NCBI GenBank assembly: GCA_003151625.1
Contig: PLYC01000013.1
Coordinates: forward strand, 29,210-93,209
DNA: 64,000 nt
Direction of reading: 5' to 3'
From: Candidatus Doudnabacteria bacterium
Lineage (GTDB): Bacteria > Patescibacteriota > Doudnabacteria > UBA920
Part shown: piece by piece, positions 1-64,000 of the stretch
How positions within the stretch are numbered: the first letter of the stretch is position 1
How the letters are laid out: every line of letters starts with the position of its first letter
Notes under the pieces: generated by a model
What the model was told of the DNA's origin: nothing
What the model saw: the letters and a program-made list of their open reading frames with translations, nothing else
Database searches by the model: none
Made by a program: the position numbers and the translations under genes

Positions 1-921
1 TCTTGTATAAATAATCTCATTCGAAATTTTGGAAATCTGCTGTAGAAAGATTGCCTAAGGCTTTGCGGCCGTGTTGAAAAACCGCCGAAACCGCGAACGC
101 CAACTCCGGTTCTGGACCAACCGCGACGGCCGTATGGAACAGTATTTGGAGAAGTCGCGGTGGCGCTTGTTCGGCTAACGCTAAAGCTAGCGCCGTCGTA
201 ACCCAGCGCCGATGGAGTTGCTAAAGTTTGCTGGCTGGTATTGACCATAGTCATAGATTGCGCGCTGGCCTGGGCGATGGTTAAGTTTTGGCCATTTTTT
301 ACCGTTGAACTGGAATTTATTTGTATTGTCCCAAAATTATCCAAAGGAATAAACGCGCCGCTCCCCTGGCTCGGCATTTCTTCTATCCACTCCGCGGAGT
401 TCATTAACGAAACGTAGGGCACAACAGTTTGAAAGTTTTGGCCGTTGGTATTGTTCCTAAGCGTAATTGCCCACTGATTTTGAGATTGTTCGCTAATGGT
501 CGCGGTAATTGAGTCTCCGGGGTTAACGGTAATTGATATCGGCTGCGAAAATCCCGGCAAAGCTTCGTACCAGGCTTGGTAAGATACTGCCGAACCATTG
601 GAATTTGTAATCGCCTGGGTTCCGGTTTGAATTAAATCGCTACTGCCTACCCCACCTATGCCCACCCAAGTGGCGTCACCGGTTAGTGATGAGGTAACAG
701 GAATTTGCGGGATTACCCAACTGCCCGTAACCGTGGTAAATGTTCCGCCCGTAGCCACATAGCCGACCCAGTTATATGAAGAGTTTATCCCAGCTCCGGA
801 ATTAGGCGCAGTAGATTGCGTGGTTTGGGCAAAAGCCGTATTTTGGCTAAGCATTAGCGGGGTTGCCAAAAGCAAGCTTATGATTAAAGCAGCATTTAAA
901 TTTTTTGGTTTAAATTTCATA
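1..921 (-). CDS. secreted protein, partial (open frame continues past window start)
   Basis: Minus-strand ATG at 919-921 with signal-peptide-like N-terminus MKFKPKNLNAALIISLLLATPLMLSQ; frame open to position 1 by manual translation; absent from ORF track because no stop lies inside the window. Confidence 0.4.
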
Positions 922-1089
922 GTTAGGTGAAATCCTTGTACCAGTTTATACGTAACTGGCTAAAAAATTGTTTCACTTTTTTTATGGCTTAAGTTGGAAC
1001 AAAAATTAATTTCAAAGGCTTTCATAAAAAAAACTTTTTTGCTATAATAGCAATCTAAACAATTATTTAAGTATTAAAGGAGAACAACT

Positions 1090-1374
1090 ATGATTGTCAT
1101 ACGTGAAGTGTTTGTTGCCAAACCGGGTATGGCCGGTAAAATGGCAAAAATGATGAAAAGTGTAATGCAGGGAATGCCCAATTTTCAGGGGAGAGTACTT
1201 ACTGATATGACCGGGCAATTTAACCGAGTTGTGCTTGAGACCGAATTAGAAAATCTTTCGGCCTTTGAACAACGAATGAAAGATTACGCCCAAAATGCGA
1301 GTTTGCGAGAAAAAATGTCCGGCTATGCCGAAATGTACAAAACCGGCAAGCGCGAGATTTTTCAAATTATATAG
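1090..1374 (+). CDS. small hypothetical protein (94 aa)
   Basis: ORF with RBS AAGGAG 8 nt upstream and TGCTATAAT extended -10 at 1040-1048. Confidence 0.5.
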   Translation: MIVIREVFVAKPGMAGKMAKMMKSVMQGMPNFQGRVLTDMTGQFNRVVLETELENLSAFEQRMKDYAQNASLREKMSGYAEMYKTGKREIFQII

Positions 1375-1535
1375 GTTTCTCAACCAAAAAATCGTCCATG
1401 GAAATTTGGGCGGTTTTTTGGTATAATGGATCAAACCCGCCAAAATTTTGCGTCGGCTGGTTTTTAAATCTTGTTATTGAATTAGTTCGAATATTTATAT
1501 TTGCCCATTGGTTTGGGCAAAATTTAGGCGGGTAA

Positions 1536-2021
1536 ATGAAGCTTAAGGAAAAATATTGGCACGAATTTTTTGTAATAAGCATTTGTATTAAAACCCTAAC
1601 CGGCTTGGTGGAGACGGTTAGCGGGTTTTTACTTTTATGGATGAGCCCGGCCGCTTTGACTTTAGTGTTAAACAGATTTTCCCGTGGAGAGCAGATGGAA
1701 GATCCGCAGGACTTTTTTTTAATTTACGCGCATCAATATCTGCAGCATTTGACTTCAGGAACAAAAGTTTTTGCCGGTTTATACATTTTATCGCACGGAC
1801 TTATAAATTTGGTTCTGGTCGCCGGGTTAATTAAAGAAAAAACCTGGGCTTATTTGGTGGCCATTGGGGTTTTAATTTCCTTTATGACTTATCAGATTTT
1901 TAGGGTTGCTATGAATCATTCTTTGCCACTCGCGGTGTTAACTGTATTTGACGCATTTTTCGTGGTGATTATTTGGCACGAGTATAATTATTTAACCTCA
2001 AAATTGGCAAACTCTAAGTAG
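1536..2021 (+). CDS. membrane protein, DUF2127-like
   Basis: Four predicted TM segments; TGGTATAAT -10 at 1417-1425. Confidence 0.45.
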   Translation: MKLKEKYWHEFFVISICIKTLTGLVETVSGFLLLWMSPAALTLVLNRFSRGEQMEDPQDFFLIYAHQYLQHLTSGTKVFAGLYILSHGLINLVLVAGLIKEKTWAYLVAIGVLISFMTYQIFRVAMNHSLPLAVLTVFDAFFVVIIWHEYNYLTSKLANSK

Positions 2022-2119
2022 TTTTTATACAATGGTGCCCATTGTATCGAGTTACGCCATCGCCACAAATCAAAATTTTTGGTATAATCTTTAAGTATTA
2101 ATACATTAAGAAAAAAATA

Positions 2120-3370
2120 ATGCACAAAGTTAAAGACATAAAATTGGCGCCACAGGGCAAGCTTAAAATTGCCTGGGCCGAAGGAGAAATGCCGGTACTG
2201 GAAATTATAAAAAAAGAATTTGCCAAAACCAAACCGTTTAAAGAGTTGACTCTGGCTGCGTGTTTGCACGTAACCAAAGAGACCGCCGTGCTTATGAAAG
2301 TTTTGGCGGCCGGAGGAGCTAAGATCGCTTTGTGCGGCAGTAATCCCCTTTCCACCCAAGACGACGTGGCCGCGGCTTTGGTTTCCGAGGGCATAAATGT
2401 TTTTGCCTGGAAGCATATTTCCAACGCCGACTATTACAAATGTTTAAACCAGCTTTTGGATTTTAAACCCCAGCTTACAATTGATGATGGCGCGGATGTA
2501 ATTTCGCTTATCCATTCCGACCGCCCCGAGCAGTTAAAAACCGTTTGGGCCGGCCAGGAAGAGACCACTACCGGAGTTATCCGCCTAAAAGCCATGGCTA
2601 AAGATGGTGCGCTGAAGTATCCGGTTGTGGCGGTAAACGACACGCCGACCAAACATATGTTCGACAACTATTACGGCACTGGGCAGTCAACCTTGGACGC
2701 GCTGATGAGAGTTTCCAATATTTTACTGCCAGGCAAGTGCGTGGTGGTTGTAGGCTACGGTTATTGCGGCAAAGGCATAGCGCTAAGGGCACGCGGCCTT
2801 GGAGCCAGGGTGATTGTGACGGAAGTTGATTCCCTGCCCGGACTTCAGGCCGTTATGGACGGTTTCGAGGTAATGCCTATGAACCGCGCGGCTAGAATCG
2901 GCGACGTATTTTTAACCGCAACAGGAGATAAGGACGTTATAACCGTCCAGCACCTTAAACTGATGAAGAATGGGGTAATTTTAGGCAATAGCGGTCACTT
3001 TAACGTGGAAATCAATGTGCCGGATTTGGAAAAGCTGTCTTCCACAAAAAGGATTATGCGCGATGAATTGGTGGAATATAAGCTCAAAGATGGACGCCGC
3101 ATACATTTAATCGCTGAAGGCCGTCTTATGAATCTTGCCGCGGCCGAGGGGCATCCTTCTTCGGTAATGGATTTGTCGTTTGCGGATCAGGCCTTAACAG
3201 CGGTTTGGCTGGTCAAAAATCACAAAAATCTTTCGGCTAAAGTTTATGATGTTCCAGCTGAAATTGATGAGCGCGTGGCCAAATTAAAATTGGCCTCTAT
3301 GGGCGTGAAAATTGACACGCTTACTCCGGAGCAGAAAAAGTATCTGTCTTCATGGCAGGAAGGAACTTAG
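2120..3370 (+). CDS. ahcY: adenosylhomocysteinase (S-adenosyl-L-homocysteine hydrolase)
   Basis: 416 aa; motifs HVTKETAVL, GSNPLSTQDD and NAD-binding GYGYCGKG; full-length family architecture. Confidence 0.95.
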   Translation: MHKVKDIKLAPQGKLKIAWAEGEMPVLEIIKKEFAKTKPFKELTLAACLHVTKETAVLMKVLAAGGAKIALCGSNPLSTQDDVAAALVSEGINVFAWKHISNADYYKCLNQLLDFKPQLTIDDGADVISLIHSDRPEQLKTVWAGQEETTTGVIRLKAMAKDGALKYPVVAVNDTPTKHMFDNYYGTGQSTLDALMRVSNILLPGKCVVVVGYGYCGKGIALRARGLGARVIVTEVDSLPGLQAVMDGFEVMPMNRAARIGDVFLTATGDKDVITVQHLKLMKNGVILGNSGHFNVEINVPDLEKLSSTKRIMRDELVEYKLKDGRRIHLIAEGRLMNLAAAEGHPSSVMDLSFADQALTAVWLVKNHKNLSAKVYDVPAEIDERVAKLKLASMGVKIDTLTPEQKKYLSSWQEGT

Positions 3371-3638
3371 AATAGCTGATGTTATTTAAACTCCAAGCTG
3401 TGTCATCCCGACCGACCGAATGCATCTGCCTTTCGACTGGGCTCAAGGTACCCTGAGCGAAGCCGAATGGGTGAAGGAGCGGAGGAGCCCCTTAACGATT
3501 GTAATTCATCAAATTGTAAAAGTTAAGGGATTCCTCGACTCGCAAAAGTGCTTAGATAATTCTATTCGCTCGGAATGACAAACAATTGTTAATAATAAAT
3601 TATAGAATGATAAAGATCATCTGATTTTTTAAACAAAG

Positions 3639-4079
3639 ATGCATTGTTACAAAGCAGTCCTAATTAACTGTATGGACCCGCGCCTGCAGGGCGAAAACGA
3701 AATTAAAATTGCCACTGCCGCCGGCTTAAAGCAGGGCGAATACGAGGTGCTGGATTATGCCAGTCCCTCGCTTTGGATGACCAATCCGCACCAGCCCAGC
3801 CACACCGAAACCTTTTGGTGGGAGTTTGAAAATGTTTCCCTTCATGTGCACCATATTTCCAGCGTTGTTATAGTCGGTCACAGCAATTGCGGTGGCTTTG
3901 CATTAAAAGGCACGCCCCAAGAACCCGAAGCCGAAAAAGCCGCCATCGTCCAATCCCTAAAATCCGCGGCAGTTGTAATTAAGCAAAAATATCCCCATCT
4001 GGAAATCAAGCTGTTATTCGTAACTATCGGCCCGGAGCCTGAAGACGGCCTTCCCGAGATAAATCCGGAAATAATTTAG
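3639..4079 (+). CDS. beta-class carbonic anhydrase-like protein
   Basis: CMDPRL (CxDxR) and HSNCGG (HxxCG) zinc-ligand motifs typical of beta-CA; short (146 aa), so divergent. Confidence 0.55.
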   Translation: MHCYKAVLINCMDPRLQGENEIKIATAAGLKQGEYEVLDYASPSLWMTNPHQPSHTETFWWEFENVSLHVHHISSVVIVGHSNCGGFALKGTPQEPEAEKAAIVQSLKSAAVVIKQKYPHLEIKLLFVTIGPEPEDGLPEINPEII

Positions 4080-4128
4080 TCTTGTTAGCCTTCGAGTTCA
4101 CCACGCTTCGCGTGGCTTCACACAGCAC

Positions 4129-4166
4129 AAAAAATCCCAAAGCTTGAAAGCTTTGGGATTTTTTGG
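4129..4166 (+). terminator. rho-independent terminator
   Basis: ATCCCAAAGC...GCTTTGGGAT stem followed by TTTTT. Confidence 0.6.
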
Positions 4167-4328
4167 TGGGCACTGTTTGACAAAGTTGGAATCGAAATAA
4201 TGCAATTGGGGCCGCCGTTCTTGCTAAATGAAGAGCGCACATCGTTGCCGGTTAGGGCGAACGTGTGCGCTCGGTTGTGCCGTTAGGCATGACTTGGTGG
4301 GTTGTGGCCGGCTCTCGCGCTCGGCCGT

Positions 4329-4541
4329 TTAGCTGGCGCATATGGCGTGGAAAGTGCGGACGAACGCCCAGCCGAAGCATGAGCTGACCGCCAGCACGGC
4401 CATCCACGCAGGTAGCGTGGCGCGCTTTTCCCGTGGGATAAACCAGCAACAGGTTTTCATCCCCATGAGAAGCGAAATGACAACTAGAAACGCAATCGCG
4501 ATTGCGGCGTCGACAGAGTTAACAGCGTTGATGAGGTGCAT
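4329..4541 (-). CDS. small membrane protein (GC-rich insert)
   Basis: 70-aa ORF with two hydrophobic helices; lies in a GC-rich segment 4170-4860. Confidence 0.3.
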   Translation of the reverse strand: MHLINAVNSVDAAIAIAFLVVISLLMGMKTCCWFIPREKRATLPAWMAVLAVSSCFGWAFVRTFHAICAS

Positions 4542-4551
4542 GTTTTCCTTT

Positions 4552-4854
4552 CTACTTCAGGTATGTGTAAGTCAGCCAGCTATGGACTGACACTTGGTCG
4601 TTGCCGGTGGACTCGGAGATGATGCGGTCAATCTCTTTCCGCATGATTTCCAGAACTCTCTCGTGGGGGTAGTGAGCGCGGAGTAAAGCGTAGGCTCCAA
4701 ACAGCCGGTCTTGAAGCTCTTCGGGAGTTGGGTAGCCTATAAGCGTGATTAGCGTGTTGGGCGGCTGAAGGTTCAGCAAATCGTCAACTATCTTTTGCAG
4801 ACCGGTTGACACATTTAACTGAATTTTCTCCCAAGTCGTTTGCGTATTGACCAT
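4552..4854 (-). CDS. hypothetical protein (GC-rich insert)
   Basis: 100-aa ORF; local GC far above background. Confidence 0.4.
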   Translation of the reverse strand: MVNTQTTWEKIQLNVSTGLQKIVDDLLNLQPPNTLITLIGYPTPEELQDRLFGAYALLRAHYPHERVLEIMRKEIDRIISESTGNDQVSVHSWLTYTYLK

Positions 4855-5121
4855 TCGACCTCCGTTTTGTCCCTAACTTCAGGACACTCAATACTATCAG
4901 GAAAATACAGAAAAGTCCAACGCACCAAACTCAAATTTGGCTTTTCCCTTTATTTGGAGCATAATTTAGTTATGCGGCCAAATATTGGACAAATAAAAAA
5001 TGAATTGGACGAGCTTTTTAAAGCCGTTTTAGAGAAACCGGCTGGTCTTGATTTTTGAAAACTATTTTTACCTTGAATCAAAATCCGCTGCTTAATTAGT
5101 AACGGATTTTGTTAAATGGGA

Positions 5122-5424
5122 TTATTGAATTAAAAAATTTTTGAGCATTTGTCTTAGAACGGTTTTGCCTTTGGTAGTTTTAAAATATCGTTCACGTTTT
5201 AATGCATCAAATTTATTTGGAAAAGCTTCGTAAAAAACTAGCTCCAAAGGTCTACGATTCTTTGTTGATAAGTTTTTCCCTGAATTATGATCTTTAACCC
5301 TTTGCCTCAAATCTTCTGAGTAACCAATATAAAACAGCCCATCTTTAAGGCTGCGGAGTACGTATACATAATGGAATTTTATTGGCATTTTTTTTGTTTT
5401 AGAGAGATTCTGGCCCTGAACCAC
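5122..5424 (-). CDS. GIY-YIG nuclease family protein
   Basis: HYVYVLRSLKDGLFYIGYSEDLRQRVKDHN matches GIY-(x10)-YIG and the downstream R/H/N motif; likely start is the internal MPIKF. Confidence 0.8.
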   Translation of the reverse strand: MVQGQNLSKTKKMPIKFHYVYVLRSLKDGLFYIGYSEDLRQRVKDHNSGKNLSTKNRRPLELVFYEAFPNKFDALKRERYFKTTKGKTVLRQMLKNFLIQ

Positions 5425-5549
5425 TCAGGCCTAAAGGCCTTCGGGTACAGGGCATGAACCAGTCGCACATACGACGACGCTCACATTAGACTTTTTCTAG
5501 ATCGTGGCAGCGCCATGAACCGGAGCGAATCTGATGAGCGACTGGTTCA

Positions 5550-5637
5550 TGGTGGGCAGGATAGGATTCGAACCTATGAAGACGTAAAGTCAACTGATTT
5601 ACAGTCAGTCCCCGTTGACCGCTTGGGTACCTGCCCA
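5550..5637 (-). tRNA. tRNA-Tyr (anticodon GTA), type II with long variable arm
   Basis: Reverse complement reads GGGCAGG...CCTGCCCACCA; 7-bp acceptor stem; anticodon loop CTGTAAA; TTCGAATCC T-loop; long variable arm; encoded CCA. Confidence 0.85.
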
Positions 5638-5832
5638 GACATTTATTTGTTTGACTTTAGATATTTTATCAGCTTTTTAGGATTTTAACAAGGAGCGGGA
5701 GCGTTTTTTGTAGTGCGCTGATTTATCGGCAATGTAGTTGCTCGATTCATCGAGCCTTTGAGCCTGATAAATCAGACAGCTACATTTAGAGTAATCATCG
5801 TTTGCTCGTGAACGGGAATGCCACAATATCCA

Positions 5833-7680
5833 TCAAGCCTTTTCAAAGTTAACCCGAAGTGCGTTTAGGATTACGGCTACGTCCAGGAGTTCCTGGAGCA
5901 GGGCGCCATAAATAGGCTGAATGTAGCCGAGCGCGGCAATTATCATTAAGATAATGCTTACGCCAATGCCAATGAGTATGCTTTGTTTGGCAATTCTTAT
6001 GGTCCTTTTGGCAATTTTTAAGGCCATGCCGACGCGGGAGAGGTCGTCTTTGGTAATTACGATATCGGCGGATTCCGATGACGCGGTACTGCCGTGCCCG
6101 CCAATGGCGATGCTGACATCGGCCACGGCCAGAGCCGGCGCGTCGTTGACCCCATCCCCTACCATACAGACCGAACCGAATTCTTTTTTATGCTCTCGCA
6201 CTTCGTTGACCTTATCTGCCGGCAAACATTCTGCGTGGATGTCCGTAAGTCCCAATTGCCCGGCAATAATATCGGCCACATTTTTTTTGTCCCCCGTAAG
6301 CATAACTATTTTATCCAACCCCATTGTCTTCATTTCCGCAAACAGAGTTTTTATTTCCGGCCTGACGACATCGGAAAAAATTATCGCGCCAAGCAGCAGG
6401 TTTCCACTTCCCAAATAGACGGCAATTTTTCCCTGTTTTTGGATTTCTCCATGCTCGAAAATCCTCTGTTCGTTAAACACAACTCCCTGGTTTTGTAAAA
6501 AAGCAAGTTTGCCGAAAATATATTTTTGGCCGTTAATTTTACCCATAACTCCGTCGCCAAAAGTTTCTTCAAAATCCGTTGGGTATTCCAGCTTGACGTT
6601 TTTTTTGCCGGCTAAAATTCGCAGGGAGCGGGCTAAAATATGGGCGGAAAGTTGGTCTAAAGAAGCGGCCAATTCAAGGATTTTATCGTTTTTAAAAGCG
6701 GATTCAAAAGCTTTAACCTCGGACACCTCCGGGGTTCCAAGAGTTAATGTGCCGGTTTTATCAAAAATAAATGCCCTAACTTCGGCCAGCTTTTCCAGAG
6801 CGCCGCCGCTTTTAACAATAATTCCGCGGCTGGCCGAACGGCTGACACCGGACATAATAGCAATGGGCGTGGCCAGTATTAATGGGCACGGAGTAGCTAC
6901 AACCAAAACGGCTAAAAGACGGATTGGGTCATGAGCCAATTGCCAGGCGGCCGCGGCTAAAAGAAACGTTACGGCCGTAAACCAGACACTGTAGCGGTCG
7001 GCTAAGCGTACCACTGGCGCGCGGCTTTCACTGGCCTGCTTAACCAATTGGATGATTTTTTCGTAAGTGCTTTCTTTGCTGGTCCTTATGGCTTTTATTT
7101 CCAGAGCGCCGTCTTGGCTTACGCTGCCGCTGTAAATTTGCCTGCCCGGCCGTTTTTGTGAAGGGAGAGGCTCGCCGGTAATTGCCGATTCATCCACATT
7201 ACCGGTGCCCAATACCACAAGTCCGTCGGCCGGCACAACCTCGCCGGGTTTTACCACAAAAACATCTCCAGGCTTAAGTTCTGACGCCGGGATATCTTTT
7301 AAATTACCGCTGGTTTTTAAATGTGCCAGGCTTGGCAAATGAGAAAGCAACGCCGTTAATTCGCGGCGTGCCCTTTGTAGCGCGTAAATTTCGAGCCCCT
7401 CGCCCCCGGACAACATTAATAAAATTACCGCTCCGGCCAAATATTGTTTCAAAAAAAATGACGCCAGAATTGCCGTAATAGCAATTACATCAACGCCATA
7501 GTGCCCGGCAAATATATCTTTAAACATCCGATAGAACAGAGGTATGGTGCCTAAAATTAGAATAACTTTTAGCGTGGTTTCGGCAAAAATCAAAAATCCT
7601 GCTAAGTAAAAAATTAAAGATAAAAGTAGCCCAGTCAACACGGAAAATGGAATTAAATAATGCTGGGATTTATCGTTCAT
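5833..7680 (-). CDS. heavy-metal translocating P1B-type ATPase
   Basis: DKTGTLT phosphorylation motif, TPCPL (CPx) in a TM helix, GDGVNDAPAL; no N-terminal metal-binding domain. Confidence 0.9.
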   Translation of the reverse strand: MNDKSQHYLIPFSVLTGLLLSLIFYLAGFLIFAETTLKVILILGTIPLFYRMFKDIFAGHYGVDVIAITAILASFFLKQYLAGAVILLMLSGGEGLEIYALQRARRELTALLSHLPSLAHLKTSGNLKDIPASELKPGDVFVVKPGEVVPADGLVVLGTGNVDESAITGEPLPSQKRPGRQIYSGSVSQDGALEIKAIRTSKESTYEKIIQLVKQASESRAPVVRLADRYSVWFTAVTFLLAAAAWQLAHDPIRLLAVLVVATPCPLILATPIAIMSGVSRSASRGIIVKSGGALEKLAEVRAFIFDKTGTLTLGTPEVSEVKAFESAFKNDKILELAASLDQLSAHILARSLRILAGKKNVKLEYPTDFEETFGDGVMGKINGQKYIFGKLAFLQNQGVVFNEQRIFEHGEIQKQGKIAVYLGSGNLLLGAIIFSDVVRPEIKTLFAEMKTMGLDKIVMLTGDKKNVADIIAGQLGLTDIHAECLPADKVNEVREHKKEFGSVCMVGDGVNDAPALAVADVSIAIGGHGSTASSESADIVITKDDLSRVGMALKIAKRTIRIAKQSILIGIGVSIILMIIAALGYIQPIYGALLQELLDVAVILNALRVNFEKA

Positions 7681-7832
7681 TATTATATTTTAGCACAATT
7701 ATTAACTATAAAAAAACCGCTTCCGAAGCGATTTGTAATAGACACGTGTCTTATATAGCCAACTGATATTTAAGCATCTGATGTCAATTATCTAATGCCT
7801 TACTATTGGCAGAAGGTTCCCGTCGGACTATG

Positions 7833-8480
7833 TTATTTATGATGGAAAAAGAACTCATAATCTTTTTTAAAAAAGTATTTTGCCATGTTAAAAATCCCGT
7901 AGGTAATAAAAAAGGCGGAAAAGACGTCTATGGAATAATGCAAATGTCCGAGTAAAACGGCTCCGCCAAAAAATACCGAAGCAGCCAGGAACAGCACCCG
8001 TAAATATTTATTATTCCAAAAAATTAATGCCATTAAAAATGGAAATCCGGTGTGGCCGGAAAAAAACAAATCATCTCCCGATCCGGAAAGGAGTTTTTCA
8101 AAAAAGCTGACCGAATTTACATTAATTGTATGGAGCGGCGGCGCCAGGTGCGTGAGTGTAATAAAAATGGCTCGGGTAAAAATAAATAAAGCGGAAGCTT
8201 TAAGAACAAAAGGAATGCGGCTGGGCTTGTGGAGACATAAAATAACCACCAGGCCGATAAAAATCATAAAGCCTTCCAGAAAGATAACGCCGACATTTTT
8301 TGAAGGGATATTGTCCAAAATAATGTCGCTGACATAGTTGCTGTAATGGATGGCTGTGTATTTTTGCGCAAAGTAGTTAAAAAACAGGCTGATGAAAAAT
8401 AAAAAAATCCCTGTAACTAATTGCAGGTAAAAAACTTTGTGGGATTTTAGCGACACATACCTTTCGAATGTTTTGTTCAT
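7833..8480 (-). CDS. PAP2-superfamily membrane protein
   Basis: Multi-TM protein with SGHTGFPF (PSGH-like) and HYSIDV (SRx5Hx3D-like) motifs. Confidence 0.5.
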   Translation of the reverse strand: MNKTFERYVSLKSHKVFYLQLVTGIFLFFISLFFNYFAQKYTAIHYSNYVSDIILDNIPSKNVGVIFLEGFMIFIGLVVILCLHKPSRIPFVLKASALFIFTRAIFITLTHLAPPLHTINVNSVSFFEKLLSGSGDDLFFSGHTGFPFLMALIFWNNKYLRVLFLAASVFFGGAVLLGHLHYSIDVFSAFFITYGIFNMAKYFFKKDYEFFFHHK

Positions 8481-8577
8481 TTTGTGGGAATGATTGTCTC
8501 TACATTATAGCATAAAATATAGCATAAAACAATATCCCGCCTCAAATAAGAGGCGGGACATTACAACTGTTTTTCCT

Positions 8578-9021
8578 TTATTGTCCGGGTATTCCGGGTG
8601 GTGTTCCGGGTGGTGTGGAGCTTGCGGTTCTGATTTGCACGTTTTGGGCTGTTAAGCTGCCGTCTGAGTTTGCACTGCCGGTAACAACTATTTGATTGCC
8701 CACTATTATGTCGTCGGCGGTTCCCCCGACAGTTTTGTTAATGCTGGTTGAGCCGGAGTATAAAACAATCTTTGAGCTGCCGTTTTGCATTTTTACGGTA
8801 AAGCTCTGGGCGTCCTTACTCAATACTACGCCGTTAATAAATTGGCTGCCTGCTGCCGCTCCTGCGCGTCCGGCCCCCCCAAAGGCCTGGCCTCTTTGCC
8901 CGGCCGCTCCAGCCGCCCTAACAGGTGTTTTGCTTTGCGCGTACTTCATTCCGCCAAAAAATCCACCCCCGGCAAAAACTATTGCCACAACTACTAATGT
9001 AACCCATTGTTTGGTGTTCAT
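8578..9021 (-). CDS. secreted Gly/Ala-rich protein
   Basis: N-terminal TM/signal peptide; low-complexity G/A stretch; last gene of the efflux operon. Confidence 0.5.
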   Translation of the reverse strand: MNTKQWVTLVVVAIVFAGGGFFGGMKYAQSKTPVRAAGAAGQRGQAFGGAGRAGAAAGSQFINGVVLSKDAQSFTVKMQNGSSKIVLYSGSTSINKTVGGTADDIIVGNQIVVTGSANSDGSLTAQNVQIRTASSTPPGTPPGIPGQ

Positions 9022-9205
9022 ATTCTTTTAGTTAATTATTTGCTTAAACCAAATTAGTTATAAATTCGAAGCACGAAATCCGAAATCCGAAACGAATTCA
9101 AATATCAAAATTTTAAATTCAAATCCCCCAGATGTTCCTGTTTAGATATTAAATATTCAAGTTTTGATATTGTTTCGGCTTTCGATATTCGATATTCGAA
9201 TTTTA

Positions 9206-10462
9206 TTATTCATACCTCAAAGCTTCTATCGGGTTTAATTTTGACGCCCTGACAGCGGGATAATAGCCGAATAAAATACCAATCCCGGCCGAAACTCCAA
9301 AAGCAAGAAGAATAGAATTTACCGAAACCTGCGTGGTAATTGCAAAAAATCTGGTAACCCCCCATGAAACCAGCCAGCCCAGCATGATGCCAATTATCCC
9401 TCCCAGTACGGTCAAGACAACAGCCTCGGCCAAAAATTGCGTGGTAATATCTGTCCTTTGCGCGCCAATGGCTTTGCGGAGCCCGATTTCGCGCGTGCGT
9501 TCGGTTACTGTGGTAAGCATCATGTTCATAATCCCAATCCCGCCAACAACCAAAGAAATTCCGGCGACTGCGGCAAGAAGCGCGGTAAAGGTGCCGGTGA
9601 CAGAGGAAGCGGTGGAAGCGATGTCTGCCTGATTGATAATATTAAAATCGGCTTTGGTGGGATCGGTTATTTTGTGGCGTGCCAACAAAGCGTTGGTAAC
9701 TTCCGTTGTTACCGTGTCCATAACGCCTTGGCTGGCTGCTTCAATGGAAATGCTGCCGACATAAACGCTCCCTGTTATAAATTGTTGCGCCGTGGAAAGT
9801 GGAATGTAAATATTGTTGTCGGTGTTGCCAAACCCGCTTCCGCCTTTGCTGGCGGTAATCCCGATAATCGTAAATGGCAGGCCGTTAATCCTAATGTTTT
9901 GCCCAATAACGGTACTGGTAGCAGTGCCGTTAAATAAATCCCCCTGCACAGTAGGGCCGATTACCGCGACTTTGGCAAAGCCGGAAACCTGGGAATCGGT
10001 AAACCACAAGCCCTGGTCAACGCTCATATTGTGGACTTCCGGGTAAGCCGAGACGGCGCCAATGACGCTGGTGTTGGTGTTACTGGTGCTGGAAACAATT
10101 TGCTCGCGGTTGGTTGATTCCGGAGAAACCGCCTTTACTCCGGAAAGGGAAGTTAAGGAGGTCGCATCGTCTTTGGTTAAGGTTTGGGCATTGCCCCTTC
10201 CGGCATTAACAGTTGAGCCAAAAGTTCTGGGCGCTCCGGGCTGTACGGTTAACAAGTTGGCTCCCAGCGATGAAATACGGGCTTCTATGGAGCTTTGAGC
10301 GCCTGTACCAATGGCAACCATGGCAATAACCGAGGCAATACCAATAATAATTCCGAGCATGGTTAAGCCGGATCTGGTTTTGTTGGAAGAAACAGCGGAA
10401 AAAGTTTCCTCAATTAAATCCACTACTTTTATGGTTGTTTTTGGTATGGATGTTTCAGCCAT
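9206..10462 (-). CDS. ABC transporter permease, FtsX/MacB family
   Basis: 418 aa; N-terminal TM, large extracytoplasmic domain, C-terminal 3-TM FtsX region; adjacent to ABC ATPase. Confidence 0.85.
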   Translation of the reverse strand: MAETSIPKTTIKVVDLIEETFSAVSSNKTRSGLTMLGIIIGIASVIAMVAIGTGAQSSIEARISSLGANLLTVQPGAPRTFGSTVNAGRGNAQTLTKDDATSLTSLSGVKAVSPESTNREQIVSSTSNTNTSVIGAVSAYPEVHNMSVDQGLWFTDSQVSGFAKVAVIGPTVQGDLFNGTATSTVIGQNIRINGLPFTIIGITASKGGSGFGNTDNNIYIPLSTAQQFITGSVYVGSISIEAASQGVMDTVTTEVTNALLARHKITDPTKADFNIINQADIASTASSVTGTFTALLAAVAGISLVVGGIGIMNMMLTTVTERTREIGLRKAIGAQRTDITTQFLAEAVVLTVLGGIIGIMLGWLVSWGVTRFFAITTQVSVNSILLAFGVSAGIGILFGYYPAVRASKLNPIEALRYE

Positions 10463-10473
10463 AGGATAAAAAG

Positions 10474-11154
10474 TTATTTTATCTTCTCGTCTTTTATTAT
10501 TTCCCCGTCTTTAATATGGATAATGCGTCTGGCATGCTTGGCCACGTCTTCTTCGTGGGTAATTAATATAATTGTGTGGCCCTGCTCGTTTAGTTTTTCA
10601 AAAGTTTGAAGGACAATTTCCCCGGTTTTGGTGTCCAAATTTCCGGTTGGCTCGTCGGCCAGCAAGAGACTCGGGTTATTGACCAGCGCCCTGGCAATAG
10701 CCACGCGCTGCATTTGTCCGCCGGACAGCTGGTTGGAAAGATGGTTGAATCTGGCTTCGTCAAAACCGGCTTGGATTAATGCTTTTTTTGCAATTTTTTC
10801 CCGTTCTTGTTTTGGCACGCCGGCGTAAACCAAAGGCAGGGCAACATTGCGGACTACGGTGGCGCGGGGCAATAAATTAAATGCCTGGAACACAAAGCCG
10901 ACTTTTTCTTTGCGAATGTCCGCCAGCTCGTGATCGCCTAGCTTGGAAACATCTTTACCGTCTAGAAAATAAGTGCCGCTGGTTGGGGTGTCCAGCGCCC
11001 CTAAAATATGCATTAGGGTGGACTTCCCGCTGCCGGAAGGCCCCATAATGGCAACATATTCGCCGTCATTTATTGTAAAGGTGAGCCCTTTAAGCACCTG
11101 GGTTGTTTCGTCCCCGGTTTTGTATTCTTTTTTTATATCTTTACATTCAATCAT
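10474..11154 (-). CDS. ABC transporter ATP-binding protein (MacB/LolD-like)
   Basis: Walker [10 protein letters not shown], signature [15 protein letters not shown], Walker [13 protein letters not shown]. Confidence 0.9.
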
Positions 11155-12831
11155 TTAGTTACCCCCCGGCGCGCGGAACCCGGCGGCGCCGCCTCCGCCT
11201 GCGCCAAGGGTTTGCAAAACCGACCTGGATGCGGCCGGAGTGGCGCTGGTTTTGCTTGCCGATCCGGTAATGGTTTGGGTTACCACTTCATCCCCTGCCG
11301 CAATTCCGGTGCCGGAAATTTCCGTGTTGGTATCGTTAGAGAGGCCGACTGTTACGGTGACTTGCGAAATCGCGCCATTTTTTAAAATTTCCACATAGCT
11401 AGACCCGTTGCTCGTGTGTACGGCCGCTATGGGTACGGTTAAAATATCCTGGCTGGATGCGGTAATAACGCTGGCCGTTACGCTCATGCCGGGTTTTATG
11501 GTGGGGTCTTGGGTATCGAGCACAATTTTTACGGTAAAATTAACCACGTTTTGCGAAACAGTGCCGATGTTGTCCACATCCGCCACGGTTCCGGTAAGAG
11601 TTAAATCCGGCACAGCCGAAAAAGTCAGAGTGGCTTTTTGGCCGACTTTAACTTTGGCCGCGTCGACTTCGTTTAAAGAAATTTTGGCAACCTGCTGTTT
11701 GGTAATAACCGTCGCAATTACGGTGCCGGCGGTAACTTTGTCGCCGGCTGAAAACAGGACAGATGCAATAACACCGTCAAACGGGGCCTTTAAAATAGTG
11801 CTGTCGTAGGCGGTTTGGGCGTTTTGCAACTGGGCCTGGGCCGAGGTAATTTGGGCCTTGGCCGAAGCAATATCCGAGGCGGTTGGCGGCTCAACGGTAG
11901 TGGCCAGCGAGAGGTTGGCCTTGTCCAATGCGTTTTGCGCGGAGGTAATTTGGTCTTGGGCGCTTTGCAACGATTGCTGCTGGTTTAAAACCGCCGTATT
12001 ATACGCATCCAAATTATTTAAATAACCGCTCGATTTAATATTGGGAACATTTACGGTCCAAGTGGTGCCGGTGTTTATGGTGCCGGTGCTTGAAAAGGTA
12101 ACATACAGGCTGTTGCCGATTGGCTGGGCAAGGCCTTTGTTAATAACGCCGCCGCCGGAGCCAAGGCCTGAAACACTGTAGCTCATGCCGCTTCCTGTTT
12201 GGTACAGGCTAATGGTATAAGAGCCTTTGTCGGTACCGGTATAATTTCCGGTAACCGTTACCGCAGCCGTGCTGTTGTTGTCGCTGGGGTCTGCCGAGAG
12301 GCCGGAGTTTAACAGGTTTGAGTAGGATTTATCTACCGCCTGCTGCTGCTGGGTTTTAGTGTCTTTAAGGTTTTGGTTGGCCTGATCCAGCTGGGCTTGG
12401 GCCGATGCAATGGAGAGCTTTTGGCTTTGGATGCTCAGGTCGGTGGCGCCGGACATTAATTTGTCGTAGCTGGCCTGGGCCTGTTCCAAATTACCCCGAG
12501 CCTGCGCCACGCTGTTGGCGGCCGATTGCTGGTCGATAATTGCTAAAACATCGCCGGATTTGACCTGCTGGTTTTCTTTTATGTTTAGCGAAGTAATTCT
12601 ACCGTCGGTTTGCGGCTTAATGTCCATTTGGTCCGAGGCTTCAACCTGGCCGGTGCCGGAAACAGAAGTGGTAATAGTCCCTTGGGTTACAGCTGATGTT
12701 ACATATTGGGTGGCGGTGGCTCCGGGTTGGGTTTTTTTGTATATAAAATAACCCCCAATTAAAACAACAATAATAATTAAAGTGTAAAACCTTTTTTTAT
12801 TCGTGTATAAAGATTTAAAAAATTCTTTCAT
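11155..12831 (-). CDS. efflux periplasmic adaptor subunit (HlyD/MacA-like)
   Basis: N-terminal TM, long coiled-coil Q/A-rich segments, beta-barrel-like C-terminus; translationally coupled to the ABC ATPase. Confidence 0.7.
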   Translation of the reverse strand: MKEFFKSLYTNKKRFYTLIIIVVLIGGYFIYKKTQPGATATQYVTSAVTQGTITTSVSGTGQVEASDQMDIKPQTDGRITSLNIKENQQVKSGDVLAIIDQQSAANSVAQARGNLEQAQASYDKLMSGATDLSIQSQKLSIASAQAQLDQANQNLKDTKTQQQQAVDKSYSNLLNSGLSADPSDNNSTAAVTVTGNYTGTDKGSYTISLYQTGSGMSYSVSGLGSGGGVINKGLAQPIGNSLYVTFSSTGTINTGTTWTVNVPNIKSSGYLNNLDAYNTAVLNQQQSLQSAQDQITSAQNALDKANLSLATTVEPPTASDIASAKAQITSAQAQLQNAQTAYDSTILKAPFDGVIASVLFSAGDKVTAGTVIATVITKQQVAKISLNEVDAAKVKVGQKATLTFSAVPDLTLTGTVADVDNIGTVSQNVVNFTVKIVLDTQDPTIKPGMSVTASVITASSQDILTVPIAAVHTSNGSSYVEILKNGAISQVTVTVGLSNDTNTEISGTGIAAGDEVVTQTITGSASKTSATPAASRSVLQTLGAGGGGAAGFRAPGGN

Positions 12832-12857
12832 AGTTTTTTTGGCGTTTAATTAAAAAG

Positions 12858-13370
12858 CTATTTTTGTTCTAAAACCCTGATTAATTTTGCTTCAATTTGT
12901 CCCTGAGGGTTGGGCTCGCCAATAACTACAGTTTCCTCGCCGGTCTTTATATCGGCCGGCTGCAAATTTTGAAAATTTAATCGGATCACGGTACTTGGAG
13001 AAATTAAAACTATTTTTTCCGTGTTGTCCTCATCTTTAATAACCAAAGTATTTTTATCAATGCTTAAAACAGTTCCATCCAAATCATGAGGATTAAAAAA
13101 TGCTCCGCTTGGCGGCGGTTGTATTAAAGTTCTTCTCTCGCCAAAATTATTAATGTAATTTTGCGTCCAGGCGGAAGTAAAATTAGCCTTTTTGAAACCG
13201 ATTTTAATGCCCAACGAAAAAACCCCGACTAAAAGAATTAGTTCAACCAAAAAAACAACCACAAATTTAAATATTCTGGAATGTGGGATTTTGGGGAATT
13301 CCACATTTATGCCAGAATTTGCTGGTTTTTCACTGACTTGGCTTTTTTCCGTTCCGTTGGAGTTTTCCAT
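12858..13370 (-). CDS. membrane-anchored hypothetical protein
   Basis: 170-aa ORF with one TM helix; first gene of the operon. Confidence 0.45.
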   Translation of the reverse strand: MENSNGTEKSQVSEKPANSGINVEFPKIPHSRIFKFVVVFLVELILLVGVFSLGIKIGFKKANFTSAWTQNYINNFGERRTLIQPPPSGAFFNPHDLDGTVLSIDKNTLVIKDEDNTEKIVLISPSTVIRLNFQNLQPADIKTGEETVVIGEPNPQGQIEAKLIRVLEQK

Positions 13371-13424
13371 ATAAGTGATAAGTGGCTTGGTTAAATTTAA
13401 TTCAATGGTTATTTCTAATTGTTA

Positions 13425-13898
13425 TTACAACTGAGACCCATAATGAATTGCGTGCAGTGCTTTACGAAAATTTAAAAGACGGTGAGTGGCAAAGTCTACT
13501 AGCAAAATACTGCCCAGTAAACAGGATAACAGCAGCGCTAAGGCACCCAAAGGCAGACTTTCCAAAATTCCCAAAGAGTAATCCTGCCAATTTGCCATTA
13601 TTAAACCAAAATCGGTAAACATTAAAGAAAAATAGTGTGAAGTGGGAGTCTGAACAAAAGTCATAAAGGAGACATCAAGGGCGAGAGCCAGCAAACCCAA
13701 GCCTGCCAAAAAAATCCCAACTGCCGTCCAAAGTTTGGGTTTTAAAATTTTAAGTTCACGTTCATAATTTAAGCGGTTTAGGATTTTATTTAAAAGGTAA
13801 TTGTTAAAATCCGGCAATTTATTTTGCTCATAATGCCTTTTTATCGCTTGTTCTAAGGCAACGTGGTCGGATTTTGCAAGATTTGGTTCAGTAATCAT
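13425..13898 (-). CDS. putative anti-sigma factor (membrane-anchored)
   Basis: Immediately downstream of the ECF sigma gene; TM helices in the C-terminal half; assignment by context only. Confidence 0.4.
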   Translation of the reverse strand: MITEPNLAKSDHVALEQAIKRHYEQNKLPDFNNYLLNKILNRLNYERELKILKPKLWTAVGIFLAGLGLLALALDVSFMTFVQTPTSHYFSLMFTDFGLIMANWQDYSLGILESLPLGALALLLSCLLGSILLVDFATHRLLNFRKALHAIHYGSQL

Positions 13899-13956
13899 GG
13901 GCGTTGTTAGTTGTTAATTATACGAGATATCCAGCTTTTTGGTGCAAATTCTTGCT

Positions 13957-14520
13957 TTAATTACCCTCAAAACCTCCCCTTATTATAAGTAAAGCCCGCC
14001 TGTAGCGGCTTTTAATAGTGTTTATAGATTCATTCAATACGTCCGAAATTTCCTGAAAAGTTAAATCGTGTTGGAGGTGCAGGACCACAACCGTCTCATA
14101 AATTTTCGGCAAACTGCCAATTGCCGTTTCTAATTTTTTGGAAAACTCCGCAGCCAAAAATAACTCATCCGGCAGTGGGGCGTTATCGGTCATTCGCTCC
14201 AGGTTTTCCGCCATTTGCTGTTCATCGAGAGAGTCCGGCGCCACAAAATTTTTGTGTTTCCTTAAAAAGTCGATGCAGGTATTTTTTGTGATTTGGAATA
14301 CCCAGGTCTTAAATTTTTTGTCGTGATCAAATTTTTTTAAATTTTTCCAGGCTTTGACAAAAACTTCCTGGGCAATATCTTCCGCTTCGGCGTCATTTTT
14401 TACGTAAGTCTTTGCAAAAAAGAACACCTGCTTAAAATAGCGCTTGATCAAGGCATCCAGCGCCCCTTCATTTTTATTAAAATATTGCTTAATTAGCTCT
14501 GAATCGGAAAATTCATCCAT
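13957..14520 (-). CDS. RNA polymerase sigma factor, ECF subfamily
   Basis: Sigma-70 region 2 (AEDIAQEVFVKAW...TWVFQITKN) and region 4 HTH. Confidence 0.85.
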   Translation of the reverse strand: MDEFSDSELIKQYFNKNEGALDALIKRYFKQVFFFAKTYVKNDAEAEDIAQEVFVKAWKNLKKFDHDKKFKTWVFQITKNTCIDFLRKHKNFVAPDSLDEQQMAENLERMTDNAPLPDELFLAAEFSKKLETAIGSLPKIYETVVVLHLQHDLTFQEISDVLNESINTIKSRYRRALLIIRGGFEGN

Positions 14521-14564
14521 ACTGCTAACTATATCATCAAATTAGGCTCTGTTTCAACAGATGC

Positions 14565-14765
14565 TCAGACTGTCTTAATAATATTTTGCACTCTCCCCAC
14601 TTCCCCGCTTTTTAGACGGACTTTGATGCCGTGGGGGTGGAATGGAGAATTGGTTAGAATATCGCGCACTATTCCTGGGGTCAGTTTGCCGCTCCCTTGG
14701 TCTTGCTTAAGCACAATATCAACCTTTTGCCCGACGGTTATGTCTTGTCTATTTTGTGGATTCAT
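14565..14765 (-). CDS. YwbE/DUF2196-like small protein
   Basis: 66 aa with G..V.I....Q..G....G.V..IL.....H..GIKVRL..G..GRV pattern. Confidence 0.45.
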   Translation of the reverse strand: MNPQNRQDITVGQKVDIVLKQDQGSGKLTPGIVRDILTNSPFHPHGIKVRLKSGEVGRVQNIIKTV

Positions 14766-15472
14766 CGCAATGTTTTTTGGAGAGCCTGTTTAATTTTAAA
14801 TAGATCCTGCCCCTGTTGTGAATTGGGAAAATGGTCAAAAAGTCCGAGTAAAAAATCTTTGCCAACAATATAGACATTCTCAATTGGTTCATAGCCAAAA
14901 TGCATGCTGGCAAACGGGCTCGAAAATACCAGAGCCGAATGGATGTGTATGTCTGCGCCGGTTTGCTGTTTGAGGAAATTTTTTAATGCCCAAGTCTGGC
15001 CATGAACCTGGCGCAGGAAACTTTTGTCCGTAAAAGACCGCCCATTTAAGGTTAGCTCGTAGCCGTTATAACCAATTTCGCCTTTGTGGCTTTTGACTTC
15101 AATGATAAAAAGCCCCGGCGGTCCCAGTACCACAAAATCCAAGTTGCCCTTCCCCTCTCCTATGGTTACGTCCTGGAATACGCTAAAACTATCCGCTAAT
15201 TTTTTTAGCTCATTTTTTATTAATTGTTCGCCGCCGGAACCACGGTAGTATTGGTTCGACTTGCGCCTAAAAAAATTTAAAAACGGGTCCGCAAGAAAAA
15301 TTACAAACACGATGCCAATAAGGGCTACAATGCTTATTGTCCCCTGCGGCAGGAATTTCATGGCAACCCAAACAAACAGAACAACGGCCAATAGTAATAA
15401 AATGCTAAAAGAAAAATATTTAAATTCTTTTTTTATAAGATAACCACTGTTTTTTCCGTAAAATTGAGCCAT
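14762..15472 (-). CDS. NERD domain protein (nuclease-related)
   Basis: N-terminal TM; GGEQLIKNEL...VFQDV...NLDFVVLGPPGLFIIEVKSHKG matches the NERD core. Confidence 0.7.
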   Translation of the reverse strand: MAQFYGKNSGYLIKKEFKYFSFSILLLLAVVLFVWVAMKFLPQGTISIVALIGIVFVIFLADPFLNFFRRKSNQYYRGSGGEQLIKNELKKLADSFSVFQDVTIGEGKGNLDFVVLGPPGLFIIEVKSHKGEIGYNGYELTLNGRSFTDKSFLRQVHGQTWALKNFLKQQTGADIHIHSALVFSSPFASMHFGYEPIENVYIVGKDFLLGLFDHFPNSQQGQDLFKIKQALQKTLR

Positions 15473-15486
15473 GCGTCTGCAATAAA

Positions 15487-16083
15487 TTATTTTAAAATTT
15501 CATTTGCTAATTCGTTTACGCCAATTTTCTTTTCTGCTGAATAGGGAATTATTTTGTAATTGCCAATAGCATTTTGAATTTCCTTGAGTTGTTTTATGTA
15601 CGATGATTTTTTTATTTTGTCTATTTTATTGGCAACTATTACGACATCTTTATTTGCTTCGGTTAGGCTGTGGAGCATTTGCATATCGTTATTGGTGGGT
15701 CCCAGTTCGGCGTCTATTATTAGCACAACTTTTTTTTGCTGGTATTGCGAATCAAGTAAATACCAAAATATTAAGGACTGGATTTTTGCCTGGTCTTCCT
15801 TGGATCCTTTGGCAAAACCGTAGCCCGGTAAATCCACCAAATAAAAAGTGTTGCCGCCGGTAAAGTTTCCGCCTTTGGCGGAAATTAAAAAAACGTTTAT
15901 TTGCTGGGTGCGTCCGGGAAATGAGCTGGTTTTTGCCAGATCTTTTTTGTTAGTCAGGGTGTTTATGACGCTGGATTTGCCTACATTGGAGCGGCCAATA
16001 AATGCGATTTGCGGAATGCCGTCTTCCAAAATTTCGTCCGGTTCCACCACACCCTTAATAAATTTTGCTGATGTTATGTTCAT
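15487..16083 (-). CDS. engB: ribosome biogenesis GTP-binding protein EngB/YsxC
   Basis: G1 GRSNVGKSS, DLPGYGFAK, G4 ANKIDK. Confidence 0.9.
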   Translation of the reverse strand: MNITSAKFIKGVVEPDEILEDGIPQIAFIGRSNVGKSSVINTLTNKKDLAKTSSFPGRTQQINVFLISAKGGNFTGGNTFYLVDLPGYGFAKGSKEDQAKIQSLIFWYLLDSQYQQKKVVLIIDAELGPTNNDMQMLHSLTEANKDVVIVANKIDKIKKSSYIKQLKEIQNAIGNYKIIPYSAEKKIGVNELANEILK

Positions 16084-16133
16084 ACAATGTATAATAGCAA
16101 AAAACGAACCTTTTGTCCGTTGTTATTGCCTAA

Positions 16134-16250
16134 TTATTAGCGACGTAGAGCGAGTGAAAGTTATCCGCCTAAGACGAATAACTTTCCGAGCCGAGAAGCT
16201 AATACAGGTTCAATACCTCGGAGTTCTGCTCCGAGGAACCTTTATTTTTT
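16134..16250 (+). ncRNA. structured ~110-nt element, copy 1 (candidate sRNA with intrinsic terminator)
   Basis: Conserved 5' TTATTAGCGACGTAGAGCGAGTG; variable internal hairpin; conserved CGAGCCGAG.AGCTAATACAGGTTCAATACCTCGGAG..CTCCGAGGAACCTTTATTTTTT; stop codon of minus-strand TfoX lies inside the T-run. Confidence 0.4.
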
Positions 16251-16565
16251 AGGTTTTGGTAGCGGCAACGCCGCAACGGTTATAGAAATTAACTCCGCTA
16301 AAAATTGGCGGTCGTCAAACAAGTCCCCGCTTATGTACATGGAAGCTTTGGCCCCTTTGTAGGCAAAGCCCTCTTTATATTTTTTACCCACGAATTTTTT
16401 TCCAGGTCCTGTAATTTTTACAAACAGCTCGTCGTCGCAAACCAAACCCACAACCTTGCCCTGGCAATATAAAGCGTACTCGCCAAACATTTTTCTGGCG
16501 CTGACATTTGTCACTTCCGATAATTGGTCCAGCAGGTAATCTATTGTGGATTGTTTTGTTGCCAT
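16242..16565 (-). CDS. TfoX N-terminal domain protein
   Basis: RKMFGEYALYCQGKVVGLVCDDELFVKI matches the TfoX/Sxy N-domain. Confidence 0.6.
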   Translation of the reverse strand: MATKQSTIDYLLDQLSEVTNVSARKMFGEYALYCQGKVVGLVCDDELFVKITGPGKKFVGKKYKEGFAYKGAKASMYISGDLFDDRQFLAELISITVAALPLPKPKK

Positions 16566-16569
16566 TGGG

Positions 16570-17046
16570 CTACTTGTTTAATTGCCAAATGGAATAATTA
16601 AGTAAAGATGCAAAACTGACCCAGGTAATATATGGCATCATTAACCAGCCGGCCAGGGGTACGGCCATAAAAAAAGATACTACGGATAAAACAATAAAGA
16701 CCCACATAAGGACAATTTCAAAAAATGCCCAACCCAGTTTTTTGGCGCCAAAGAACAACGGAGTCCAAATGGCATTTAAAATTAACTGGATAAGAAAAAA
16801 TATTAAACCAATTTTTGCCAAAGGCCGCTGCTGGTTTTGATAAACAAGGTAAGCGGATAAACCCATAAGGGCGTAAAGAAACGTCCACACAGGTCCGAAT
16901 ATCCAGTTTGGAGGGCGGAAGGAAGGTTGGCGCAATTTTTCGTACCAGGTTGGAATGGCCTTAGCCGTAAAAAACGATCCGGCAATGCCAACTGCTTCGC
17001 AAATAATAATAAATAAAATCAATTGGGGCCAAGAAGATATGCTCAT
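16570..17046 (-). CDS. TspO/MBR family tryptophan-rich sensory protein
   Basis: 5-TM; WYEKLRQPSFRPPNWIFGPVWTFLYALMG signature. Confidence 0.85.
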   Translation of the reverse strand: MSISSWPQLILFIIICEAVGIAGSFFTAKAIPTWYEKLRQPSFRPPNWIFGPVWTFLYALMGLSAYLVYQNQQRPLAKIGLIFFLIQLILNAIWTPLFFGAKKLGWAFFEIVLMWVFIVLSVVSFFMAVPLAGWLMMPYITWVSFASLLNYSIWQLNK

Positions 17047-17155
17047 AAGAATGGTTTAATTGTTACTTATAATTATACACTAAAAAAGCCATTCGCAAAT
17101 TGCGAATGACTTCAGGGCAGTCCCGATTGACTGCCCTTTGCAGATTGTTCCCGTT

Positions 17156-17575
17156 TTATTCCTTGGCGTTCTTGAAATCCTCCCCGGCCATGACTAGAGT
17201 GCGACAGGTTTCCCGTTCTTGTAAATCGCGGGAATGGATCAGATTGTATCCGCCCGCTTTTAGAACCTCCAGCCATAGCTCGTCCGATGGCCGCCGGTAG
17301 GCAACCACAACTTTGCTCTTTCCTGAAATCCGCAGGACGTCTTTCCAGGAGACTTCCCTTCCTATGTATCTCTCGGTCAAAATGACCGCGAACGGTATTT
17401 TGTTTGCCAGTTTCTTTTTGGCTTTCTCGAGCGTCTCCACAAAGACAAAGCCAAACCGCGTCCCTTCGAAGAATTTAAGTAGTAGACTGGGGTCGTCACA
17501 CCGATCATTCTTCCTGAGACCCACACACAGCACCTTCACCCTTTTTGCGGGGAGATTCAAATCTTTCAACGACAC
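17156..17575 (-). CDS. hypothetical protein (GC-rich)
   Basis: 139-aa ORF in a GC-rich patch; weak resemblance to a receiver-like fold only. Confidence 0.35.
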   Translation of the reverse strand: MSLKDLNLPAKRVKVLCVGLRKNDRCDDPSLLLKFFEGTRFGFVFVETLEKAKKKLANKIPFAVILTERYIGREVSWKDVLRISGKSKVVVAYRRPSDELWLEVLKAGGYNLIHSRDLQERETCRTLVMAGEDFKNAKE

Positions 17576-17621
17576 TTTTTTACTTCCTCCTCTGTATTTG
17601 TGCTCACTCTTTTATCACATC

Positions 17622-17657
17622 AAAAAAAGTGGCAATATATATTACCACTTTTTTTGA
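17622..17657. terminator. bidirectional hairpin terminator
   Basis: AAAAAAAGTGGCAATATATATTACCACTTTTTTT. Confidence 0.5.
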
Positions 17658-17680
17658 TTAGAGTCAATGCAAGTATTATC

Positions 17681-18505
17681 CTATTTTGTCACTGACGAAT
17701 CTTTTATCTGCACACCGACAACGGACACGCTTCCGGACAGATGTTTGCCCCAAACTCTTAAGGAGTCGCCGACATTATATTCGTTTAGCTGTATTGGTTT
17801 GCCATTTTTGCTTTGTAAGGTCGCGCCGGATAAATCGACTCCGTAAATTACATTGCCGTTGCCAATTACCGTAAAGTACGAACCGTTTTTAATGGAGAGC
17901 GTGCCGGTAAAATAAATGCTTATTAACCTATAAGCCCCGTTAACCGTCAAGGCGAAAATATTTGAGTTGCTCCTGTCCCACTGGCCTTTCACCGAGGCGG
18001 TCATCCCCAAAATTAAATCTTTAAAAGTCGCGCTGGAACCGTTTTTGGTAAACGAAGTAAAATTATTGGTATGAATGGTTTGGCTGCCGTAAGTTTTGCT
18101 ATCCATAACAAAACTTGAGTCTGTAGTATTGATTGAGGAAATTTTTCCGGAAAAAGTGCTGGTGTGAGCGTAAAGGGAAAGGTCCCGAATTGATGTGGCG
18201 CTTATGCTGTTGTCTCCCCACAAAGTTCCTTTTACTTCTATTTTATCGCCGGTTAAAATTTCCGAAAGTTGCATGGTCGCGCCGTTTTTGCGCAAAAGCT
18301 GAGCGTTGCCGGCATCGGCAGCATACTTGGCCGCGCTGGTGGCCGAAAACATTATTTGATTGCCAACCAAACCGGTTACCGTACCGGTTAAAGTTTTTGG
18401 AGCGGCTGCTAAGCTCGCCAAAGGCACTAAAAAACAGACGGCCGCGGCCGCTGCGAGCGCCAAACAGACTTTTTTCATATTTTTGTTTCCTTTGTGGTTT
18501 GTCAA
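17681..18505 (-). CDS. secreted hypothetical protein
   Basis: Signal peptide MKKVCLALAAAAAVCFLVPLASLAAAP; upstream TTGACA/TATACT promoter and direct repeats. Confidence 0.5.
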   Translation of the reverse strand: MTNHKGNKNMKKVCLALAAAAAVCFLVPLASLAAAPKTLTGTVTGLVGNQIMFSATSAAKYAADAGNAQLLRKNGATMQLSEILTGDKIEVKGTLWGDNSISATSIRDLSLYAHTSTFSGKISSINTTDSSFVMDSKTYGSQTIHTNNFTSFTKNGSSATFKDLILGMTASVKGQWDRSNSNIFALTVNGAYRLISIYFTGTLSIKNGSYFTVIGNGNVIYGVDLSGATLQSKNGKPIQLNEYNVGDSLRVWGKHLSGSVSVVGVQIKDSSVTK

Positions 18506-18681
18506 AATAAACCCACAACTGACGTTCTCAAACCTTATTTGACGTTCACAAAATAATTATATCCATAGAGTATACCTTCGTTCACCATTTGTCAAATAGC
18601 CCTTGTGGATAAGTCTTAATTTACTGTAATTTTTTTGTTTTATGCTTTAGACCGGCCACAACCGGAAGAATAAAAATGGAT

Positions 18682-19395
18682 TTATATTCCCATAACTCCA
18701 AATAACTTTCCAATGCCATAAGTGATGGCCATAGCCAGCATGCCCCCGACCACCACGCGAATAGTGGCCTTGGTTTTGCTGGATCCCCCGGAGTGGGCGC
18801 TTAGCGTGCCGGTAATTATTAGCGCGATTAAAACACCAAAAAAAGTTATGGGTATTCTTAACGGCGCGGGGGCAATGAGTATCATAATTATTGGGATAAT
18901 AGCGCCGCTAAAAAACGCTGCGGTGGAGGCAAAAGTCGCATGCCATGGGTTAGTTAAATTGTGGAGGTCTATACCTAATTCGGCGTCGGCATGGGCAGTA
19001 ACCGGGCCATGAGCCATAAGCTCTTCGGCTACTTTGCGTGCTATTGGTTCCGATAAACCTTTGCCGCGATAAATTTCTGCCAGCTCCGCCATTTCGTGAA
19101 TGGGGTTGTTTTTTATCTCCTCACGTTCTTTGTCTATTAGCGCCTGTTCCGTGTCGAGTTGGGTACTGACCGAGACATATTCCCCAACTCCCATGCTAAG
19201 CGCTCCTGCTACAAGGCCGGCCACGCCGGCCGTTAAAATAAAACGGAGGGAGCTGGAAGCTCCGGCCACGCCCACGACAATAGAAGCCGTAGACACAATG
19301 CCATCGTTTGCACCCAGCACCGCCGCCCGTAGCCAATTTAATTTTTGTCTCGATTTTTGTGCCGATATATCCGATTGTTTTTTTGGATTTTCCAT
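18682..19395 (-). CDS. VIT1/CCC1-family Fe/Mn transporter
   Basis: GANDGIVSTASIVVGVAGA motif; C-terminal TM bundle. Confidence 0.8.
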   Translation of the reverse strand: MENPKKQSDISAQKSRQKLNWLRAAVLGANDGIVSTASIVVGVAGASSSLRFILTAGVAGLVAGALSMGVGEYVSVSTQLDTEQALIDKEREEIKNNPIHEMAELAEIYRGKGLSEPIARKVAEELMAHGPVTAHADAELGIDLHNLTNPWHATFASTAAFFSGAIIPIIMILIAPAPLRIPITFFGVLIALIITGTLSAHSGGSSKTKATIRVVVGGMLAMAITYGIGKLFGVMGI

Positions 19396-19467
19396 ACAAT
19401 TAATTATAACACTAATCCCCAGATGGTACTCATTTGGGGACTGCAGGAGTCATTGTGATAAATTAAA

Positions 19468-19731
19468 TTATTTTAAATATACTTCAAGTGCCCCGTCTCC
19501 GCCGTTGTGGAGTTTGGCGACATCAAAATGGATATCCCGGTTTTTCAGGAAGTTGCTAACAAACGTTCTCATAACCGGACCGGTTTCGCGGAACGTCCCT
19601 TTGCCGGTTATTATTCGGACGTGCCGATACTCCCCCGCCTCAATAAGCTCGTCCAAAATTTCCCCGGCTTCCCGGGTAGTATAGCCGTGCAAATCCAATA
19701 TAAATTCTGGGATCCGTTCGTATTTGTTCAT
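19468..19731 (-). CDS. Smr domain protein
   Basis: LDLHGYTTREAGEILDELI...IITGKG matches the Smr core. Confidence 0.75.
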   Translation of the reverse strand: MNKYERIPEFILDLHGYTTREAGEILDELIEAGEYRHVRIITGKGTFRETGPVMRTFVSNFLKNRDIHFDVAKLHNGGDGALEVYLK

Positions 19732-19735
19732 AAGA

Positions 19736-20545
19736 CTATTTTATATGGCTCGGGCAAACCACAGTGCATTTGTTATTTAAGCAAAGCGATGTAAACGGGC
19801 AGCGCGACAAGATGGCGTATTCCATGGGCGTAACACACTCGCTGTCCTGGGTGCAGGAAGTTTCAGTAATTTTTTCCAAAGAATAATTCGCAAGTGTGTA
19901 TCCTATCGGCAAGCTGTTGTTTAGGCTTTGCGGTTTTGGGGTAAGCTCGTTATTTGAATAAACCAGATACATACTTTTCCCGAGTGAAGGCCGCACGGAA
20001 AAATCTTCCCCCGGGTTCCTGTCTGCGTAATTAACAATTATTTCTCCGTTTTGGATTTGGTTATTTTGCGGCGCTATGCGGTCGCCGAGCAGTACGGCGT
20101 TTGTGCCTTTGTAGCCGCCTTCGGTCTTAATAGCCGCGGCAATGTAATAAAAGGTTCCGCTACCACCGGAGTTTTGTGTTAAAATTACGGCTGTGTCCGC
20201 AAGGCCGTCGCCGTTTATGTCGCCCTGGGTATTGGCCTCAAAAATTTTTGTAATCGTTTGGGAAGCGCCGGCGCTTGGGTCGTTTGTTTGAGCCGTGCCA
20301 TCCTTTAAAGTTACTGTTTTGCCTTCTATGGTATAGGTGGCGCTGGCTGGGTTTAGTGCTGCGACGGCCACGGTTCCGCATCCACTGGTCGGCATTTGTG
20401 CACTGGGGTGGCCATGTTGTACCCATTGTCCGTTTTGGCAGATCCAAACATCCTCGTTCATCCTAGCCGCAAACAAAGCCGCGCCAATAGCCAAAACCGC
20501 GACAACTCCAATCAAAAGTATTTTATTTTTTGTTCCAATAATCAT
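19736..20545 (-). CDS. secreted hypothetical protein
   Basis: N-terminal signal/TM; palindrome TATTCGCGCGAATA 43 bp upstream. Confidence 0.5.
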   Translation of the reverse strand: MIIGTKNKILLIGVVAVLAIGAALFAARMNEDVWICQNGQWVQHGHPSAQMPTSGCGTVAVAALNPASATYTIEGKTVTLKDGTAQTNDPSAGASQTITKIFEANTQGDINGDGLADTAVILTQNSGGSGTFYYIAAAIKTEGGYKGTNAVLLGDRIAPQNNQIQNGEIIVNYADRNPGEDFSVRPSLGKSMYLVYSNNELTPKPQSLNNSLPIGYTLANYSLEKITETSCTQDSECVTPMEYAILSRCPFTSLCLNNKCTVVCPSHIK

Positions 20546-20586
20546 TCAGTACCTTTCAATTAATTTTATCATAAATATCTGGAGCC

Positions 20587-20600
20587 TATTCGCGCGAATA
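20587..20600. promoter_or_regulatory. palindromic operator TATTCGCGCGAATA (copy 1)
   Basis: Perfect 14-bp palindrome; related copies at 20933-20946 and 22593-22606 upstream of the two ArsR genes. Confidence 0.5.
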
Positions 20601-20609
20601 GCTACCAGG

Positions 20610-20870
20610 TTACAAAAGCGCAAGAACTTGCTTGAGCAGTATGGTTTTTTGTTCCGGTAAAAAATAAAACACGTGCAAGCTTTGTTGCTGGCTGTCTACA
20701 AAATCCACCGTTGATAAAACCCTTAAATGTTTGGAGGTAGATTTAATCCCCAATTTAATTTCTCTGGCAATATCGCCCACCGAGGCTTTTCGGAAGCTCT
20801 TAAGATATTTTAGAATTGCCAGCCTTCTTTTATTTGCCAAAGCTTTGTATTGTTTTTCCAATTCCTTCAT
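20610..20870 (-). CDS. ArsR-family transcriptional regulator
   Basis: ALANKRRLAILKYL...SVGDIAREIKLGIKSTSKHLRVL winged HTH. Confidence 0.75.
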   Translation of the reverse strand: MKELEKQYKALANKRRLAILKYLKSFRKASVGDIAREIKLGIKSTSKHLRVLSTVDFVDSQQQSLHVFYFLPEQKTILLKQVLALL

Positions 20871-20932
20871 TTTAGATAAATTACGTAATTTTAGGTGGCT
20901 GCTTAATTATATCATTTTTTATATTTGGCGCA

Positions 20933-20946
20933 TATTCGCACGAATA
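20933..20946. promoter_or_regulatory. palindromic operator TATTCGCACGAATA (copy 2)
   Basis: About 60 bp upstream of the ArsR gene 20610-20870. Confidence 0.5.
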
Positions 20947-21128
20947 GTAACCAAATAACATGGAGAGTATTTTTCTTTGACATAAAAAATTAGGCGATAT
21001 ATGGTTGATGAGTAACGGATATGTACCAGGACAACCTGCTGGCTGAATTTCCCCCGGACCTTAAAAGGTTTGGCCACAAGCTTTGGCATAAAGCCCGCAA
21101 ACCTAAAATTCCGGCGCATCCCTAAAAT

Positions 21129-21159
21129 CCCCGAAAGCGCTTAGTATGCGCTTTCGGGG
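21129..21159 (-). terminator. hairpin terminator downstream of hydrolase gene
   Basis: CCCCGAAAGCGC ttagtat GCGCTTTCGGGG. Confidence 0.5.
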
Positions 21160-21230
21160 ATGCTTTATTAAAAAATCCGCTGGATCAGTATAAAACCTGA
21201 CCCAACGGCGGCGCGCCAAAAATGGCAGCT

Positions 21231-22031
21231 CTACTTTTTACGACTATGCTTACTACGCGGTTTGGGTTTTGCTTCGAGCCCAATCCGGACAGTCAGAGCC
21301 AAATGCCGGGCAATCTGCTCGTAAACTTCGGGGTTTATAACCATCCCAAGGTGTGACGACCAAACCTCGACGTCCACACCTTTTTTGCCAGTCAGACAAA
21401 ACCGCCAATCCACCAAGCCGTCGATGGTCGAAAACACGGCAGTTTGGCGTACCGACTTCGGCCATTGACGTGTCAACGAACGGCCAAAACAACAACAGCA
21501 ACGGCTGGTACCGCATACTGCGGGCAGTTTTGGATCCCGTTGGTGAATTAGGCTGTGCACCAAACCGCCAACCGTGAATACCAGCTTGTGAGCCACCAAC
21601 CCGCGAAACGGCGAGCCGAGGGTTATAACCGAAGCAATCTGCTCCGGCCAGCGGACAACGGCGGAGCGGGCAAAAATGCCGCCCAAGCTGTGACCGATAA
21701 TGTGGACGCGGCGTCCGGTTTCGACAAAAGCTTTTCCGATGGTCTCGTGAAGCTTTTCCGATAGCCTCTGCGGGCAGTCGGCCATTAAGCCGACTCCGGA
21801 AAAATAAGGGCGGTACCCAATTCGGTCCAGCCAGAGATACATCTCCAGCATGTATTCATCCAAGCCTGCAAGGCCAGGGATTAATACGACCGCGGAACCG
21901 TCCCCGTGTGGAATTCCCAATCCGTAATACGCCGGCGTAAAATGCAACACTAAAAATTCCAGCGGGAACAACAGCTCCCACCCAAACGGAGTGGGTTCCG
22001 AAAACTCTCCATGGCGCCGAAAGGCCTGCAC
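21231..22031 (-). CDS. alpha/beta-hydrolase fold protein (lipase/esterase-like)
   Basis: GHSLGG nucleophile elbow; GC-rich relative to flanks. Confidence 0.7.
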   Translation of the reverse strand: MQAFRRHGEFSEPTPFGWELLFPLEFLVLHFTPAYYGLGIPHGDGSAVVLIPGLAGLDEYMLEMYLWLDRIGYRPYFSGVGLMADCPQRLSEKLHETIGKAFVETGRRVHIIGHSLGGIFARSAVVRWPEQIASVITLGSPFRGLVAHKLVFTVGGLVHSLIHQRDPKLPAVCGTSRCCCCFGRSLTRQWPKSVRQTAVFSTIDGLVDWRFCLTGKKGVDVEVWSSHLGMVINPEVYEQIARHLALTVRIGLEAKPKPRSKHSRKK

Positions 22032-22289
22032 TTGATGTGTCGTATAAATCCCCCTTTGGACAAGTATATACCGTCAACCGGTAAAGACCTAATTTCCCAA
22101 AAAATCCGCTCATTTACGAGCGGAAAAATTCTGCTTAAGAACAAGTTGCTGTATTTTTGACATCCCAAACTTTGACAAGGCCGGATCCATAATTTAAATA
22201 AAGTTTGATGGCAAAATAGTTTTCTTTTTGCCCAGCTGGGAAATTCGCTCCTGCCCGTAGTGGACCAAAGGTTCTACTACTGGGGCAAA

Positions 22290-22550
22290 TTAGAGCTCAT
22301 CCAAAGTGGATTTAATAATGGATTTTAGAGGGCGGTTTAAGGAATAAAACATACAAAGGTTAACCTGCTCTCGTTCCAAAATATCCGCCGCGCGCAAAAT
22401 GCCAAGGTGTTTGGATGTGGCTTTAAAGGACAGTTTAATTTGTTTTGCTATGTCCCCAACCGAAGCTTTTGTAGTAGAATTTAAAAATTTTAAAATAGCC
22501 AGCCGACGGCTGTTTGCCAAAGCCTTTAAAATTTTTTCCGTTTCCTTCAT
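22290..22550 (-). CDS. ArsR-family transcriptional regulator (paralog)
   Basis: ALANSRRLAILKFL...SVGDIAKQIKLSFKATSKHLGIL; about 50 percent identical to the ArsR at 20610. Confidence 0.75.
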   Translation of the reverse strand: MKETEKILKALANSRRLAILKFLNSTTKASVGDIAKQIKLSFKATSKHLGILRAADILEREQVNLCMFYSLNRPLKSIIKSTLDEL

Positions 22551-22592
22551 AAAGTTTATATTTATATTTTAACATAAAATTATCAATTCTCA

Positions 22593-22606
22593 TATTCGCG
22601 CGAATT
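22593..22606. promoter_or_regulatory. palindromic operator TATTCGCGCGAATT (copy 3)
   Basis: About 45 bp upstream of the ArsR gene 22290-22550. Confidence 0.5.
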
Positions 22607-22720
22607 AGAGAACGGAAGGGGTGGGATGGTTTTTAATGTTTCTTGCGGGAGGGGTGTTTGGCTTCCTTATAAGACCGTTGACAAGATTAAGGTTATGCTT
22701 ATAATGGAGCGGAAGGAGGA

Positions 22721-23182
22721 TTGCGCATGTCATACGGAACTCGCGATAAACTGGAAGGCCTTTCAATGCTTGCAGAGCTCATACTGCTAATTGGGGTGAC
22801 GTTTTTGGTCTTCCGATGGACCGGCGGATTTGGGGACGCCTGGCAGTTAAGCATTTTCTGGCGGGTGTTGGCAATACCCGCTATAAGTGGCTTTGTTGTT
22901 CTCTTGCTTGGGGCCTGGGGCGTCTGGGGAGATGACGACTACATTAGAGCCCTCAACTGGCGGTGTTACTTTCCCATTCAGTTTTTAGTTTTAAGCGGAA
23001 CAAGCTTTTACGCGCTTTTTGCGCTGTTGTTCCACCACTACAAGCTACACAACCCAAAGCTGGTCGGCGCGGGCGCGGACATGTTTGTGATGTTTTTTAT
23101 TTCCGCCGCGCTGGGCTTTGGTTCGCTTTCCTTGGGCGCTTGGCTTGGGGAAAAGATTGGCAAGACGCTGGCGCGGCGCTAG
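22721..23182 (+). CDS. membrane protein (GC-rich)
   Basis: 4-TM 153-aa ORF followed by terminator 23204-23243. Confidence 0.5.
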   Translation: MRMSYGTRDKLEGLSMLAELILLIGVTFLVFRWTGGFGDAWQLSIFWRVLAIPAISGFVVLLLGAWGVWGDDDYIRALNWRCYFPIQFLVLSGTSFYALFALLFHHYKLHNPKLVGAGADMFVMFFISAALGFGSLSLGAWLGEKIGKTLARR

Positions 23183-23203
23183 CCACAGCCGGAACAAACT
23201 TCA

Positions 23204-23243
23204 GCAGCGGTCGGGACTCACTTCCCGACCGCTGTATTCTTTT
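23204..23243 (+). terminator. rho-independent terminator
   Basis: GCAGCGGTCGGGA ctcactt CCCGACCGCTG then TATTCTTTT. Confidence 0.6.
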
Positions 23244-23281
23244 AATGGGTCATGTCCCCACTGTTTTATTCATATGTTAAC

Positions 23282-23560
23282 TTACTTTTTCTTCCAAAAA
23301 CTTTTTGCCTTTTTTTCCATCGCCTTGAGCCTGGTATAATAATCAGGAAATTCGTTTAAATGCGCGAGCGCGATTTTACCGGTAAGGATATCATTATCAC
23401 CGGTCACATTGGTATGTGGATCTACTGTACCGTGCTCCAGCTCCACTATAAGGCCCATTCTAAATTGATTAATGTCAAACTTATCCCACAAAATGCCAAG
23501 TCGGCTCCCAATCCTCTTGGCGTCTTGGCTAGTGAATTTTTTGGCAATATGATGTTTCAT
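23282..23560 (-). CDS. conserved small protein (DUF5661-like)
   Basis: FRMGLIVELEHG...GKIALAHLNEFPDYYTRL; family recalled from memory. Confidence 0.45.
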   Translation of the reverse strand: MKHHIAKKFTSQDAKRIGSRLGILWDKFDINQFRMGLIVELEHGTVDPHTNVTGDNDILTGKIALAHLNEFPDYYTRLKAMEKKAKSFWKKK

Positions 23561-23787
23561 AAATTTGTGATTATAAATTATTGAAATAAAAGGCTCCCGA
23601 CCCTTTTTTCAGTTTCATTGTTTGTTTATGGCCATATTTTTAACTTTTAAAAATTTAAATTAAAGGTTCCTGACATCTTTTCTATTACATTGTACAAGCC
23701 ACCGGCCCCGGCTCCTGTTTCCCCTTCCCGCATCCCGCTGCAAGCAAAACAAAACCAACTATAATAAATAATGTTTTTTTCATAAAA

Positions 23788-24294
23788 TTACCTATTCCCT
23801 TGGACAACTCCATCCGGAGGGATAAAACTATTAAGAAGTTTTGTGTATTTCAGCTGAAGATCCTTTGAAATTTGAGGGTGGTTGAATGCCTCCATTATGC
23901 CTTGATTTTCAACAATAGTTGCAGCTTTATCAAAGTAAAAGCCTTCTGGTGTTGCAAGAAAGAGATATGACGGCTTCCATGACTCAAACATCCGTTTTGC
24001 ATCAAGAAGAATTCGGTCAGCTCTAGGCGACATCATATATTTTACTTCTATCAAATGAACCTCATGCGTTTCGTTATTAATCACAACAAAATCAGGCGCT
24101 CGTCTAATAATTTCCATTGTTTCCTGAGCATGGATGTCGCGCTGACGATGGGCCAATTCTGGCAGTACGCTTTCATAACCAAAAGCAAGTATGGTAAAGC
24201 ACCCTGTATCCCGAAGCATCTGCTCAAATAATGTCTCTGCTATCCTTCCTTTGACCAGATTTTTTGAAAAATATATTGGGTCACTATTTATCAT
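23788..24294 (-). CDS. hypothetical protein with PD-(D/E)xK-like motif
   Basis: PDFVV...HLIEVKYM resembles the D...E.K nuclease core. Confidence 0.4.
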   Translation of the reverse strand: MINSDPIYFSKNLVKGRIAETLFEQMLRDTGCFTILAFGYESVLPELAHRQRDIHAQETMEIIRRAPDFVVINNETHEVHLIEVKYMMSPRADRILLDAKRMFESWKPSYLFLATPEGFYFDKAATIVENQGIMEAFNHPQISKDLQLKYTKLLNSFIPPDGVVQGNR

Positions 24295-24415
24295 AATTCT
24301 GTTAAATTATTTTTTTAACCAATTTATACAGACTAGTTTATTATTTACCGGGTACACTAAGAGGGAAATTTTGGAAAACCTTCTTTTACAACTTCATTGA
24401 TTGCTTTTACATAAA

Positions 24416-24631
24416 TTAAAGGTTCCTGACACCTTTTCCGTTCCCTGACACCTTTTCCGTTCCTTTCTTAATCATCACGTGTCCCCGGTATTGAGCCAGG
24501 GTTGGCATAGTGTGTTCGTATCCAAACGGGATAACTGTAAATTTTTCTTCTTCTCGAAACATTTGCTCGAAAATTACTTCCGCTACCTTTCCTTTAATCA
24601 AATCTTTGGAAAATTCTATTTCATTGCGCAT
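24416..24631 (-). pseudogene. truncated paralog of gene 23788-24294
   Basis: N-terminal 60 aa align to the neighbour (FSK.L.KG..AE..FEQM.R....FT...FGYE); ORF stops early, ending in a tandem-duplicated hairpin motif. Confidence 0.45.
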
Positions 24632-24686
24632 AAATTTTTAATTACTATTTCAAATTTATAATTAATGGGTCTTGTCCCCATTTTTA

Positions 24687-25931
24687 TTATTTCTCAATAG
24701 TTTTGTTGGTTTCGTAAAGCTCTGCAAATTTAGCTGTCATTGTAGGATTGCCGCGCGTTAGCCTTTTGATTGTCAGGTCTTCTGCTTTATTATTAGCGAG
24801 ACGAAGGTTATTTTCAGAAGACAGGAGAGCCTCTTTGGTTTTTTGGAGATGGTCGATGGTTTTGTCGATTTCACCTACGGCTGTTTTAAAGCGACTAGAG
24901 GCAAGCTCAAAATTTTTGTTAAAACCATCTTTGAACTTATTCATATTTTCCTCAAAGTTGGTGATGTCGATATTTTGGTTCCTTACCAAGGCAAGCTCAG
25001 CTTTATATTTAAGGGAGTTCATGGCCGCGTTGCGTAGCAGTGTTATTATAGGGATGAAAAATTGTGGGCGAACTACATACATTTTGGGATATTTGTGGGA
25101 GACATCGACGATGCCAGTGTTATATAGCTCATTCTCGGCTTCCAGCAGTGTAACAAGGACAGCGTACTCACACTTCTTCTCTGTGCGATCTTTGTCGAGC
25201 TCTTTGAAGTAGTCTTCATTCTTATGTTTGGTTGCAGTGGTGTCTTGCTCATTCTTCATTTCAAACATAATGGAGATAATTTCGTTGCCGGATTCGTCGG
25301 CCTCGCGGTATATATAGTCGCCTTTACTGCCAGTTCTGGAATCATTATCCTTTTCAAAGTATGCATTTTGGAAGCCCGTAGCACGGAGTTTATTAAACTC
25401 AGTCTCACAATGCTGCTCTAAGGTTTCGCCAACCATTTTAGTACTGAGTTTTAATTTAACGTCCTTATAGCGTTCGATCATTTCGTCTTTTAGTCTCAAT
25501 TCGTTTTCATATTTTTCTTTTTGTGAGGATACAAGAAGTTGATTTTCACTATCTTTGCTTTGGAGCTTAGCGGTGAGGCCATCACGTTCTTTTTCGACAG
25601 AATTGACCGCTTCGGTGATGGCAAGTTTTTTCTCAAGCGCTGCATTGTTGATTTTTGATTTCATTTCGGCTATTTCGGTATCCTTCTTTGCAAGGTTTGT
25701 TTGTAGCGCATTTTTAAAATTAGCCTCCGCAAACTCTACGGCATTTTCTTTATCTTTTTCGAGAATTTCCATACGCTCATGCAGTTCTTTTTCAAACTCA
25801 TGGTCGTGGATCTGCTTTAGAATATCGGCAAATCCTGCCTCGTCTACCTTGAAAGTTTTTTTACAATGTGGACATATAATTTCATTCATATTGATTATTT
25901 TAATTTTAATTTGTACCCCGTTGCCTAACAA
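24687..25931 (-). CDS. Zn-ribbon plus coiled-coil protein (DUF2130-like)
   Basis: N-terminal CPHCKKTF zinc ribbon; long coiled-coil middle. Confidence 0.5.
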
Positions 25932-26141
25932 GCTAAAATAAATTAATTAATGACTCCTGATCCATTTCTGATTTGCTAAATTAACTTAACGGCTCCTGAC
26001 CCCTTTTCCGTTCCCATCATTTATTCTAAATATTTTTTCACATCATTCGATGGAAATGAACTCATTAATTCATTATCTGGTTTTTATTTCATTGTCCAAT
26101 TTGTCATAATTTAAATAGAATTATAAAAAAATCCTTACCAA

Positions 26142-28470
26142 TCAAAGAATCTCTTGTACCACCCCTTGAACAGTATCGCCCTCCTCGGGTGTTATTGGCA
26201 TATGGCTTTTGTTTGTGCTTTTGGGTAAAAGTATTCTACGCCCACCCTTTTTATTATACATTTTAATTGTTACATTATCACCCAGCAAAGAAACAACCCT
26301 ATCTCCCGAATAAGCTTTTATTTGTTGCCGACACAAAACTAAATCACCGTCCTCAATTCCGGCCAAATTCATTGAATCCCCGCTAGCTCGTAGTACAAAA
26401 TAATTATAACCAGACTTTATTTTAGTCGCGTTAACGTCAATGTAACCTTCGGTATTTTCTTCTGCATAAAAAGGATTACCACATGGTGCCATGCCTAATA
26501 TCGGTACCCTAAATGTTTTTTTGACAAATTCTTCCACAAGCTGTTTAAATGGTTGCTTTTCGTGCGAAACATCAAAACCCTCTAGTCGACTTTTAAAATA
26601 TTTTTCAGTTTCTTTATTTGTAAAATATACGTAACAGCCTTTCATTCCTCGCGACATAAGAACACGGTAAATATTTTTTACATGTTTTTCAAAATTTTCT
26701 TTATTCCTTTTTAACATCGGATCAGACGTTGCTTTTATGTCAGCTTCGAGTTTACTTTTTTCTGGATTGTATATTAAATCGTCCCCAACTATAACGCCAA
26801 TATAATCAAATTCAAAACCTTGGGCAGTGTATATACAGCCAACTTGCTTAATCCCTTCTGGTTTGTATGCCCACTCAAACCATTTTGCGTAACCTGTTGG
26901 TGGCTTGATTTTATCATGGGTCTCCCAAGGCATTGAAAAATTTCCTATTTTTACATCTTTTACCAATTCTCCTTTTTCGTCTAATTCTTGCGACCATGGC
27001 CAACAGAAGCCGGCTACAAGACGAGCAAAATTTCCTTTTTTTGGATTTTCTTTCTTCCCCATTTTTTCTTTCTCTAAAAGTACAGCATATAAATCCTCAG
27101 GCGTGTCAAAAATTTTAAAATCGAACTTTTCCGTTTTTGAAAGCATTAACCTTTCTTGACTATATCCGAGCGTTGATTCCAGCCAGCTTAAATAATTATT
27201 TGATCCCATGCAACGAAATTGAGTTTCTAGAGTTATTTCGTCTATAGAACAATTAAATTTTTTTGCCGTTTCTCTAATGAGCTCTACGCTTCCTATCTCA
27301 AGTGACCTTATATTTTGCATATCATCAATAAAAAAGACCGATGTTTTTGCAAAACGAATTATTTGATCAATTTGTGGCATATCCGTTCGATGTTCGCGAG
27401 GTGTAAACTGATTATTGCTAGTTTTTCCAATTCTATGTGCTTCGTCAATCAATACTAAATCTCCCTCATTTTCCTTAACCTTTGACGGAATAAACCTATT
27501 TAAATTGGAAATTAATTTTTCTGCTTCTCCGCCCACTAAATTTACAAGGCCGCTAATAAAAGGCTTCGATTTACAAGCATAAAATGCTTTTAAATTTCTT
27601 TTTGTTGCTTCTGCTAAAATATTTAAAGCTATTACAGATTTTCCTGTACCGGGACCGTCGTGTATAATTATGACTGCTTTTTTTTTCTTTTTGTGTCTTT
27701 CTTATCTTTGACCAAATTACATTTTTTGCTACAAGTTGCTCATTTAGTAAAGAAAAAACTGCTTCATTAGAAATTATTTTTGAAACATTTTCCAAGAGTT
27801 TTTTTGAAGGTGTTATAGGACTTTGCATAAATCTATTAAACACCTCGAATCCGTCACCTTTTGAAAGAAGATATTTTATCTTGTCTGCTAATAATTGGGT
27901 ATCATTTTTTGTATAAATAGGAAAATCTCTAACGATATCTTTATAGATAGGTGCAAAAAGGCCCTCATCATCTTGTTTGGGGTAATTATGACAATATGCG
28001 CAACTAAATAGACAAAGAGGTTGGTTCGTCTCAAATTCTGCAATAAAACTTTTTAAATATCCTTCATAACCTTTTACCTGTTGTGATGGATGTGGGACTA
28101 TCCTTGTATTACCGCCTGTATATGTCTCAACGAAGTTACCTTCATCTTCAAGGGTTTGAACACTTGACCATTGTTTTAATTCTATAAGGACAGTATTGTC
28201 ATTATCTGCCTCGTCTTTACCAAAAAGTAAACAATCAATTCTGTTTTGATTGTATGGTACTTCATATTCGAGTGCGACATTAATGTCTTGTAAATCTGCT
28301 ATTTCAATCAAATCCTTAACTCTTGGTAAAGAATTTTGCCAGGAATTAATTTGGCTTTGCCCCGACCTTACTCCAAAAGAAGCCAAAAAAGCGTCGGACA
28401 TTTTATCTGTAAGAACGTTATTTCTAATATCATTACAGAAAGTTTTGGCATCAGCTTTGTATATCAACAT
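26142..28470 (-). pseudogene. DUF2075-family nuclease/helicase fused to C-terminal LexA-like S24 peptidase domain; frameshifted in an A9 tract
   Basis: Upstream ORF (27571-28470) has the DUF2075 N-domain (EYEVPYNQNRIDCLLFG...VLIELKQW). The P-loop IIHDGPGTGKSVIALNIL lies in another frame and is restored by a -1 shift in the A9/T9 run at 27678-27686. The downstream ORF has DLVLIDEAHRI, a UvrD-like YTAQGFEFDY motif, and a C-terminal S24 domain (VLRASGDSMNLAGIEDGDLVL...TIKMY). Confidence 0.7.
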
Positions 28471-28473
28471 ATC

Positions 28474-28821
28474 CTATAGCTCAGTATACTTATTATGTTT
28501 ACCTTTTGCTTTTGCGATTGGATATTTTTTTTCATTCTTTTTCATCTTTCCGCTGAATATTTTAACCAAGTCAATATTCAAATCGTGTGCTATTAACAGT
28601 ACCCAATATAAAGTATCTGCCAATTCTTCGCCAATATCGTTTTTATGTTTTTTTACATACTCAGCTACCTCTTTTTCATTCTTCCACTGAAAATGCTCTC
28701 CAACTTCTGCAGCCTCTAACATCAAAGACAAAGCCAAATCTTTCGGTTTATGGAATTGTTTCCAATCTCGGGCGTCTCGGAAAGCAATTATTTTTTTTGT
28801 TAGCTCTTTGATATCCGACAT
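28474..28821 (-). CDS. MazG-like nucleotide pyrophosphohydrolase
   Basis: All-alpha NTP-PPase motifs LMLEAAEVGEHFQWK and EELADTLYWVLLIA; stop 3 nt from the DUF2075 start. Confidence 0.75.
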   Translation of the reverse strand: MSDIKELTKKIIAFRDARDWKQFHKPKDLALSLMLEAAEVGEHFQWKNEKEVAEYVKKHKNDIGEELADTLYWVLLIAHDLNIDLVKIFSGKMKKNEKKYPIAKAKGKHNKYTEL

Positions 28822-29145
28822 AAAATTAATGACTATTAATCTTTTTCACCGATCTATAAATCATCAAAATACTACCCAGGAAAACTAAACCAAAAAATAT
28901 TTTTTGCAAATGGGTTTGGCAACAATAAATAGGGCAAACGAGAGGACGGTGAGGGGGAAATATAACTAAGGTAAGGGCAGAAATTTTTTTATGCCTTGGG
29001 GAGCCCCATCTCTGCGGACGAGGCAGGATATTTTCCGGCCAAAGGCAAATTACCTTGGAGGTAGCCGCTGGCGTTGGTGATAGGAATTTCCTGGCCTTTT
29101 AGGAAATCTTTGGTATATTGTTCGCCGTTTTCGGACATAAAGATC

Positions 29146-29451
29146 TTATTTTTCCAGATCTTCCGTTAAAATTCCCAAACTTCTTGCGGGCTTAGGCTCC
29201 TCCTTGGCCTGCTCTTTTGGGGCTGGATCAGACTTGGATTTAGGGAGGTCGTCAACATTCACCAAATCCGGTCCCCGGGTTTGCCGATTTTGATCAGCCT
29301 CGGTAAACATCCTTTTGCGGTCGTCCGGACCGATAGGCTTTTCCGTTTCTATCTTCATGGCAGCTTCAAGAGCGGCCCTTGCTTTGGCCGCCCGGGTATC
29401 CCAATGATCAGTTTCTTGATCGAATATACTGGATTGTTCTTTGGTTGGCAT
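29146..29451 (-). CDS. small charged/disordered protein (paralog of 31516-31806)
   Basis: Starts MPT, ends ILTEDLEK; upstream palindrome AAATAGCCTTAATAAGGCTATTT. Confidence 0.45.
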   Translation of the reverse strand: MPTKEQSSIFDQETDHWDTRAAKARAALEAAMKIETEKPIGPDDRKRMFTEADQNRQTRGPDLVNVDDLPKSKSDPAPKEQAKEEPKPARSLGILTEDLEK

Positions 29452-29658
29452 ATGTTTATAATTAAAAATAGCCTTAATAAGGCTATTTTACTCCTTTTTT
29501 TAGGGTTTGCCAACAAAAATTTGGTGGGTTTGACAGGTTTTTGCCAATTCTATATTTATATTAAATTAAAGGTTCCTGACACCTTTTCCGTCTATTGGAT
29601 AATTGGTCTAAAAATTTAAGGGGTATAAATATTTTTCGCTGTTTTCGGACAAAAAAAA

Positions 29659-29970
29659 TTAATTTATCCTAACCGGGTATCCGAGCTCACATTCAGCAAG
29701 GAAGGCTTCCCGATAAACTTTATATTCGGCATCAGGCATACCGGAACCAACCTCCGCGCTTAACTTATCGGCCGCTTGTTTGATAATTTCCTCCGGCACC
29801 CGGTATCCCGGTTGGACTGGTATGTCTTTATTTTGGTGGAAAAAATTTTTCATGTAAGCTATCGCATCGCTTCTCGCCACTTCGGCCACGGCTTCCACAA
29901 GTTCTTTCCACTCTTGTGTTTGCTCTATTTCGTCCGAAAACGACTCAAAATCCGGATCGCCTTCTTTCAT
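29659..29970 (-). CDS. hypothetical acidic protein
   Basis: 103-aa ORF. Confidence 0.45.
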   Translation of the reverse strand: MKEGDPDFESFSDEIEQTQEWKELVEAVAEVARSDAIAYMKNFFHQNKDIPVQPGYRVPEEIIKQAADKLSAEVGSGMPDAEYKVYREAFLAECELGYPVRIN

Positions 29971-30188
29971 AAATATCTAATTAATAATACTCCAATTTTG
30001 CTTTAATTTCATGGGTTTTATCTTAGTTCTGGATCCCGGCTCCCAGCCTTCGCTAAAGCTACGGCGGGCAGGCGGAGGCCAGGATGACACAATCTAAGTA
30101 TATACCCGGGAATATACTTTTGTAAAAAGTAAAAAAAAAGGCAGACTGCGCGACAGCCTGCCTCGATACGCTATTATTTTGTACACCG

Positions 30189-30956
30189 CTATTCCTTGTG
30201 GTGACGTTCGAGAGTCGGAAGAGAGAGCTGGGCGGCATGGCTGGCCTTCCGGTTGTCAGCTTTCCTGTTCTTTGCCGGCTGGCCAAAAAGCAGGCGCGCC
30301 GACACGCCCTCATGGTAAACACCTTTGGTCTTGTCGCTGGTCGGATGCTCCTTGGACTTCATCTTAGTGTACCACCGGTTACAGCCGGCCCGTTTTTGCG
30401 TCTTGGCCTCGGTCGGGTATTTGCCGAACGGCTTGCCGTAAAGCAGCGGTTGCCACTTGGCTTTGACCTTTAAGTCTTGTTCCCCCGCGCGCTTTAGGGC
30501 TCTCTTGTGGTTCTTATATAGCTTGGCAGTTAAGATTTCTGCCGTCACGTGTTCCCGATTTACATCCGGGTAGTGGTGGCAGAAGTTGTCTACTGCCTTC
30601 GCGGACGAAACCGCCTCCGTAATTTTCTTGGGCTTGCCGTTAACGAACACCAGGTACTTGAGCTTACCCAGCCTTTTCAGCTTTTTTTGTTCCTTTTGGT
30701 TGAGCTCATCGGTTAGGAGCACCGCACACAAACGTTCCTTTGCCTCGGGATTGTCAAAGTTCGGGTGGCGGCGGCAGACAAAGCCAATCGCCTCCTGGGG
30801 CGAGTTGGCGCAAGTTTTGTCTATTAGGACTTCTTCATAATAAACCAGGTACGGCGCGTTGCCGTTTGGTGTTATCAGCTGATTCTCCATCATCACATGC
30901 TCCTCCTTTAGGAGCGAACTTAAGCTGATTTTACACCCAATTTTTTGTGTTGACAA
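30189..30956 (-). CDS. hypothetical basic protein (GC-rich); likely start at internal MMENQ
   Basis: 255-aa ORF; Lys/Arg-rich C-terminal half. Confidence 0.4.
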   Translation of the reverse strand: MSTQKIGCKISLSSLLKEEHVMMENQLITPNGNAPYLVYYEEVLIDKTCANSPQEAIGFVCRRHPNFDNPEAKERLCAVLLTDELNQKEQKKLKRLGKLKYLVFVNGKPKKITEAVSSAKAVDNFCHHYPDVNREHVTAEILTAKLYKNHKRALKRAGEQDLKVKAKWQPLLYGKPFGKYPTEAKTQKRAGCNRWYTKMKSKEHPTSDKTKGVYHEGVSARLLFGQPAKNRKADNRKASHAAQLSLPTLERHHKE

Positions 30957-30973
30957 ATCCTTTGCCAGGATTA

Positions 30974-31207
30974 TTAAGAATTTTGCAGGCGTTTGCGTTC
31001 TTCAATAAGCTGCTGATATCGCATTCTTAATCGGCTCTCATTGTCTCGCATTTTTTCGCTCTCGTCAGGATCTGTAGATTCTATTACATTAATATGTAAG
31101 GCTAAAAATTGTTCTTCACATGCTCGGATTTCTTTTGCCAGTTCCAAAAGCCTCTGCTCATTTGTTTTAAAACCTCGGCCACCGTCTATGTTTATAATTT
31201 CTGCCAT
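30974..31207 (-). CDS. small hypothetical protein
   Basis: 77-aa ORF preceded by the same upstream palindrome family. Confidence 0.45.
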   Translation of the reverse strand: MAEIINIDGGRGFKTNEQRLLELAKEIRACEEQFLALHINVIESTDPDESEKMRDNESRLRMRYQQLIEERKRLQNS

Positions 31208-31430
31208 AAATCAAAATAAAATAGCCTTAATATAAGGCTATTTTTAACCTTTTTAGGGGTTTTGGCTATCTTGACTTCCGGATTTAGAGGTGCGGTAAAG
31301 AAGCTGGTCAAATAAGGAAGGTGACAAGATAACAATAGCAAAGCCGGAAGGACCTGCGTCCTCCCGGCTTAAATTATGGGTAGGTATAAATATTATTCGC
31401 TGTTTTCGGACATAAAAATTTTATTAGCGA

Positions 31431-31523
31431 CGTAGAGCGAGTGTCCCGCCAAGGCGGGACCGAGCCGAGGAGCTAATACAGGTTCTATACCTCGCAGCTC
31501 TGCTCCGAGGAACCTTTATTTTT
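31431..31523 (+). ncRNA. structured ~110-nt element, copy 2
   Basis: Same conserved 5' and 3' blocks as copy 1 with a different internal hairpin (GTCCCGCC aa GGCGGGAC); terminator CCTCGCAGCTCTGCTCCGAGG plus T-run; minus-gene stop TAA at 31516-31518 lies inside the T-run. Confidence 0.4.
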
Positions 31524-31806
31524 CCGGCTCTTCCGTTAAAACCCCAACACTTTTTTTGGGACGGCTTGAGGGCTTGGGTTGTGGTTCGTCTGCTACTTCC
31601 TTGGGAGCATAAGGATTTTTTCTTTCCGGCTCCCTGCGCGGGTTGCGCATTGCTTCCATTTCGGCTTCTAATTCTCTTCTTTTCTCAGGAGTTAAAGGCT
31701 TGGCGTCTTTTGGTTCGCTACCTGTTTCTGGTATTTGTTTGCGTAAATCTTTAACTCGCCAATCGATGCCTTCTTGTTTACTATCCATTTCACTTAATGT
31801 TGGCAT
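31516..31806 (-). CDS. small charged/disordered protein (paralog of 29146-29451)
   Basis: Starts MPTLSEM, ends VLTEEPEK. Confidence 0.45.
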   Translation of the reverse strand: MPTLSEMDSKQEGIDWRVKDLRKQIPETGSEPKDAKPLTPEKRRELEAEMEAMRNPRREPERKNPYAPKEVADEPQPKPSSRPKKSVGVLTEEPEK

Positions 31807-31954
31807 ATATTTGTAATTAAAAATAAGCCCTTTATAAGCTTATTTTACCCCAGTTAGGGCTTTATGACAAACACCAAGCTTGGGTATTTTGGGTTGCCTT
31901 GACTAAATTTTGCCCAAGCATATAATCAGTTTACCCCTAAAAGGAGGGGCAACA

Positions 31955-32797
31955 ATGAAACGCTTGCAGATAGCTACCGCTACGCTGTTGGCAATTGCGC
32001 CGGCTTTTGCGGCTGACCCGCCGTCTAATGCCGGCAAAGTGGAATTGCAACTGGAATTCCGGTGGGGAGGAGATATTATTCCAAACCCCATTAAGCAATT
32101 TTCCAACATCCCGGCCTCGTACCGTACGGTGCCGTGGCATCCGGACGACGACCCGACCGGAAAACTAACCGCAACAATAGCCGACTCGACACTAAACCCA
32201 ACTAGTCTGAGCTTTATTAGCTTCATGCCCGCCGTCGGCCTGACGTTTTACGATAGATTGACCCTGCGGATGGGCTTTGACTTCCAGCATTCGGGAGTAA
32301 CCAAGGTTGGTACCGGCAACGACGGCATTGTCCGCGAAACGGAAATCCACAGCTACACCTTCTCGCGGCTGTATGGCACCTCTCTGGTTTACTATGCCAT
32401 ACCGCGCGCGCACTGGTCGTCCTTGCCCAACCCGACACCCGAAGTCGAGATCCGCCTTTGGAGCCAGATAGGGCTGCTCTGCGGAGGCTGGCGGAAGAAT
32501 TTTACCTACAACATCCAGCGCGGCTGGGACCGGTACTCCGCTATGCAGGTTTTGGACAACACGCCGTTTGCCAACGTGGAGATGTACCATCCATATATTG
32601 GCATACGGCTTGCCTGGGCGAGCAGGGAAGATGACGGCCGGCCGTTTATTGGCGTTGTCTTTACTGTCGGCCCCACGATTTTGAAACCCCAATTCGTGGC
32701 CCAGGCTCAGGGCACAAAGTTCTCGGGCGACACCCGCGGCATAATGTTCAACGTGGCCTTCACTTTTGGCGGCGCTGTCATGGAGCTGGTCAAGTAA
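31955..32797 (+). CDS. secreted beta-rich protein (GC-rich, likely acquired)
   Basis: RBS AAAGGAGGGG 6 nt before ATG at 31955; signal peptide MKRLQIATATLLAIAPAFAA; terminator follows. Confidence 0.6.
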   Translation: MKRLQIATATLLAIAPAFAADPPSNAGKVELQLEFRWGGDIIPNPIKQFSNIPASYRTVPWHPDDDPTGKLTATIADSTLNPTSLSFISFMPAVGLTFYDRLTLRMGFDFQHSGVTKVGTGNDGIVRETEIHSYTFSRLYGTSLVYYAIPRAHWSSLPNPTPEVEIRLWSQIGLLCGGWRKNFTYNIQRGWDRYSAMQVLDNTPFANVEMYHPYIGIRLAWASREDDGRPFIGVVFTVGPTILKPQFVAQAQGTKFSGDTRGIMFNVAFTFGGAVMELVK

Positions 32798-32820
32798 ATG
32801 GCGCAAGCTTGCAATCACGC

Positions 32821-32854
32821 AACCCGGAAGCACTGTCTTCCGGGTTCGTTTTTT
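32821..32854 (+). terminator. rho-independent terminator
   Basis: AACCCGGAAG cactgt CTTCCGGGTT then CGTTTTTT. Confidence 0.65.
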
Positions 32855-33011
32855 ATATGCTAATTTTTTTGGAAGTTTGGTAATAAATGGTCTTGCCGTT
32901 AGAGCCGTTTGTGGAAAGATTTAAATACTCCGATTCAATTTTGTACAATTTGCCGGGGCGGGATTTTTTAAAGACTTTGCCATAGCAAAAGCCCCAGCCA
33001 GGGGCGGGGGC

Positions 33012-33269
33012 TTAAGCGTAAGCACCTTGGCCGCGGTGTTTAATTTTAATTACTGTTACCAAAAGTTCGTGTTTATAAATATCATAAATAATCCGGTAAG
33101 GCCATACTCTTACAGTATAAGATCCTTCGTACTTTCCTTTAAGCTTTTTTCCTATCCAAGGGTTATTGGCAATAGTTGAAAGGGTAATTTTAATCCGCTC
33201 GTTATAAGGGCTGGGAATTTTATTTAGTTGCTTTTCGGCCCTTGGGTCCAGTTTTAGTCGGAACGCCAT
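33012..33269 (-). CDS. RelE/ParE-family toxin
   Basis: MAFRLKLDPRAEKQL...YRIIYDIYKHELLVTVIKIKHR. Confidence 0.75.
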   Translation of the reverse strand: MAFRLKLDPRAEKQLNKIPSPYNERIKITLSTIANNPWIGKKLKGKYEGSYTVRVWPYRIIYDIYKHELLVTVIKIKHRGQGAYA

Positions 33270-33582
33270 ATGGTTTTTTTGCTTTCTCGGCCAAAACAAA
33301 ACCCTGCTTGGCCAATAATTCTTCCAGCGTAGTCCAATTTTTATGTTCACCTCTTTTAACAGCCGCGCGACTTTCTTTTAATTCCTTGTCTAGTTCGGGC
33401 ATCTCCTCCATGACATCCATAGTTTCTATTATGGATTCGTATTCTTCGTAGGAAAGAATAACGGCTTTGGGTTTGCCGTTTTCGGTTAAAGTATAAATAA
33501 CACCGGGGTTTTGCACATCTTGGGCAATATCAAAAATCTTCTTCCGAGCTTCGGTAATGGATAATGTGGTTTTAGAATTCAT
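33220..33582 (-). CDS. Phd/YefM-family antitoxin (ORF overlaps toxin start)
   Basis: TLSITEARKKIFDIAQDV...PVIYTLTENGKPKAVILSYEEYESI; palindrome ATGTACATAATAACGTACAT 20 bp upstream. Confidence 0.7.
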   Translation of the reverse strand: MNSKTTLSITEARKKIFDIAQDVQNPGVIYTLTENGKPKAVILSYEEYESIIETMDVMEEMPELDKELKESRAAVKRGEHKNWTTLEELLAKQGFVLAEKAKKPYGVPTKTGPKGRKATK

Positions 33583-33602
33583 AAAATATTGATTAGATTT
33601 AT

Positions 33603-33622
33603 ATGTACATAATAACGTACAT
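33603..33622. promoter_or_regulatory. putative TA operator palindrome
   Basis: ATGTAC ataataac GTACAT just upstream of the antitoxin start. Confidence 0.4.
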
Positions 33623-33716
33623 TAAAATGTAAGTCAAGTGGAAAACTGAAAGTACTCCAACCACCTCTCCCAGCTAGCGCTGGGTACTCCTCGCTTTTCA
33701 AGGAGGAGAGACTGCA

Positions 33717-34381
33717 CTAAAATAAACTCTTTTCTTTTAAGCTTACATATCCCGCGCCGGTTACTATAACGTGATCTAAAATTTCTATGCCAAGCAAACG
33801 GCCGGCAGCGGTTAATCTTTTTGTGACGGCGATATCTTCGTCAGAAGGTTCTAAACTGCCGCTGGGGTGGTTGTGGGCGACAATGATGTGCGAGGTAAGG
33901 TGTTTTATGGCCGGTTCAAAGACTTCGCGGGGATGGATGAGGCTGGAGTTTAGGGTGCCAATGGATATTACTTCGCGTTTTATTTCCCGGTTTTGTGTGT
34001 CCAAAAAGAACACCACAAAATGCTCTTTTTTGCTTTCGCGGATTTCTTTTAACTGTTCCCAAACTTCGCGGGGAGAAAGAATTAATGCAGAGGGTTTGTC
34101 TTTAAGCAAGCGGCGTCCGAGCTCAAAACAGGCAATTAACTCCCCTGCCTTAACCGGGCCGATGCCGTTTATTTTTTTAAGTTCCTCAAACCCGGCATTG
34201 GCAAGGCTCGTGCCTTTGTATTTGCGCAGAGCGCTTTCCGCCACCCGAATAACGTTGCTTCCTTTTGGGCCGGTCCTTAAAATAATTGCCAAAAGCTCCT
34301 GAGTCCCAAGCTTTCCCGGCCCATATTTAACCAGCCGCTCTCTTGGCATTTCTATTTTGTGGTAATTTTTTATTGCCATTT
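33717..34381 (-). CDS. RadC-family JAB/MPN protein
   Basis: HNHPSGSLEPSDEDIAVTKRL JAMM motif; likely start MAIKNYH at 34381. Confidence 0.8.
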
Positions 34382-34408
34382 TGTTTTGGTTAATAAACTT
34401 TTTAAATA

Positions 34409-34436
34409 TTGACAAGCGCTTTGTAAGTGCTATAAT
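34409..34436 (+). promoter_or_regulatory. consensus sigma-70 promoter
   Basis: TTGACA, 16 nt, TGcTATAAT. Confidence 0.6.
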
Positions 34437-34443
34437 AAATTTG

Positions 34444-34551
34444 TCCGAATACGTCCGTATGGTCGGTGTTTGTCCGCTTAAGGCGGGCAGAATAGGAACA
34501 GCCAACCTCTTAACAATGTTGGGTTGCCGGGTCATTGACAGCCCGGTTTTT
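34444..34551 (+). ncRNA. candidate small RNA (~108 nt)
   Basis: Starts about 7 nt after the consensus promoter; internal hairpin GTCCGC uuaag GCGGGC; ends in terminator CCGGG ucauugacag CCCGG UUUUU; no plausible ORF. Confidence 0.4.
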
Positions 34552-34557
34552 GGTTGC

Positions 34558-35136
34558 CTAAAGTTTTTTAATTAAACCTGTTTTAATAGATTTGTCGTAT
34601 AGTTTTTTCATATTGTTATCTCCTTCCAAAAAATCCCTAACAAAACCCGCTACTGCGTCTGCAAGGTGAATAATACAATTTGACTGGTCCGAAATTCCTC
34701 GGACTTTTTTAACTTGTATTTGTCTGCGGCGAAGTCCGGCGGCAACCCCGACCCTTTCTTTGCCTCCTAGCGCATCAATAAAAATAGATGCCTCGTAATT
34801 GGTTATTGGCGCAGTGGAAATAATAGCTTTAGCCGCAGCAATAATTGTCATTTCTTGGTAATCTCTCCGTCCAGAAAATGCGGCGTAATTGATTTTATTT
34901 ATAAACAAGGGATTCTCAAGAATTTTTTCCAAATAAGCCAATCTCCTGATTAAGCTGGTCTTTTTCCATTTACTAATCCCTTTTAAAGTTTTCTTTTCTA
35001 TTTTTTCCAGCTCCCGAATTAGCAACTCCCGTTCGGCGCCCGTAATAACAATTGCTACAAGAAAAAAACGTCATTGAGTATCCTGGCCGGTTTCGTCTAC
35101 GTAGCAGTAAAGTTTTTGTTTTGGTTTTATAGACAT
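34558..35136 (-). pseudogene. DUF3800-like gene interrupted by in-frame TGA
   Basis: One frame reads MSIKPKQKLYCYVDETGQDTQ-TGA-RFFLVAIVITGAEREL then the 155-aa ORF; the YCYVDETG start is typical of DUF3800; TGA at 35071-35073. Confidence 0.5.
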
Positions 35137-35289
35137 TTTGTTAGATATTATTATAGTATACAATCGTTCACCTAATGTCAACATTAAAAAATAGCCCATT
35201 TTTAGGCTATTTTTAAAATTTATCCACAATTTAAGCTGCTTTGGCTAAGCGGTCAAAGATTGGATATTACGACTTATGTGCATTTTGTA

Positions 35290-35472
35290 TTATTCGCTTT
35301 CTTCAGTACGCGTTTCGCCTGCAAGATGCCTTTTTGCTTTTTTTATTTTGTCTTCCAATTTAGGCGGCGGATTGGTCGGTTTTTCCAGGTCTTTAAATAG
35401 CCCAGGCTTGTATCCTGGCTCATCTCCAAATAAGTTGCCGGACTCCACCGGTTGCTGAGTCTCTTTTCTCAT
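35290..35472 (-). CDS. small hypothetical protein
   Basis: 60-aa ORF, charged. Confidence 0.3.
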   Translation of the reverse strand: MRKETQQPVESGNLFGDEPGYKPGLFKDLEKPTNPPPKLEDKIKKAKRHLAGETRTEESE

Positions 35473-35623
35473 ATATTTAAATTAAATATTCAATGTATCC
35501 CTATATTACCCTTTTTACATCCAATTTACAAATTTTATAGACTATTGTAATAAGGCAATTTTTGCGGATAAAGAAAAAAGGATATACTTTTGTATGTACT
35601 TTTTTCCAATTTCCCTAAATATT

Positions 35624-36169
35624 TCACGCTGCAGGCCTTTTTTGCCATTCTTGCGGTTCGGATTCAGCAGGTTTAGGTTGCAGTTTGGGTCGGATTGGTT
35701 TAACCACACCTAGTGTTGGCCTTGGTTCCGGTATAGGCACAAGCGGCTCAGTTAAGGGCGCGGGCTCATAAGTCCGCTCGACAGGATGTATCTCGCCGGT
35801 GATGTGCCAGTCCTTTTCCGCTAAAATTTTAAGCAGCAAATTTTTTTGTTCCTCGGCTTCATTGTTAAAAATAATTTTCACACCTTCTGTGCGCCCCGGG
35901 TCTGCCGCGGCCTTAACTGAAACCACTCGGCTGTATTCTTTATTAATAAAATCAATTACTTCGTCTCTAACCTCGGTGGCGGATTTCTTATCCGCTTTGG
36001 CAAACATAATATAATACGTTAGCCCTTTTACTCGTTCCTTTCTTGCCTGTAAAGCTTGCTCCACTGGATAGTGTTGTGCTTCATAGTCTATTTTTTTTTG
36101 CGCTCGGGCAAAGTCGGCCTCGGACATGCCGTTGTCTTCGTCGTTTGAAAGTTCGGAAGTTTGTTGCAT
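35624..36169 (-). CDS. hypothetical protein
   Basis: 181-aa ORF; Pro-rich C-terminus. Confidence 0.45.
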   Translation of the reverse strand: MQQTSELSNDEDNGMSEADFARAQKKIDYEAQHYPVEQALQARKERVKGLTYYIMFAKADKKSATEVRDEVIDFINKEYSRVVSVKAAADPGRTEGVKIIFNNEAEEQKNLLLKILAEKDWHITGEIHPVERTYEPAPLTEPLVPIPEPRPTLGVVKPIRPKLQPKPAESEPQEWQKRPAA

Positions 36170-36175
36170 ATTATT

Positions 36176-36282
36176 ATTCGCGACGTAGGCGAGACAAAGT
36201 AATGCCTTAAGGTATTACTTTGCGAGCCGAGGAGCTAAGAAAGGTTCAATACCTCGCGGCTTGCCCCGAGGAACCTTTATTT
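36176..36282 (+). ncRNA. structured ~110-nt element, copy 3
   Basis: Conserved blocks with a third internal hairpin (CAAAGTAATGCC ttaa GGTATTACTTTG); terminator plus T-run; minus-gene stop TAA at 36277-36279 lies inside. Confidence 0.4.
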
Positions 36283-36537
36283 CCATCGTTCCAGATGTGG
36301 AACGCCTTTAACCATCCACCCGGCCAAAAAGCCCGGGAAGCCCATTTCTTTTAATTTTTCTTTACAAAAAGCTTGCATTTGCTGGGCGTTCCAGCCTGGG
36401 TTTTTAAACGCGCCGTTTTGGTAGCAATAAGAGCAATACATTGTGTTCTTTGTGCCGTCCGCGTTGGTTCCTCCGCCGGCAGGGTCTTTTTTCATTGGCA
36501 TCCCGCAACTTTGACAATTTTTGTATGTTTGAGCCAT
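36277..36537 (-). CDS. putative zinc-ribbon domain protein
   Basis: CQSCGMPM...YCSYCYQNG pattern. Confidence 0.6.
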   Translation of the reverse strand: MAQTYKNCQSCGMPMKKDPAGGGTNADGTKNTMYCSYCYQNGAFKNPGWNAQQMQAFCKEKLKEMGFPGFLAGWMVKGVPHLERWK

Positions 36538-36602
36538 AGATTGCGTATTTAAATGTTAATAACTTAGCCCAATTTAATTTTACTCCCAAATAAAACAAAA
36601 AT

Positions 36603-36640
36603 CAAAAAAAATCGGCGCGCGGAAGGAAGATCCGCGCGCC
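36603..36640 (-). terminator. rho-independent terminator
   Basis: GGCGCGCGGA/TCCGCGCGCC 10-bp GC stem followed on the minus strand by an 8-nt U-run. Confidence 0.65.
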
Positions 36641-36664
36641 ACATGGTTAGAGAGTCGTGCTGCG

Positions 36665-37105
36665 CTAGCCTTTGAGATATTTGATGAAGCTCATTCGGGC
36701 GGCTTTATAAGATCGAGCCGCGCCTACAGCCTTATGGTACTTTTCCCCATGGAACACTAAGTTTGCGGTAAACATTAGTATCAAAAGGGTTACTGTTACA
36801 GTCCAGTTGAGCTTGAAACAGAAATAGCTCAACCAAAATGCAATACTCCCTAACGCAATGATCGTTGCCTGGTTGCACCAGATCCGTTTCTGACACCAGT
36901 AGTAGTAATTGCGTATGTTTGTGTCGTCCAAGGTTGGCCATTCCCCGCGAAGCGTCAATGTGAGGCTGGTTGTTACGATTGATGCAGCGACCGCGAGGGA
37001 GAACAAACTTTCTTGGACGGTAAGGTGTAGGGTGTACTTCATCCCCGCAACGCAGAACACAAACGCAAACACTTCGGCGGCTGACAGCACAAACACTCTT
37101 CTCAT
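36665..37105 (-). CDS. membrane protein
   Basis: 146-aa ORF with 3-4 TM helices. Confidence 0.4.
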   Translation of the reverse strand: MRRVFVLSAAEVFAFVFCVAGMKYTLHLTVQESLFSLAVAASIVTTSLTLTLRGEWPTLDDTNIRNYYYWCQKRIWCNQATIIALGSIAFWLSYFCFKLNWTVTVTLLILMFTANLVFHGEKYHKAVGAARSYKAARMSFIKYLKG

Positions 37106-37244
37106 TCTTTATCTTTCTCCTCTTTTAGAATTTGATTTGGGAATAAATTATTTTACTACAGAATGAGACTAATGTAAAGGGGGCGGAAAATTTATAAAAC
37201 AAAAAAACCCTTCGAAAATTAATTGAGGGGTTTAATTTAAAATT

Positions 37245-38012
37245 TTAGATCTTTTTTAACTCCAAACACATAAAGAGAGGGATTTCTTTTCTGGCCACAT
37301 CTTCGGCGGCTTTACGCGGGCCTTTATCGGAAGTTTTGTGGGAGACCCATTCTTCCAAGCGAGTTACGCAAAGTCCGGCTTTGGCAAAAGCTTTAAAGTA
37401 AACCTGCAAAGGGTGGTGAAAGGACATAGTAAATCGCTTCTTTTTTTCATCAGTTATCCCCTGTGTCATATCTACTTCCTGTGTTATTTCGGAAAGATAT
37501 TTATTGATATTGCGATACTGCGTACTGGTTTTTTCGTCGTATGCCCAAGATGAAGCGCCGGGTATTCTAAATGTGGGATGGTTTAAGACCAACACCAGCC
37601 TGCCGCCGGGTTTTAATACGCGCGATATTTCCGATATTGCCGCTTGTAAATTTTTTATATTTTGTAAAGCCAAAATGCAAATCGCCGCATCAAATCTGTT
37701 TGACGACAATGAAACCATTTTTTCTGCTGACAAAACCAAATATGTTTCGTTTTTTCCGGGGTGCTCTTTGGCCAACTTAATTAACTCCCCTGCTACATCC
37801 ACTCCTACAACTTTTGCCCCGGCCCGAGCCAGCTCACGCGCAAAAAAACCCTGCCCGCATCCCACGTCCAAAATTTCCTCCCCGGGTTTTGGGGAAAGGA
37901 TTCTTAAGAGATTTGGCTTTATAAGTTTTTCCTGGTAAGTGTCGTCGTTTTCTTCCAAATGCTGATTGTACCACCCGGCCACGTTGCCCCAGGACGTAGA
38001 TTTCTTTTGCAT
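37245..38012 (-). CDS. class I SAM-dependent methyltransferase
   Basis: Motif I ILDVGCGQGFFARELA; post-I acidic residue; Rossmann-like pattern. Confidence 0.8.
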   Translation of the reverse strand: MQKKSTSWGNVAGWYNQHLEENDDTYQEKLIKPNLLRILSPKPGEEILDVGCGQGFFARELARAGAKVVGVDVAGELIKLAKEHPGKNETYLVLSAEKMVSLSSNRFDAAICILALQNIKNLQAAISEISRVLKPGGRLVLVLNHPTFRIPGASSWAYDEKTSTQYRNINKYLSEITQEVDMTQGITDEKKKRFTMSFHHPLQVYFKAFAKAGLCVTRLEEWVSHKTSDKGPRKAAEDVARKEIPLFMCLELKKI

Positions 38013-38014
38013 AA

Positions 38015-38260
38015 TTAAATCTCTTTATAAAACTTTTTAAAAGCTGCAATATATTTTTCGCGATTTTCTTCCGTCCACTTATAAATTGCCGCGGCTTTGT
38101 CGTAGTAGTCCGAAATAACCGCGTTATCAAGTTCGGGCTCATGCTTGCGGTCTGGCAATGAATCCATTTTTTTGCGAAGGACTACGTCCTGCTTAGCTGC
38201 GCTCTCCACAAGCTCATTATGCAATTGTTCCGGGGTAGTTATTTCATTTACGTCGCCCAT
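38015..38260 (-). CDS. small hypothetical protein
   Basis: 81-aa ORF abutting the methyltransferase. Confidence 0.4.
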   Translation of the reverse strand: MGDVNEITTPEQLHNELVESAAKQDVVLRKKMDSLPDRKHEPELDNAVISDYYDKAAAIYKWTEENREKYIAAFKKFYKEI

Positions 38261-38439
38261 ATGAGTAATCGTTAATTAAAGGTATTTTAACTTAATTGGA
38301 ACTAAAATACAATAAAAAACCTTTCAAATCCACCATCTGCAAGCCGGCAAGCTCCCTCGCGCCGGCTGTTGTATTTATAGTTATGGAATAATTAAAAAGA
38401 TAAGCGCGCTTCGGGAGTGAAGCGCGCTGTGCGACCCGT

Positions 38440-39999
38440 CTAACGGGCGTGTGCAAGCGAAAAGGTGCGTTTGAATTGCACCCGCACGTCCCAGAGCCGG
38501 TTGTGGCTTGGCTGGGGACGGCAAAGGTCGGTGTAGGGGTACACCGAGAACCATGACCAGGCACTCTCGGGTTTGCCTATAGTATCGCCGATATTGACAA
38601 TCGGGCCAACCATAAATTCAACCCAATGACCGCCTCCAGGGCCATTTATGTGCCAGTTTTCCATCTGCAGGGCGAGCCCCTGCAAAAACCGCGGCGTTCC
38701 CTTGGTTGGTCCGCGGATAGTTTGGATATGGCGATCTGCAAAACGGACTTTGGGGTCCGTGGGCGCCATCAGCTTTACCAAACTGGAAAATTGGAAGTAG
38801 CGTGTACGCCAGTTGCTGATGATAAGGGTAATTATCTGGTGGTTAAAGCCACCAAGATTACCCCTAGTGTCATAGTTGAACGCCGGACCGGCGGTTCCTG
38901 TAAGGTCGAACGACTTGCCGAAGCGGTGCGACCAGCCAAAGGTGGTGTTTCCGGTTGCCGTTGCGGCGTCCGATGTCTGCCGGCTCTGCTGGAGAACTGT
39001 AAATCCTGGAAAGGGAGTATCAAGGCCGGCGGTAAACACAAAAATCAGTTGCCTGTCGTGGCTGGCCGTGCCGGTTGCATCGCCGAACAGCCACACGGTC
39101 AGGGTGCTGGGTACAGCGGTTGGCTTTTTGACAGGGTTGCCCCCTTCCCCGCTTGCGAGCGGATCGGGAGCTTCCAATTCCAAAGCCTTTTCCTGTTGCT
39201 GGTCTGCCCGGCTGATTTTTAACAGTAGCTGTTGAGCGATTGCCGGACCGCCGCCGATTGTGGCAAAAGTAAAGCCGGCAAGCATTGTGGCAAAGCGGAT
39301 GGTTCGTCGCCCTACAAGCCGTTCAAATGTCCAGCCCGTAGAAAGTCCTCGCTCTATAACAAGGACAACTAATGCCAATAATGTTAGCAGGAGCGAACGG
39401 GTAATCCTGTACCGCCACGTTCCGATGACTTCCGCGCGGAACCCCTGTTCCCATTCAATCTTTACTTTCTTGGAGTCTTCAAGGGAAAGTTTTTCAATAA
39501 GTTGGCGGTTTTCGGGCGAAGTAAAGCGGTCGCGGAAATTCATTATCCGGATTTCCAGATTCTGCATTTCCGAAAAAATCGGCGCCGGGGCTTCGTCAAA
39601 TTCATACGTCAGCCCGCGGTCCTCCTCTTTGGAAATTGTCCGGAGCTGGATTTTGAACAGGCGGCTTTCCAGCGCAAAGCTGGCCTTAATTATTTCTTCG
39701 GCCGGAAGCTTTGACGCCCCAAGCGCTTGGCGTTCGCGTTCGATTTCCCGAATCAAGGAAACAGCTTCCATCTCGTGGATTTCTTCCCACGGATGGATAA
39801 CATGTTTCGTGATTTTCGGGTAGTTGTCATAGAAGCTGCTCCAAAGCCAGTAGTTGGGGTCTTTTAAAAACCAACTCCCGATTGCGCAAACAAATAACAA
39901 GAGCGCAAGCAGGCGCGGTTTTGTAACTTTTCGCATAGTTTTCCTCCTGTGCGATTTGTGTTTGCCATCTGAACAATTCTTTGATCTTTGCCCAAGCAA
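38440..39999 (-). CDS. large hypothetical membrane-anchored protein (GC-rich)
   Basis: 519-aa ORF; probable start MRKVTKP; GC-stem terminator right after the stop. Confidence 0.45.
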   Translation of the reverse strand: MLGQRSKNCSDGKHKSHRRKTMRKVTKPRLLALLLFVCAIGSWFLKDPNYWLWSSFYDNYPKITKHVIHPWEEIHEMEAVSLIREIERERQALGASKLPAEEIIKASFALESRLFKIQLRTISKEEDRGLTYEFDEAPAPIFSEMQNLEIRIMNFRDRFTSPENRQLIEKLSLEDSKKVKIEWEQGFRAEVIGTWRYRITRSLLLTLLALVVLVIERGLSTGWTFERLVGRRTIRFATMLAGFTFATIGGGPAIAQQLLLKISRADQQQEKALELEAPDPLASGEGGNPVKKPTAVPSTLTVWLFGDATGTASHDRQLIFVFTAGLDTPFPGFTVLQQSRQTSDAATATGNTTFGWSHRFGKSFDLTGTAGPAFNYDTRGNLGGFNHQIITLIISNWRTRYFQFSSLVKLMAPTDPKVRFADRHIQTIRGPTKGTPRFLQGLALQMENWHINGPGGGHWVEFMVGPIVNIGDTIGKPESAWSWFSVYPYTDLCRPQPSHNRLWDVRVQFKRTFSLAHAR

Positions 40000-40121
40000 A
40001 GACTAATGGCCGGGCGGTTGCCCTATGACGCTTAAAATAGGTTTTAGGCGCTAAGGAAAACCGGCGATTTTTGAACAATAACCCAAAATTATAGGAAAAT
40101 TTGAGGAAAATGTCAATTATT

Positions 40122-40145
40122 AAAAAATCCCCTAAAGGGGATTTT
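40122..40145. terminator. bidirectional hairpin terminator
   Basis: AAAATCCCCTAAAGGGGATTTT. Confidence 0.55.
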
Positions 40146-40195
40146 AGTGGAGTGCCCATACAACGAGGTGCGAACTGACTTTGTTCAAAACTGCT

Positions 40196-40500
40196 GACCT
40201 TGCCCAGGGCTGTTTTTTGATTTAATATGTAGGCATAAACTAGTTGAACAGCTAGTTGAATGCGGGTTCAACCAGTAAAGCTGTTAAAGCCCTTAATTCC
40301 ATTATCTTTGTCCTAACCCGCCATCCCTGACTATCACCACGATTTCCACTATACGACAAAGAAATAATAATACTAAAAACCAATAACTACTTACTAATAC
40401 TAATCAATACTTAATACTAAATACTATACTCTAATCTAACTTAAATACTACCAACTAACCTAAAACACTGAAACAAATGGGGAAATGGGGGGGGTGGAGA
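40196..40500. repeat. left terminal inverted repeat (~300 bp)
   Basis: About 90 percent identical to the reverse complement of 62440-62757; contains internal palindrome GTTGAAtgcgggTTCAAC, TACTAA-rich iterons and an inner poly-G. Confidence 0.7.
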
Positions 40501-40760
40501 ACAAAAGGCAAAAAAATCAGAAGTGTGGGGGCAAGAGAGGCAAAAATGTAACTAATAAGGCAAATCTTGTATACTTAACTTATATGAATCTTGTCTGGCT
40601 TTTCCTGATTTACATTTTAATAGGGCTGGTTATGGTGCTATGGGATTTCCGTCCTAATAATACTCTACACGACCCGCCACGCTTTATCCAAGACCGTAGC
40701 ATTAGCACGGCCACAATGTTTATATTGCTTTGGCCTTATAAGCTGTTAAGAAAGTTGTAA
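40485..40760 (+). CDS. small membrane protein
   Basis: 91-aa ORF starting in the poly-G at the TIR inner edge; one TM helix. Confidence 0.35.
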   Translation: MGGVENKRQKNQKCGGKRGKNVTNKANLVYLTYMNLVWLFLIYILIGLVMVLWDFRPNNTLHDPPRFIQDRSISTATMFILLWPYKLLRKL

Positions 40761-40860
40761 TTTCGTCCTATCCCCGGCTCTATAAATAGGAGCTGGGGGT
40801 TTTTGTTATTGAACCTAAAAAGTGTTAAAATAAAGGAAATCTTTAAATACTACTAATAAG

Positions 40861-43800
40861 ATGGCTTCCGATTCAACGTCAATAACAAATGAAGGTCAGA
40901 ACACGCTCTCGGCGGCGTTAAAGGATATTTTGCCAAATTGTGACAGAGTTGACGCGCTCGTCGGGTATTTTTATTTTTCTGGTTTTCGGGATCTGCATAA
41001 AGAACTTCAGAGCAAAAAGATCCGAATTCTCGTAGGTATGGATATAGATAGGAAAATGATAGAAAAGATTTCTACTTTGAAGGATGCCAATCTTGACTCT
41101 TATCTCACGGATTCAAAAATTTCGTCGCGGGCAGGCGTAAAAGAAAATTATTTTGAGATTTTTTCTCGTGTTTTTAACGATACTGATTATTTTGATGATA
41201 CAGAAGCCCAAGAAGCTTTTAAGAGTTTTTTGGAGAAAATCAAAGACGGAAGTTTGGAAATTAAGAAGTCGGCTAAAGCGAATCATTCGAAGTATTATAT
41301 CTTGCACAATAAACCAGAGCTTTCAGCGAATGGCAGAACGCCAGGCGTTATTGTCACAGGTTCGAGCAACCTAACACTATCAGGGCTTAAGGGGCAAGGA
41401 GAAAATAATATAATCTTGCAGGAAAAGCATTACTACGATGACCACTTCAAACGATTTGAGGAACAATGGAATGATCCAGAAAATATCGGGATTGCAGATA
41501 TAAATTCTGCTGATGAATTTATACAAGAAGTAAAACAGAGGGTTTGGCTTTATGCCCTACCGAAACCTCTCCATATGTTTTATAGGGTTCTTGATGAGTA
41601 TTTTTCAGTAGACGATGTGGAAGATAGAAAGTCACCAGAAGAAATTACTTCCGGTAAATTCTATAACTTAAAATATCAACGGGATGCAATAAATTTAGGA
41701 ATTGACAGAATTGAGAAATTCGGAGGAGTTATTATTGCGGATGTTGTAGGCCTAGGTAAAAGCATTGTCGCATCAGCCATTGCTCATAATCTTAATTTGC
41801 AGACAGTTATTATTGCCCCTCCACACCTTGAAAGTCAGTGGAAAGATTATATGTCTGATTTCGACTTCAAGGGTCAGGTGTATTCAACTGGAAAAATTAA
41901 AGAAGCACTTGAGCGACACGGAAGCGAGGGTGGAAAGTTATTGATAATTTTAGATGAAGCTCACAAGCATAGAAACGAAGATACTGATAATTATATTCTG
42001 CTTCATAAACTTTGCGCGGGCAATCGAGTTATGGCTCTTTCCGCTACTCCTTTTAACAATGACCCAAGGGACATTTATGCCCTTATAAAATTGTTCAGCA
42101 CTCCCGGTCAATCCACTTTAAAAACTGTGGAAAATTTAAGTATGTCATTTCATCAGCTTTTCAAAAGTTATCGTGCGTTAAGAAGGAGTATGCGCCAGAG
42201 CGGGAAGAAGCAAGATGAAAGCGGTGTTGAGGAAATAACCAAGCGCAGTCAAGAAATCGCAAATGAATTACGGAAGATGATTGAACCACTGGTCATTCGC
42301 CGTTCAAGGTTGGATTTGGACGAGATTGAGGTTTATAGAAAAGATTTGAAAGAGCAAAATATTTCGTTTCCAAAAGTTAAAGACCCGGAATTACTTGAAT
42401 ATAAACTAGGCGAAATATCTGATCTGTATATAAGTACGTTAGAAAAAATTGCATCTGATGAGGAGCGAGCAAGTTTTCTCGGCACAAGATATAAATCTGC
42501 TAATTATATTCGACCGGGTTCGGATTTCTTTACGAAACTCATTGAGCAGGAAGAAACAACTGATGGCGAGTCACCCCAAGAGACTATTCAAAGAATGCAG
42601 CAGGCGCAAGTTAACATAGCCAAATTTATGCGGCGTCTACTAGTGAGGAGATTTGAAAGTTCCATAGCCTCTTTCAAAATCTCACTAAATAACATGATCA
42701 CCTCGTCCGAGCTTATGTTGGACTGGTATCTAAATCGCGGCGAAGTGCCAATCTATAAAAAAGGAGATCTTCCTGACACTACCGATCTTGAAGATATGGA
42801 GCCATCTGAAGCAGAAGCGGCGCTTAATAAGCTAGAGGGCAAAGGACTTATCCTTATTCCAAAAGCTGAAATTGATCCACGTTTTGAAGAACACCTGCGA
42901 CACGATATAGAGTTACTAAAAGGTATTTTGGCAAATTGGGATGGTGTAACAGCAGACCCAAAGTATGAATTCTTTGTTAAGAAAGTTACAGAATCTCTAG
43001 CGAAAGAAAATAAACGAAAGCTTGTTGTATTTACCGAATTTTCGGATACTGCGGATTATATATATGAAAAATTAAAGGCTGATGGTTTGCAACGAATTTT
43101 TAAATACACCTCGGGCGATGCTTCGGAAGCAAACAGAAAAACAATTAAAGCCAACTTTGACGCAAGTTTAGATTTATCAAAACAATCTAATGATTTTGAT
43201 ATTATAGTAGCAACGGATGCAATTTCTGAAGGGTTTAATTTGCATCGAGCAGGGACGGTTATAAATTATGATATTCCCTATAATCCTACACGAGTAATTC
43301 AGCGTGTCGGGCGCATTAATCGTATTAGTCAAAAAGTATTTGACGAACTTTTCATTTGGAACTTCTTCCCTACTCCGACGGGAGAATTTGAGACACATAC
43401 ACGGGCTATTTCTACATTAAAAATGAATATGATTCATTCGCTCCTTGGTGAAGATACGAGGATATTTACTAGCGACGAGGAGTTGAAAAATTATTTTGCA
43501 AAACAGTATACGGAAGAAAATAAAAAATTTGATGGGTCCTCATGGGATGCAAAATACAGGAATATCTGGCTGAATATAAAAGGCAATAAAAAAGTTATGG
43601 ACGAAATTGCCAAGATACCGCGTCGGTCGAGAATTGCTAGGAAATCATTAAAAAATGGTGTTGTCGCATTCGCAAAGAACGGCGGTAGTTATGTTTTCGC
43701 TTATGGAAACACAGCAGAAGATGTGATGGTTATTTCTCCCGAAATTGCCCTACCATTATTTGAAGCTAGTGAGGTCGACAAAGCAGAGGAAACGACAACC

Positions 43801-44163
43801 AGCTTTGAGCCAATATACCAGGTCGCTAAAGATCATATATTTAAGAATAATACTCACGCTTCTGTTACCGGCGGGCGTAAACAAGATGCGCTAGGTAAAT
43901 TAAAAGTGTTATCTGAAATGTATCAACCTGCAAAAGATTTATGTTTAGATGCTATCAAAACCATAAAAGACTTGGATGCTCTTCCGAACGGTATTCTAAA
44001 AGAAATCGCGGAATTATATTTAGATAAGGCAAACCTTGCCAAATCCTATACTATTCTCAAAGAGATGCTACCGCCAAAGTACCTTGAGGATATTTTTACA
44101 ACAGCGAAAAGAGCCGAGGAAACGGCTCGGCTGATTGTGTTGTCTGAAGAGTTAATTGCATGA
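40861..44163 (+). CDS. PLD-like nuclease domain fused to SNF2-family helicase
   Basis: N-terminal HKD-like motif NHSKYYILHN...VIVTGSSNLTLSG; helicase motifs I GLGKS, II ILDEAHKHRN, III LSATPFNN and VI QRVGRINRISQ; ATGA overlap with the next gene. Confidence 0.8.
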   Translation: MASDSTSITNEGQNTLSAALKDILPNCDRVDALVGYFYFSGFRDLHKELQSKKIRILVGMDIDRKMIEKISTLKDANLDSYLTDSKISSRAGVKENYFEIFSRVFNDTDYFDDTEAQEAFKSFLEKIKDGSLEIKKSAKANHSKYYILHNKPELSANGRTPGVIVTGSSNLTLSGLKGQGENNIILQEKHYYDDHFKRFEEQWNDPENIGIADINSADEFIQEVKQRVWLYALPKPLHMFYRVLDEYFSVDDVEDRKSPEEITSGKFYNLKYQRDAINLGIDRIEKFGGVIIADVVGLGKSIVASAIAHNLNLQTVIIAPPHLESQWKDYMSDFDFKGQVYSTGKIKEALERHGSEGGKLLIILDEAHKHRNEDTDNYILLHKLCAGNRVMALSATPFNNDPRDIYALIKLFSTPGQSTLKTVENLSMSFHQLFKSYRALRRSMRQSGKKQDESGVEEITKRSQEIANELRKMIEPLVIRRSRLDLDEIEVYRKDLKEQNISFPKVKDPELLEYKLGEISDLYISTLEKIASDEERASFLGTRYKSANYIRPGSDFFTKLIEQEETTDGESPQETIQRMQQAQVNIAKFMRRLLVRRFESSIASFKISLNNMITSSELMLDWYLNRGEVPIYKKGDLPDTTDLEDMEPSEAEAALNKLEGKGLILIPKAEIDPRFEEHLRHDIELLKGILANWDGVTADPKYEFFVKKVTESLAKENKRKLVVFTEFSDTADYIYEKLKADGLQRIFKYTSGDASEANRKTIKANFDASLDLSKQSNDFDIIVATDAISEGFNLHRAGTVINYDIPYNPTRVIQRVGRINRISQKVFDELFIWNFFPTPTGEFETHTRAISTLKMNMIHSLLGEDTRIFTSDEELKNYFAKQYTEENKKFDGSSWDAKYRNIWLNIKGNKKVMDEIAKIPRRSRIARKSLKNGVVAFAKNGGSYVFAYGNTAEDVMVISPEIALPLFEASEVDKAEETTTSFEPIYQVAKDHIFKNNTHASVTGGRKQDALGKLKVLSEMYQPAKDLCLDAIKTIKDLDALPNGILKEIAELYLDKANLAKSYTILKEMLPPKYLEDIFTTAKRAEETARLIVLSEELIA

Positions 44164-47100
44164 TGAAATTTAATGAAAAATATAACCATGAGAGCTTCCT
44201 TGATTTTTTGAACAATTTTCTCCCTGAAGATTTTTTAGAAAAAGAAGAAGACATTGTTATAAACAAAGAAAGATATAAGGAAATAGCCAAAGCTAAAATA
44301 TTGGGTTTTTCAGAGTGTTTAGATTTATATGTTTTAGAAATGGATCACTCCCGGGAAAATGATCCCAGAATTGCTATTGCAACGGACGCTTTTAAAATAC
44401 TTGCTGACCATTGGATACACAGAGCCCTTGTAGTATTTAAAAATAAAGAATCAGAGAATTATAGACTTTCCTATTTAACCATTTCTCTCGATTTAAATGA
44501 TAAAAATAAAGCTGTAAAAAGATACTCAAATGCTCGTAGATACTCTTTTTATCTTGGCCCTAATGCTAAAATAAACACCCCGACGAAGTTTCTTATTAGC
44601 AAAGGTAAAGTTACTGACTTTGACGATCTGAAAAGTAGATTTTCTATTGAGGTTGTTAATAAAGAATTTTACAAAGAAATATCCCAAGCATTTACTAAAC
44701 TTATTGATGGATTACTTAAGCTCCCTTCGAATGAAGATAAAAATCAGACTAGCATAGAATTTGCGGTTCGTTTAATTGGCAGGATCATCTTTTGCTGGTT
44801 CTTACGCGAAAAAAAAAGCCAAACTGGGTCAGCTTTGATGCCGAAAGAACTATTGTCTCTGTCTGCTGTCCAGGAAAACAGCGACTATTATCACAGGATT
44901 CTTGAACCTATTTTTTTTGAAGTTCTCAATAAGCCTGTTAAATCCAGAATAGATGGTTTTGCCAAGGAGCCTTTTTCCTATGTGCCTTATTTGAATGGTG
45001 GTTTATTTTCACCTCAAGATAACGATTATTACAAACGCATTAATAGCGCTTTTCAATCGCAATATCAAAATAATTTAGTAATTCCTGACGATTGGCTTAA
45101 AGACTTTTTTGAAATCCTTGAGACTTATAATTTCACAATAGACGAAAATACTAGCTTTGATGAAGAACTTTCCATCGATCCGGAGATGCTTGGAAGAATT
45201 TTTGAAAACCTTCTTGCAGAAATAAACCCGGAAACAGGAGAATCTGCGCGTCAAAGTACGGGTAGTTTCTATACACCGAGGACAATTGTAGATTATATGA
45301 TTGACGAAAGTTTGATGCTGTACCTAAAAAATCTAACACAGATTGAAGATAAAAAGCTAAAAGCTATTGTAAGTTATGATTTGAATGATGATGCGGCTAA
45401 TCCACTCAATCTTGATGAGAAGCAAAAAATTGTTGATGCCCTCGAGAGAGTAAAGATACTTGATCCAGCTTGTGGTTCGGGAGCTTTTCCCATAGGTGCT
45501 CTTCAAAAAATAGTTTTCATTCTCCAGCAGGTAGATCCTGATGGGCAAATGTGGTTTACAAAACAAATTCAGAATACATCCCCAGAAATAAAAAGGGTAA
45601 TAGAGCGCGAATTTGCTCATAAGAATTTTGATTATATTAGAAAACTTGGAATTATAAGAGAAAATATCTACGGTATTGATATTCAGTCAATCGCTATAGA
45701 GATATCTCGGCTAAGATGTTTTTTAACCTTAGTTGTCGACGAACGTATACAGGAGGACTTAGATAATAGAGGAATTGAGCCTTTACCAAATTTGGATTTT
45801 AAGTTTGTGGTCTCTAATACTCTTTTTGGTCTTCCAGGATCAGAGTCCTTAAGTCAATCTGAACTGTTCGAAGATGATGCTGGAATACAAGAATTAAAAG
45901 GGCTTAGGGACTTGTTCTTTAATGCTTCTGGGGTTGAACGAGATCAATTACAGCTTAAATTTGTCCAAGCTCAAAATAGAATGTTTCAACGTCTTATTAG
46001 TGAAGGCAGGAGGGGTTTGGGTCAATTAACCACTCAATTAACCACATGGGATCCATTTAGTCACAATCTTTCATCGTGGTTTGATTCTGAATGGATGTTC
46101 GGGATAAAGGACGGCTTTGATATTGTGATTGCTAACCCACCCTACGTATCGACAAAAGGAGTTGAAGAAAATTCAAAAGAACAACTTGAAAATAAATATG
46201 GTTTTGCAGATGACCTGTATTCCCATTTTTATTTTAGAGGTTTTGAACTATGCAAAGGCGGAGGCTTTCTTTCTTATATAACTAGTAAGACCTTCTGGGT
46301 CATTCAAACAAAAAAGAACCTTCGTGAATTATTGCTTAAAAATAATATTATTGATATTTATGATACCGCTAATCCGTTTGAAAGTGTGATGGTAGATACT
46401 TGTGTAGTTCTGGCTCAGAAAGAGAATAGGCAGGAAAATAAAATTAACTTCTTGAAAGCAGATAATGATTATTCGAATCCGATTCGGCTGGAAGTAGATA
46501 AGTCAATTTATGAAAATGCTGTAAATACAGTTATTTTTAGTCCGTCTCATGAAAATCTTGTGATATATCATAAATACAATACTGCAGTGAGTGAACTGAT
46601 GAAAAAATGGTGGCCATTAATCAATACGAGTAAAAATATTACAAAATATGGCACACAGCTAACAAAATACAGAGATAATTTAAAATCAGGAGAGGTTACA
46701 CTTTTAGGGTTAATTACAGATGGTGGACAAGGTCTCGCAACTGCAAACAATGGTAAATATGTTGGCGTGCTTTCCAGCACAAAGGAAGCAGTAAAAATAG
46801 AGGAAGCACGTATTAAGAAGTTTTTTGAATTTGTTACTCAGCGAACAATTAGTGAATATGGAACTAGTAAAGAATCTATTCGGGCAAATTTAAATAAATT
46901 ATCAGAGCAACAACTTCGGGCACTTTTTGATACATTGAAAGATAAATATGGGCAAGATCTTTTCGGAAAAGGATTCCTGTACCGCATCGTTGATTCTAGA
47001 GAGATAAAGAATATAGATAAAATGACTGACAATGAAAAAGAAGACGGCCTAGTTGGTGATCAATCATTTGTACCGTATGATAAAGGAGACAAGGAAGGCA

Positions 47101-47666
47101 ATCGATGGTATGTCCGTACGCCATATTATATTGATTGGAATAAGGTTAATGTAAGTTTTTTAAAAGAAAATACTGGTAAGAAAGGTAAAAATATGCCTGT
47201 TTTTCGAAATCCACAATTTTATTTTAAGGATGGATTCTCGTGGAATCTTATTAACGGGACCAGAACGACTAATGAACTTAAATTTACAATTACGGCACCT
47301 GCCGTAAATGATATGGCCTCGAATAAATTAACTTCCTTACTAGATAATGTATCTAACAAATACATCGCCACTGTTTGTAATTCTAGGTTTATAAACACAT
47401 ACACCGAAAATTTTATAAATTTTACATTAAATTTTCCTCATAATAGCACTCGTCAGGTACCCATAATTATTCCTACTGAAAAACAACTTGTCGACTTTGA
47501 AGATCTGTTTGACCGTGCCTATGCTATAAAAGTTAACCAGTTCGACGGAAAAATTACCGAGACTGCCGCAGGTCTAAAACTTCAAGAAATCCAAGAAGAA
47601 TTAGATGAAAAAGTGTTAAAACTTTATGGCCTCACGTCCGAGGAGGTAGAGATTGTAAAAAATTAA
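44160..47666 (+). CDS. N6-adenine DNA methyltransferase, Eco57I/PglX-like (1168 aa)
   Basis: Motif I LDPACGSGAF; motif IV IANPPYVS; large N- and C-terminal extensions. Confidence 0.8.
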   Translation: MMKFNEKYNHESFLDFLNNFLPEDFLEKEEDIVINKERYKEIAKAKILGFSECLDLYVLEMDHSRENDPRIAIATDAFKILADHWIHRALVVFKNKESENYRLSYLTISLDLNDKNKAVKRYSNARRYSFYLGPNAKINTPTKFLISKGKVTDFDDLKSRFSIEVVNKEFYKEISQAFTKLIDGLLKLPSNEDKNQTSIEFAVRLIGRIIFCWFLREKKSQTGSALMPKELLSLSAVQENSDYYHRILEPIFFEVLNKPVKSRIDGFAKEPFSYVPYLNGGLFSPQDNDYYKRINSAFQSQYQNNLVIPDDWLKDFFEILETYNFTIDENTSFDEELSIDPEMLGRIFENLLAEINPETGESARQSTGSFYTPRTIVDYMIDESLMLYLKNLTQIEDKKLKAIVSYDLNDDAANPLNLDEKQKIVDALERVKILDPACGSGAFPIGALQKIVFILQQVDPDGQMWFTKQIQNTSPEIKRVIEREFAHKNFDYIRKLGIIRENIYGIDIQSIAIEISRLRCFLTLVVDERIQEDLDNRGIEPLPNLDFKFVVSNTLFGLPGSESLSQSELFEDDAGIQELKGLRDLFFNASGVERDQLQLKFVQAQNRMFQRLISEGRRGLGQLTTQLTTWDPFSHNLSSWFDSEWMFGIKDGFDIVIANPPYVSTKGVEENSKEQLENKYGFADDLYSHFYFRGFELCKGGGFLSYITSKTFWVIQTKKNLRELLLKNNIIDIYDTANPFESVMVDTCVVLAQKENRQENKINFLKADNDYSNPIRLEVDKSIYENAVNTVIFSPSHENLVIYHKYNTAVSELMKKWWPLINTSKNITKYGTQLTKYRDNLKSGEVTLLGLITDGGQGLATANNGKYVGVLSSTKEAVKIEEARIKKFFEFVTQRTISEYGTSKESIRANLNKLSEQQLRALFDTLKDKYGQDLFGKGFLYRIVDSREIKNIDKMTDNEKEDGLVGDQSFVPYDKGDKEGNRWYVRTPYYIDWNKVNVSFLKENTGKKGKNMPVFRNPQFYFKDGFSWNLINGTRTTNELKFTITAPAVNDMASNKLTSLLDNVSNKYIATVCNSRFINTYTENFINFTLNFPHNSTRQVPIIIPTEKQLVDFEDLFDRAYAIKVNQFDGKITETAAGLKLQEIQEELDEKVLKLYGLTSEEVEIVKN

Positions 47667-48968
47667 ATGACCCAAGGATACGTACTTAAAATCCCATTCG
47701 GCAGGCGTGCTATTTTTGCAGATAATATCGACGGTCAATTCGCTCAGCCCGTTCCAAGTTTTTCCCATGGCCGTGGCTCACCACTTGTGGTTTTTATCTC
47801 TGCAGAAGAAGGATGTATCACTCATTTAGCAACGGGGCGTCCGGGCGTAAACGCGGGGACTGATCTACGAAGATTAAACTTAGAAGAAATTCATGTCCCA
47901 CAAACACCTTTACGATTTGCAGATATCTTAGAATATGTTCCTGCCAACGTACGGCGACATATTGCTAGTGTATTTGAACGCGGTGGAGTCTTACCGCCAG
48001 GAAGCTTTACTGGAGTAGTGGGCGCTATTCACGAACTAGACCCAAATATTAGTCCATTACTAACGCGATATGGGGTAGGGCGTGCAGAGGCAATTGCAAA
48101 TTTACCTTTACGTGCTCGTGAGTCGTTAGCCGCACAAAAAGAAGCCGTGAATACGGCTCTGGGTTTAGCTAACTTTGATCGGAAGCCTCTACTTGAGTGG
48201 ACTCCTAGTCCAACCGAGCAACGCACTTCATTTCTTGATGGATTGCCACAAGCATACTTACGAGAAGATCTCATGATTTTAAATGACCTGAATCATATTC
48301 CTGGGTTAAACCATATTAGGTCTTCAATTACCAGCACTGCACGTTTTGAGGGGCAAGGTGTAAGGTTGGATGTTATTTTGGCGAACCGCATGCGCCTAGA
48401 AGAACAAACAGGTGCAGACCTTATTTATTATAATGCAACATATCAGTCATTTGTTATGGTTCAATATAAGGCCATGGAGCAGGTTGAGAACGAGCATGGT
48501 CCCTCGTTTAGGCTTCCTAATTCTCAGCTGAACGCTGAAATTTTTCAAATGGATCGATTGATTGAGCAATTGAGGCCAGCCTCGCCCCCGTCTAACCGTG
48601 ATGAGTATCGTTTTACTGAAAACCCTTTTTTTATAAAGTTGTGCCCTAGAATTATATTAGATCCAGATAATGTTGATCTAACACCAGGTATGTATTTCTC
48701 GCGAGATCATTGGCGCTTTCTTGAGGTTGATACTGATTTAGTTGGTCCTCGTGGTGGTCACAAAATTACCTATCAAAATATGCGGAGGTACCTCAATAAC
48801 ACACAGTTTGCTGACCTCGTGCAAAATGCTTGGGTTGGAACGACACCCGCGCAGAGCTCCATGCTGGAGGCAATCATCTCAGAAATCCTTCAAGAGGGAA
48901 AAGCAGTAATTATTGCCATAAAATCAAAAATCGAAATACAACTCACAGAAACAGAAGATAATTTATAA
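47667..48968 (+). CDS. hypothetical protein (433 aa), third gene of operon
   Basis: Start ATG directly follows the methyltransferase TAA; possible D...QxK segment GADLIYYN...FVMVQYK; no confident family. Confidence 0.5.
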   Translation: MTQGYVLKIPFGRRAIFADNIDGQFAQPVPSFSHGRGSPLVVFISAEEGCITHLATGRPGVNAGTDLRRLNLEEIHVPQTPLRFADILEYVPANVRRHIASVFERGGVLPPGSFTGVVGAIHELDPNISPLLTRYGVGRAEAIANLPLRARESLAAQKEAVNTALGLANFDRKPLLEWTPSPTEQRTSFLDGLPQAYLREDLMILNDLNHIPGLNHIRSSITSTARFEGQGVRLDVILANRMRLEEQTGADLIYYNATYQSFVMVQYKAMEQVENEHGPSFRLPNSQLNAEIFQMDRLIEQLRPASPPSNRDEYRFTENPFFIKLCPRIILDPDNVDLTPGMYFSRDHWRFLEVDTDLVGPRGGHKITYQNMRRYLNNTQFADLVQNAWVGTTPAQSSMLEAIISEILQEGKAVIIAIKSKIEIQLTETEDNL

Positions 48969-49086
48969 ACTGTACAGTCTAGCAGGTTAAGAAAGAAGCC
49001 TAAAGGCGCTAGGCATTTAGGTTTCTTTTCGGCTCCACACTATTCATTTTTCGATATTAAATAGGGTTATTATAGTTATATAAAAT

Positions 49087-49120
49087 AAAAGACCGTGGCT
49101 ATTTTGGCCACGGTCTTTTT
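49087..49120. terminator. bidirectional hairpin terminator
   Basis: AAAAGACCGTGGC tatttt GCCACGGTCTTTTT. Confidence 0.65.
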
Positions 49121-49168
49121 AAGACTTTGATTCCATTTTAATTTATGTTTATTTCTTTTTGCAACCAA

Positions 49169-49369
49169 CTATTTCTGCCTGTTATAAGGTGACTGATTTG
49201 TTGGGTGAAGCGAGAAACCCAATTCAGAAGCTTTGGAATATACTGCTTCCGGCGTGCGCCCTAGTTTTAGAGCAATAACCCTTGTTGGTGTGTTCTCTTT
49301 TGCCATAGTTTTTAAGTTTCTCTCGTCTTGTTGTTCCCATTGCTTTCCAAAATTTTTTGGCCAAGTCAT
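49169..49369 (-). CDS. small putative HTH regulator, divergent from LexA-like gene
   Basis: 66 aa; TRVIALKLGRTPEAVYSKASELG HTH-like segment. Confidence 0.4.
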   Translation of the reverse strand: MTWPKNFGKQWEQQDERNLKTMAKENTPTRVIALKLGRTPEAVYSKASELGFSLHPTNQSPYNRQK

Positions 49370-49524
49370 TGATTTAATTTCCTTTCAAATTTTAACTGTT
49401 CGACCTTTGCTTTTTGTTTCTGGCGTTTTTCCTCCGCCATTAACTATACATTAGTAAGTTTTTGAAAATCCGTCAAGTATTAAGGACTTATTGCATTTTT
49501 AAAATATTTATGTTAGTATGAGTT

Positions 49525-50193
49525 ATGCACCAAATACAAGAAAAGTTATTAGAGCTGTCAAAAAGTCAAAATTTGGCTAAATTAAGCCTTAGAGATATGG
49601 CAAAGGCTATAGATTTACCTTTAGAATCCCCTCAAAAAATTAAGCACCATTTATTACAGCTTCAAAAAAAAGGTTTTTTGACGATTGATAGGGTAAAAGG
49701 CTTAATGGATAGAGCCGTAGATACGCCTATGTGGGCTTCAAAATTACTTAAAAAGACTACGAAGTTATTTTCTATCCCAATTATTGGCATGGCCAATTGC
49801 GGCCCGGCAGAAATCTTTGCAGAGCAAAATTTTCAAGGGTTTTTAAAAGTTTCCAGTAGGCTAATTCACCGTTCAAAGCCCGATGGCCTCTATGCCATAA
49901 AAACAGATGGCTCATCTATGAACCGAGCAGAAATAAACGGAAAACGAATAGAAGATGGGGATTTCGTAATTGTGGACGGGGAAGATAGGAACGCAGAAAC
50001 CAACAATGTTGTTTTGGCTATTATTGATAATAAAGCTACAATCAAAAGACTTATACATGACACTCAAAATGGGCAAGTTGTTTTAAAAGCAGATTCGTCC
50101 TTTGACTACGAACCTATTTATCTGCACCCAGACGACAACTTTTTTATAAATGGTAAGGTGGTGGATGTAATAAAAAAACCGATGAAAAATTAA
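49525..50193 (+). CDS. LexA-like repressor (HTH plus S24 peptidase)
   Basis: N-terminal winged-helix; C-terminal GSSMNRAEINGKRIEDGDFVIVD...ATIKRL Ser/Lys dyad region; possibly leaderless. Confidence 0.75.
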   Translation: MHQIQEKLLELSKSQNLAKLSLRDMAKAIDLPLESPQKIKHHLLQLQKKGFLTIDRVKGLMDRAVDTPMWASKLLKKTTKLFSIPIIGMANCGPAEIFAEQNFQGFLKVSSRLIHRSKPDGLYAIKTDGSSMNRAEINGKRIEDGDFVIVDGEDRNAETNNVVLAIIDNKATIKRLIHDTQNGQVVLKADSSFDYEPIYLHPDDNFFINGKVVDVIKKPMKN

Positions 50194-50206
50194 TACAACT
50201 AAAATT

Positions 50207-51256
50207 ATGGCATACGAAGTAGACTATATGCCGGTTGGTGAAGGAGAAAAAAGCGGCGACGCCATCGTCTTACGCTTTGGCAATCTCACAGGACCGCGTG
50301 AACAACAAACAGTTATCGTTATTGATGGGGGCTACCAGGAATCTGGCGAGCTACTTGTTAACCATATTAATGAGCATTATGGGACAAACGAAGTTAATTA
50401 TGTTATTTTAACCCATCCTGATATAGATCACGCCTCCGGCCTTTGTGTTGTTCTTGAGAAAATGAAAGTTGGGGCACTTATTATGCATAAGCCATGGGAA
50501 CACGCGGAAGATATAAAAAGCTTATTTCAAAATGGTAAAATAACCGCATCTGGCTTACAAGACAAAATTGAAAAGTCGCTTCAGCACGCTAGTGATTTAG
50601 AGTCTATGGCTCAAAAAAAAGGTATCCCAATTTACGAGCCCTTTGAAGGCACCTATTTAGATAATGTTTTTCACGTTCTTGGCCCTTCAAAAGATTATTA
50701 TCAAAGCCTACTGCCTCATTTTAAAGATATGCCAGCACCCAAGATAAGCCTTGGAGCATTTGCACCTATTTTTAGAAAAGCTGAAGAAGTCGCGAACTGG
50801 ATTCAAGATCATATAGGCATAGACTTGCTCGATGATGATAACGACACAACCTCCGCAAGTAATAATACTAGCGCAATTATAGTTTTTGTCATCGATGGTC
50901 ACAAACTACTTTTTACCGGTGACGCTGGAAAAACAGCTTTACTTAATGCCATAGCTTATGCTGACAGTAAAGGGTTTTCACTTACTGACCTTAATTTTTT
51001 AGATGTGCCTCATCATGGGAGTAAGCGTAATCTCAGCAGTAAAATATTGAAAAAAATTAAAGCAACAACCGCTTTTATTTCAGCCCCAACGGATTCTCCC
51101 AAACATCCTGCAAAAAGAGTAACCAATGCTTTAAGAAAGCATGGTCATTCAGTTTATGTTACTCGTGGAAAATCAATTCTTCATCATAACCAAGGTAATG
51201 CGAGGGGGTGGGGAGATATAGAGTCAGAGCCCTTCCATGATAGATTTGAAGAATAA
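50207..51256 (+). CDS. MBL-fold metallo-hydrolase
   Basis: LTHPDIDHASG metal-binding motif; later HHGS; about 350 aa. Confidence 0.65.
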   Translation: MAYEVDYMPVGEGEKSGDAIVLRFGNLTGPREQQTVIVIDGGYQESGELLVNHINEHYGTNEVNYVILTHPDIDHASGLCVVLEKMKVGALIMHKPWEHAEDIKSLFQNGKITASGLQDKIEKSLQHASDLESMAQKKGIPIYEPFEGTYLDNVFHVLGPSKDYYQSLLPHFKDMPAPKISLGAFAPIFRKAEEVANWIQDHIGIDLLDDDNDTTSASNNTSAIIVFVIDGHKLLFTGDAGKTALLNAIAYADSKGFSLTDLNFLDVPHHGSKRNLSSKILKKIKATTAFISAPTDSPKHPAKRVTNALRKHGHSVYVTRGKSILHHNQGNARGWGDIESEPFHDRFEE

Positions 51257-51965
51257 AAATATTACCGCTATGTTTGAAAAGATTAAAGAAAATTTTGATG
51301 ATTATAATTTAAAAGCAAGGGTTTACCCGAGCCTAATAGCATTGGCTCCATTTTTTTTACTTGCCTATATTCTTATAAAAAATCAAGCAGGTCTTAATAT
51401 AATTGCGAGCTTGGCCAGTAGCTCATTGATAACAATGCTTTTACTATTTTTCATTTCTGATATTGTAAGAAATTTAGGAAAATTTCTAGAATCGAAAGTA
51501 TTTGGTAATGAGTTGTATTTCCCCACCACGGAAATTTTGTTGCACATAAATACGTATTTAACAGCCGAAAAAAGGCTTAAAATTTACGACAAGATCAGAA
51601 GCGACTTCCAATTTTCTCTTGCTACGGAAGTAGAAGAAAAAAACAATGAGAACCTCGCAAGGCAAAAGATAAAAGAAGCCGTAGGATTAGTTAGACAAAA
51701 AGTTACAAATGGAAGATTATTGCTTCAATTTAATATAAGATACGGGTTTTGGAGAAACCTAATAGGAGCCTCCCTATTTTCGTGCGCTTTTTGTATAGTA
51801 GACTTAGTTATTTTTTTACTATTTTATACAAGCTTTGCTAGTTCGTTTATAGCACTGATTTTATTTTTATTCTATTTATCAATTTTTTTATTTAGAAAGT
51901 TGTTGCTCAAGTTTTTTGGTTTTCAATATGCTGAACAGTTATTTTTGGAGTACCTAACTAAATAA
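51237..51965 (+). CDS. membrane protein
   Basis: 242-aa ORF with multiple TM helices. Confidence 0.45.
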   Translation: MIDLKNKNITAMFEKIKENFDDYNLKARVYPSLIALAPFFLLAYILIKNQAGLNIIASLASSSLITMLLLFFISDIVRNLGKFLESKVFGNELYFPTTEILLHINTYLTAEKRLKIYDKIRSDFQFSLATEVEEKNNENLARQKIKEAVGLVRQKVTNGRLLLQFNIRYGFWRNLIGASLFSCAFCIVDLVIFLLFYTSFASSFIALILFLFYLSIFLFRKLLLKFFGFQYAEQLFLEYLTK

Positions 51966-52160
51966 AGTAAATATATTTTCCCATGCCACTTGAAGATTTG
52001 GGCGACGAAATAAGAATGGAGGTAGACGAAGACGGACTTAAGGAAGAATTGGCCGAGCAGATTAACAATGGCGACGCGGACGAGGCTTTACAAAGAATGG
52101 AAGATTTGGGAATAGATATTGACGAGTTAGATTTATAAAATTTTTACTAATTTTGAATTT

Positions 52161-52697
52161 ATGAATAAGGAATACGAATTAGTTGTGAAGCCGTTGATTA
52201 AATGGTTTAAAAACCAAAAGTCTAATTGGCAACTGGAATTCCCCAAATACCATACTGCGGCCACGGGTTGGGATTTACAAGCAAGACGCAAAAACCAGGA
52301 TTTACTCATTGAAGCTAAATATATCAAGGGGCGGTTTGTTTCTTATTTTGCTGGTATGGTTTGCGCGCCAATGTCCAACAAAAGACAGTCTTTTATGAAA
52401 AGAAAGGCTCATGGCTGGAACGAGGGCGTGTGCTGGGCAATAGGCACTTCGTTTAAGTCCAGAGATATAATGCAAATATTGCTAGATTATTTTTCCAGAA
52501 ATTTGGTATTTTGGGAATTCTATGGCAAATATTTTAAAATGAAATATGTATTTTTTGTGAATGATTTGGAAGTCAAAAAAGTAGATTGGAATAAACTGAT
52601 CTTTATTGCCGGTAAATATTTAGAAGCGCAAAATAAAAATAAATTGAGTTTATTAGAAAGAAGAACTTTGGCCGCTAAACTTTGCTCAATAAAGTAA
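52161..52697 (+). CDS. hypothetical protein with PD-(D/E)xK-like motif
   Basis: GWDLQA...DLLIEAKY resembles the D...ExK nuclease core. Confidence 0.35.
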   Translation: MNKEYELVVKPLIKWFKNQKSNWQLEFPKYHTAATGWDLQARRKNQDLLIEAKYIKGRFVSYFAGMVCAPMSNKRQSFMKRKAHGWNEGVCWAIGTSFKSRDIMQILLDYFSRNLVFWEFYGKYFKMKYVFFVNDLEVKKVDWNKLIFIAGKYLEAQNKNKLSLLERRTLAAKLCSIK

Positions 52698-53434
52698 TTT
52701 TAAATTTTGTGCTGCAAACTTATTTCAAAAAAACTTTTAAAATTGAACTAAAGTTATTTTTGTTCGTTTTGTATATTGTTTATTTAGCCTTTTTATTAGT
52801 AAAAGGGTACGGCTGGAGATATGTACTCGTTACTCATATTTCGGCGGTATTAATCTACAGTATCTATAAATTTGGCTTGGAATTTTTATGGATTTTATTA
52901 GCGCCACTTATAGCAGTATTTACTTTTTTTGAAGTCTTGATTATTGAAAGGTACATAAAAAGTTTTCAACAAAATGTTCCGGCGGAAGTAGTTATTATTT
53001 TAGGACACTCCAATTGGCTAAAACTGGAGGCATGGATTAAGCCTAATGCTTCCTTGGATGATATTAAATTGCTGGTCAAATATTTAGAACTGAAAAAACA
53101 AGGCTTTTCGTTTTACCCTGATGCCAATACCTCGGAGGTAGAAAGTATTATGGCAAATGAAAAAGTAAAAGAAGTTTATTTTATGGGGCACGGAGCGTCC
53201 CATACTTTCCAATTAAATACTGACGAAATTTTGTATTATTGTGATTTTGCTGGAGCCAAATATGAGAAAGAGTTTGTTCATCAGGTACATTGTGGCACCC
53301 AGGACGGGAAAAGCCTAATTGATTATGTGGTCCCGGAAAGGAATAGGAACGGCTGCTTTTTAATTAGAAAGTCGATAAACTCATTTAGAATCCAAAAAGA
53401 ATTTAAACAAAAAATCAAAATGTTAGAAAATTAA
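52682..53434 (+). CDS. membrane-anchored hypothetical protein
   Basis: 250-aa ORF with N-terminal TM helices. Confidence 0.4.
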   Translation: MLNKVILNFVLQTYFKKTFKIELKLFLFVLYIVYLAFLLVKGYGWRYVLVTHISAVLIYSIYKFGLEFLWILLAPLIAVFTFFEVLIIERYIKSFQQNVPAEVVIILGHSNWLKLEAWIKPNASLDDIKLLVKYLELKKQGFSFYPDANTSEVESIMANEKVKEVYFMGHGASHTFQLNTDEILYYCDFAGAKYEKEFVHQVHCGTQDGKSLIDYVVPERNRNGCFLIRKSINSFRIQKEFKQKIKMLEN

Positions 53435-53450
53435 ATTTTAACACTTCCAC

Positions 53451-53476
53451 AAAAAACCACCTTACGGTGGTTTTTT
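53451..53476 (+). terminator. rho-independent terminator
   Basis: AAAAAACCACC ttac GGTGGTTTTTT. Confidence 0.65.
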
Positions 53477-53540
53477 CATAAAAAATTAAAACAAAACCTT
53501 TTTTGCTTCTTAGGGCTTCCCATTGTAACTCTGGGTTTTT

Positions 53541-53661
53541 GCCCGTCAAGGGTAAAACCTCTTTATCTGCCGTAAGCCATAAATCGGTTTTAATCCCGTT
53601 GACCGCCAAAACATTCCAGAGTTTTTTTGCTTGCCATAATAAGTAAGCAAAAAGGAGTTTT
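53541..53661 (+). promoter_or_regulatory. conserved ~120-bp leader (copy 1) upstream of RadC-like gene
   Basis: Shares GTCAAGGGTAAAACC...GGTTTTAATCCCGTTGAC.GCC...CCATAATAA.TAAGCAAA.AAAGGAG with 56121-56242. Confidence 0.45.
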
Positions 53662-54144
53662 ATGGAATATCAAGTAAATATTAGCTACCAGTTTAAAGCT
53701 GATAGCGACAACGAAGCTAACGAAAAAGCCAAAAGCTATATTAGCCAGAATTTGCAGGTTAAAGCTATTAAGGACGGCGTTTACAGCCCTTTGGAAATAG
53801 CCTCAAAGTGCAAGAATTTCAGGAAAGCTAAAAAAGAACACTTTTGCGTCTTTTTCCTGGATACCCAAAACAGGATTCTTGGCAAAGAAACCGTCAGCAT
53901 TGGCACATTAAACACAAGCCTGATTCATCCCAGGGAGTGTTTTAGGACTGCTATATTAAAAAATTCTGCTTCTGTAATTTTCGTCCACAATCATCCAAGC
54001 GGGGGTTTAGAGCCGTCAGCGGAAGATCTTAATGTTACCAAGCGGTTAAAAGATGCCGGGAAACTCCTTGGCATAGAAGTTTTAGACCACGTGATTGTAA
54101 CAACTGATTCTCACACCAGTTTGAAGGAACGACATTTATTATAA
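53662..54144 (+). CDS. RadC-like JAB domain protein (short form)
   Basis: HNHPSGGLEPSAEDLNVTKRL; paralog of the C-terminal half of 33717-34381. Confidence 0.8.
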   Translation: MEYQVNISYQFKADSDNEANEKAKSYISQNLQVKAIKDGVYSPLEIASKCKNFRKAKKEHFCVFFLDTQNRILGKETVSIGTLNTSLIHPRECFRTAILKNSASVIFVHNHPSGGLEPSAEDLNVTKRLKDAGKLLGIEVLDHVIVTTDSHTSLKERHLL

Positions 54145-54263
54145 AAATTAAAACCCATCCAAATCATGAAATAAAGAAAAACGTCAGCGCCCGAAGGTGC
54201 TGACGTGCTCGGCTGACGAGCGTGAATGCGTGTTGTATTGGTTTGAACTTTGCCGTTCCGGAT

Positions 54264-54845
54264 CTACGCCGGAAATATTTCCGCTTGCACCGTAATCCAG
54301 TCACTGCCCCTGCTGTCGTCGGCCTCCCGCGTAACCATGGCGGCGACACGCCCCTTCCCCTGGAAGTTGTACTGGACGTAATGGAGGAGCTTCCCTCCGA
54401 ATTCCGGCTGGGCAAACCGAACGCGCATGGCGTGGATTTTGTGGCCTTCGTCGCCTTCCTGCAATATCGCCTCCACATCGACGATTTGCTTGAAGTGACG
54501 GGGGTGATATGTGCCGTGCTGGTCTGCTGTGATGTAGATCCATGCGTTGAAGAGCTTGCGAATGGCAGCAAAGTAGTCGACCGAAGTCGAGCTTTCATAG
54601 TTGTAAGCTGCCATCGCGTTGTCCAAAATCTCCGTGAGTTTCATTGCATCTTCCTCCTCAGGAATTGTAGGGATTTTTAACCCTTCCAAAGTCACAAAAT
54701 AATTTATGAGCTTAGAAGAATGTCCGAGTTTAACCTCTCGGACGTAGGTCTTATGGTTTGTACCACGTTCCAGCACTGCCTGCTGGTTGGTTTTATGAAT
54801 GTTGACTACTTCGTGACGGGCTCGATGGTCAGCCTGCAAAGCCAC
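54264..54845 (-). CDS. hypothetical protein (GC-rich cargo)
   Basis: 193-aa ORF chosen among overlapping frames; uncertain. Confidence 0.3.
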   Translation of the reverse strand: MALQADHRARHEVVNIHKTNQQAVLERGTNHKTYVREVKLGHSSKLINYFVTLEGLKIPTIPEEEDAMKLTEILDNAMAAYNYESSTSVDYFAAIRKLFNAWIYITADQHGTYHPRHFKQIVDVEAILQEGDEGHKIHAMRVRFAQPEFGGKLLHYVQYNFQGKGRVAAMVTREADDSRGSDWITVQAEIFPA

Positions 54846-55897
54846 TGCCGCAGATCGGCGACGGCTTTGAGTTGCCAGCGTTCCTCGTCGGTCGAACTCT
54901 GTTCCTTGGGCCGGATATGGCCGCCGGAAATCTCCAGAAAGGCGCCCTTTTCATCGGGCATTTGAAGAATCGTCCGCTCGATGATCCGTTCGACTTCCTC
55001 GCCGGACGGAACTTTCTGTCCGCCCCACGCAGCGCCGCTGTATGCCTGAAAACTGACATGGCCGCTGTTCCTTAGCCTTACGAACACCCTACCATCTACA
55101 GCTTCCGGATCGAAGTCGGGCCGCCGCAGGCAGAGTTTGAACTCCATGCGACGTGCGACGTCATCGTAGTGATTGAAGACGAGCGGATTCCACTTCGGTT
55201 CCCACCGCATCATGGACAACTCGTTCAAGCTGTCCTCGTAGAGCCAGAGTAAGTTCGTGTCTCCAGTGACCTTGAGCGCTTCCGTCAGCATGTAATACCT
55301 CGTGGCCATTTTGCCGACGGTAAAGGCGAATCGCGATCTCTCGGAGCAGTCGATCAAGTGGTCGCGCATCATCTGGCTGTGGAAGTTGCCGCTCTTGGCT
55401 TCTTCGTTGAGCTTGCGCAGCGCTTTGGCGACGATTTCGGTTTGCCCACTGCGTTCCACCCACACTTGCCGTAACGCTTCGGCATACTTGGGATTCCACC
55501 AGTCCGCCATCTGAAGCAGCATGTCGAACTCCCAAGGGTCGTGGTCCATCCAGTGATAGACCTCGTCCTGCTGGGGAACCGAAGCCTTGGTTGCAGGCAT
55601 CGAATACGGGGGAGAAAACTTCTCCTGCCATAAGATACCGGCAATTTCAGCCCCTTTCTTGTATTCGCAGTTGGCGGCCGCGAGAATGGCTTGGACGATA
55701 AGGGAACGCGGTTTGCTATCAACTGTCGCAGCGACCAGTTCGTCCAAAGTGAATTTATGACCGGCAGAACAAACTATGCTTCCGTCGATCATGAGAGTGG
55801 ACCCGCAGCGCTTGCCGCGAGTGCGGCCAGCGAGGCCACATTTCATCTTCCCGTCCTCGACGTAAAACCGTTGACGGGTTGCAGATGTTTCCAACAT
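54806..55897 (-). CDS. hypothetical protein (GC-rich cargo, 363 aa)
   Basis: Longest ORF in the GC-rich patch 54.2-55.9 kb. Confidence 0.45.
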   Translation of the reverse strand: MLETSATRQRFYVEDGKMKCGLAGRTRGKRCGSTLMIDGSIVCSAGHKFTLDELVAATVDSKPRSLIVQAILAAANCEYKKGAEIAGILWQEKFSPPYSMPATKASVPQQDEVYHWMDHDPWEFDMLLQMADWWNPKYAEALRQVWVERSGQTEIVAKALRKLNEEAKSGNFHSQMMRDHLIDCSERSRFAFTVGKMATRYYMLTEALKVTGDTNLLWLYEDSLNELSMMRWEPKWNPLVFNHYDDVARRMEFKLCLRRPDFDPEAVDGRVFVRLRNSGHVSFQAYSGAAWGGQKVPSGEEVERIIERTILQMPDEKGAFLEISGGHIRPKEQSSTDEERWQLKAVADLRQWLCRLTIEPVTK

Positions 55898-56120
55898 TCA
55901 GAACCTCCTGTTTCGTTGTATTTCACTCCTGTTTGCACAGTGAGTGTCCCAGATTAAGGGAAAATTGAGCAGAAAACTAGAAATTTCCACGCACTTTTCC
56001 CCTAACATTGGAACTTACTATTTTACTGTTTTTATTATGTTTTGTCAAAGCCCAAAAATACACCAAATGTACTTTTCCTTTGCTTTCTTATGGCTTTCCA
56101 TTTTACTGACCGTTTACGGC

Positions 56121-56242
56121 CGGTCAAGGGTAAAACCAATTTATTTCCCGTAGGGCATAAAAAGGTTTTAATCCCGTTGACTGCCATAACCTGCGGCCAG
56201 TTCTCCGGAGTCCATAATAATTAAGCAAAGAAAGGAGTTAAT
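56121..56242 (+). promoter_or_regulatory. conserved ~120-bp leader (copy 2)
   Basis: See 53541-53661; precedes RBS AAAGGAG and ATG 56243. Confidence 0.45.
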
Positions 56243-56443
56243 ATGCCCAAGTTTCAAAAACAGGCAGTTAGCACCAAGCAGGGTTTAACGCCGGAGATGA
56301 AGTCAAATATCATCAAAGCGTCCTTGCAGAGAAGTATCAACTACTACTTAGAGTTGAGAAACTCCGTAGACCCTAAGAGCAGCGACTATCACGATTTCGG
56401 AAAGAAAGTTTCCGCGTATATCGCTGTTAAGCAACAGCTTTAA
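56243..56443 (+). CDS. small hypothetical protein (66 aa)
   Basis: Strong RBS; conserved leader upstream. Confidence 0.45.
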   Translation: MPKFQKQAVSTKQGLTPEMKSNIIKASLQRSINYYLELRNSVDPKSSDYHDFGKKVSAYIAVKQQL

Positions 56444-56510
56444 ACAAACACAAAAACCCAAACAAAAACAAAAACAAAAATTCTTTCTTTAAATCATTAA
56501 ACTAACACCA

Positions 56511-56672
56511 ATGCCAAAAGCATACACCGTTTACTTTCAATACTTAATCACCTGCCCCTGCTGCCAAAATTGCTGGAGCGCCAACAGGCAGGAAATCATA
56601 GACCTGGACACCGTTACCTGTCCATCTTGCGGTTCCTGCAACTTAAACATTCAGAAGTATTTTGAAGTCTAA
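56511..56672 (+). CDS. small Cys-rich zinc-ribbon protein (53 aa)
   Basis: Manual ORF MPKAYTVYFQYLITCPCCQNC...CPSCGSC; followed by terminator 56689-56716; below the ORF-track size cutoff. Confidence 0.35.
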   Translation: MPKAYTVYFQYLITCPCCQNCWSANRQEIIDLDTVTCPSCGSCNLNIQKYFEV

Positions 56673-56688
56673 ACCCAAAACAAGATTA

Positions 56689-56716
56689 AGCCACTCTGAA
56701 AAGGGTGGCTTTTTCT
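56689..56716 (+). terminator. rho-independent terminator
   Basis: AGCCACTC tgaaaag GGTGGCT then TTTTCT; near-duplicate at 57589-57625. Confidence 0.6.
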
Positions 56717-56801
56717 ATGTTCAATAATAAAGCTTTTTTACACTAGCCCCTTCTTGCTTAAATAAGTCAACTCTGCTATTGTATCGTAAATAAGAGGAAC
56801 T

Positions 56802-57368
56802 ATGTCCTTAGCTGATCAGCAAAATCGGGCCAAAGATGCCCGCATTACCTTTACTCCGCTTAGGCAGGGACGGTACCGTTGCAACTGGAACGGTGCTGTT
56901 ATAACGCATGGCGCAGTCCATGCCGCCCGCAACCGCCGCTGGAGCGAATTGCATCCGCACGTAGAGATGCCCGCTCCGGCTCCCAAACCGCTCATCACCA
57001 CATACGTTGGACCGCCGCCACAGCCCAAGCCTACACTCAAAGAGGTTGTGGCCGACTCCACCGGTTACATCCGGTGCCCCAACTCATCTTACGGGTCGCT
57101 CTGCGGATCCTACAAGTTCGTCGGATACGCAGCTACCGGCGAGTATACCTGCAATAGCTGCTCCAAGCCGTTTCTCGTCGTTACAGCCGCCACTCAATCG
57201 GCGGCGAACCAACTCCGTGAAGCGGAAGCCATCAACGCCTACGGCGACGTGAACTGTCCCAACTGCCGCGGGATAAACACCGATGCGGTGCATGGAAACA
57301 AGCCCATGGAAGTCACGTGCGAGTATTGCCACCAGAAATTCCTCGCAAAACCGCGCACCGCCGTGTGA
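56802..57368 (+). CDS. Cys-rich hypothetical protein (GC-rich)
   Basis: 188 aa with several CxxC pairs (CNSCSK, CPNCRG, CEYCHQ). Confidence 0.45.
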   Translation: MSLADQQNRAKDARITFTPLRQGRYRCNWNGAVITHGAVHAARNRRWSELHPHVEMPAPAPKPLITTYVGPPPQPKPTLKEVVADSTGYIRCPNSSYGSLCGSYKFVGYAATGEYTCNSCSKPFLVVTAATQSAANQLREAEAINAYGDVNCPNCRGINTDAVHGNKPMEVTCEYCHQKFLAKPRTAV

Positions 57369-57768
57369 CCCACGCCTCCTGGCACTGTAACCAACGTAAT
57401 TGATCTGCTATAACCCAACCGGCGACTTTCCCCCCTGAAGGAAAGTCGCCGCTGTTGTTTTATTATTGTTCAGTATAAATTTTTTTAAAATAGTCGAAGA
57501 TATTTTTATTTTTGCAAAAGTATTTCTGCAACATTGACTTTAGAAATTAACAAATCAGTAGTATTTTAAAACCAATACCCAAAACTAGATAAAGCCACTC
57601 CGCAAGGAATGGCTATTTCCATGAGCCATAATTGCCTAAATGTTGGTTTTTTTTCAAAATTTAATAGTAAGAGGCATTGACCCCAAAAAGAATTTCTGCT
57701 AAAATTTTGCCACCAGACATGCCATATGTTATATGTGTCTGACTACAATGTAAAGGAGATTAACGCCA

Positions 57769-58083
57769 ATGGCAGGGCAACCGCAGGCTTACACTTTGCC
57801 CAAAGGGTATATCGTCAAAAACTTCGATGGTCGCTTTCTGACCCGGAGCATGAACTGGGCGCGCCACCATGGAAAACCGGATCGTGCATTCGTCCACCCG
57901 AAGGAATTGCTACTCGGGACGCAGGATTGGATGTCTGATGCCGACCAAGTCTACCTGGCACAATATAACCCCGTGCATGACCATACGGAGGTTGTCGGAA
58001 ACGAGCCTCTCTCGTTCGAGAAGTTCGCCGCCTACATCAACTCCAATATCCCGTTGCCGGAGCAATTCAGGACAATCGTATGA
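57769..58083 (+). CDS. hypothetical protein (GC-rich)
   Basis: 104-aa ORF. Confidence 0.4.
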   Translation: MAGQPQAYTLPKGYIVKNFDGRFLTRSMNWARHHGKPDRAFVHPKELLLGTQDWMSDADQVYLAQYNPVHDHTEVVGNEPLSFEKFAAYINSNIPLPEQFRTIV

Positions 58084-58484
58084 CACCGACAACGCCGCAA
58101 GCTTGGCAGAGCCAACTGCCGCGCATCAATGTAAACAGGCGAGGCGAGACGGACAAGATGAGGGTCTTGGCCCGTTTCAAGCACCAAGCCACGAACACCT
58201 ACTTCTACGTCTTGCAGGGCGACTCTTGCAAGAACTTCTGGCTTTACTGGGGATTTGCCGTAGTGTCAGGGCGCCAGTTCCCGATTCAGGTCACCGTCTC
58301 CTCACACGATTTGGAGTCGGGAGTCTGGCTCGGCGGCGTACCGTGCGAAGTGGACACCAGCTTCCAGTCGGGCCAGTGGGTGGAATTCAAGAATCTTCAT
58401 TTTCCACCTTCAGGGCCTCTTGCTGGTGGACGGATGAATGACCGCGGAAGCGGAAAACTCACGCACCCGCACGTCTTGCAGTAG
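58080..58484 (+). CDS. hypothetical protein (GC-rich)
   Basis: 134-aa ORF overlapping the previous stop (ATGA). Confidence 0.4.
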   Translation: MTPTTPQAWQSQLPRINVNRRGETDKMRVLARFKHQATNTYFYVLQGDSCKNFWLYWGFAVVSGRQFPIQVTVSSHDLESGVWLGGVPCEVDTSFQSGQWVEFKNLHFPPSGPLAGGRMNDRGSGKLTHPHVLQ

Positions 58485-58700
58485 CACAGATGGCGCATTG
58501 GCAACAATAACCGCTTTGCAACTCGCATTTTGAGTTGCCGCTGAAACACAAAAGTCGGTAAAGAAAGATTTTAGAAGACACCAAATCTAAATCACTTTAC
58601 CGACTTTTTTAATTACTATTTATCTCTGTAAAAGTATTTCTGCAATGTTGGCCTGCTGATTGCTGTTTATGCACAAACATATTTGGCAGAATTTGACAAC

Positions 58701-59582
58701 TCATAAAAAATCAAACAACTTTATTCGCCTGGAAGTATCCACCATCAATTTTACCGGCTTGGATAGCTTAACTGTTTCGCGGGTAGCGTAAATCTCGTCA
58801 ACGAATTTATGCTGGTCTTTAAGTAATAAGGTGTTGGTAGTGGTAATCCTTAAGGTATTTAAAAGCTGTGGCCGGTTAGTATAAATATTTAGCCAAAAAG
58901 ATTGTTCCATTTCGGGACTTTGAAAAATTATTCGTAAAGTCCTATTTTTAATTTGTTCCTGCTTAAGAAAATTCTTGTACCGTTCCACCTTGCGGAGCAT
59001 GGCCAGTTTGCTTTTTTGGGTGCGTTCCAGTTCGCTGTAAACTATTTCCGTTTGGTTTGCGTGGGTATAGAACACTGTATAATCTGGAGTTAAGGCTTCT
59101 ATGGTCTTATCGTCCATAAAGTCCGTTCCTTGGGAGGCTATTTCGCCCTTAAATTTAATGCCTAAATCCATTGTCTGGTTTTTTGCTTCCAAGCTGGCCA
59201 GTTCCACTATTTGCTTTTCATGCTCAAACAGGCCGGAAGAAAACAGGATTTTGGGCGAGGGGTATTTGGCCAGTTGGCTGGGGCTGTAAAGGTTATTCTG
59301 GGCCAAAACTTTTAGGCCTGACCGTGATAGCGTGTAGTATATGGGTATGCCAGCTAAAGAACCGCTAAAGAGCTTAAAGCTGTCTAAATATCCAGCTTGC
59401 CACATCCGACGGAGCTTGAGATAGATATACTTGCTTTGGTCGCGCTGCGACAGGAACCTAGCAATATGCCAACTTGCGGCTATCTTGAATTCAAAGACAA
59501 GGCCCAAAATTTCCAAAGTGGATTGGTTTAATTTTAGGTTATAGATTTTGGTTTCCTTGCGCGGATTTAACTGAATTTCCAT
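58701..59582 (-). CDS. replication-relaxation (Replic_Relax)-like protein
   Basis: N-terminal winged-helix pattern ILGLVFEFKIAASWHIARFL...LKLRRMWQAGYLD...YYTLSRSG typical of the family next to coupling ATPases; from memory. Confidence 0.5.
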   Translation of the reverse strand: MEIQLNPRKETKIYNLKLNQSTLEILGLVFEFKIAASWHIARFLSQRDQSKYIYLKLRRMWQAGYLDSFKLFSGSLAGIPIYYTLSRSGLKVLAQNNLYSPSQLAKYPSPKILFSSGLFEHEKQIVELASLEAKNQTMDLGIKFKGEIASQGTDFMDDKTIEALTPDYTVFYTHANQTEIVYSELERTQKSKLAMLRKVERYKNFLKQEQIKNRTLRIIFQSPEMEQSFWLNIYTNRPQLLNTLRITTTNTLLLKDQHKFVDEIYATRETVKLSKPVKLMVDTSRRIKLFDFL

Positions 59583-59615
59583 ACAGTTTGAATTAAGGGA
59601 ATTTTATTACAAAAA

Positions 59616-62372
59616 TTAAACTGATTCCGACTGGATGTCTCCCCTATCCGGCGCGGCAGCAGTCTTTTTTTTGTTCATGGCTTTGTTAAATTGCTCTTCG
59701 TTGTCGCTTGAGTAATATATGGAGTTTACAGCAGTGCGCTCCCAAACAATATCGTCTTGGGGTGTGCCGTATTTGTCCATAGCCTGGGATATGTAATAGT
59801 CTTCGGTTTCTTTGGCGTTGTCCGTGTGATGTTCGGTTTTTTGGATGTTTATGGACATAGCGTCCTGCGGCACGCCCTTAACCAGGGTTTTAATGTATGC
59901 CGTACCCGTGGGCAGATTAATAATGTCCTCAACCAAAGCCTTGCCGCCTAAAATCTTTTCGGCGATCTCGGCGTCATCTACCGACTGGGTGCGCATAAAG
60001 ATTTTAGTGGCAATGTTGGATTCTATGGATTTTTGTATTCTTTGGTCCAACTGGCCCATAAATTGGTTACTAATAACTAATGCCGTGTTAAAAGCCCTGA
60101 CTTCGGAAAACAGAGTTTCAAAAATATCACTGGCCACCCTTTGGAATTCGTCTACTACAAAAACCGTCGGTTTTCTCTGCTCGCTAGCCAGTCTGGCTTG
60201 GCCAAAGATAGCCTCGGCAATATGAGCGGTTAGGTAGACAGAATAGTACTTTTTCATCTGTTCGCTGGAAGAGCCTAAATTGGCGATAAATATCTTGCCC
60301 GTGTTAATCATGTCCTCAAAAGATATTTTGGCTTCTTTTCGGTCTACAATATTCATAAACTCCGGGTAGTCCAGGAATTTGCCCAGCTTGTTGTTAGTGG
60401 TGGCCAAGTATTTGGCCAAGTCATTATTACTACGCTTTAAAATTGAGGTAGACCAAAAGTTTTGTAAGCGTGGGGGCAAATAGGCTATCAGTCTGCCAAT
60501 TTGCTCGGGCTGGTGAAGGAGCATGTCCAAACCGGACAGTGATTGTTCCGGCAAAATGTAGGCCGTGGCAAATAATTGCCTTAAGATGTTTTCCAGTTCC
60601 GGCCCCCAGGAGTAGGCGGAGTCAATTTGCACAAACCGTTTCATTATGGAGATTAAAAATTCCAGTTTTTCCTCGTCGGTTTTGCTGCCGGAAAACTTGG
60701 AAAAAAACGGAAAAGCCAAAGGCCTGTCTTTTTGCCTTTGGGGATTAAAGTAAATCACATCAGCTTTCCTGCTCTCGGGAATCATAGTTAATAAGTCCGT
60801 GGCAAAGTCGTTTTTGGGGTCGACAATCAACATGGCGGGTTTTTCGCCACCTTGTTTCTGTAAAAGACTGTGGAGAATAGTTTTTAGGGTTTCCGACTTT
60901 CCCGCTCCTGTGCCGCCTAAGATGTAGATGTGCTTTTTCATATCGTCCCAGGTGGCTATGCCGATGGGGGTTTCGTCTTGCATACGGAAGTTAGACTTCC
61001 CCAAGGACAGGAAAAAGTTGTCGGGATATCTTCTGATTTGCTGACTGGCAGGGAGTTTTTTAAAACGGGTAAGGTTAATGGAGGAAACAGTTTCCTCCTG
61101 GGTATTGGGCAAATGCCAAAAGGAGTAAAGCTCGCCGTCCGAAATCATCTGCCCGTAGTTTATGAATTTGGCAAAGGGCCACAGTAAAAATCGTCTTAAG
61201 CGGAGCACCGGCTTGGCGGCAACTATATCTGTCAGCCAGCCATTTTTCTCTAGATTGTCCACCTGTTTCGTAAATAGCAGCCTGTGCTTTAAGGTATTCA
61301 TATTTTTTTGGTTCAGTTCGGCCAGTGTACCCTGGATACTGCGGAGTTTGGCCTTTGACTCCTGGGGGTTGTCTGCTACGGTCCAGTAGGAAACTATTGT
61401 CTGAAACAGCGGGGCTTTCATTTTTTCAATCATGGCGCTGTTCAAGGAATTGGCCAGTTCCGAACCGGCTCCCCACTTTTGGATGGCAAATTTTTTGTCG
61501 CTTTGGTTTACGGCCCCTTGCTGTTCCTGCTCCTCAATGAGATAGTGGATTATTTGGTTAAAATAATGGGAGGAGGGAGAAACCAGGACATTGTAAACCA
61601 TAAATTGGCCTTTCTTCAGGCCTTCCATAACTGAGATAATGGAATCTACGGGGTCGCTGGAAACGTCTTTAAAAGTTTTAACTCTATGGAAAAACTTGCC
61701 TTCTATGGTAGTTTCCCCATAACTTAAAAACCCTTGTGGAAACTCTGTAAGTTCCTCAAGGGCTTTATCTTTGTCCAGCATTGTTATTTCCGCGCTTGGG
61801 TAGGCGTTAAAAATGGCCTTTTCCACGCGCTCAAAGTCCTTGCCCGGCACCTGGAGCCTAAAGGAGATAAAGGGGTGCTGGGCCCAGATTTGCATGCTGA
61901 AAAATATCTGTCTGGAACGCTTAACCTTCCAGATCCGCCACAGCTTTTGGAAGAAGTAGATAAAGCCAAATGTGCTGGAAAAATTATGCGCGCCCTCCAC
62001 CGGGTCAATGTATATGGCGTGGAAGGCTTTAAGGATTTTTTGCTGGATTTGAAAAGCCGTGGCTTGGGAGTTTTTGGGGATGGTAATTTCAAAATACAGG
62101 CTGGTGTCCAGCCATGCTTCCAAATCTTTTTTCTTTAGCTTTATCTTTTCAAAAGAGTGGCGGTTAAAGCCCGGAAGTTTGTCAAAAACGAACATGAAGA
62201 ACAAAATCGTAATGCCTATCCAGCCAGCGATATTTTCCCAAAACGGCATTCGGCTGAAATAGTAAGTCCACATGATTTGGCCCATAGTCATCGGGCCGTG
62301 AGGCGTGGTAAAGACATGTTGAAAGACATCAGTTGTGGCTGGATGAGATACAATATGATGTACTACTGCCAT
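59616..62372 (-). CDS. conjugation/T4SS-type P-loop ATPase (VirD4/TraG/TcpA-like coupling protein or VirB4-like)
   Basis: N-terminal TM helices; Walker A ILGGTGAGKSETLKT; Walker B TVFVVDEFQRV; 918 aa. Confidence 0.6.
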   Translation of the reverse strand: MAVVHHIVSHPATTDVFQHVFTTPHGPMTMGQIMWTYYFSRMPFWENIAGWIGITILFFMFVFDKLPGFNRHSFEKIKLKKKDLEAWLDTSLYFEITIPKNSQATAFQIQQKILKAFHAIYIDPVEGAHNFSSTFGFIYFFQKLWRIWKVKRSRQIFFSMQIWAQHPFISFRLQVPGKDFERVEKAIFNAYPSAEITMLDKDKALEELTEFPQGFLSYGETTIEGKFFHRVKTFKDVSSDPVDSIISVMEGLKKGQFMVYNVLVSPSSHYFNQIIHYLIEEQEQQGAVNQSDKKFAIQKWGAGSELANSLNSAMIEKMKAPLFQTIVSYWTVADNPQESKAKLRSIQGTLAELNQKNMNTLKHRLLFTKQVDNLEKNGWLTDIVAAKPVLRLRRFLLWPFAKFINYGQMISDGELYSFWHLPNTQEETVSSINLTRFKKLPASQQIRRYPDNFFLSLGKSNFRMQDETPIGIATWDDMKKHIYILGGTGAGKSETLKTILHSLLQKQGGEKPAMLIVDPKNDFATDLLTMIPESRKADVIYFNPQRQKDRPLAFPFFSKFSGSKTDEEKLEFLISIMKRFVQIDSAYSWGPELENILRQLFATAYILPEQSLSGLDMLLHQPEQIGRLIAYLPPRLQNFWSTSILKRSNNDLAKYLATTNNKLGKFLDYPEFMNIVDRKEAKISFEDMINTGKIFIANLGSSSEQMKKYYSVYLTAHIAEAIFGQARLASEQRKPTVFVVDEFQRVASDIFETLFSEVRAFNTALVISNQFMGQLDQRIQKSIESNIATKIFMRTQSVDDAEIAEKILGGKALVEDIINLPTGTAYIKTLVKGVPQDAMSINIQKTEHHTDNAKETEDYYISQAMDKYGTPQDDIVWERTAVNSIYYSSDNEEQFNKAMNKKKTAAAPDRGDIQSESV

Positions 62373-62439
62373 AATACAGATTTAATTTTTAATCCACTCC
62401 CCCACCCCGCCGCTTCGCGGCGGGAAACTTTCTTCCACC

Positions 62440-62757
62440 CCCCCCCATTTCCCCATTTGTTTCAGTGTTTTAGGTTAGTTGGTAGTATTTAAGTTAGATT
62501 AGAGTTAGTTAGTATTTAGTTTAAGTATAGATATTAGTAGTTATTGGTTTTTAGTATTATTATTTCTTTGTCGTATAGTGGGAATCGTGGTGATAGTCAG
62601 GGATTATGGGTTAGGACAGAGGCAATGGAATTAGTGACTTTAACAGCTTTACTTGTTGAACCCGGATTCAACTAGCTGTTCAACTAGTTTATGCTCTCAT
62701 TTTAAATCAAAAAATAGCCTTGGGCAAGTTCAGGCTGTGGCCAAGATTGTGGCCAAG
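62440..62757. repeat. right terminal inverted repeat (~300 bp)
   Basis: Reverse complement aligns to 40196-40500 at about 90 percent, including poly-G, TACTAA iterons and the GTTGAA/TTCAAC palindrome. Confidence 0.7.
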
Positions 62758-62988
62758 GTTAACCATTGATGGTAAAATAAGTGCGACCTTCACTATCCAA
62801 GCACTCCACTATACAACTCAAGGGGACTTTCCCCACTTTTGCACGGGCGGCCTTAACGGCCGCCCATTGTTTTTGTGGGGTGAAAACAACTTTTTGATTT
62901 TTTAGGAACAGGTGCGAGCCGAAGATTTTTTGTGCAAAGACTTTTTTGGGGAGACGCAGGGCGCAGGAAAGCCAAAACTTTTTTATAT

Positions 62989-63867
62989 TTATTTTGTAAA
63001 TTTAAAAGTTGAAAGGATTTGCATTAATTGACCCTCGTCCTCAAAAGTGTGATTAATAAATCTAATTTCTCCACAAATCTGAGAACCGGTAGTATTAGTT
63101 GAAAAAGTTACCCATTGTTTTACTAATTTTTTTTGACCCTGATCCATAACCAAAAGATTTTTTTCAATAAAATTGTTCCCATATATCTCAATTGGGTTAT
63201 TTTCTTCGATATATTGAGTAGGTCCAGAAGAGTTAAAAATAGAAGAGCAATTCAAATCTAATGAAATTTTACTGCCGCGGTTATAAGTCGCTATGCCAAA
63301 ATCCAAAAAATCAGGATTTTGTTCAACAAGTGGCCAATCTTGGGGATATTTAAACTCAAATCCATATTTTTTATTTTGATAACTATTCCAGGACGCTGTT
63401 TCTGACTTTGAATAATAAATAATGGGAAAACCTAAGCCAAGGGGAGACCTACTACTGATTATTAAGCCATCAGAAGTTTCCGCCTCGGCCCAAAAACTTT
63501 CGGAAGTTAAATTAGAGGGTATCGGAAATAACCACGTATCATCTTGAGTAGAGAGTCTTGAGGCGTTTCCAACAAAAATATCATCTGGAATTTCTCCTCG
63601 CCCAGTGTCAGCAGGCCAACGATAAATTTTAACCCACTTCAAATTTTTACCTACAACTTTTGCAGCCGCACCATCCTCGTAAGCAATCCAATCGCCATTT
63701 GCTCTCCATGACGGTTCAATACTTAAAGATAATGAAGCTACAGTTCGCTGTGCATGGTGGATTGTAATAGGGCCTAAATCCAAAACAGGCTGTTTGATGT
63801 AATAAACAGCCACTGTGATTATTGCCAAGGATCCTACAATCATTAAAGTCCAATTTTTTGGTTTCAT
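62989..63867 (-). CDS. membrane-anchored hypothetical protein
   Basis: 292-aa ORF with N-terminal TM. Confidence 0.5.
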   Translation of the reverse strand: MKPKNWTLMIVGSLAIITVAVYYIKQPVLDLGPITIHHAQRTVASLSLSIEPSWRANGDWIAYEDGAAAKVVGKNLKWVKIYRWPADTGRGEIPDDIFVGNASRLSTQDDTWLFPIPSNLTSESFWAEAETSDGLIISSRSPLGLGFPIIYYSKSETASWNSYQNKKYGFEFKYPQDWPLVEQNPDFLDFGIATYNRGSKISLDLNCSSIFNSSGPTQYIEENNPIEIYGNNFIEKNLLVMDQGQKKLVKQWVTFSTNTTGSQICGEIRFINHTFEDEGQLMQILSTFKFTK

Positions 63868-64000
63868 AAAATTTTTTTATTTTTTGCTCATTTTAACAAA
63901 TCTTCAATTAACACATCTAGCACTTTGGCTATTTTGGCGACCATCTGAACGCCCGGTTTTTTTACAAAGTCACCCTCAATTTTAGTAAGAGTGGAATATG

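What the first reader, a model, noticed from the sequence alone, without database searches (positions are those of the whole stretch)
16134..16250. Three copies of a ~110-bp structured element, each with a variable compensatory hairpin and an intrinsic terminator whose T-run contains the stop codon of the abutting minus-strand gene
Copies at 16134-16250, 31431-31523 and 36176-36282 share conserved ends (TTATT.GCGACGTAG.GCGAG and CGAGCCGAGGAGCTAA.A.AGGTTC.ATACCTCG...CCGAGGAACCTTTATTT). Each has a completely different internal perfect hairpin, which points to conservation of structure. On the plus strand each ends as a canonical terminator. In all three the TAA of the upstream minus-strand gene (TfoX, a small disordered protein, a Zn-ribbon protein) sits in the same register inside AACCTTTATTT, and each of those genes ends in Lys. 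This fits a family of cis-antisense sRNAs at gene 3' ends, or a mobile 3'-end element that donates a terminator and stop codon. Integron attC-like sites were considered, but the RYYYAAC/GTTRRRY cores are absent.
Basis: seen in the sequence. Interest (0 to 1): 0.65.

Follow-up and report, generated by a model that had tools for sequence, protein, structure and literature searches.

The report
Miniature structured mobile element of Patescibacteria
The three repeats are copies of a small, gene-less mobile DNA element, widespread in the ultra-small Patescibacteria and not matched in any library or paper searched here, that folds into hairpins and slips in next to the four bases TTAT, so that it can land exactly on a gene's stop codon and rebuild it.

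Summary
The window has exactly three copies, about 95-108 nt each, with conserved ends, unrelated compensatory hairpins, and a neighbouring gene's TAA in one fixed register.

The antisense-sRNA reading is not supported. The "mobile element" reading is. Two empty-versus-filled site comparisons show clean 95-nt and 80-nt insertions. More than 160 further copies occur in Patescibacteria genomes and metagenomes, in both orientations relative to neighbouring genes. Some are truncated and some sit in head-to-tail tandems. None has a linked gene.

Comparative data define the layout as YTAY | P1 – GACGTAG(N)GCGAG – variable hairpin P2 – CGAGCCGAGGA – P1' – linker – P3 … YTAY |. P1, P2 and P3 all covary. 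The last flank base covaries with the first linker base (T–A or C–G), which implies that base pairing selects the target.

The best fit is a non-autonomous, single-strand "peel-and-paste" element of the IS200/IS605 or REP kind. It has no inverted ends. It inserts 3' of a tetranucleotide. A GTAG precedes an imperfect palindrome. The enzyme was not found, so membership of that family is unproven.

The complement of TTAT is ATAA. The element's own end therefore restores the last codon base and the stop codon. In 17 of 79 copies the element end coincides with a converging gene's stop.

The parts
16134..16137 (+). Copy 1: target tetranucleotide TTAT directly 5' of the element
   Evidence: Sequence. 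The 4-mer at this position is YTAY in 151 of 163 copies. It pairs with the linker.
16138..16245 (+). Copy 1, whole element (108 nt), running from TAGC... to ...CCTTTAT
   Evidence: The limits are set by analogy with the two empty-site comparisons.
16138..16141 (+). Copy 1: P1 5' strand (TAGC), which pairs with 16198-16201
   Evidence: Fold. Covariation of P1.
16142..16154 (+). Copy 1: conserved 5' loop strand GACGTAGAGCGAG. It contains GTAG followed by GCGAG, and GCGAG pairs with CGAGC through tandem G-A mismatches.
   Evidence: (near-invariant even in the scan whose pattern did not fix it).
16155..16186 (+). Copy 1: variable hairpin P2
   Evidence: There are 149 different P2 sequences among about 163 copies, with a median of 12 bp. 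Covariation.
16187..16197 (+). Copy 1: conserved 3' loop strand CGAGCCGAGAA (consensus CGAGCCGAGGA)
16198..16205 (+). Copy 1: P1 3' strand GCTA plus linker ATAC. The linker is the proposed guide, complementary to the TTAT at both ends.
   Evidence: Flank(-1)/linker(+1) is T-A in 134 copies, C-G in 22 and other in 7. Formal pair count.
16206..16241 (+). Copy 1: P3 domain. The outer stem AGGTTC/GAACCT encloses AATA and the hairpin 16216-16236.
   Evidence: The outer stem is kept while its insert varies from 0 to 3 hairpins. Each copy's own complement is found downstream in 49 of 152 copies, against 2.4 in controls.
16242..16245 (+). Copy 1: terminal TTAT of the element. Positions 16242-16244 are the TAA stop of the TfoX_N gene 16242-16565 (-).
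31421..31424 (+). Copy 2: target TTAT
31425..31519 (+). Copy 2, whole element (95 nt). Positions 31516-31518 are the stop codon of gene 31516-31806 (-).
   Evidence: It appears as a 95-nt gap against the paralogous locus.
36174..36177 (+). Copy 3: target TTAT
36178..36280 (+). Copy 3, whole element (103 nt). It belongs to a subfamily with GTAG-GCGAG (no spacer base) and the linker AGAA. Positions 36277-36279 are the stop codon of the Zn_ribbon_2 gene 36277-36537 (-).
   Evidence: The same subfamily appears in L024, L039 and L081.
29146..29149 (+). Unoccupied target TTAT. It overlaps the stop codon of gene 29146-29451 (-), the paralogue of the copy-2 locus.
53563..53566 (+). Unoccupied target TTAT. 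The orthologous stretch in metagenome contig L071 carries an 80-nt member of the family at this site.

Best explanation
The three repeats are copies of a non-autonomous mobile DNA element of Patescibacteria, usually 90-160 nt long and without a gene. The mechanism I propose has four steps.

1. One strand (the window's + strand, the "top" strand) folds as single-stranded DNA. P1 closes a long irregular hairpin. Its two near-invariant purine-rich strands, GACGTAG(N)GCGAG and CGAGCCGAGGA, flank a freely varying stem P2. A second stem, P3, closes the 3' half.

2. A trans-acting single-strand nuclease/transferase cuts 3' of a YTAY tetranucleotide at two places: in the left flank and at the element's own right end. 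The enzyme is most likely a Y1 HUH enzyme of the IS200/IS605 TnpA or RayT kind.

3. Both cut sites are chosen by base pairing with the short linker that follows P1'. This mirrors how IS608 reads its cleavage sites with internal guide sequences.

4. The excised strand re-inserts 3' of another YTAY.

On the other strand YTAY reads RTAR, which contains TAA or TAG. The element's right end carries its own copy. Insertion just before the A-TAA of a converging gene therefore rebuilds the last codon base and the stop. That makes stop codons, and the T-tails of terminators, harmless landing sites in these tightly packed genomes.

What is shown: insertion, target motif, structure, covariation and distribution. 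What is inferred: the single-stranded DNA intermediate and the HUH enzyme.
For: Insertion. Window paralogue A (29146-29451) differs from B (31516-31806) by a clean 95-nt gap bounded by TTAT. Window 53470-53650 differs from L071 by an 80-nt gap bounded by TAT, within flanks that are 89% identical.

Repeat-family behaviour. Forty-nine loci were found in about 30 Patescibacteria genomes, with up to 8 in one MAG. At least 120 metagenome loci were found. There are head-to-tail tandems that share one YTAY (L030, L064, L080), 3'-truncated copies (L022, L040) and decayed copies (L052). Neighbours are housekeeping genes, and no gene family is linked.

No inverted ends.

Target. The 4-mer 5' of the element is YTAY in 151 of 163 copies.

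Guide logic. Flank(-1) against linker(+1) is T-A 134, C-G 22, other 7. In the formal count the pair is UA 44, CG 14, UG 2, other 2. The helix covariation score is 0.410 against 0.184±0.015 in shuffles (0 of 500 reach it) and at most 0.123 in slid controls. The element's last base switches with the same subfamilies.

Structure. P1 plus P2 are 94.6% paired against 79.9% in shuffles. Sixteen pairs change on both sides, and no shuffle reaches any of the five measures. P3 keeps complementarity around inserts of 0-3 hairpins.

Strand. In P1, G-T/T-G number 44 against about 5 A-C/C-A. The top strand lies on the G-rich strand of its locus in 59 of 96 loci (p=0.03), the direction expected for lagging-template targeting.

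Hairpin loops show no GNRA or UNCG excess.

Resemblance to known systems. IS608 has no inverted ends, inserts 3' of TTAC, is top-strand specific, and reads its cleavage sites by pairing with guide sequences (PMC3201880). REPs are 20-50-nt palindromes preceded by GTAG, those of E. coli with two conserved stem mismatches that are needed for activity (PMC8266576). Here GTAG precedes a palindrome with two conserved G-A mismatches.

Y1 HUH proteins of the RayT kind exist in Patescibacteria.
Against: No transposase was tied to the element. No Y1 gene lies next to any of about 165 copies. No autonomous copy with a gene between the ends was found.

The one Y1 family seen in Patescibacteria is flanked by a different palindrome, and its eight loci hold no copy of the element.

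The geometry differs from IS608. The proposed guide lies 3' of the left hairpin rather than 5' of it. One linker appears to serve both ends. The left and right hairpins are unlike each other, and most copies have only one hairpin of the right-end type.

A 3-5-nt target duplication cannot be told apart from "target plus an identical element end".

Orientation relative to neighbouring genes shows no bias. All three window copies lie on the C-rich strand.

Wobble asymmetry is weak in P2 (15 against 10; 40 against 23).
Confidence: 0.55

Rival explanations
1. A family of small RNA genes transcribed from the + strand. P1-P2 would be a protein-binding domain and P3 plus the U-run a terminator. The RNA would act in trans, or as an antisense RNA on the abutting gene. 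Mobility would be secondary.
For: The + strand folds well (z = -3.4 to -5.3). P1, P2 and P3 covary. Wobble pairs favour the + strand in P1. The conserved loops are purine-rich with tandem G-A, as in many RNA motifs. Copy 1 ends in a terminator-like site. A copy keeps its place next to relA/spoT in seven contigs.
Against: No promoter is conserved, and conservation begins at the TTTATT that is itself part of P1. Many copies sit directly behind another gene's terminator. The element takes either orientation. Truncated and tandem copies occur. Insertion polymorphism is seen. Loops are not GNRA or UNCG. Copies 2 and 3 fail the terminator scan. Rfam has no match. In the window, nothing upstream would transcribe the + strand.
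Confidence: 0.15
2. An RNA-mediated mobile element. It would be intron-like or retro-mobile, with the linker pairing to the flank as an exon-binding or internal guide sequence does, and it would spread by reverse splicing or reverse transcription.
For: The flank pairs with an internal sequence, and the two covary. Insertion is often just behind terminator T-runs, a habit known from my own knowledge of bacterial class C group II introns. Wobble pairs are tolerated.
Against: At 80-160 nt the element is far below any known self-splicing intron. Rfam finds no group I or II signature. No reverse transcriptase is linked. The element's own 3' end, rather than the 3' flank, carries the second copy of the paired motif. 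Copies lie outside genes or exactly at stop codons, so splicing is not needed.
Confidence: 0.07
3. A folded single-strand recombination site for a tyrosine recombinase, working like an integron attC site or the CTX phage attP. P1 would be the R box, the conserved loops the spacer and L box, and P2 the variable terminal structure.
For: The topology is the same as a folded attC: a stem, an unpaired spacer, a second stem with unpaired bases, and a variable tip. One strand is favoured. Stop codons lie inside the site, as happens with many cassettes (my own knowledge).
Against: The RYYYAAC/GTTRRRY cores are absent. The conservation pattern is inverted, with loops invariant and the R-like stem covarying. 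There are no cassette arrays; copies are solitary and kilobases apart. The insertion limits lie at the outer YTAY, not inside P1'. The window ORFs scanned against Pfam gave no integrase hit, but not all ORFs were scanned.
Confidence: 0.07
4. An ordinary miniature inverted-repeat element moved by a DDE transposase, with a short duplication of an AT-rich target.
For: It is short and gene-less, has many copies, and is flanked by a 3-5-nt direct repeat.
Against: There are no terminal inverted repeats. The target is sequence-specific and covaries with an internal base. The apparent repeat length differs between subfamilies, 5 nt against 3-4 nt. One strand is favoured.
Confidence: 0.05

Closest known systems
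IS200/IS605-family insertion sequences and their gene-less derivatives (palindrome-associated transposable elements); reference case IS608
   Same: There are no terminal inverted repeats, and the two ends are unlike each other, each with a subterminal hairpin. Insertion is directly 3' of a T-rich tetranucleotide (YTAY here, TTAC for IS608). The element's right end finishes with a tetranucleotide that is also cut. The flank motif is read by base pairing with an internal sequence and covaries with it. One strand is favoured. Head-to-tail tandems occur (PMC3201880).
   Different: No TnpA was found with the element or near it. The proposed guide lies 3' of the left hairpin, and a single linker is complementary to both cut sites. 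The left and right hairpins are unrelated. The best-conserved parts are two purine-rich strands of an internal loop rather than the hairpin itself. The left-end and right-end tetranucleotides are the same.
REP / BIME / REPIN elements mobilised by RayT (TnpA-REP)
   Same: A conserved GTAG lies 0-1 nt before an imperfect palindrome of about 40 nt. The palindrome carries two conserved mismatches near its foot. Copies are dispersed and intergenic, often at gene 3' ends, and no gene is carried. RayT-like Y1 proteins exist in Patescibacteria.
   Different: The element is a larger composite, with P1 and P3 around the REP-like core. Its copy number per genome looks low, with three in this 64-kb window. 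It does not form inverted doublets. Its ends are YTAY, not the CT cut by the E. coli enzyme. The palindromes flanking the Patescibacteria RayT-like genes seen here are different.
Integron attC sites
   Same: A folded single strand with two stems, an unpaired spacer and a variable tip. It can contain the stop codon of the adjacent gene.
   Different: The core sequences are absent, there are no arrays and no integrase hit among the ORFs scanned, and the insertion limits lie elsewhere.
Intrinsic terminators and terminator-like repeats at gene 3' ends
   Same: The 3' domain is a G+C-rich hairpin followed by a T-rich tail.
   Different: The similarity between copies extends about 70 nt upstream of the hairpin, with covarying helices and invariant loops. 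The T-run has a fixed interrupted sequence. Two of the three window copies fail a terminator scan. In the window the hairpin faces against the flow of transcription.

Membership tests
IS200/IS605 family (non-autonomous derivative) | No terminal inverted repeats; asymmetric ends with subterminal hairpins | tested here: met
   The ends TAGCGACG… and …GGAACCTTTAT are unrelated. The P1/P2 hairpin lies at the left and the P3 hairpin(s) at the right.
IS200/IS605 family (non-autonomous derivative) | Insertion 3' of a specific tetra- or pentanucleotide, without target duplication | tested here: inconclusive
   YTAY lies 5' of 151 of 163 copies. The two empty sites each hold one TTAT. Because the element ends in the same motif, a 3-5-nt duplication cannot be excluded.
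IS200/IS605 family (non-autonomous derivative) | Cleavage and target sites recognised by pairing with an internal guide sequence | tested here: met
   Flank(-1)/linker(+1) covary, with T-A 134 and C-G 22. The position of the guide differs from IS608, where it lies 5' of the hairpin foot.
IS200/IS605 family (non-autonomous derivative) | Strand-specific: top strand active and biased to the lagging-strand template | tested here: inconclusive
   P1 wobble pairs number 44 against 5. GC-skew sign is 59 against 37, p=0.03. There is no bias relative to neighbouring genes, and the window copies lie on the C-rich strand.
IS200/IS605 family (non-autonomous derivative) | Mobilised by a Y1 HUH transposase TnpA, with an autonomous relative that has the same ends | tested here: not met
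   No TnpA motif was found in 1.1 Mb of loci. No copy carries cargo between its ends. No gene family is linked. Absence from 8-kb loci is weak evidence, because whole genomes could not be searched.
REP / RayT system | A palindrome of 20-50 nt preceded by a conserved GTAG | tested here: met
   GTAG, then 0-1 nt, then GCGAG-P2-CGAGC (about 40 nt) with tandem G-A mismatches (definition).
REP / RayT system | A cognate RayT gene flanked by its own REPs (a REPtron) | tested here: not met
   RayT-like genes in L134 and L182-L189 are flanked by a different palindrome, CAAGGGnnnCCCTTG, and lack the element.
REP / RayT system | High copy number, often as inverted doublets | tested here: not met
   There are three solitary copies in 64 kb. 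Tandems are head-to-tail, not inverted.
Integron attC | R''/R' core sites RYYYAAC … GTTRRRY | tested here: not met
   These are absent from the consensus.
Integron attC | Arrays of cassettes next to an integrase gene | tested here: not met
   Copies are solitary at 16, 31 and 36 kb. The window ORFs scanned against Pfam gave no integrase hit; not all ORFs were scanned.
Known RNA families (Rfam 15) | A match to a curated covariance model | tested here: not met
   Only a tRNA reaches the gathering score. The best sub-threshold hits score 9-12 bits at E of 2-6.
Cis-antisense sRNA / independent sRNA gene | Its own promoter and a fixed orientation relative to the target gene | tested here: not met
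   Transcription itself cannot be tested with these tools.

The most novel reading that the evidence does not exclude
The element may be the substrate of machinery not yet described. Its near-invariant 13-nt and 11-nt purine-rich strands are far better conserved than anything an IS200/IS605 TnpA is known to need. They could be the recognition or catalytic core for a Patescibacteria-specific enzyme. One candidate is the roughly 230-aa Y1 HUH protein that sits at a fixed place inside the chromosomal type IV secretion cluster of these bacteria, a cluster reported to lack a relaxase. On this reading the dispersed copies would be guide-programmed nick/transfer sites as well as mobile DNA. The 4-nt linker would be a naturally reprogrammable target selector.
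Probability: 0.15. Interest if true: 0.85.

Novelty: new variant of a known kind. Interest (0 to 1): 0.6.

Why it matters
Patescibacteria are a large share of bacterial diversity. They have tiny, tightly packed genomes, and I found no description of their repeated elements.

A phylum-wide, gene-less element with a base-paired target selector has four consequences:
- It explains conserved structured intergenic blocks that annotation pipelines and RNA-motif screens would otherwise flag as new RNAs.
- It shows how a selfish element survives in a genome with almost no spare DNA. It lands on the stop codon and rebuilds it, so the gene is unharmed.
- It offers a natural series of guide/target variants (TTAT, TTAC, CTAC, CTAT) with which to test programmable single-strand DNA insertion.
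- It points to an unidentified enzyme, possibly connected to the unexplained HUH gene in the Patescibacteria secretion cluster.

Tried and rejected
- Rfam, at gathering scores over the whole window and at E-value thresholds on copy 1, gave only a tRNA and noise.
- The phage collection (near and distant modes) and the plasmid collection (distant mode) gave no match.
- In viral contigs, the 16-mer gave 12 chance hits inside coding sequence. The 24-nt pattern gave none.
- A full-text search for six sequence strings found no paper. Searches on Patescibacteria with non-coding RNA, repeats, MITE, RAYT or REPIN found nothing relevant.
- An exact-protein look-up of the TfoX gene found nothing on record.
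- The orthologous engB locus in L015 has different neighbours, so it cannot serve as an empty site.
- A search for a linked gene clustered 2,259 ORFs from 168 loci. It found only housekeeping families.
- Motif searches for IS200-type TnpA found none. A RayT-type motif found one gene (L134), 6.8 kb from the element and with its own, different palindromes.
- Eight contexts of RayT-like genes held no copy of the element. The window has no homologue.
- A search for copies with cargo between the left and right ends found none.
- tRNA-like, K-turn, group II domain V and 8-17 DNAzyme resemblances were considered by eye. I dropped them because the topology does not fit and no tool supports them.
- MAFFT misaligned the paralogue pair, so I redid the alignment with an affine-gap aligner.

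Full report
THE OBSERVATION

The window carries three + strand copies of one element. They share TTATT(A/C)GCGACGTAG(A)GCGAG on the left. On the right they share CGAGCCGAG(G/A)AGCTAA.A.AGGTTC.ATACCTCG…CCGAGGAACCTTTATTT. Between these blocks lies a hairpin of unrelated sequence in each copy.

A covariance model built only from copies found elsewhere recovers exactly these three when run over the whole window with filters off. They score 65-69 bits at E about 1e-20, and the next hit scores 15 bits.

In each copy the TAA of the abutting minus-strand gene lies in the same register of the terminal TTTATT. The genes are TfoX_N, a low-complexity protein and Zn_ribbon_2, and each TAA is preceded by AAA.

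The "canonical terminator" description is only partly true. A simple scan accepts copy 1 but not copies 2 and 3.

WHERE THE WINDOW COMES FROM

The window is 42% G+C. It has a long run of small minus-strand housekeeping genes. Two stretches of it are 75-76% identical at the DNA level to locus L036, from a Candidatus Doudnabacteria MAG. The window is a Patescibacteria (CPR) chromosome, not a phage.

THE FAMILY

A scan of one genome per species with a 24-nt pattern gave 49 loci in about 30 genomes. Nearly all are Patescibacteria, labelled Doudnabacteria, Saccharibacteria, Kaiser-, Yonath- and Taylorbacteria, Paceibacterota and the Parcubacteria group. Up to eight loci come from one MAG.

A second scan, of metagenomes, was anchored only on the two conserved loop strands. 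Nothing was found in viral contigs, phages, plasmids, Rfam or the searchable literature.

ANATOMY

Because the second scan did not fix the helices, it shows how they vary. The general layout on the + strand is:

YTAY | NNNC – GACGTAG(N)GCGAG – [1-nt bulge + P2 hairpin] – CGAGCCGAGGA – GNNN – linker – P3 5' strand – 0 to 3 hairpin modules – P3 3' strand – YTAY |

- P1 is the four bases on either side of the loop strands. It takes many complementary forms, including TAGC/GCTA, AAGC/GCTT, TGGC/GCCA, TAAC/GTTA, GAGC/GCTC and ACGC/GCGT.
- P2 has 149 different sequences among about 163 copies. Most often it is 12 bp with a 4-nt loop.
- On a gapless 47-sequence alignment, 94.6% of cells pair, against 79.9±0.6% in shuffles. 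Sixteen of 22 pairs change on both sides. The covariation score is 0.444, against 0.159 in shuffles (0 of 500 reach it) and at most 0.116 when partners are slid.
- P3 keeps its complementarity while its sequence and its insert vary. Each copy's own 10-mer complement is found downstream in 49 of 152 copies, against 2.4 in controls.
- The two loop strands are near-invariant, even in the scan whose pattern did not include the 5' strand. GCGAG and CGAGC can pair through two G-A mismatches.

IT IS AN INSERTION

Two natural experiments show this.

1. The window holds a duplicated locus. Gene 29146-29451 and gene 31516-31806 are paralogues with homologous 3' flanks. They differ by a clean 95-nt gap that is exactly copy 2, bounded by TTAT on both sides.

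2. Window 53470-53650 is 89% identical to a stretch of metagenome contig L071. L071 carries an 80-nt member of the family at the single TTAT of the window sequence.

Other behaviour is that of a repeat family rather than a gene:
- Head-to-tail tandems share one YTAY (L030, L064, L080).
- There are 3'-truncated copies (L022, L040) and a decayed copy (L052).
- Either orientation occurs relative to neighbours: same/same 32, opposite/opposite 24, convergent 16, divergent 13.
- Neighbours are housekeeping genes, and no gene family is linked.

HOW THE TARGET IS CHOSEN

The four bases 5' of the element are TTAT (125 copies), TTAC (14), CTAT (7) or CTAC (5). That is YTAY in 151 of 163 copies. The element itself ends in the same kind of tetranucleotide.

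The last flank base covaries with the first base of the linker that follows P1'. The pair is T with A in 134 copies, C with G in 22 and something else in 7. In the formal count that pair is UA 44, CG 14, UG 2 and other 2. The eight-pair helix that crosses the insertion boundary has a covariation score of 0.410, against 0.184±0.015 in shuffles (0 of 500 reach it). The element's last base switches with the same subfamilies.

A flank that is not part of the inserted DNA yet covaries with an internal base means that the insertion site is selected by base pairing. As a weaker remark, YTAY is also the wobble-tolerant complement of the invariant GTAG.

WHICH STRAND, AND DNA OR RNA

In P1, G-T/T-G pairs outnumber A-C/C-A by 44 to about 5, so the + strand is the one that folds. 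P2 is nearly symmetric: 40 against 23 internal wobbles and 15 against 10.

I favour single-stranded DNA over RNA for four reasons:
- No promoter is conserved, and conservation starts inside P1.
- Many copies sit directly behind another gene's terminator.
- In the window nothing would transcribe the + strand.
- Hairpin loops show no GNRA or UNCG excess.

The top strand lies on the G-rich strand of its locus in 59 of 96 loci (p=0.03; 43 of 65 when |skew| exceeds 0.03). That is the direction expected if it targets the lagging-strand template. The bias is modest, and the three window copies are exceptions.

MECHANISM PROPOSED

The closest known logic is that of IS200/IS605 elements. IS608 has no inverted ends, is top-strand specific and inserts 3' of TTAC. 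Its cleavage sites are read not by the protein but by pairing with internal guide sequences. Its right end keeps its own tetranucleotide (PMC3201880).

REP elements are also close. They are 20-50-nt palindromes preceded by GTAG, and those of E. coli carry two conserved stem mismatches that are required for activity. They are cut by the Y1 HUH enzyme RayT (PMC8266576). The core here, GTAG followed after 0-1 nt by GCGAG-P2-CGAGC, has that form.

I therefore propose a non-autonomous "peel-and-paste" element. It would be cut 3' of YTAY at the left flank and at its own right end, with the linker guiding both cuts, and moved as a single strand by a trans-acting HUH enzyme.

What is shown is insertion, target motif, structure, guide-target covariation and distribution. 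The single-strand intermediate and the enzyme class are inferred.

Against membership of the IS200/IS605 family:
- No TnpA or autonomous relative was found.
- The guide lies on the other side of the left hairpin compared with IS608.
- One linker serves both ends.
- A short target duplication cannot be excluded.

WHY STOP CODONS

On the opposite strand TTAT reads ATAA. Insertion 3' of TTAT is, on the gene's strand, insertion just before A-TAA. The reverse complement of the element's right end begins with its own ATAA. The last codon base and the stop are thus rebuilt, and the original ATAA moves to the far side of the element.

The paralogue without the element ends in the same …GAA AAA TAA, so the protein is unchanged.

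This is a property of the family, not a coincidence of this window. Of 79 copies with a confident TTAT or CTAT end, 17 share it with the stop of a converging ORF of at least 60 codons. No other position within ±90 nt collects more than 2. The terminal Lys reflects the need for a last codon ending in A within a T/A-rich context. Other copies follow GAA, CAA, GGA, ATA or GTA.

WHAT I COULD NOT SETTLE

The enzyme is not identified. Patescibacteria do carry a family of roughly 230-aa Y1 HUH proteins (Pfam Y1_Tnp), which some sources call RayT. The members I examined are flanked by a different palindrome, and their loci lack the element.

VERDICT

The finding is real and is more than a terminator. 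The antisense-sRNA reading fails, and the mobile-element reading holds. I class it as a new variant of a known kind: guide-directed, hairpin-dependent elements of the IS200/IS605 or REP type. It is widespread in Patescibacteria and is not matched in any library or paper searched here.

Noticed in passing
L182 10001-10705, L184 2739-3434 (also L183, L185-L189); L134 3697-4515 (-): A family of roughly 230-aa Y1 HUH proteins (Pfam Y1_Tnp, called RayT by some sources; 187 relatives at E<=1e-5) sits at a fixed place inside the chromosomal type IV secretion cluster of Patescibacteria. It lies just upstream of PrgI, TraC-like, VirB4 and pilin genes, near yidC-rnpA-dnaA. It is preceded by a palindrome CAAGGGnnnCCCTTG. 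A 2025 preprint (10.1101/2025.01.22.634366) reports that these clusters mostly lack a recognisable relaxase, so this protein is a candidate for that role.
   Followed up: partly
window 53480-53640: This intergenic stretch upstream of ORF 53662-54144 is 89% identical to a contig from another organism (L071) and ends in a T-run. Rfam has no match at gathering score. It may be an unannotated leader or small RNA. In L071 it is interrupted by a member of the element family.
   Followed up: partly
window 29085-29451 and 31375-31806: A duplicated locus. Two paralogous low-complexity proteins of about 100 aa end …LTE(D/E)(L/P)EK, and their 3' flanks are homologous (TTTATGTCCGAAAAC.GCGAA.AATAT). Neither protein has a convincing Pfam match.
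   Followed up: partly
L134 3590-3700 (- strand): A tandem array of about eight copies of a 16-nt unit, GTGAGTCCTTGATGT…, lies directly after the RayT-like gene. It is followed by two copies of AAATCAAGGGGAGTCCTTGATTT.
   Followed up: no
L064 2057-2330: Three head-to-tail copies of a minimal member of the family, with a period of about 81 nt. Each begins right after the ATAT that ends the previous copy.
   Followed up: partly
L067, L076, L078, L095 (next to relA/spoT): Copies of one subfamily (TGCC…GAGGAGAGCTAAAAAAGG) sit next to a RelA/SpoT gene; the RelA/SpoT family lies close to an element in seven contigs. These copies differ by the presence or absence of whole hairpin modules inside P3, bounded by a repeated TTAATACC. 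The modules therefore seem to be gained or lost as units.
   Followed up: partly
L032 (NZ_JARLJR010000064.1): One copy lies on a contig binned as a Legionella sp. MAG, the only labelled non-Patescibacteria hit. The contig comes from the same study as a Doudnabacteria MAG with eight copies, so a binning error is likely.
   Followed up: no
L014 6703-7770: Two copies in the same orientation bracket a single 250-aa gene on the opposite strand, ORF 6858-7610. Its stop and start each lie within about 10 nt of an element end. This could be coincidence or a composite unit.
   Followed up: no
window 40861-48968: A + strand block encodes a 1100-aa PLD-nuclease/SNF2-helicase protein, a 1168-aa Eco57I/MmeI-type methyltransferase and a 433-aa protein with no family match. 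It looks like a restriction or defence island in a low-G+C segment of 36-38%.
   Followed up: no
window 59616-62372 (-): A 918-aa protein carries TrwB/TraD-type coupling-protein and HerA/FtsK ATPase domains, which suggests part of the Patescibacteria type IV secretion locus. The window has no homologue of the Y1 HUH gene.
   Followed up: no

What the first reader, a model, noticed from the sequence alone, without database searches (positions are those of the whole stretch)
26142..28821. DUF2075 nuclease-helicase fused to a LexA-type S24 autoprotease domain, split by a frameshift in an A9 tract and coupled to a MazG-like NTP pyrophosphatase
The ORF 27571-28470 carries the DUF2075 N-terminal restriction-endonuclease-like region. 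The P-loop (IIHDGPGTGKSVIALNIL) is readable only after a one-base shift inside the homopolymer at 27678-27686, which joins it to ORF 26142-27536. That ORF carries DEAH-like and UvrD-like motifs and ends in a complete LexA C-terminal domain (GDSM...K). A self-cleaving SOS-sensing domain fused to an SF1 nuclease-helicase is unusual, and the MazG partner (dNTP depletion is a known defence activity) suggests a damage- or phage-triggered effector. The A9 run could be a sequencing error, a decayed gene or a phase-variable switch.
Basis: partly seen in the sequence, partly recalled or inferred. Interest (0 to 1): 0.75.

Follow-up and report, generated by a model that had tools for sequence, protein, structure and literature searches.

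The report
Broken SOS-tailed nuclease-helicase defence gene
A two-gene, defence-type module (a dCTPase-like MazG enzyme plus an Nhi-like nuclease-helicase carrying a captured LexA self-cleaving tail) is really there and recurs intact in many microbes, but this genome's copy is knocked out by an extra A and a damaged ATP-binding loop.

Summary
Removing one base from the A9 tract (27678-27686) fuses the two minus-strand ORFs into one 775-aa protein. It has an N-terminal PD-(D/E)XK-like nuclease, a DUF2075/Schlafen-type SF1B helicase and a complete LexA-type S24 domain (Cys-Gly site, Ser, Lys). A DCTPP1-like MazG gene sits 3 nt upstream.

The architecture is not a one-off. Intact 777-827-aa fusions occur in several phyla. 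The MazG partner is adjacent in 55 of 68 species-representative loci (81%), and an S24 tail is present in 15 of 68. The tail comes in two types and has been gained or lost repeatedly. TIR or PIF1 modules can occupy the same position. The locus lies in a low-GC island within a defence-rich region.

This copy looks inactivated rather than switchable. An independent JGI contig carries the same A9, and other long homopolymers in the window keep their frames. No homolog has an A run longer than 7 at this spot. The first Walker A glycine, invariant in every homolog retrieved except one decayed copy (L077), is Asp here. Two other genomes carry independent P-loop lesions.

Most likely function of intact members: an Nhi-like antiphage effector gated by RecA*-stimulated autocleavage (inferred). 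I found no publication describing the fusion or the MazG pairing.

The parts
28474..28821 (-). MazG-like all-alpha NTP pyrophosphatase (115 aa), DCTPP1/RS21-C6 type. Its stop lies 3 nt before the nuclease-helicase ATG.
   Evidence: PF12643 E 4e-14. PDB 6sqw/2a3q dCTP pyrophosphatase 1 E 6e-18 and 4qgp E 7e-19. EAAEVGE and EELAD metal motifs are present. A homolog is adjacent upstream in 55 of 68 loci.
27679..28470 (-). N-terminal restriction-endonuclease-like (PD-(D/E)XK) domain, aa 1-264. Candidate catalytic residues are E68/E70 (28261-28269), D79 (28234-28236) and E97-L-K99 (28174-28182).
27678..27686 (-). A9 homopolymer (T9 on the plus strand) in a Lys-rich linker. One extra A relative to an intact frame (A8) shifts the reading frame. 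ORF1 then ends at 27571 after 35 out-of-frame residues.
   Evidence: The same A9 is in the independent JGI contig L008. Homolog loci have an A run of 7 or fewer here.
26619..27677 (-). SF1B helicase core (Pfam SLFN-g3_helicase = DUF2075), aa 265-617, readable only in the +1 frame.
   Evidence: PF09848 E 2.4e-80. Foldseek on the intact homolog P0001: SLFN11, RecD, RecD2, nsp13, Dna2, Upf1, Dda.
27636..27659 (-). Walker A motif DGPGTGKS. The first Gly of the family-invariant GGPGTGKS is replaced by Asp (G271D).
   Evidence: Gly in all 57 fetched homolog proteins and in the loci listed. Among the homologs retrieved, only the decayed copy L077 shares the Asp.
27432..27449 (-). Walker B / motif II (L)IDEAHR, intact.
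   Evidence: The column is invariant in alignment A2.
26505..26618 (-). Linker between the helicase core and the S24 domain (aa 618-655).
   Evidence: Low-confidence, unstructured segment in the AF2 model of P0001 (residues 633-650, pLDDT below 50).
26157..26504 (-). LexA-type S24 autoprotease domain (aa 656-771). Cleavage-site Cys663-Gly664 at 26478-26483, nucleophile Ser699 at 26373-26375, general base Lys736 at 26262-26264.
   Evidence: PF00717 E 2.4e-20. phmmer alignment to E. coli LexA puts C-G on A84-G85, Ser on S119 and Lys on K156. LexA CTD fold, TM 0.75-0.82. The tail is 60-75% identical to free S24 proteins and 51-57% to LexA repressors.
28894..28922 (-). Promoter-like site about 70 nt upstream of the MazG start (weak evidence).
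   Evidence: Consensus scan, 9 of 12 matches. The number of sites in the region is not above the shuffled expectation.

Best explanation
The locus is a horizontally acquired two-gene module of a widespread family that I infer to be antiphage. It has (1) a DCTPP1-like MazG NTP pyrophosphatase and (2) an Nhi-like effector with an N-terminal PD-(D/E)XK nuclease and an SF1B DUF2075/Schlafen-type helicase. In this lineage the effector has captured a LexA C-terminal S24 autoprotease as a flexible C-terminal tail.

In intact members I infer the following. The nuclease-helicase attacks phage replication intermediates, as shown for Nhi. The MazG partner hydrolyses dCTP or modified dNTPs. The S24 tail makes the effector responsive to RecA*-ssDNA filaments: autocleavage at Cys-Gly/Ala-Gly removes the tail and changes the effector's state, most likely licensing it.

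In this genome the effector gene is inactivated. A +1 A insertion (A8 to A9) 6 codons before the P-loop truncates the protein after the nuclease domain. The Walker A also carries G271D. Everything else is intact, so the inactivation is recent. The MazG gene remains intact.

Shown: anatomy, conservation, the lesions, and their reproducibility. Inferred: defence function, RecA* gating, and the direction of the switch.
For: Anatomy.

Conservation of the pair: MazG-like is adjacent upstream in 4 of 4 fusion loci and in 55 of 68 evaluable species-representative loci. It also occurs in a Priestia plasmid R-M island and a Microcystis phage at 32-34% helicase and 48-49% MazG identity.

Defence context: a low-GC island of 32-39% against 42-53% flanks. 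Neighbours include a DrmD-like HKD+Snf2 protein, a Type IIG RE-MTase and PDC-M48B. Family members are fused to TIR, PIF1 or N6-MTase. PADLOC gives PDC-S41/Nhi/AbiO hits. Nhi and Nhi-like proteins with this architecture are experimentally antiphage.

Tail: Ser/Lys are present in all fusions, with C-G or A-G in most. The tail derives from a LexA CTD, is attached by a flexible linker, and has been repeatedly gained or lost. It is the commonest C-terminal add-on.

Inactivation: the identical A9 is in independent JGI contig L008, which differs by one synonymous SNP. All other homopolymers of 8 or more bases (7 or more for G/C) that lie in long ORFs keep their frame. Homologs have A runs of 7 or fewer here. 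G271D falls at a position that is Gly in every homolog except the decayed copy L077. The ORF2 start lies downstream of the P-loop. Independent P-loop lesions occur in L032 (HG*PGTGKS) and L077 (HDGPGKGKS plus stops).
Against: No reads were available, so tract-length heterogeneity cannot be excluded. L008 could come from a related sample.

G271D is predicted to be damaging, not shown to be. Only 2 of 137 invariant downstream positions differ and there are no further stops, so a reversible OFF state or low-level rescue by slippage is not excluded.

No member of this exact clade has been tested against phage. The PADLOC Nhi model matches only the P-loop region (E 1e-7). RecA dependence of the tail is untested.

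Some type-B tails lack the canonical Gly at the cleavage site (A-T). LexA-like proteins that do not follow the RecA paradigm are reported (abstract of PMC7101444, listed).
Confidence: 0.6

Rival explanations
1. The A9 tract is a functional contingency switch or recoding site. Slipped-strand mispairing (A8<->A9), transcriptional slippage, or +1 ribosomal slippage on AAA-AAA-A restores a fraction of full-length protein. This would keep a potentially toxic effector at low or stochastic levels.
For: A9 is at the length where polymerase slippage becomes appreciable (established knowledge on A/T runs of 9 or more in bacteria). The +1 shift is geometrically possible on the last AAA codon. Both halves are otherwise intact, with 214 of 216 invariant positions kept. 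Defence genes are commonly phase-variable (general knowledge).
Against: None of about 70 homolog loci has an A run longer than 7 at this position, so the tract is not a conserved feature. Two independent assemblies both show A9. Any restored product would carry Walker A G271D. No stimulatory element for +1 frameshifting is evident, since AGC is not a hungry codon. A -1 shift terminates at once.
Confidence: 0.15
2. The extra A is a sequencing or assembly artefact and the gene is intact in the organism.
For: Homopolymers are the classic site of indel errors. Several long-read MAG loci of this family show multiple frameshifts (L064, 65, 69, 73, 75, 76, 80-82).
Against: The JGI contig L008 is 1040/1041 identical and has the same A9. 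Every other homopolymer of 8 or more bases (7 or more for G/C) lying in a long ORF of this window keeps its frame, including an A9 and a T8 in the 1172-codon methylase ORF and three runs in the P-type ATPase ORF. G271D is a substitution, not a homopolymer error.
Confidence: 0.08
3. At the family level, the module is not immunity but an SOS-linked DNA-repair or replication-stress factor. In this reading the helicase-nuclease processes damaged forks, the MazG enzyme sanitises the dNTP pool, and the S24 tail works like UmuD or LexA. Alternatively, within a defence reading, cleavage of the tail switches the effector OFF: it exposes a C-terminal ...AAA/...APC end that could act as a ClpXP-type degron, as in cleaved LexA, and so protects host repair intermediates during SOS.
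For: The S24 domains closest to the tail are LexA/UmuD. DCTPP1-type enzymes are house-cleaning enzymes (molecule names). SLFN11, the top structural match, acts at stressed replication forks (for the match, for the quoted role). Type-B sites would leave ...KAAA-COOH after cleavage, resembling known ClpX signals (own knowledge).
Against: Genomic context is consistently defence or mobile: R-M, TA, HEPN/MNT, DISARM-like, Type IIG. There are TIR and N6-MTase fusions in the family. Distribution is patchy and HGT-like across bacteria, archaea and a phage, with repeated pseudogenisation. Tested proteins of the same architecture are antiphage.
Confidence: 0.17

Closest known systems
Nhi (S. epidermidis SERP2475; Bari et al. 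2022) and 'Nhi-like' (Millman et al. 2022)
   Same: A single polypeptide with an N-terminal PD-(D/E)XK-type nuclease followed by a DUF2075 SF1B helicase. Found in defence islands.
   Different: There is no meaningful full-length sequence match; the PADLOC Nhi HMM matches only aa 241-419, E 1e-7. This family has an obligate-looking DCTPP1-like MazG partner (81% of loci) and, in a fraction of members, an S24 tail. Neither feature is mentioned for Nhi or Nhi-like in the papers read.
Human SLFN11 and other group III Schlafens
   Same: They share the Pfam helicase family (PF09848), and SLFN11 is the top Foldseek PDB hit (7zel, E 4e-8). Both combine a nuclease with an SF1B-like helicase. SLFN11 responds to DNA damage and replication stress.
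   Different: The Schlafen N-terminal nuclease is a different fold and an RNase. Any coupling to damage in the bacterial protein would be through a LexA-type autoprotease, which is absent from eukaryotic Schlafens. Overall TM is low (0.25).
LexA / UmuD / lambda cI S24 autoproteases
   Same: A complete catalytic domain with a Ser-Lys dyad and a cleavage dipeptide aligned to LexA A84-G85. It is Cys-Gly here, as in UmuD (own knowledge). Ser-Lys spacing is 37 (LexA/UmuD-like) in the window type and 43-45 (cI-like) in type B.
   Different: There is no wHTH DNA-binding domain; the TIGR00498 score of 73.9 is below the 110.95 cut-off. The domain is C-terminal to a ~650-aa enzyme rather than to a repressor or polymerase subunit.
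DCTPP1/RS21-C6 house-cleaning dCTP pyrophosphatase, and nucleotide-depletion defences (dCTP deaminase, dGTPase)
   Same: The partner is a close sequence relative of DCTPP1 (E 6e-18) with intact metal-binding motifs. Depletion or sanitation of dCTP pools is a known antiphage logic (own knowledge).
   Different: It is not a deaminase or triphosphohydrolase, and its substrate is unknown. It always works as the upstream partner of a nuclease-helicase rather than alone.
Phase-variable (contingency) restriction-modification genes
   Same: A homopolymeric tract inside the coding region of a defence-type gene, one unit out of frame.
   Different: The tract is not conserved in relatives, no length polymorphism is seen between two assemblies, and it is accompanied by an active-site substitution.

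Membership tests
Pfam PF09848 (DUF2075 / SLFN-g3_helicase) | Full-length HMM match above the gathering score | tested here: met
   270.9 bits against GA 24, model positions 1-353 of 354, on the repaired protein.
SF1B helicase | Intact Walker A (G/A-x4-G-K-S/T) | tested here: not met
   The window has DGPGTGKS. The first position is Gly in all 57 fetched homolog proteins and in the loci. Walker B DEAH and later motifs are intact.
SF1B helicase | RecA-like 1A/2A fold matching SF1B members | tested here: met
   Foldseek on the AF2 model of intact homolog P0001: RecD, RecD2, Dda, Upf1, Dna2, nsp13, SLFN11, E 4e-8 to 2e-5.
Nhi / Nhi-like antiphage nuclease-helicase | N-terminal PD-(D/E)XK nuclease domain | tested here: met
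Nhi / Nhi-like antiphage nuclease-helicase | Sequence membership (family HMM over most of its length) | tested here: not met
   PADLOC Nhi E 1.1e-7, but only model positions 183-329 of 470. The best PADLOC hit is candidate PDC-S41, N-terminal part only.
Nhi / Nhi-like antiphage nuclease-helicase | Protects cells from phage | not testable with these tools
   Supported only by context.
Peptidase S24 (LexA-type autoprotease) | Domain HMM above threshold and LexA CTD fold | tested here: met
   PF00717 72.8 bits against GA 23.3. TM 0.75-0.82 to LexA CTD structures.
Peptidase S24 (LexA-type autoprotease) | Ser-Lys dyad and a scissile (Ala/Cys)-Gly in the cleavage loop | tested here: met
   C663-G664, S699 and K736 align to LexA A84-G85, S119 and K156. 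Ser and Lys are conserved in all fusions examined. A few type-B tails have A-T instead of A-G.
Peptidase S24 (LexA-type autoprotease) | RecA*-stimulated self-cleavage | not testable with these tools
   Needs biochemistry.
LexA repressor (TIGR00498) | N-terminal winged-HTH DNA-binding domain plus equivalog score | tested here: not met
   73.9 bits, below the 110.95 cut-off. Only model positions 77-195 match and there is no PF01726 hit.
MazG-like / DCTPP1 NTP pyrophosphatase | HMM above threshold and ExxE...EExxD metal-binding motifs | tested here: met
   PF12643 53 bits against GA 27. DCTPP1 E 6e-18. EAAEVGE and EELAD are present.
Phase-variable contingency locus | Tract-length polymorphism among samples or strains, and tract conservation among relatives | tested here: not met
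   Two assemblies both show A9. Relatives have A runs of 7 or fewer. This is limited power, because no reads were available.

The most novel reading that the evidence does not exclude
In intact members the captured LexA C-terminal domain turns an Nhi-like / Schlafen-type nuclease-helicase into a RecA*-licensed immune effector. RecA-ssDNA filaments produced by phage replication or prophage induction would trigger autocleavage and arm (or disarm) the enzyme, while the DCTPP1-like partner strips dCTP or modified dCTP. That would be a direct protein-level wiring of the SOS signal into an antiviral effector, and a bacterial parallel to SLFN11's DNA-damage-triggered action. In this genome the A8/A9 tract might additionally act as a reversible off switch.
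Probability: 0.25. Interest if true: 0.8.

Novelty: new variant of a known kind. Interest (0 to 1): 0.55.

Why it matters
Nhi-type nuclease-helicases are known single-protein antiphage enzymes, but how they are kept from attacking the host is unclear. This family offers two undescribed handles on that question. One is a near-obligate dCTPase-like partner. The other is an optional LexA-type self-cleaving tail in ten or more clusters at 50% identity, sharing its slot with TIR and PIF1 modules. If the tail responds to RecA*, it would be a simple, testable example of SOS sensing wired post-translationally into an immune effector. It would also be a functional parallel to human SLFN11.

The recurrent knock-outs at the P-loop in three lineages also hint that the active ATPase is costly. 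For this particular window the practical message is more modest: the gene is a recently disabled copy, not a working switch.

Tried and rejected
1. The look-up of encoding contigs on the window's 464-aa ORF (P0028) returned nothing. The 299-aa ORF gave only the JGI contig, so the source record and reads could not be reached.

2. A sequence search of the nuclease-helicase part against PDB gave only generic AAA P-loop hits. Fold searches were needed instead.

3. Literature searches found nothing relevant: DUF2075+MazG, S24/anti-phage/autocleavage/RecA, Nhi+MazG, Schlafen+LexA, MazG-like+defense island, PDC-S41. 'S24' in Millman et al. turned out to be table numbers.

4. -1 programmed frameshifting is rejected, because the -1 frame hits TAA after three codons (sequence).

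5. Independent translation of ORF2 as a helicase is rejected. The first ATG/GTG/TTG start is at residue 312, after the Walker A.

6. DUF2130, DUF5661 and the small flanking ORFs are not conserved partners.

7. MazG-less loci have no alternative conserved upstream gene.

8. The promoter and terminator scan was not above the shuffled expectation.

9. Multi-frameshift loci in long-read MAGs were not counted as biological pseudogenes.

10. Host taxonomy was not pursued. The last large homology search was judged not worth the cost.
Full report
**1. Observation**

On the minus strand, ORF 28470..27571 (299 aa) is followed by ORF 27536..26142 (464 aa) in another frame. The coding strand reads ...CAA AAA GAA AAA AAA AGC AGT..., with nine A's at 27686-27678.

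Removing one A gives a single 775-aa ORF reading ...KEKK-AVIIIHDGPGTGKSVIALNIL.... The shift required is +1. A -1 shift reads AAG CAG TCA TAA and stops.

The first canonical start of the second ORF (GTG 27536, residue 312 of the repaired protein) lies after the P-loop. As encoded, the locus can therefore give only a 264-residue nuclease fragment with a 35-residue nonsense tail, and at best a Walker-A-less fragment.

**2. Domains**

- Pfam on the repaired protein: PF09848 (SLFN-g3_helicase, formerly DUF2075) at aa 264-617, E 2.4e-80, and PF00717 Peptidase_S24 at aa 656-771, E 2.4e-20.
- NCBIfam matches only the C-terminal half of the lexA model (73.9 bits, below the 110.95 cut-off), so this is a LexA C-terminal domain and not a LexA.
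- phmmer against PDB aligns the tail to E. coli LexA residues 75-190. Cys663-Gly664 falls on the Ala84-Gly85 scissile bond, Ser699 (GDSM) on Ser119 and Lys736 (TIKMY) on Lys156.
- An AF2 model of the closest intact homolog, P0001 (pLDDT 74), matches human SLFN11, RecD, RecD2, nsp13, Dna2, Upf1 and Dda. That makes it an SF1B helicase rather than UvrD-like. It also matches LexA C-terminal domains at TM 0.75-0.82. The linker (633-650) and the cleavage loop (662-671) are low-confidence, as expected for a flexibly tethered module.
- E68/E70, D79 and E97-x-K99 are invariant in 52 homologs. The nuclease assignment is therefore supported, though at modest scores.
- The upstream ORF 28821..28474 is PF12643 MazG-like. 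It is closest to dCTP pyrophosphatase 1/RS21-C6 (E 6e-18) and an archaeal pyrophosphatase (E 7e-19), and its EAAEVGE and EELAD metal motifs are intact.

**3. Is the architecture real elsewhere?**

Yes. A search of 5.8 billion proteins found 4155 relatives at E ≤ 1e-10 among the 8000 candidates scored.

- Intact fusions of 777-827 aa include P0001 (79% identical, Patescibacteria MAG) and P0002 (Gastranaerophilales). Many others carry source labels of Deltaproteobacteria, Planctomycetota or Omnitrophota.
- The closest cores (P0005, P0007, P0008; 79-82% identical) have no tail.
- In a scan of one genome per species, 76 loci were recovered from many bacterial phyla and several archaea.
- Of 68 evaluable loci, 55 (81%) have a MazG-like ORF directly upstream on the same strand. 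Fifteen (22%) have an S24 tail, and 12 of those 15 also have MazG.
- The pair persists at 32-34% helicase identity in a Priestia aryabhattai plasmid, between a restriction endonuclease and a type I R-M system, and in Microcystis phage Mwe-JY31. There the MazG partner is 48-49% identical.
- An exhaustive profile search finds 1014 clusters at 50% identity with E ≤ 1e-30.
- Of the 13 top-150 representatives that are 776-826 aa long, 11 carry Peptidase_S24 (10 above Pfam's gathering threshold), one carries a TIR domain and one has no recognised domain. Other members have a C-terminal PIF1 helicase or an N-terminal N6 DNA methylase.

**4. The tail is modular**

- Two types exist. Type A (this window, P0001-P0004) has an (A/P/G)-C-G site and a Ser-Lys spacing of 37-38, as in LexA and UmuD. 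Type B has KAAAG and a spacing of 43-45, as in cI-type repressors.
- P0006, a close relative of the window by helicase core, has a type-B tail.
- On a neighbour-joining tree of the core, tailed and tail-less members are interleaved, which implies repeated gain, loss or exchange.
- Searched alone, the type-A tail is 60-75% identical to free-standing S24 proteins of 125-205 aa (one labelled Candidatus Paceibacterota). It is 51-57% identical to proteins with a LexA DNA-binding domain. That indicates a fairly recent capture of a LexA C-terminal domain.
- Ser and Lys are kept in every fusion. A subgroup of type-B tails (P0047, P0049, P0062, P0063, P0068) has A-T instead of A-G at the expected site, which remains unexplained.

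**5. Context in the window**

- The module lies in a 32-39% GC stretch (about 23.5-28.9 kb) between flanks of 42-53% GC.
- The window also has a DrmD-like HKD+Snf2 helicase (40861-44163), a Type IIG restriction-methylase (44160-47666), a full-length PDC-M48B candidate (50207-51256) and a type IV coupling protein (59616-62372).
- Fusion loci elsewhere sit next to toxin-antitoxin genes, HEPN/MNT, HNH and further DUF2075 genes.
- Together with the TIR and MTase fusions, this fits an immunity module on mobile DNA.
- Published work shows that proteins of the same architecture, Nhi and Nhi-like, protect against phage. Nhi requires both nuclease and helicase activities and limits phage DNA accumulation.
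- I found no paper that mentions a MazG partner or an S24 tail for such proteins.

**6. What is the frameshift?**

*Against a sequencing error:*
- A JGI metagenome contig (L008, 1041 bp) is identical to window 28475..27435 except for one synonymous SNP at 28114, and it has the same A9.
- Every other homopolymer of 8 or more bases (7 or more for G/C) that lies in a long ORF of this window leaves the frame intact. These include an A9 and a T8 in the 1172-codon methylase ORF and three runs in the P-type ATPase ORF.

*Against a conserved switch:*
- At this position all homolog loci encode a Lys-rich linker, but none has an A run longer than 7.

*A second lesion:*
- The residue after His270 is Asp (DGPGTGKS). 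It is Gly in all 57 fetched homolog proteins and in the loci listed. The one exception among the homologs retrieved is the decayed copy L077, which has the same Asp.
- This is the first glycine of the Walker A motif, 6 codons after the tract, and L008 shares the change.
- Of the positions invariant in 15 other family members, the window keeps 79 of 79 before the shift and 135 of 137 after it. The exceptions are G271D and A289T.
- The inactivation is therefore recent, but there is more than one lesion, and both bear on the ATPase.

*The pattern recurs:*
- L032 (a Bacteroidales MAG) has a single nonsense codon inside the Walker A (HG*PGTGKS) in an otherwise intact gene.
- L077 has HDGPGKGKS plus stop codons.
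- I read this as repeated selection against an active, presumably costly ATPase. With three cases this is only suggestive.

**7. Mechanism (inferred)**

In intact members the nuclease-helicase would act like Nhi on phage replication intermediates. The DCTPP1-like partner would hydrolyse dCTP or modified dCTP, either starving phage replication or removing modified precursors.

The S24 tail would bind RecA*-ssDNA filaments and self-cleave at Cys-Gly/Ala-Gly. That leaves a product the size of the tail-less family members (about 625-655 aa). My preferred reading is that cleavage relieves autoinhibition, or tail-mediated dimerisation, and so arms the enzyme.

The opposite reading is a real rival. 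Cleavage might expose a degron-like ...AAA end and remove the enzyme during host SOS. A non-immune SOS repair role is less likely given the context.

**8. Verdict**

The fusion and the MazG coupling are genuine, recurrent and apparently undescribed, which makes this a new variant of the Nhi-like kind. The copy in this window is most likely a recently inactivated allele rather than a working phase switch.

Noticed in passing
L032:4105-5988 and L077:5028-6056: Independent lesions at the same Walker A motif in two other genomes. L032 has a single stop codon replacing the second Gly (HG*PGTGKS) in an otherwise intact gene. L077 has the same Gly->Asp as the window, plus T->K and stop codons. This suggests recurrent selection for ATPase-dead alleles.
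   Followed up: partly
window 40861-51256: A defence cluster about 12 kb away: a DrmD-like HKD(PLD)+Snf2 helicase (40861-44163), a Type IIG restriction-methylase (44160-47666), an unknown 433-aa ORF, and a full-length match to PADLOC candidate PDC-M48B (50207-51256, E 4e-81).
   Followed up: partly
window 59616-62446: A TrwB/VirD4-like type IV coupling protein (59616..62372, minus strand) with a C9 homopolymer at 62438-62446, about 66 nt upstream of its start. A G8 tract at 40487-40494 lies upstream of the PLD-Snf2 gene. Both are possible promoter-tract variability sites.
   Followed up: no
window 23500-28900: A low-GC island (32-39% against 42-53% flanks) holds DUF5661, a 168-aa ORF, DUF2130, and the MazG/nuclease-helicase pair. 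The 168-aa ORF (23788..24294) has a homolog (E 9e-30) about 2.7 kb downstream of the helicase in a Paceibacterota MAG (L012:9624-10124).
   Followed up: partly
window 24416-24631: A 71-aa ORF whose first ~45 residues are 51% identical to the N-terminus of the neighbouring 168-aa ORF (23788..24294). It is a truncated paralog remnant.
   Followed up: partly
window 29146-29451 and 31516-31806: Two small paralogous ORFs (101 and 96 aa, 36% identical over ~60 aa). They are acidic and Pro/Lys-rich with a shared C-terminal ...G(I/V)LTE(D/E)xEK motif. No Pfam search was run on them and no homolog turned up in the related loci; function unknown.
   Followed up: no
P0265, P0273, P0223 (family representatives): The same nuclease-helicase core is fused C-terminally to a TIR domain (P0265) or a PIF1-like helicase (P0273), and N-terminally to an N6 DNA methylase (P0223). 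The C-terminus is a modular slot typical of immune proteins.
   Followed up: partly
P0047, P0049, P0062, P0063, P0068 (type-B tails): These S24 tails keep the Ser and Lys but read KAAATQFG where relatives have KAAAG, so the Gly of the scissile bond is replaced by Thr. They may be non-cleavable or may cleave elsewhere.
   Followed up: no
L004:7416-10374 and L085:1904-5890: Some loci carry a second, divergent DUF2075 gene in tandem. In L004 it follows an HNH nuclease gene. In a Hymenobacter plasmid two DUF2075 genes sit next to a DNA methyltransferase and DUF4747.
   Followed up: no
L064, L065, L069, L073, L075, L076, L080-L082: Many MAG loci, mostly 'MFD' contigs that I judged to be long-read assemblies, show the helicase split into 2-5 fragments. 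These are probably assembly indels, a caution for pseudogene counts in this family.
   Followed up: no

Follow-up and report, generated by a model that had tools for sequence, protein, structure and literature searches.

A predicted structured small RNA, tail-to-tail with a DUF3800 gene in Candidatus Doudnabacteria, as a diverged variant of the DUF3800-associated RNA class

Locus organization

The 64,000-nucleotide stretch of DNA analysed here (the window; positions are counted from its first letter) contains a gene for RadC and a disrupted gene for a DUF3800 (PF12686) protein, both on the minus strand and separated by a short segment that an initial annotation had taken for a small RNA of about 108 nt lying between RadC and a DUF3800 pseudogene. 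Both flanking genes were found as described. Judged by its RadC homologues, the window belongs to Candidatus Doudnabacteria, a lineage of the Candidate Phyla Radiation. The features of the locus are as follows.

34379 to 33720, minus strand: RadC, 220 aa, 86% identical to its best homologue
34409 to 34436, plus strand: sigma-70-type promoter, with -35 TTGACA (34409-34414), a 16-nt spacer, TG (34428-34429) and -10 TATAAT (34431-34436)
34443 to 34551, plus strand: predicted small RNA (sRNA) of ~109 nt, type b, with a DUF3800-associated three-way junction, as indicated by the promoter, the U5 tract, family model R1 and relatives
34558 to 35136, minus strand: DUF3800 (PF12686) gene, the partner, with an in-frame TGA at 35071-35073
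35153 to 35181, minus strand: promoter-like site of the DUF3800 gene, TTGACA, 17 nt, TACTAT, 10/12

The start of the sRNA was placed 7 nt past the -10 element and its 3' end was taken as the U5 tract. In a promoter scan the sRNA promoter scored 12/12 with an extended -10 element (TG-c-TATAAT). Only three 12/12 hexamer matches occur in the 64-kb window, the other two at 22678 (plus) and 40116 (minus), and only the sRNA promoter has the TG extension, which bears out the earlier description of TTGACA, 16 nt and TGcTATAAT as the strongest promoter in the window. A terminator scan returned a 7-pair GC-rich stem on the plus strand at 34526-34547, followed by TTTTT. Both structural elements that had been pointed out earlier are present, the GUCCGC/GCGGGC hairpin as part of stem P3 and the CCGGG-loop-CCCGG element ending in UUUUU as the P5 terminator. 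The statement that the segment contains no ORF is essentially right in the sense that it holds no conserved one: a 38-codon ATG frame starting at 34459 lacks a Shine-Dalgarno sequence, extends beyond the terminator, and is broken in homologues by P3 indels that are not multiples of three. Single-sequence folding of the window sRNA gave a z-score of only -1.1, and support for the sRNA therefore comes from comparison rather than from thermodynamics.

Homologues of the RNA were absent upstream of RadC in 80 species-level GTDB genomes and in five close metagenomic relatives, in which homology ends at about position 34393. The RNA is thus not tied to RadC, and a cassette is the better description of its surroundings. 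In locus L085 the methyltransferase gene (window positions 37245-38012) directly abuts RadC and the segment 34380-37244 is missing, which identifies this segment as a variable cassette; besides the RNA and the DUF3800 pseudogene, it has a gene for a Zn_ribbon_2 protein and two ORFs of 181 aa and 146 aa. Locus L086 has a similar cassette on the other side of RadC, where two promoter-RNA-terminator units lie behind a DUF3800 gene on the opposite strand, and Rfam assigns both RNAs to DUF3800-IX at 51.3 and 43.4 bits (threshold 36.8). It is these L086 RNAs that single out the DUF3800 gene among the neighbours of the window RNA. The adjacency recorded in the initial annotation therefore stands, whereas the treatment of the pseudogene as a mere neighbour does not, since the gene is key to the identity of the RNA.

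No convincing flanking repeats marking a mobile cassette were seen around the segment, and no reverse transcriptase was found in or near the locus. Toxin-antitoxin genes lie nearby, namely PhdYefM/ParE in the window and PemK in L086. Searches of IMG/VR, the INPHARED phages and the PLSDB plasmids returned no match. PADLOC, which does not list the window DUF3800 clade as a defence gene, gave two marginal matches, both to protein P0134 (E about 0.009), and none for the other four proteins. A small ORF lies upstream of DUF3800 in L087, L089, L168 and L174; it is absent from the window and from L172, and was rejected as an obligatory third component.

The DUF3800 protein partner

When the stop codon is bridged, the window DUF3800 protein matches Pfam at 23.8 bits (cutoff 21) and is 74% identical to protein P0121; many intact homologues of ~190 aa exist at 62-74% identity. 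The in-frame TGA falls in a near-invariant column in which 24 of 24 homologues have Gly, and the window protein additionally carries R157H and T101A at near-invariant columns. Recoding of UGA was considered and rejected, as TGA ends 5 of the 35 long ORFs in the window and is thus an ordinary stop; a fault of sequencing or assembly, or a very young mutation, might account for this in-frame TGA. The gene has a leader of about 10 nt without a Shine-Dalgarno sequence. An AlphaFold2 model of the clade (pLDDT 94) has RNase H2/HII as its best PDB matches (Foldseek E 2e-6, TM 0.5-0.6), and D14, E15, D121 and D160 are invariant in 42 sequences. The modelled structure points to an RNase H2-like nuclease fold, in agreement with the RNase H2-like reading of DUF3800 in earlier work (PMC7736814, PMC10910872).

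Recovery and covariation of the RNA family

An alignment of homologues of the window DUF3800 protein was used to retrieve 80 metagenomic loci, which were thus chosen by DUF3800 clade. Searches with blastn and nhmmer located a counterpart of the window RNA, 85% identical to it, immediately behind the DUF3800 gene in L087 and L088, with weaker matches in L089, L091/L092 and L147. A regular-expression search combined with reading of the loci brought out a shared design in which a promoter is followed by stem P1 (e.g., CAGCC), GAAUAC, P2, GUG and P3, and then by AUAGG closing P1 (GGCUG), a GC hairpin and a U run.

The cores of 34 distinct sequences, the window copy among them, were aligned with MAFFT, and this alignment is the basis of covariance model R1. 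Paired cells made up 89% of the total compared with 72% in shuffles, and 114 cells had changed on both sides compared with 38 in shuffles. The covariation score was 0.516 against 0.207 for shuffled alignments, with none of 500 shuffles as high, and a slid control in which the partner was moved by 1-3 columns reached at most 0.14. Changes on both sides were seen in 12 of the 16 pairs, and covariation figures were similar for a CM-fitted alignment of 63 distinct sequences. The comparison shows the predicted core to be a three-way junction composed of P1, GAAUAC, P2, GUG, P3 and AUAGG.

Within the window, R1 has a single match at 34439-34502 (46.4 bits, E 3.7e-10), a match obtained by construction because the 34 sequences behind the model include the window copy. 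Across the 80 loci, themselves selected by their DUF3800 genes, R1 gave 77 matches, all on the strand opposite the DUF3800 gene, with one and sometimes two RNA copies per locus. Of the 59 members that could be assessed, 46 have a promoter of at least 10/12 at the equivalent place, with its end 10-16 nt ahead of the model start. G.U pairs outnumber A.C combinations 43 to 10 in the family pairs, which fixes the transcribed strand, and the promoters and U-tails of the family are on this same strand. The transcription unit accordingly runs from a consensus promoter through an RNA of about 90-110 nt to a terminator abutting the DUF3800 stop codon. These data show a predicted RNA family paired tail-to-tail, and obligately, with one DUF3800 clade.

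Subtypes and structure of the window RNA

Members of the family fall into three forms. In type a, the most frequent form, P1 is 5 bp long and the terminator hairpin comes immediately next. Type b is a rarer subtype comprising the window copy, the RNAs of L087/88 and L172, the minus-strand RNA of L174 and one of the two RNAs of L147; its P1 is only 3-4 bp with transcription starting right at P1, an invariant GGA(A/G)C(A/G/U)GCCA(A/U)CC leads into P4, and there are two additional conserved hairpins, P4 and P5, of which P5 precedes the U run. Type c comprises long forms (L168-170 and the plus-strand RNA of L174) with an insertion of ~100 nt in the P4 loop and a separate terminator. Loci with two RNAs hold the combinations a+b, a+c or b+c, and in L147 each of the two copies has its own promoter and terminator. 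The window has a single RNA unit, convergent with the DUF3800 gene, and its parts, all on the plus strand, are as follows.

34444 to 34446, plus strand: P1 5' strand UCC, paired with GGA at 34495-34497
34447 to 34451, plus strand: junction J1/2, GAAUA, in invariant columns
34452 to 34465, plus strand: P2 hairpin, CGUCC, loop GUAU, GGUCG, with a U.U mismatch at 34454/34463
34466 to 34468, plus strand: junction J2/3, GUG (GGUG near-invariant)
34469 to 34491, plus strand: P3 hairpin of 9 bp, UUUGUCCGC, loop UUAAG, GCGGGCAGA, which includes GUCCGC/GCGGGC
34492 to 34497, plus strand: junction J3/1, AUA, and P1 3' strand GGA (UAGG invariant)
34502 to 34522, plus strand: P4 hairpin, CCAAC, loop CUCUUAACAAU, GUUGG, kept in 7 of 7 type b and type c sequences
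34527 to 34551, plus strand: P5 hairpin, CCGGG, loop UCAUUGACAG, CCCGG, plus U5, the intrinsic terminator

The junction motifs of the RNA are CCGAAUAC and AUAGG, and CCGAA, A13 and C14 are invariant in the 34 sequences. P1 of the family is 5 bp long and covaries (AGCC/GGCU, AACC/GGUU, GACC/GGUC, GGCC/GGCC), with 96.5% of its cells paired. In the window copy the two outer pairs are broken relative to the family; G34443 could pair with C34499 if A34498 bulges. The U.U mismatch of P2 recurs in L089, L091 and L172, and L087 has U-A at this place. All six modelled pairs of P3 show changes on both sides across the family, and the two differences between the window and L087 in this stem are single-side changes that keep the pairing (U.G to U-A and G-C to G.U). 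P4 shows a compensatory change to CCAUC/GAUGG in the type b RNA of L147, and its loop accommodates the ~100-nt insertion in L168 and L174. The P5 stem covaries as well (CCGGG/CCCGG, CCUGG/CCAGG in L147, CUAAG/CUUAG in the long forms), and the motif GACAG in its loop is conserved.

The window RNA is 89% identical to that of L087, 83% to that of L172 and 88% to that of L174, whereas the corresponding identities of the DUF3800 coding sequence are 71%, 71% and 73% (reported range 70-73%). This comparison is evidence that the RNA is more constrained than the DUF3800 coding sequence, and because of the 83-89% identity to these three relatives and the P3 differences that preserve pairing, the window RNA looks intact and constrained. 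The conservation and family-wide covariation, the match to the family model and the RNA's own promoter and terminator lead us to conclude that the ~108-nt candidate of the initial annotation is a real stand-alone structured sRNA gene that has a strong promoter and an intrinsic terminator to itself, giving rise to a predicted transcript.

Correct identification of the RNA leaves the question of whether it functions in this genome. It might be a recently orphaned relic of a decaying cassette, and the TGA at a near-invariant Gly together with R157H and T101A, the weakening of P1 to 3-4 bp and the loss of 34380-37244 from L085 would all fit such decay. However, the promoter is still 12/12 with TG, stems P2-P5 are all intact, a short P1 is common to type b copies that lie beside intact DUF3800 genes (L087, L172 and L174), and the disrupting codon itself may be an artefact or very young. 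On this balance we regard a non-functional relic as somewhat unlikely.

Convergent arrangement of the RNA and the DUF3800 gene

The 3' end of the RNA lies close to the DUF3800 stop codon: the median distance is 4 nt, the window value is 6 nt, and about 46 of 57 loci fall in the range of -2 to +14 nt, with the RNA overlapping the stop codon by 1-2 nt in many loci. Scans of the interval between 34380 and 34560 found neither a separate DUF3800 terminator nor a minus-strand promoter for RadC. Since the RNA abuts the stop codon, the DUF3800 transcript (and here the RadC transcript) must on a purely antisense reading run through the sRNA gene. Such a cis-antisense regulator would act in the manner of 3'-overlapping type I systems, by pairing with and degrading the mRNA or by collision of transcription, with no binding of protein, and the close tail-to-tail spacing, the empty interval and the very strong convergent promoter are all consistent with it. 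Against it, the invariant junction nucleotides and covarying stems exceed the needs of antisense pairing, and the long type c copies of L168 and L174 lie on the same strand as DUF3800, about 300 nt away. Moreover, neither the side nor the orientation relative to the gene is fixed in the DUF3800-I RNAs (PMC5737381). Between the sRNA and the region of the DUF3800 translation start no consistent pairing signal was seen, with a mean z of -0.57 over 32 loci and +0.87 in the window. Taken together, these observations make a solely antisense function unlikely in our assessment.

Relation to known RNAs and systems

The segment GGAACAGCCAACC had been noted for its loose likeness to domain IV of SRP RNA, which, together with the strong promoter, would fit SRP (4.5S) RNA or some other housekeeping RNA. 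Rfam searches covering SRP (RF00169), 6S (RF00013) and other models gave only a tRNA at gathering thresholds over the window, and at E<=10 with relaxed filters only noise in slices of 401 nt and 131 nt, with no match to SRP, 6S or any DUF3800 family. The likeness dissolves on comparison, as GGAACAGCCAACC consists of the P1 3' strand, a linker and the P4 5' strand of a DUF3800-associated RNA. SRP RNA (RF00169/RF01854) was accordingly rejected, there being no model match at E<=10, a P3 loop of UUAAG, whereas the SRP model includes the helix 8 (domain IV) loops and a GNRA tetraloop, and a P1'-linker-P4 origin for GGAACAGCC. A single-copy housekeeping gene was likewise rejected: the homologues track DUF3800 genes, with up to two per locus, in a cassette that is absent from L085, and close relatives do not have the RNA upstream of RadC. 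We regard a housekeeping identity as extremely improbable.

Eleven DUF3800-associated motifs (I-XI), mutually dissimilar and several of them with intrinsic terminators, were described without a functional hypothesis (Weinberg, 2017, PMC5737381). The window family likewise consists of structured RNAs tied to DUF3800 genes, and it has both a covarying structure and an association with PF12686, the two properties of this class taken collectively. DUF3800-IX (Rfam RF02968) has the same order and letters, P1, CCGAA, P2 (often with a GUAU loop), (G)UG, P3 and (C/A)UAGG, and in L086 it likewise lies convergent beside a DUF3800 gene with its own promoter and terminator. The three-way junction that characterizes RF02968 (P1, GAA(c/u), P2, (g)UG, P3, (c/a)UAGG, P1') is found in the window family. 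Furthermore, DUF3800-IX is the top Rfam match, in the correct register, of L110, the best and most typical member of the family, at 18.9 bits (E 0.059). Neither this score nor the window RNA, which has no match at E<=10, reaches the gathering threshold of 36.8 bits.

Searches in both directions were otherwise negative. Eleven family loci searched with DUF3800-IX and Rfam gave nothing at E<=1, the type b and type c RNAs of L174 gave no Rfam match at E<=5, and R1 missed the two DUF3800-IX RNAs of L086 with default filters and scored only 1.4 bits with filters off. None of the other DUF3800 motifs matches in Rfam 15, a comparison that covered the motifs with Rfam models. The two groups also differ in structure. 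P1 is about 11 bp in the Rfam consensus of DUF3800-IX and 3-5 bp in the new family, which additionally has a bulge or U.U mismatch in P2 and a conserved 3' hairpin with CUCU/UAAC loop motifs, with type b adding P5 and its UCAUUGACAG loop. The DUF3800 clade is another one as well, the only match to the L086 protein being a single 31-aa tblastn alignment (39% identity, E 0.001). Canonical membership in DUF3800-IX was rejected on the below-threshold score and the failed reciprocal search, and because both tests were negative we file the family as a diverged variant of the DUF3800-IX kind and not as a member by the Rfam criterion. By sequence and structural comparison, the predicted window RNA is a variant, type b, of the known class of DUF3800-associated RNAs, with DUF3800-IX as its nearest described relative. 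It is not a new kind of element; it sharpens the question of what the DUF3800 RNAs do, on which we found no later functional work or experiment, for any DUF3800 RNA, in the literature searched.

Further systems offer useful comparisons. The abiF RNA, which comes from the same 2017 screen as the DUF3800 motifs and is, like the window RNA, a gene-associated motif, acts as RCd22 to bind and neutralise the neighbouring toxic AbiF and lowers AbiF expression (PMC12373285). Its partner is a HEPN-like Abi_2 protein, in contrast to the RNase H2-like protein here, and the RNA structures differ; a match of the window P4 loop to the abiF hairpin was not significant (14.5 bits, E 3.3), and the type b copies of L174 gave no abiF match at E<=5. 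Type VII retrons combine a reverse transcriptase, an ncRNA and a DUF3800 effector (PMC7736814), and DUF3800 also accompanies Cas12a2/a3 and type VI-F CRISPR loci as an accessory nuclease (PMC10910872, PMC12669027, PMC13594972). Retrons of this type likewise pair a DUF3800 nuclease with a dedicated structured non-coding nucleic acid, whereas the window locus has no reverse transcriptase and its RNA has no msr/msd layout, and the PADLOC DUF3800_VII model barely touches the window clade (E 0.009). Retrons in general use their nucleic acids to neutralise the effector, and the RNA/msDNA of type VII retrons offers, after abiF RNA, a second analogy for the restraint of DUF3800 proposed below.

Convergent type I toxin-antitoxin pairs, such as par RNAI/RNAII and txpA/RatA, share a terminator region. 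Their tail-to-tail layout with abutting or overlapping 3' ends resembles the arrangement described above for most of our loci. In contrast to type I pairs, the partner here is a ~190-aa soluble protein of nuclease fold rather than a small hydrophobic or membrane peptide, conservation of the junction in the RNA family is deep, and some copies are co-directional with the gene. Type III ToxI RNAs are tandem repeats placed upstream of and co-directional with their gene, whereas the window RNA is a single convergent unit.

Proposed role of the RNA

The explanation that best joins these observations, and which we hold to be somewhat probable, is that the window RNA serves the DUF3800 protein encoded next to it as a dedicated partner and holds this nuclease in check. 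With a near-perfect constitutive promoter driving its transcription and a terminator to itself, the sRNA would present a conserved junction that the cognate DUF3800 nuclease may recognise directly, and the abundant RNA would then restrain the nuclease in an antitoxin-like manner, as abiF RNA does AbiF. Antisense overlap with the 3' end of the DUF3800 mRNA may add to the effect, a component made plausible by the abutting 3' ends, which leave no room for a DUF3800 terminator; in the window such an effect would reach read-through into RadC. Since the nuclease gene of the window has a premature stop, the RNA is probably a still-intact orphan partner here.

Several observations favour an antitoxin-like reading. 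The RNA differs from one DUF3800 clade to another (PMC5737381, and L086 compared with the window), the abiF motif, which came out of the same screen, has been proven to be an RNA antitoxin that binds its protein (PMC12373285), and DUF3800 is known as a type VII retron effector and as a CRISPR accessory nuclease (PMC7736814, PMC10910872, PMC12669027). Additionally, the RNA promoter scores 12/12 and the protein promoter 10/12, toxin-antitoxin genes lie close by in the window and in L086, and the RNA was retained after the protein gene was hit. Other observations weigh against restraint of the nuclease by the RNA: the P1 of the window is only 3-4 bp and the folding z-score only -1.1, PADLOC does not list the clade and no phage, plasmid or IMG/VR copies were found, a mechanism by antisense alone could likewise account for the strict tail-to-tail geometry, and the protein partner is broken here, so that the RNA may do nothing in the window genome.

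The same obligate pairing of one RNA with one protein clade would be expected if the RNA were instead a positive cofactor without which DUF3800 could not act, whether as a scaffold, as an activator or as a subunit conferring specificity, for instance through presentation or recognition of a nucleic-acid target. Duplexes that contain RNA are the substrates of RNase H-fold enzymes, and DUF3800 occurs with the RNA-guided Cas12a2/a3 and in type VI-F loci (PMC10910872, PMC13594972, PMC12669027), both of which would suit such a role. The RNAs, however, have no hypervariable single-stranded segment that might act as a guide, their variable parts being paired stems and loops, and a 12/12 constitutive promoter and the keeping of the RNA after loss of the protein better fit an antidote. 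We consider a positive cofactor quite unlikely.

In 2017 the DUF3800 RNAs were presented as a puzzle, with eleven unrelated RNA structures associated with one protein domain (PMC5737381), and DUF3800 has since turned up in type VII retrons, where it is the effector, and in Cas12a2/a3 and type VI-F systems, where it is an accessory nuclease. The present analysis adds a further structural variant that escapes detection by Rfam 15, a precise definition of the transcription unit of a DUF3800-type RNA, and evidence for tighter constraint on the RNA than on the protein gene. It also places such modules in reduced-genome bacteria of the Candidate Phyla Radiation, in a shuffling cassette, and the compactness of the constructs (~0.8 kb) suits them to toxicity-rescue and binding work. 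If the antitoxin-like model were true, DUF3800 and its RNA would represent a new class of RNA-gated nuclease system.

A tentative extension of the antitoxin-like model, possible in our judgement and short of probable, is that the sRNA and a stand-alone DUF3800 protein form a minimal module in which the junction binds and gates the nuclease, as antitoxin or as sensor, and loss of the RNA, for example when a phage shuts off transcription, frees it. Lacking a reverse transcriptase, such a module would amount to an abortive-infection switch resembling those of retrons or AbiF. The P4-P5 portion of type b would then be a previously undescribed add-on, and the loci with two RNAs may lend themselves to combinatorial control.

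Variable cassette around the small RNA

The small RNA lies within a segment of 2.9 kb that differs in presence and position among related metagenomic loci, and RadC beside it is followed by a toxin-antitoxin pair.

34380-37244: 2.9-kb segment with the small RNA, the DUF3800 pseudogene, a 181-aa ORF, Zn_ribbon_2 and a 146-aa membrane-like ORF
33012-33582, minus strand: PhdYefM antitoxin and ParE toxin, overlapping genes directly downstream of RadC
35071-35073, minus strand: in-frame TGA inside the DUF3800 gene (34558-35136)

The segment is missing in L085 between the methyltransferase and RadC, while L086 has a similar cassette, but on the opposite side of RadC; a search for repeats flanking the segment in the window found none that convinced. 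The PhdYefM/ParE pair is kept in L081 and L085.

The TGA in the DUF3800 gene, a single change from GGA, falls exactly where all of the aligned homologues (24/24) have Gly, and two further changes, R157H and T101A, are both at near-invariant columns. Since TGA serves as an ordinary stop codon within the window, recoding was ruled out, which leaves either a nonsense mutation or an error in sequencing.

On the minus strand of 34380-34560 there is neither a promoter-like site for RadC nor a terminator for DUF3800; transcription of RadC probably depends on read-through along the strand antisense to the small RNA gene, against the very strong convergent promoter of the small RNA.

Long relatives and neighboring elements

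The long (type c) RNAs of the family are co-directional with DUF3800 and adjoin a type a (common) or type b (window-like) copy; their P4 loop holds a structured insertion of ~100 nt without an Rfam match, and the terminator is separate.

L168 5879-6110, plus strand: type c long RNA
L174 1136-1360, plus strand: type c long RNA
Window 34504-34520: P4 loop of the small RNA, AACCUCUUAACAAUGUU

The window P4 loop is weakly similar to the L19-Flavobacteria leader (17.2 bits, E 0.47) and to an Rfam hairpin of abiF RNA (14.5 bits, E 3.3), neither significantly. The abiF RNA, to which this likeness is non-significant, is a proven RNA antitoxin.

In several relatives a conserved ORF of ~51 aa (consensus MNTTRH..KFIPF.FTIK.PPP.K.R.ITARD.QGKIVHSVPVSA) is directly upstream of DUF3800, stopping a few nt short of its start. 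This ORF is a candidate for a small regulator or for a third component.

L087 ~150-305: ~51-aa ORF
L089 ~790-945: ~51-aa ORF
L168 ~4830-4985: ~51-aa ORF
L174 ~95-250: ~51-aa ORF

Neither the window nor L172 has this ORF; in its place both have a shared promoter immediately before DUF3800.

Two other RNA-like elements were found in the relatives.

L086 5935-5815, minus strand: TTGACA, 17 nt, TATAAT, ~90 nt, terminator
L089 1712-1839, plus strand: sub-threshold T-box leader match beside the promoter region of the DUF3800 RNA

The L086 unit is unlike R1, the covariance model of the small RNA family, and matches no Rfam family at the gathering threshold; it runs antisense to a PemK toxin gene, at the 3' end of that gene. 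With 37.9 bits (E 4.5e-05), the T-box match falls short of the gathering score, which is 93.

Other full-match promoters

Two further promoters in the window match both sigma-70 hexamers fully (12/12).

40088-40116, minus strand: promoter, downstream region to 39936
22678-22705, plus strand: promoter driving an mRNA

The former precedes a ~150-nt leader, without a matching Rfam family, and then an ORF that has a good Shine-Dalgarno sequence; this could be an unrecognized cis-regulatory leader. The mRNA of the latter has the Shine-Dalgarno sequence GGAAGGAGG and its ATG at 22728.
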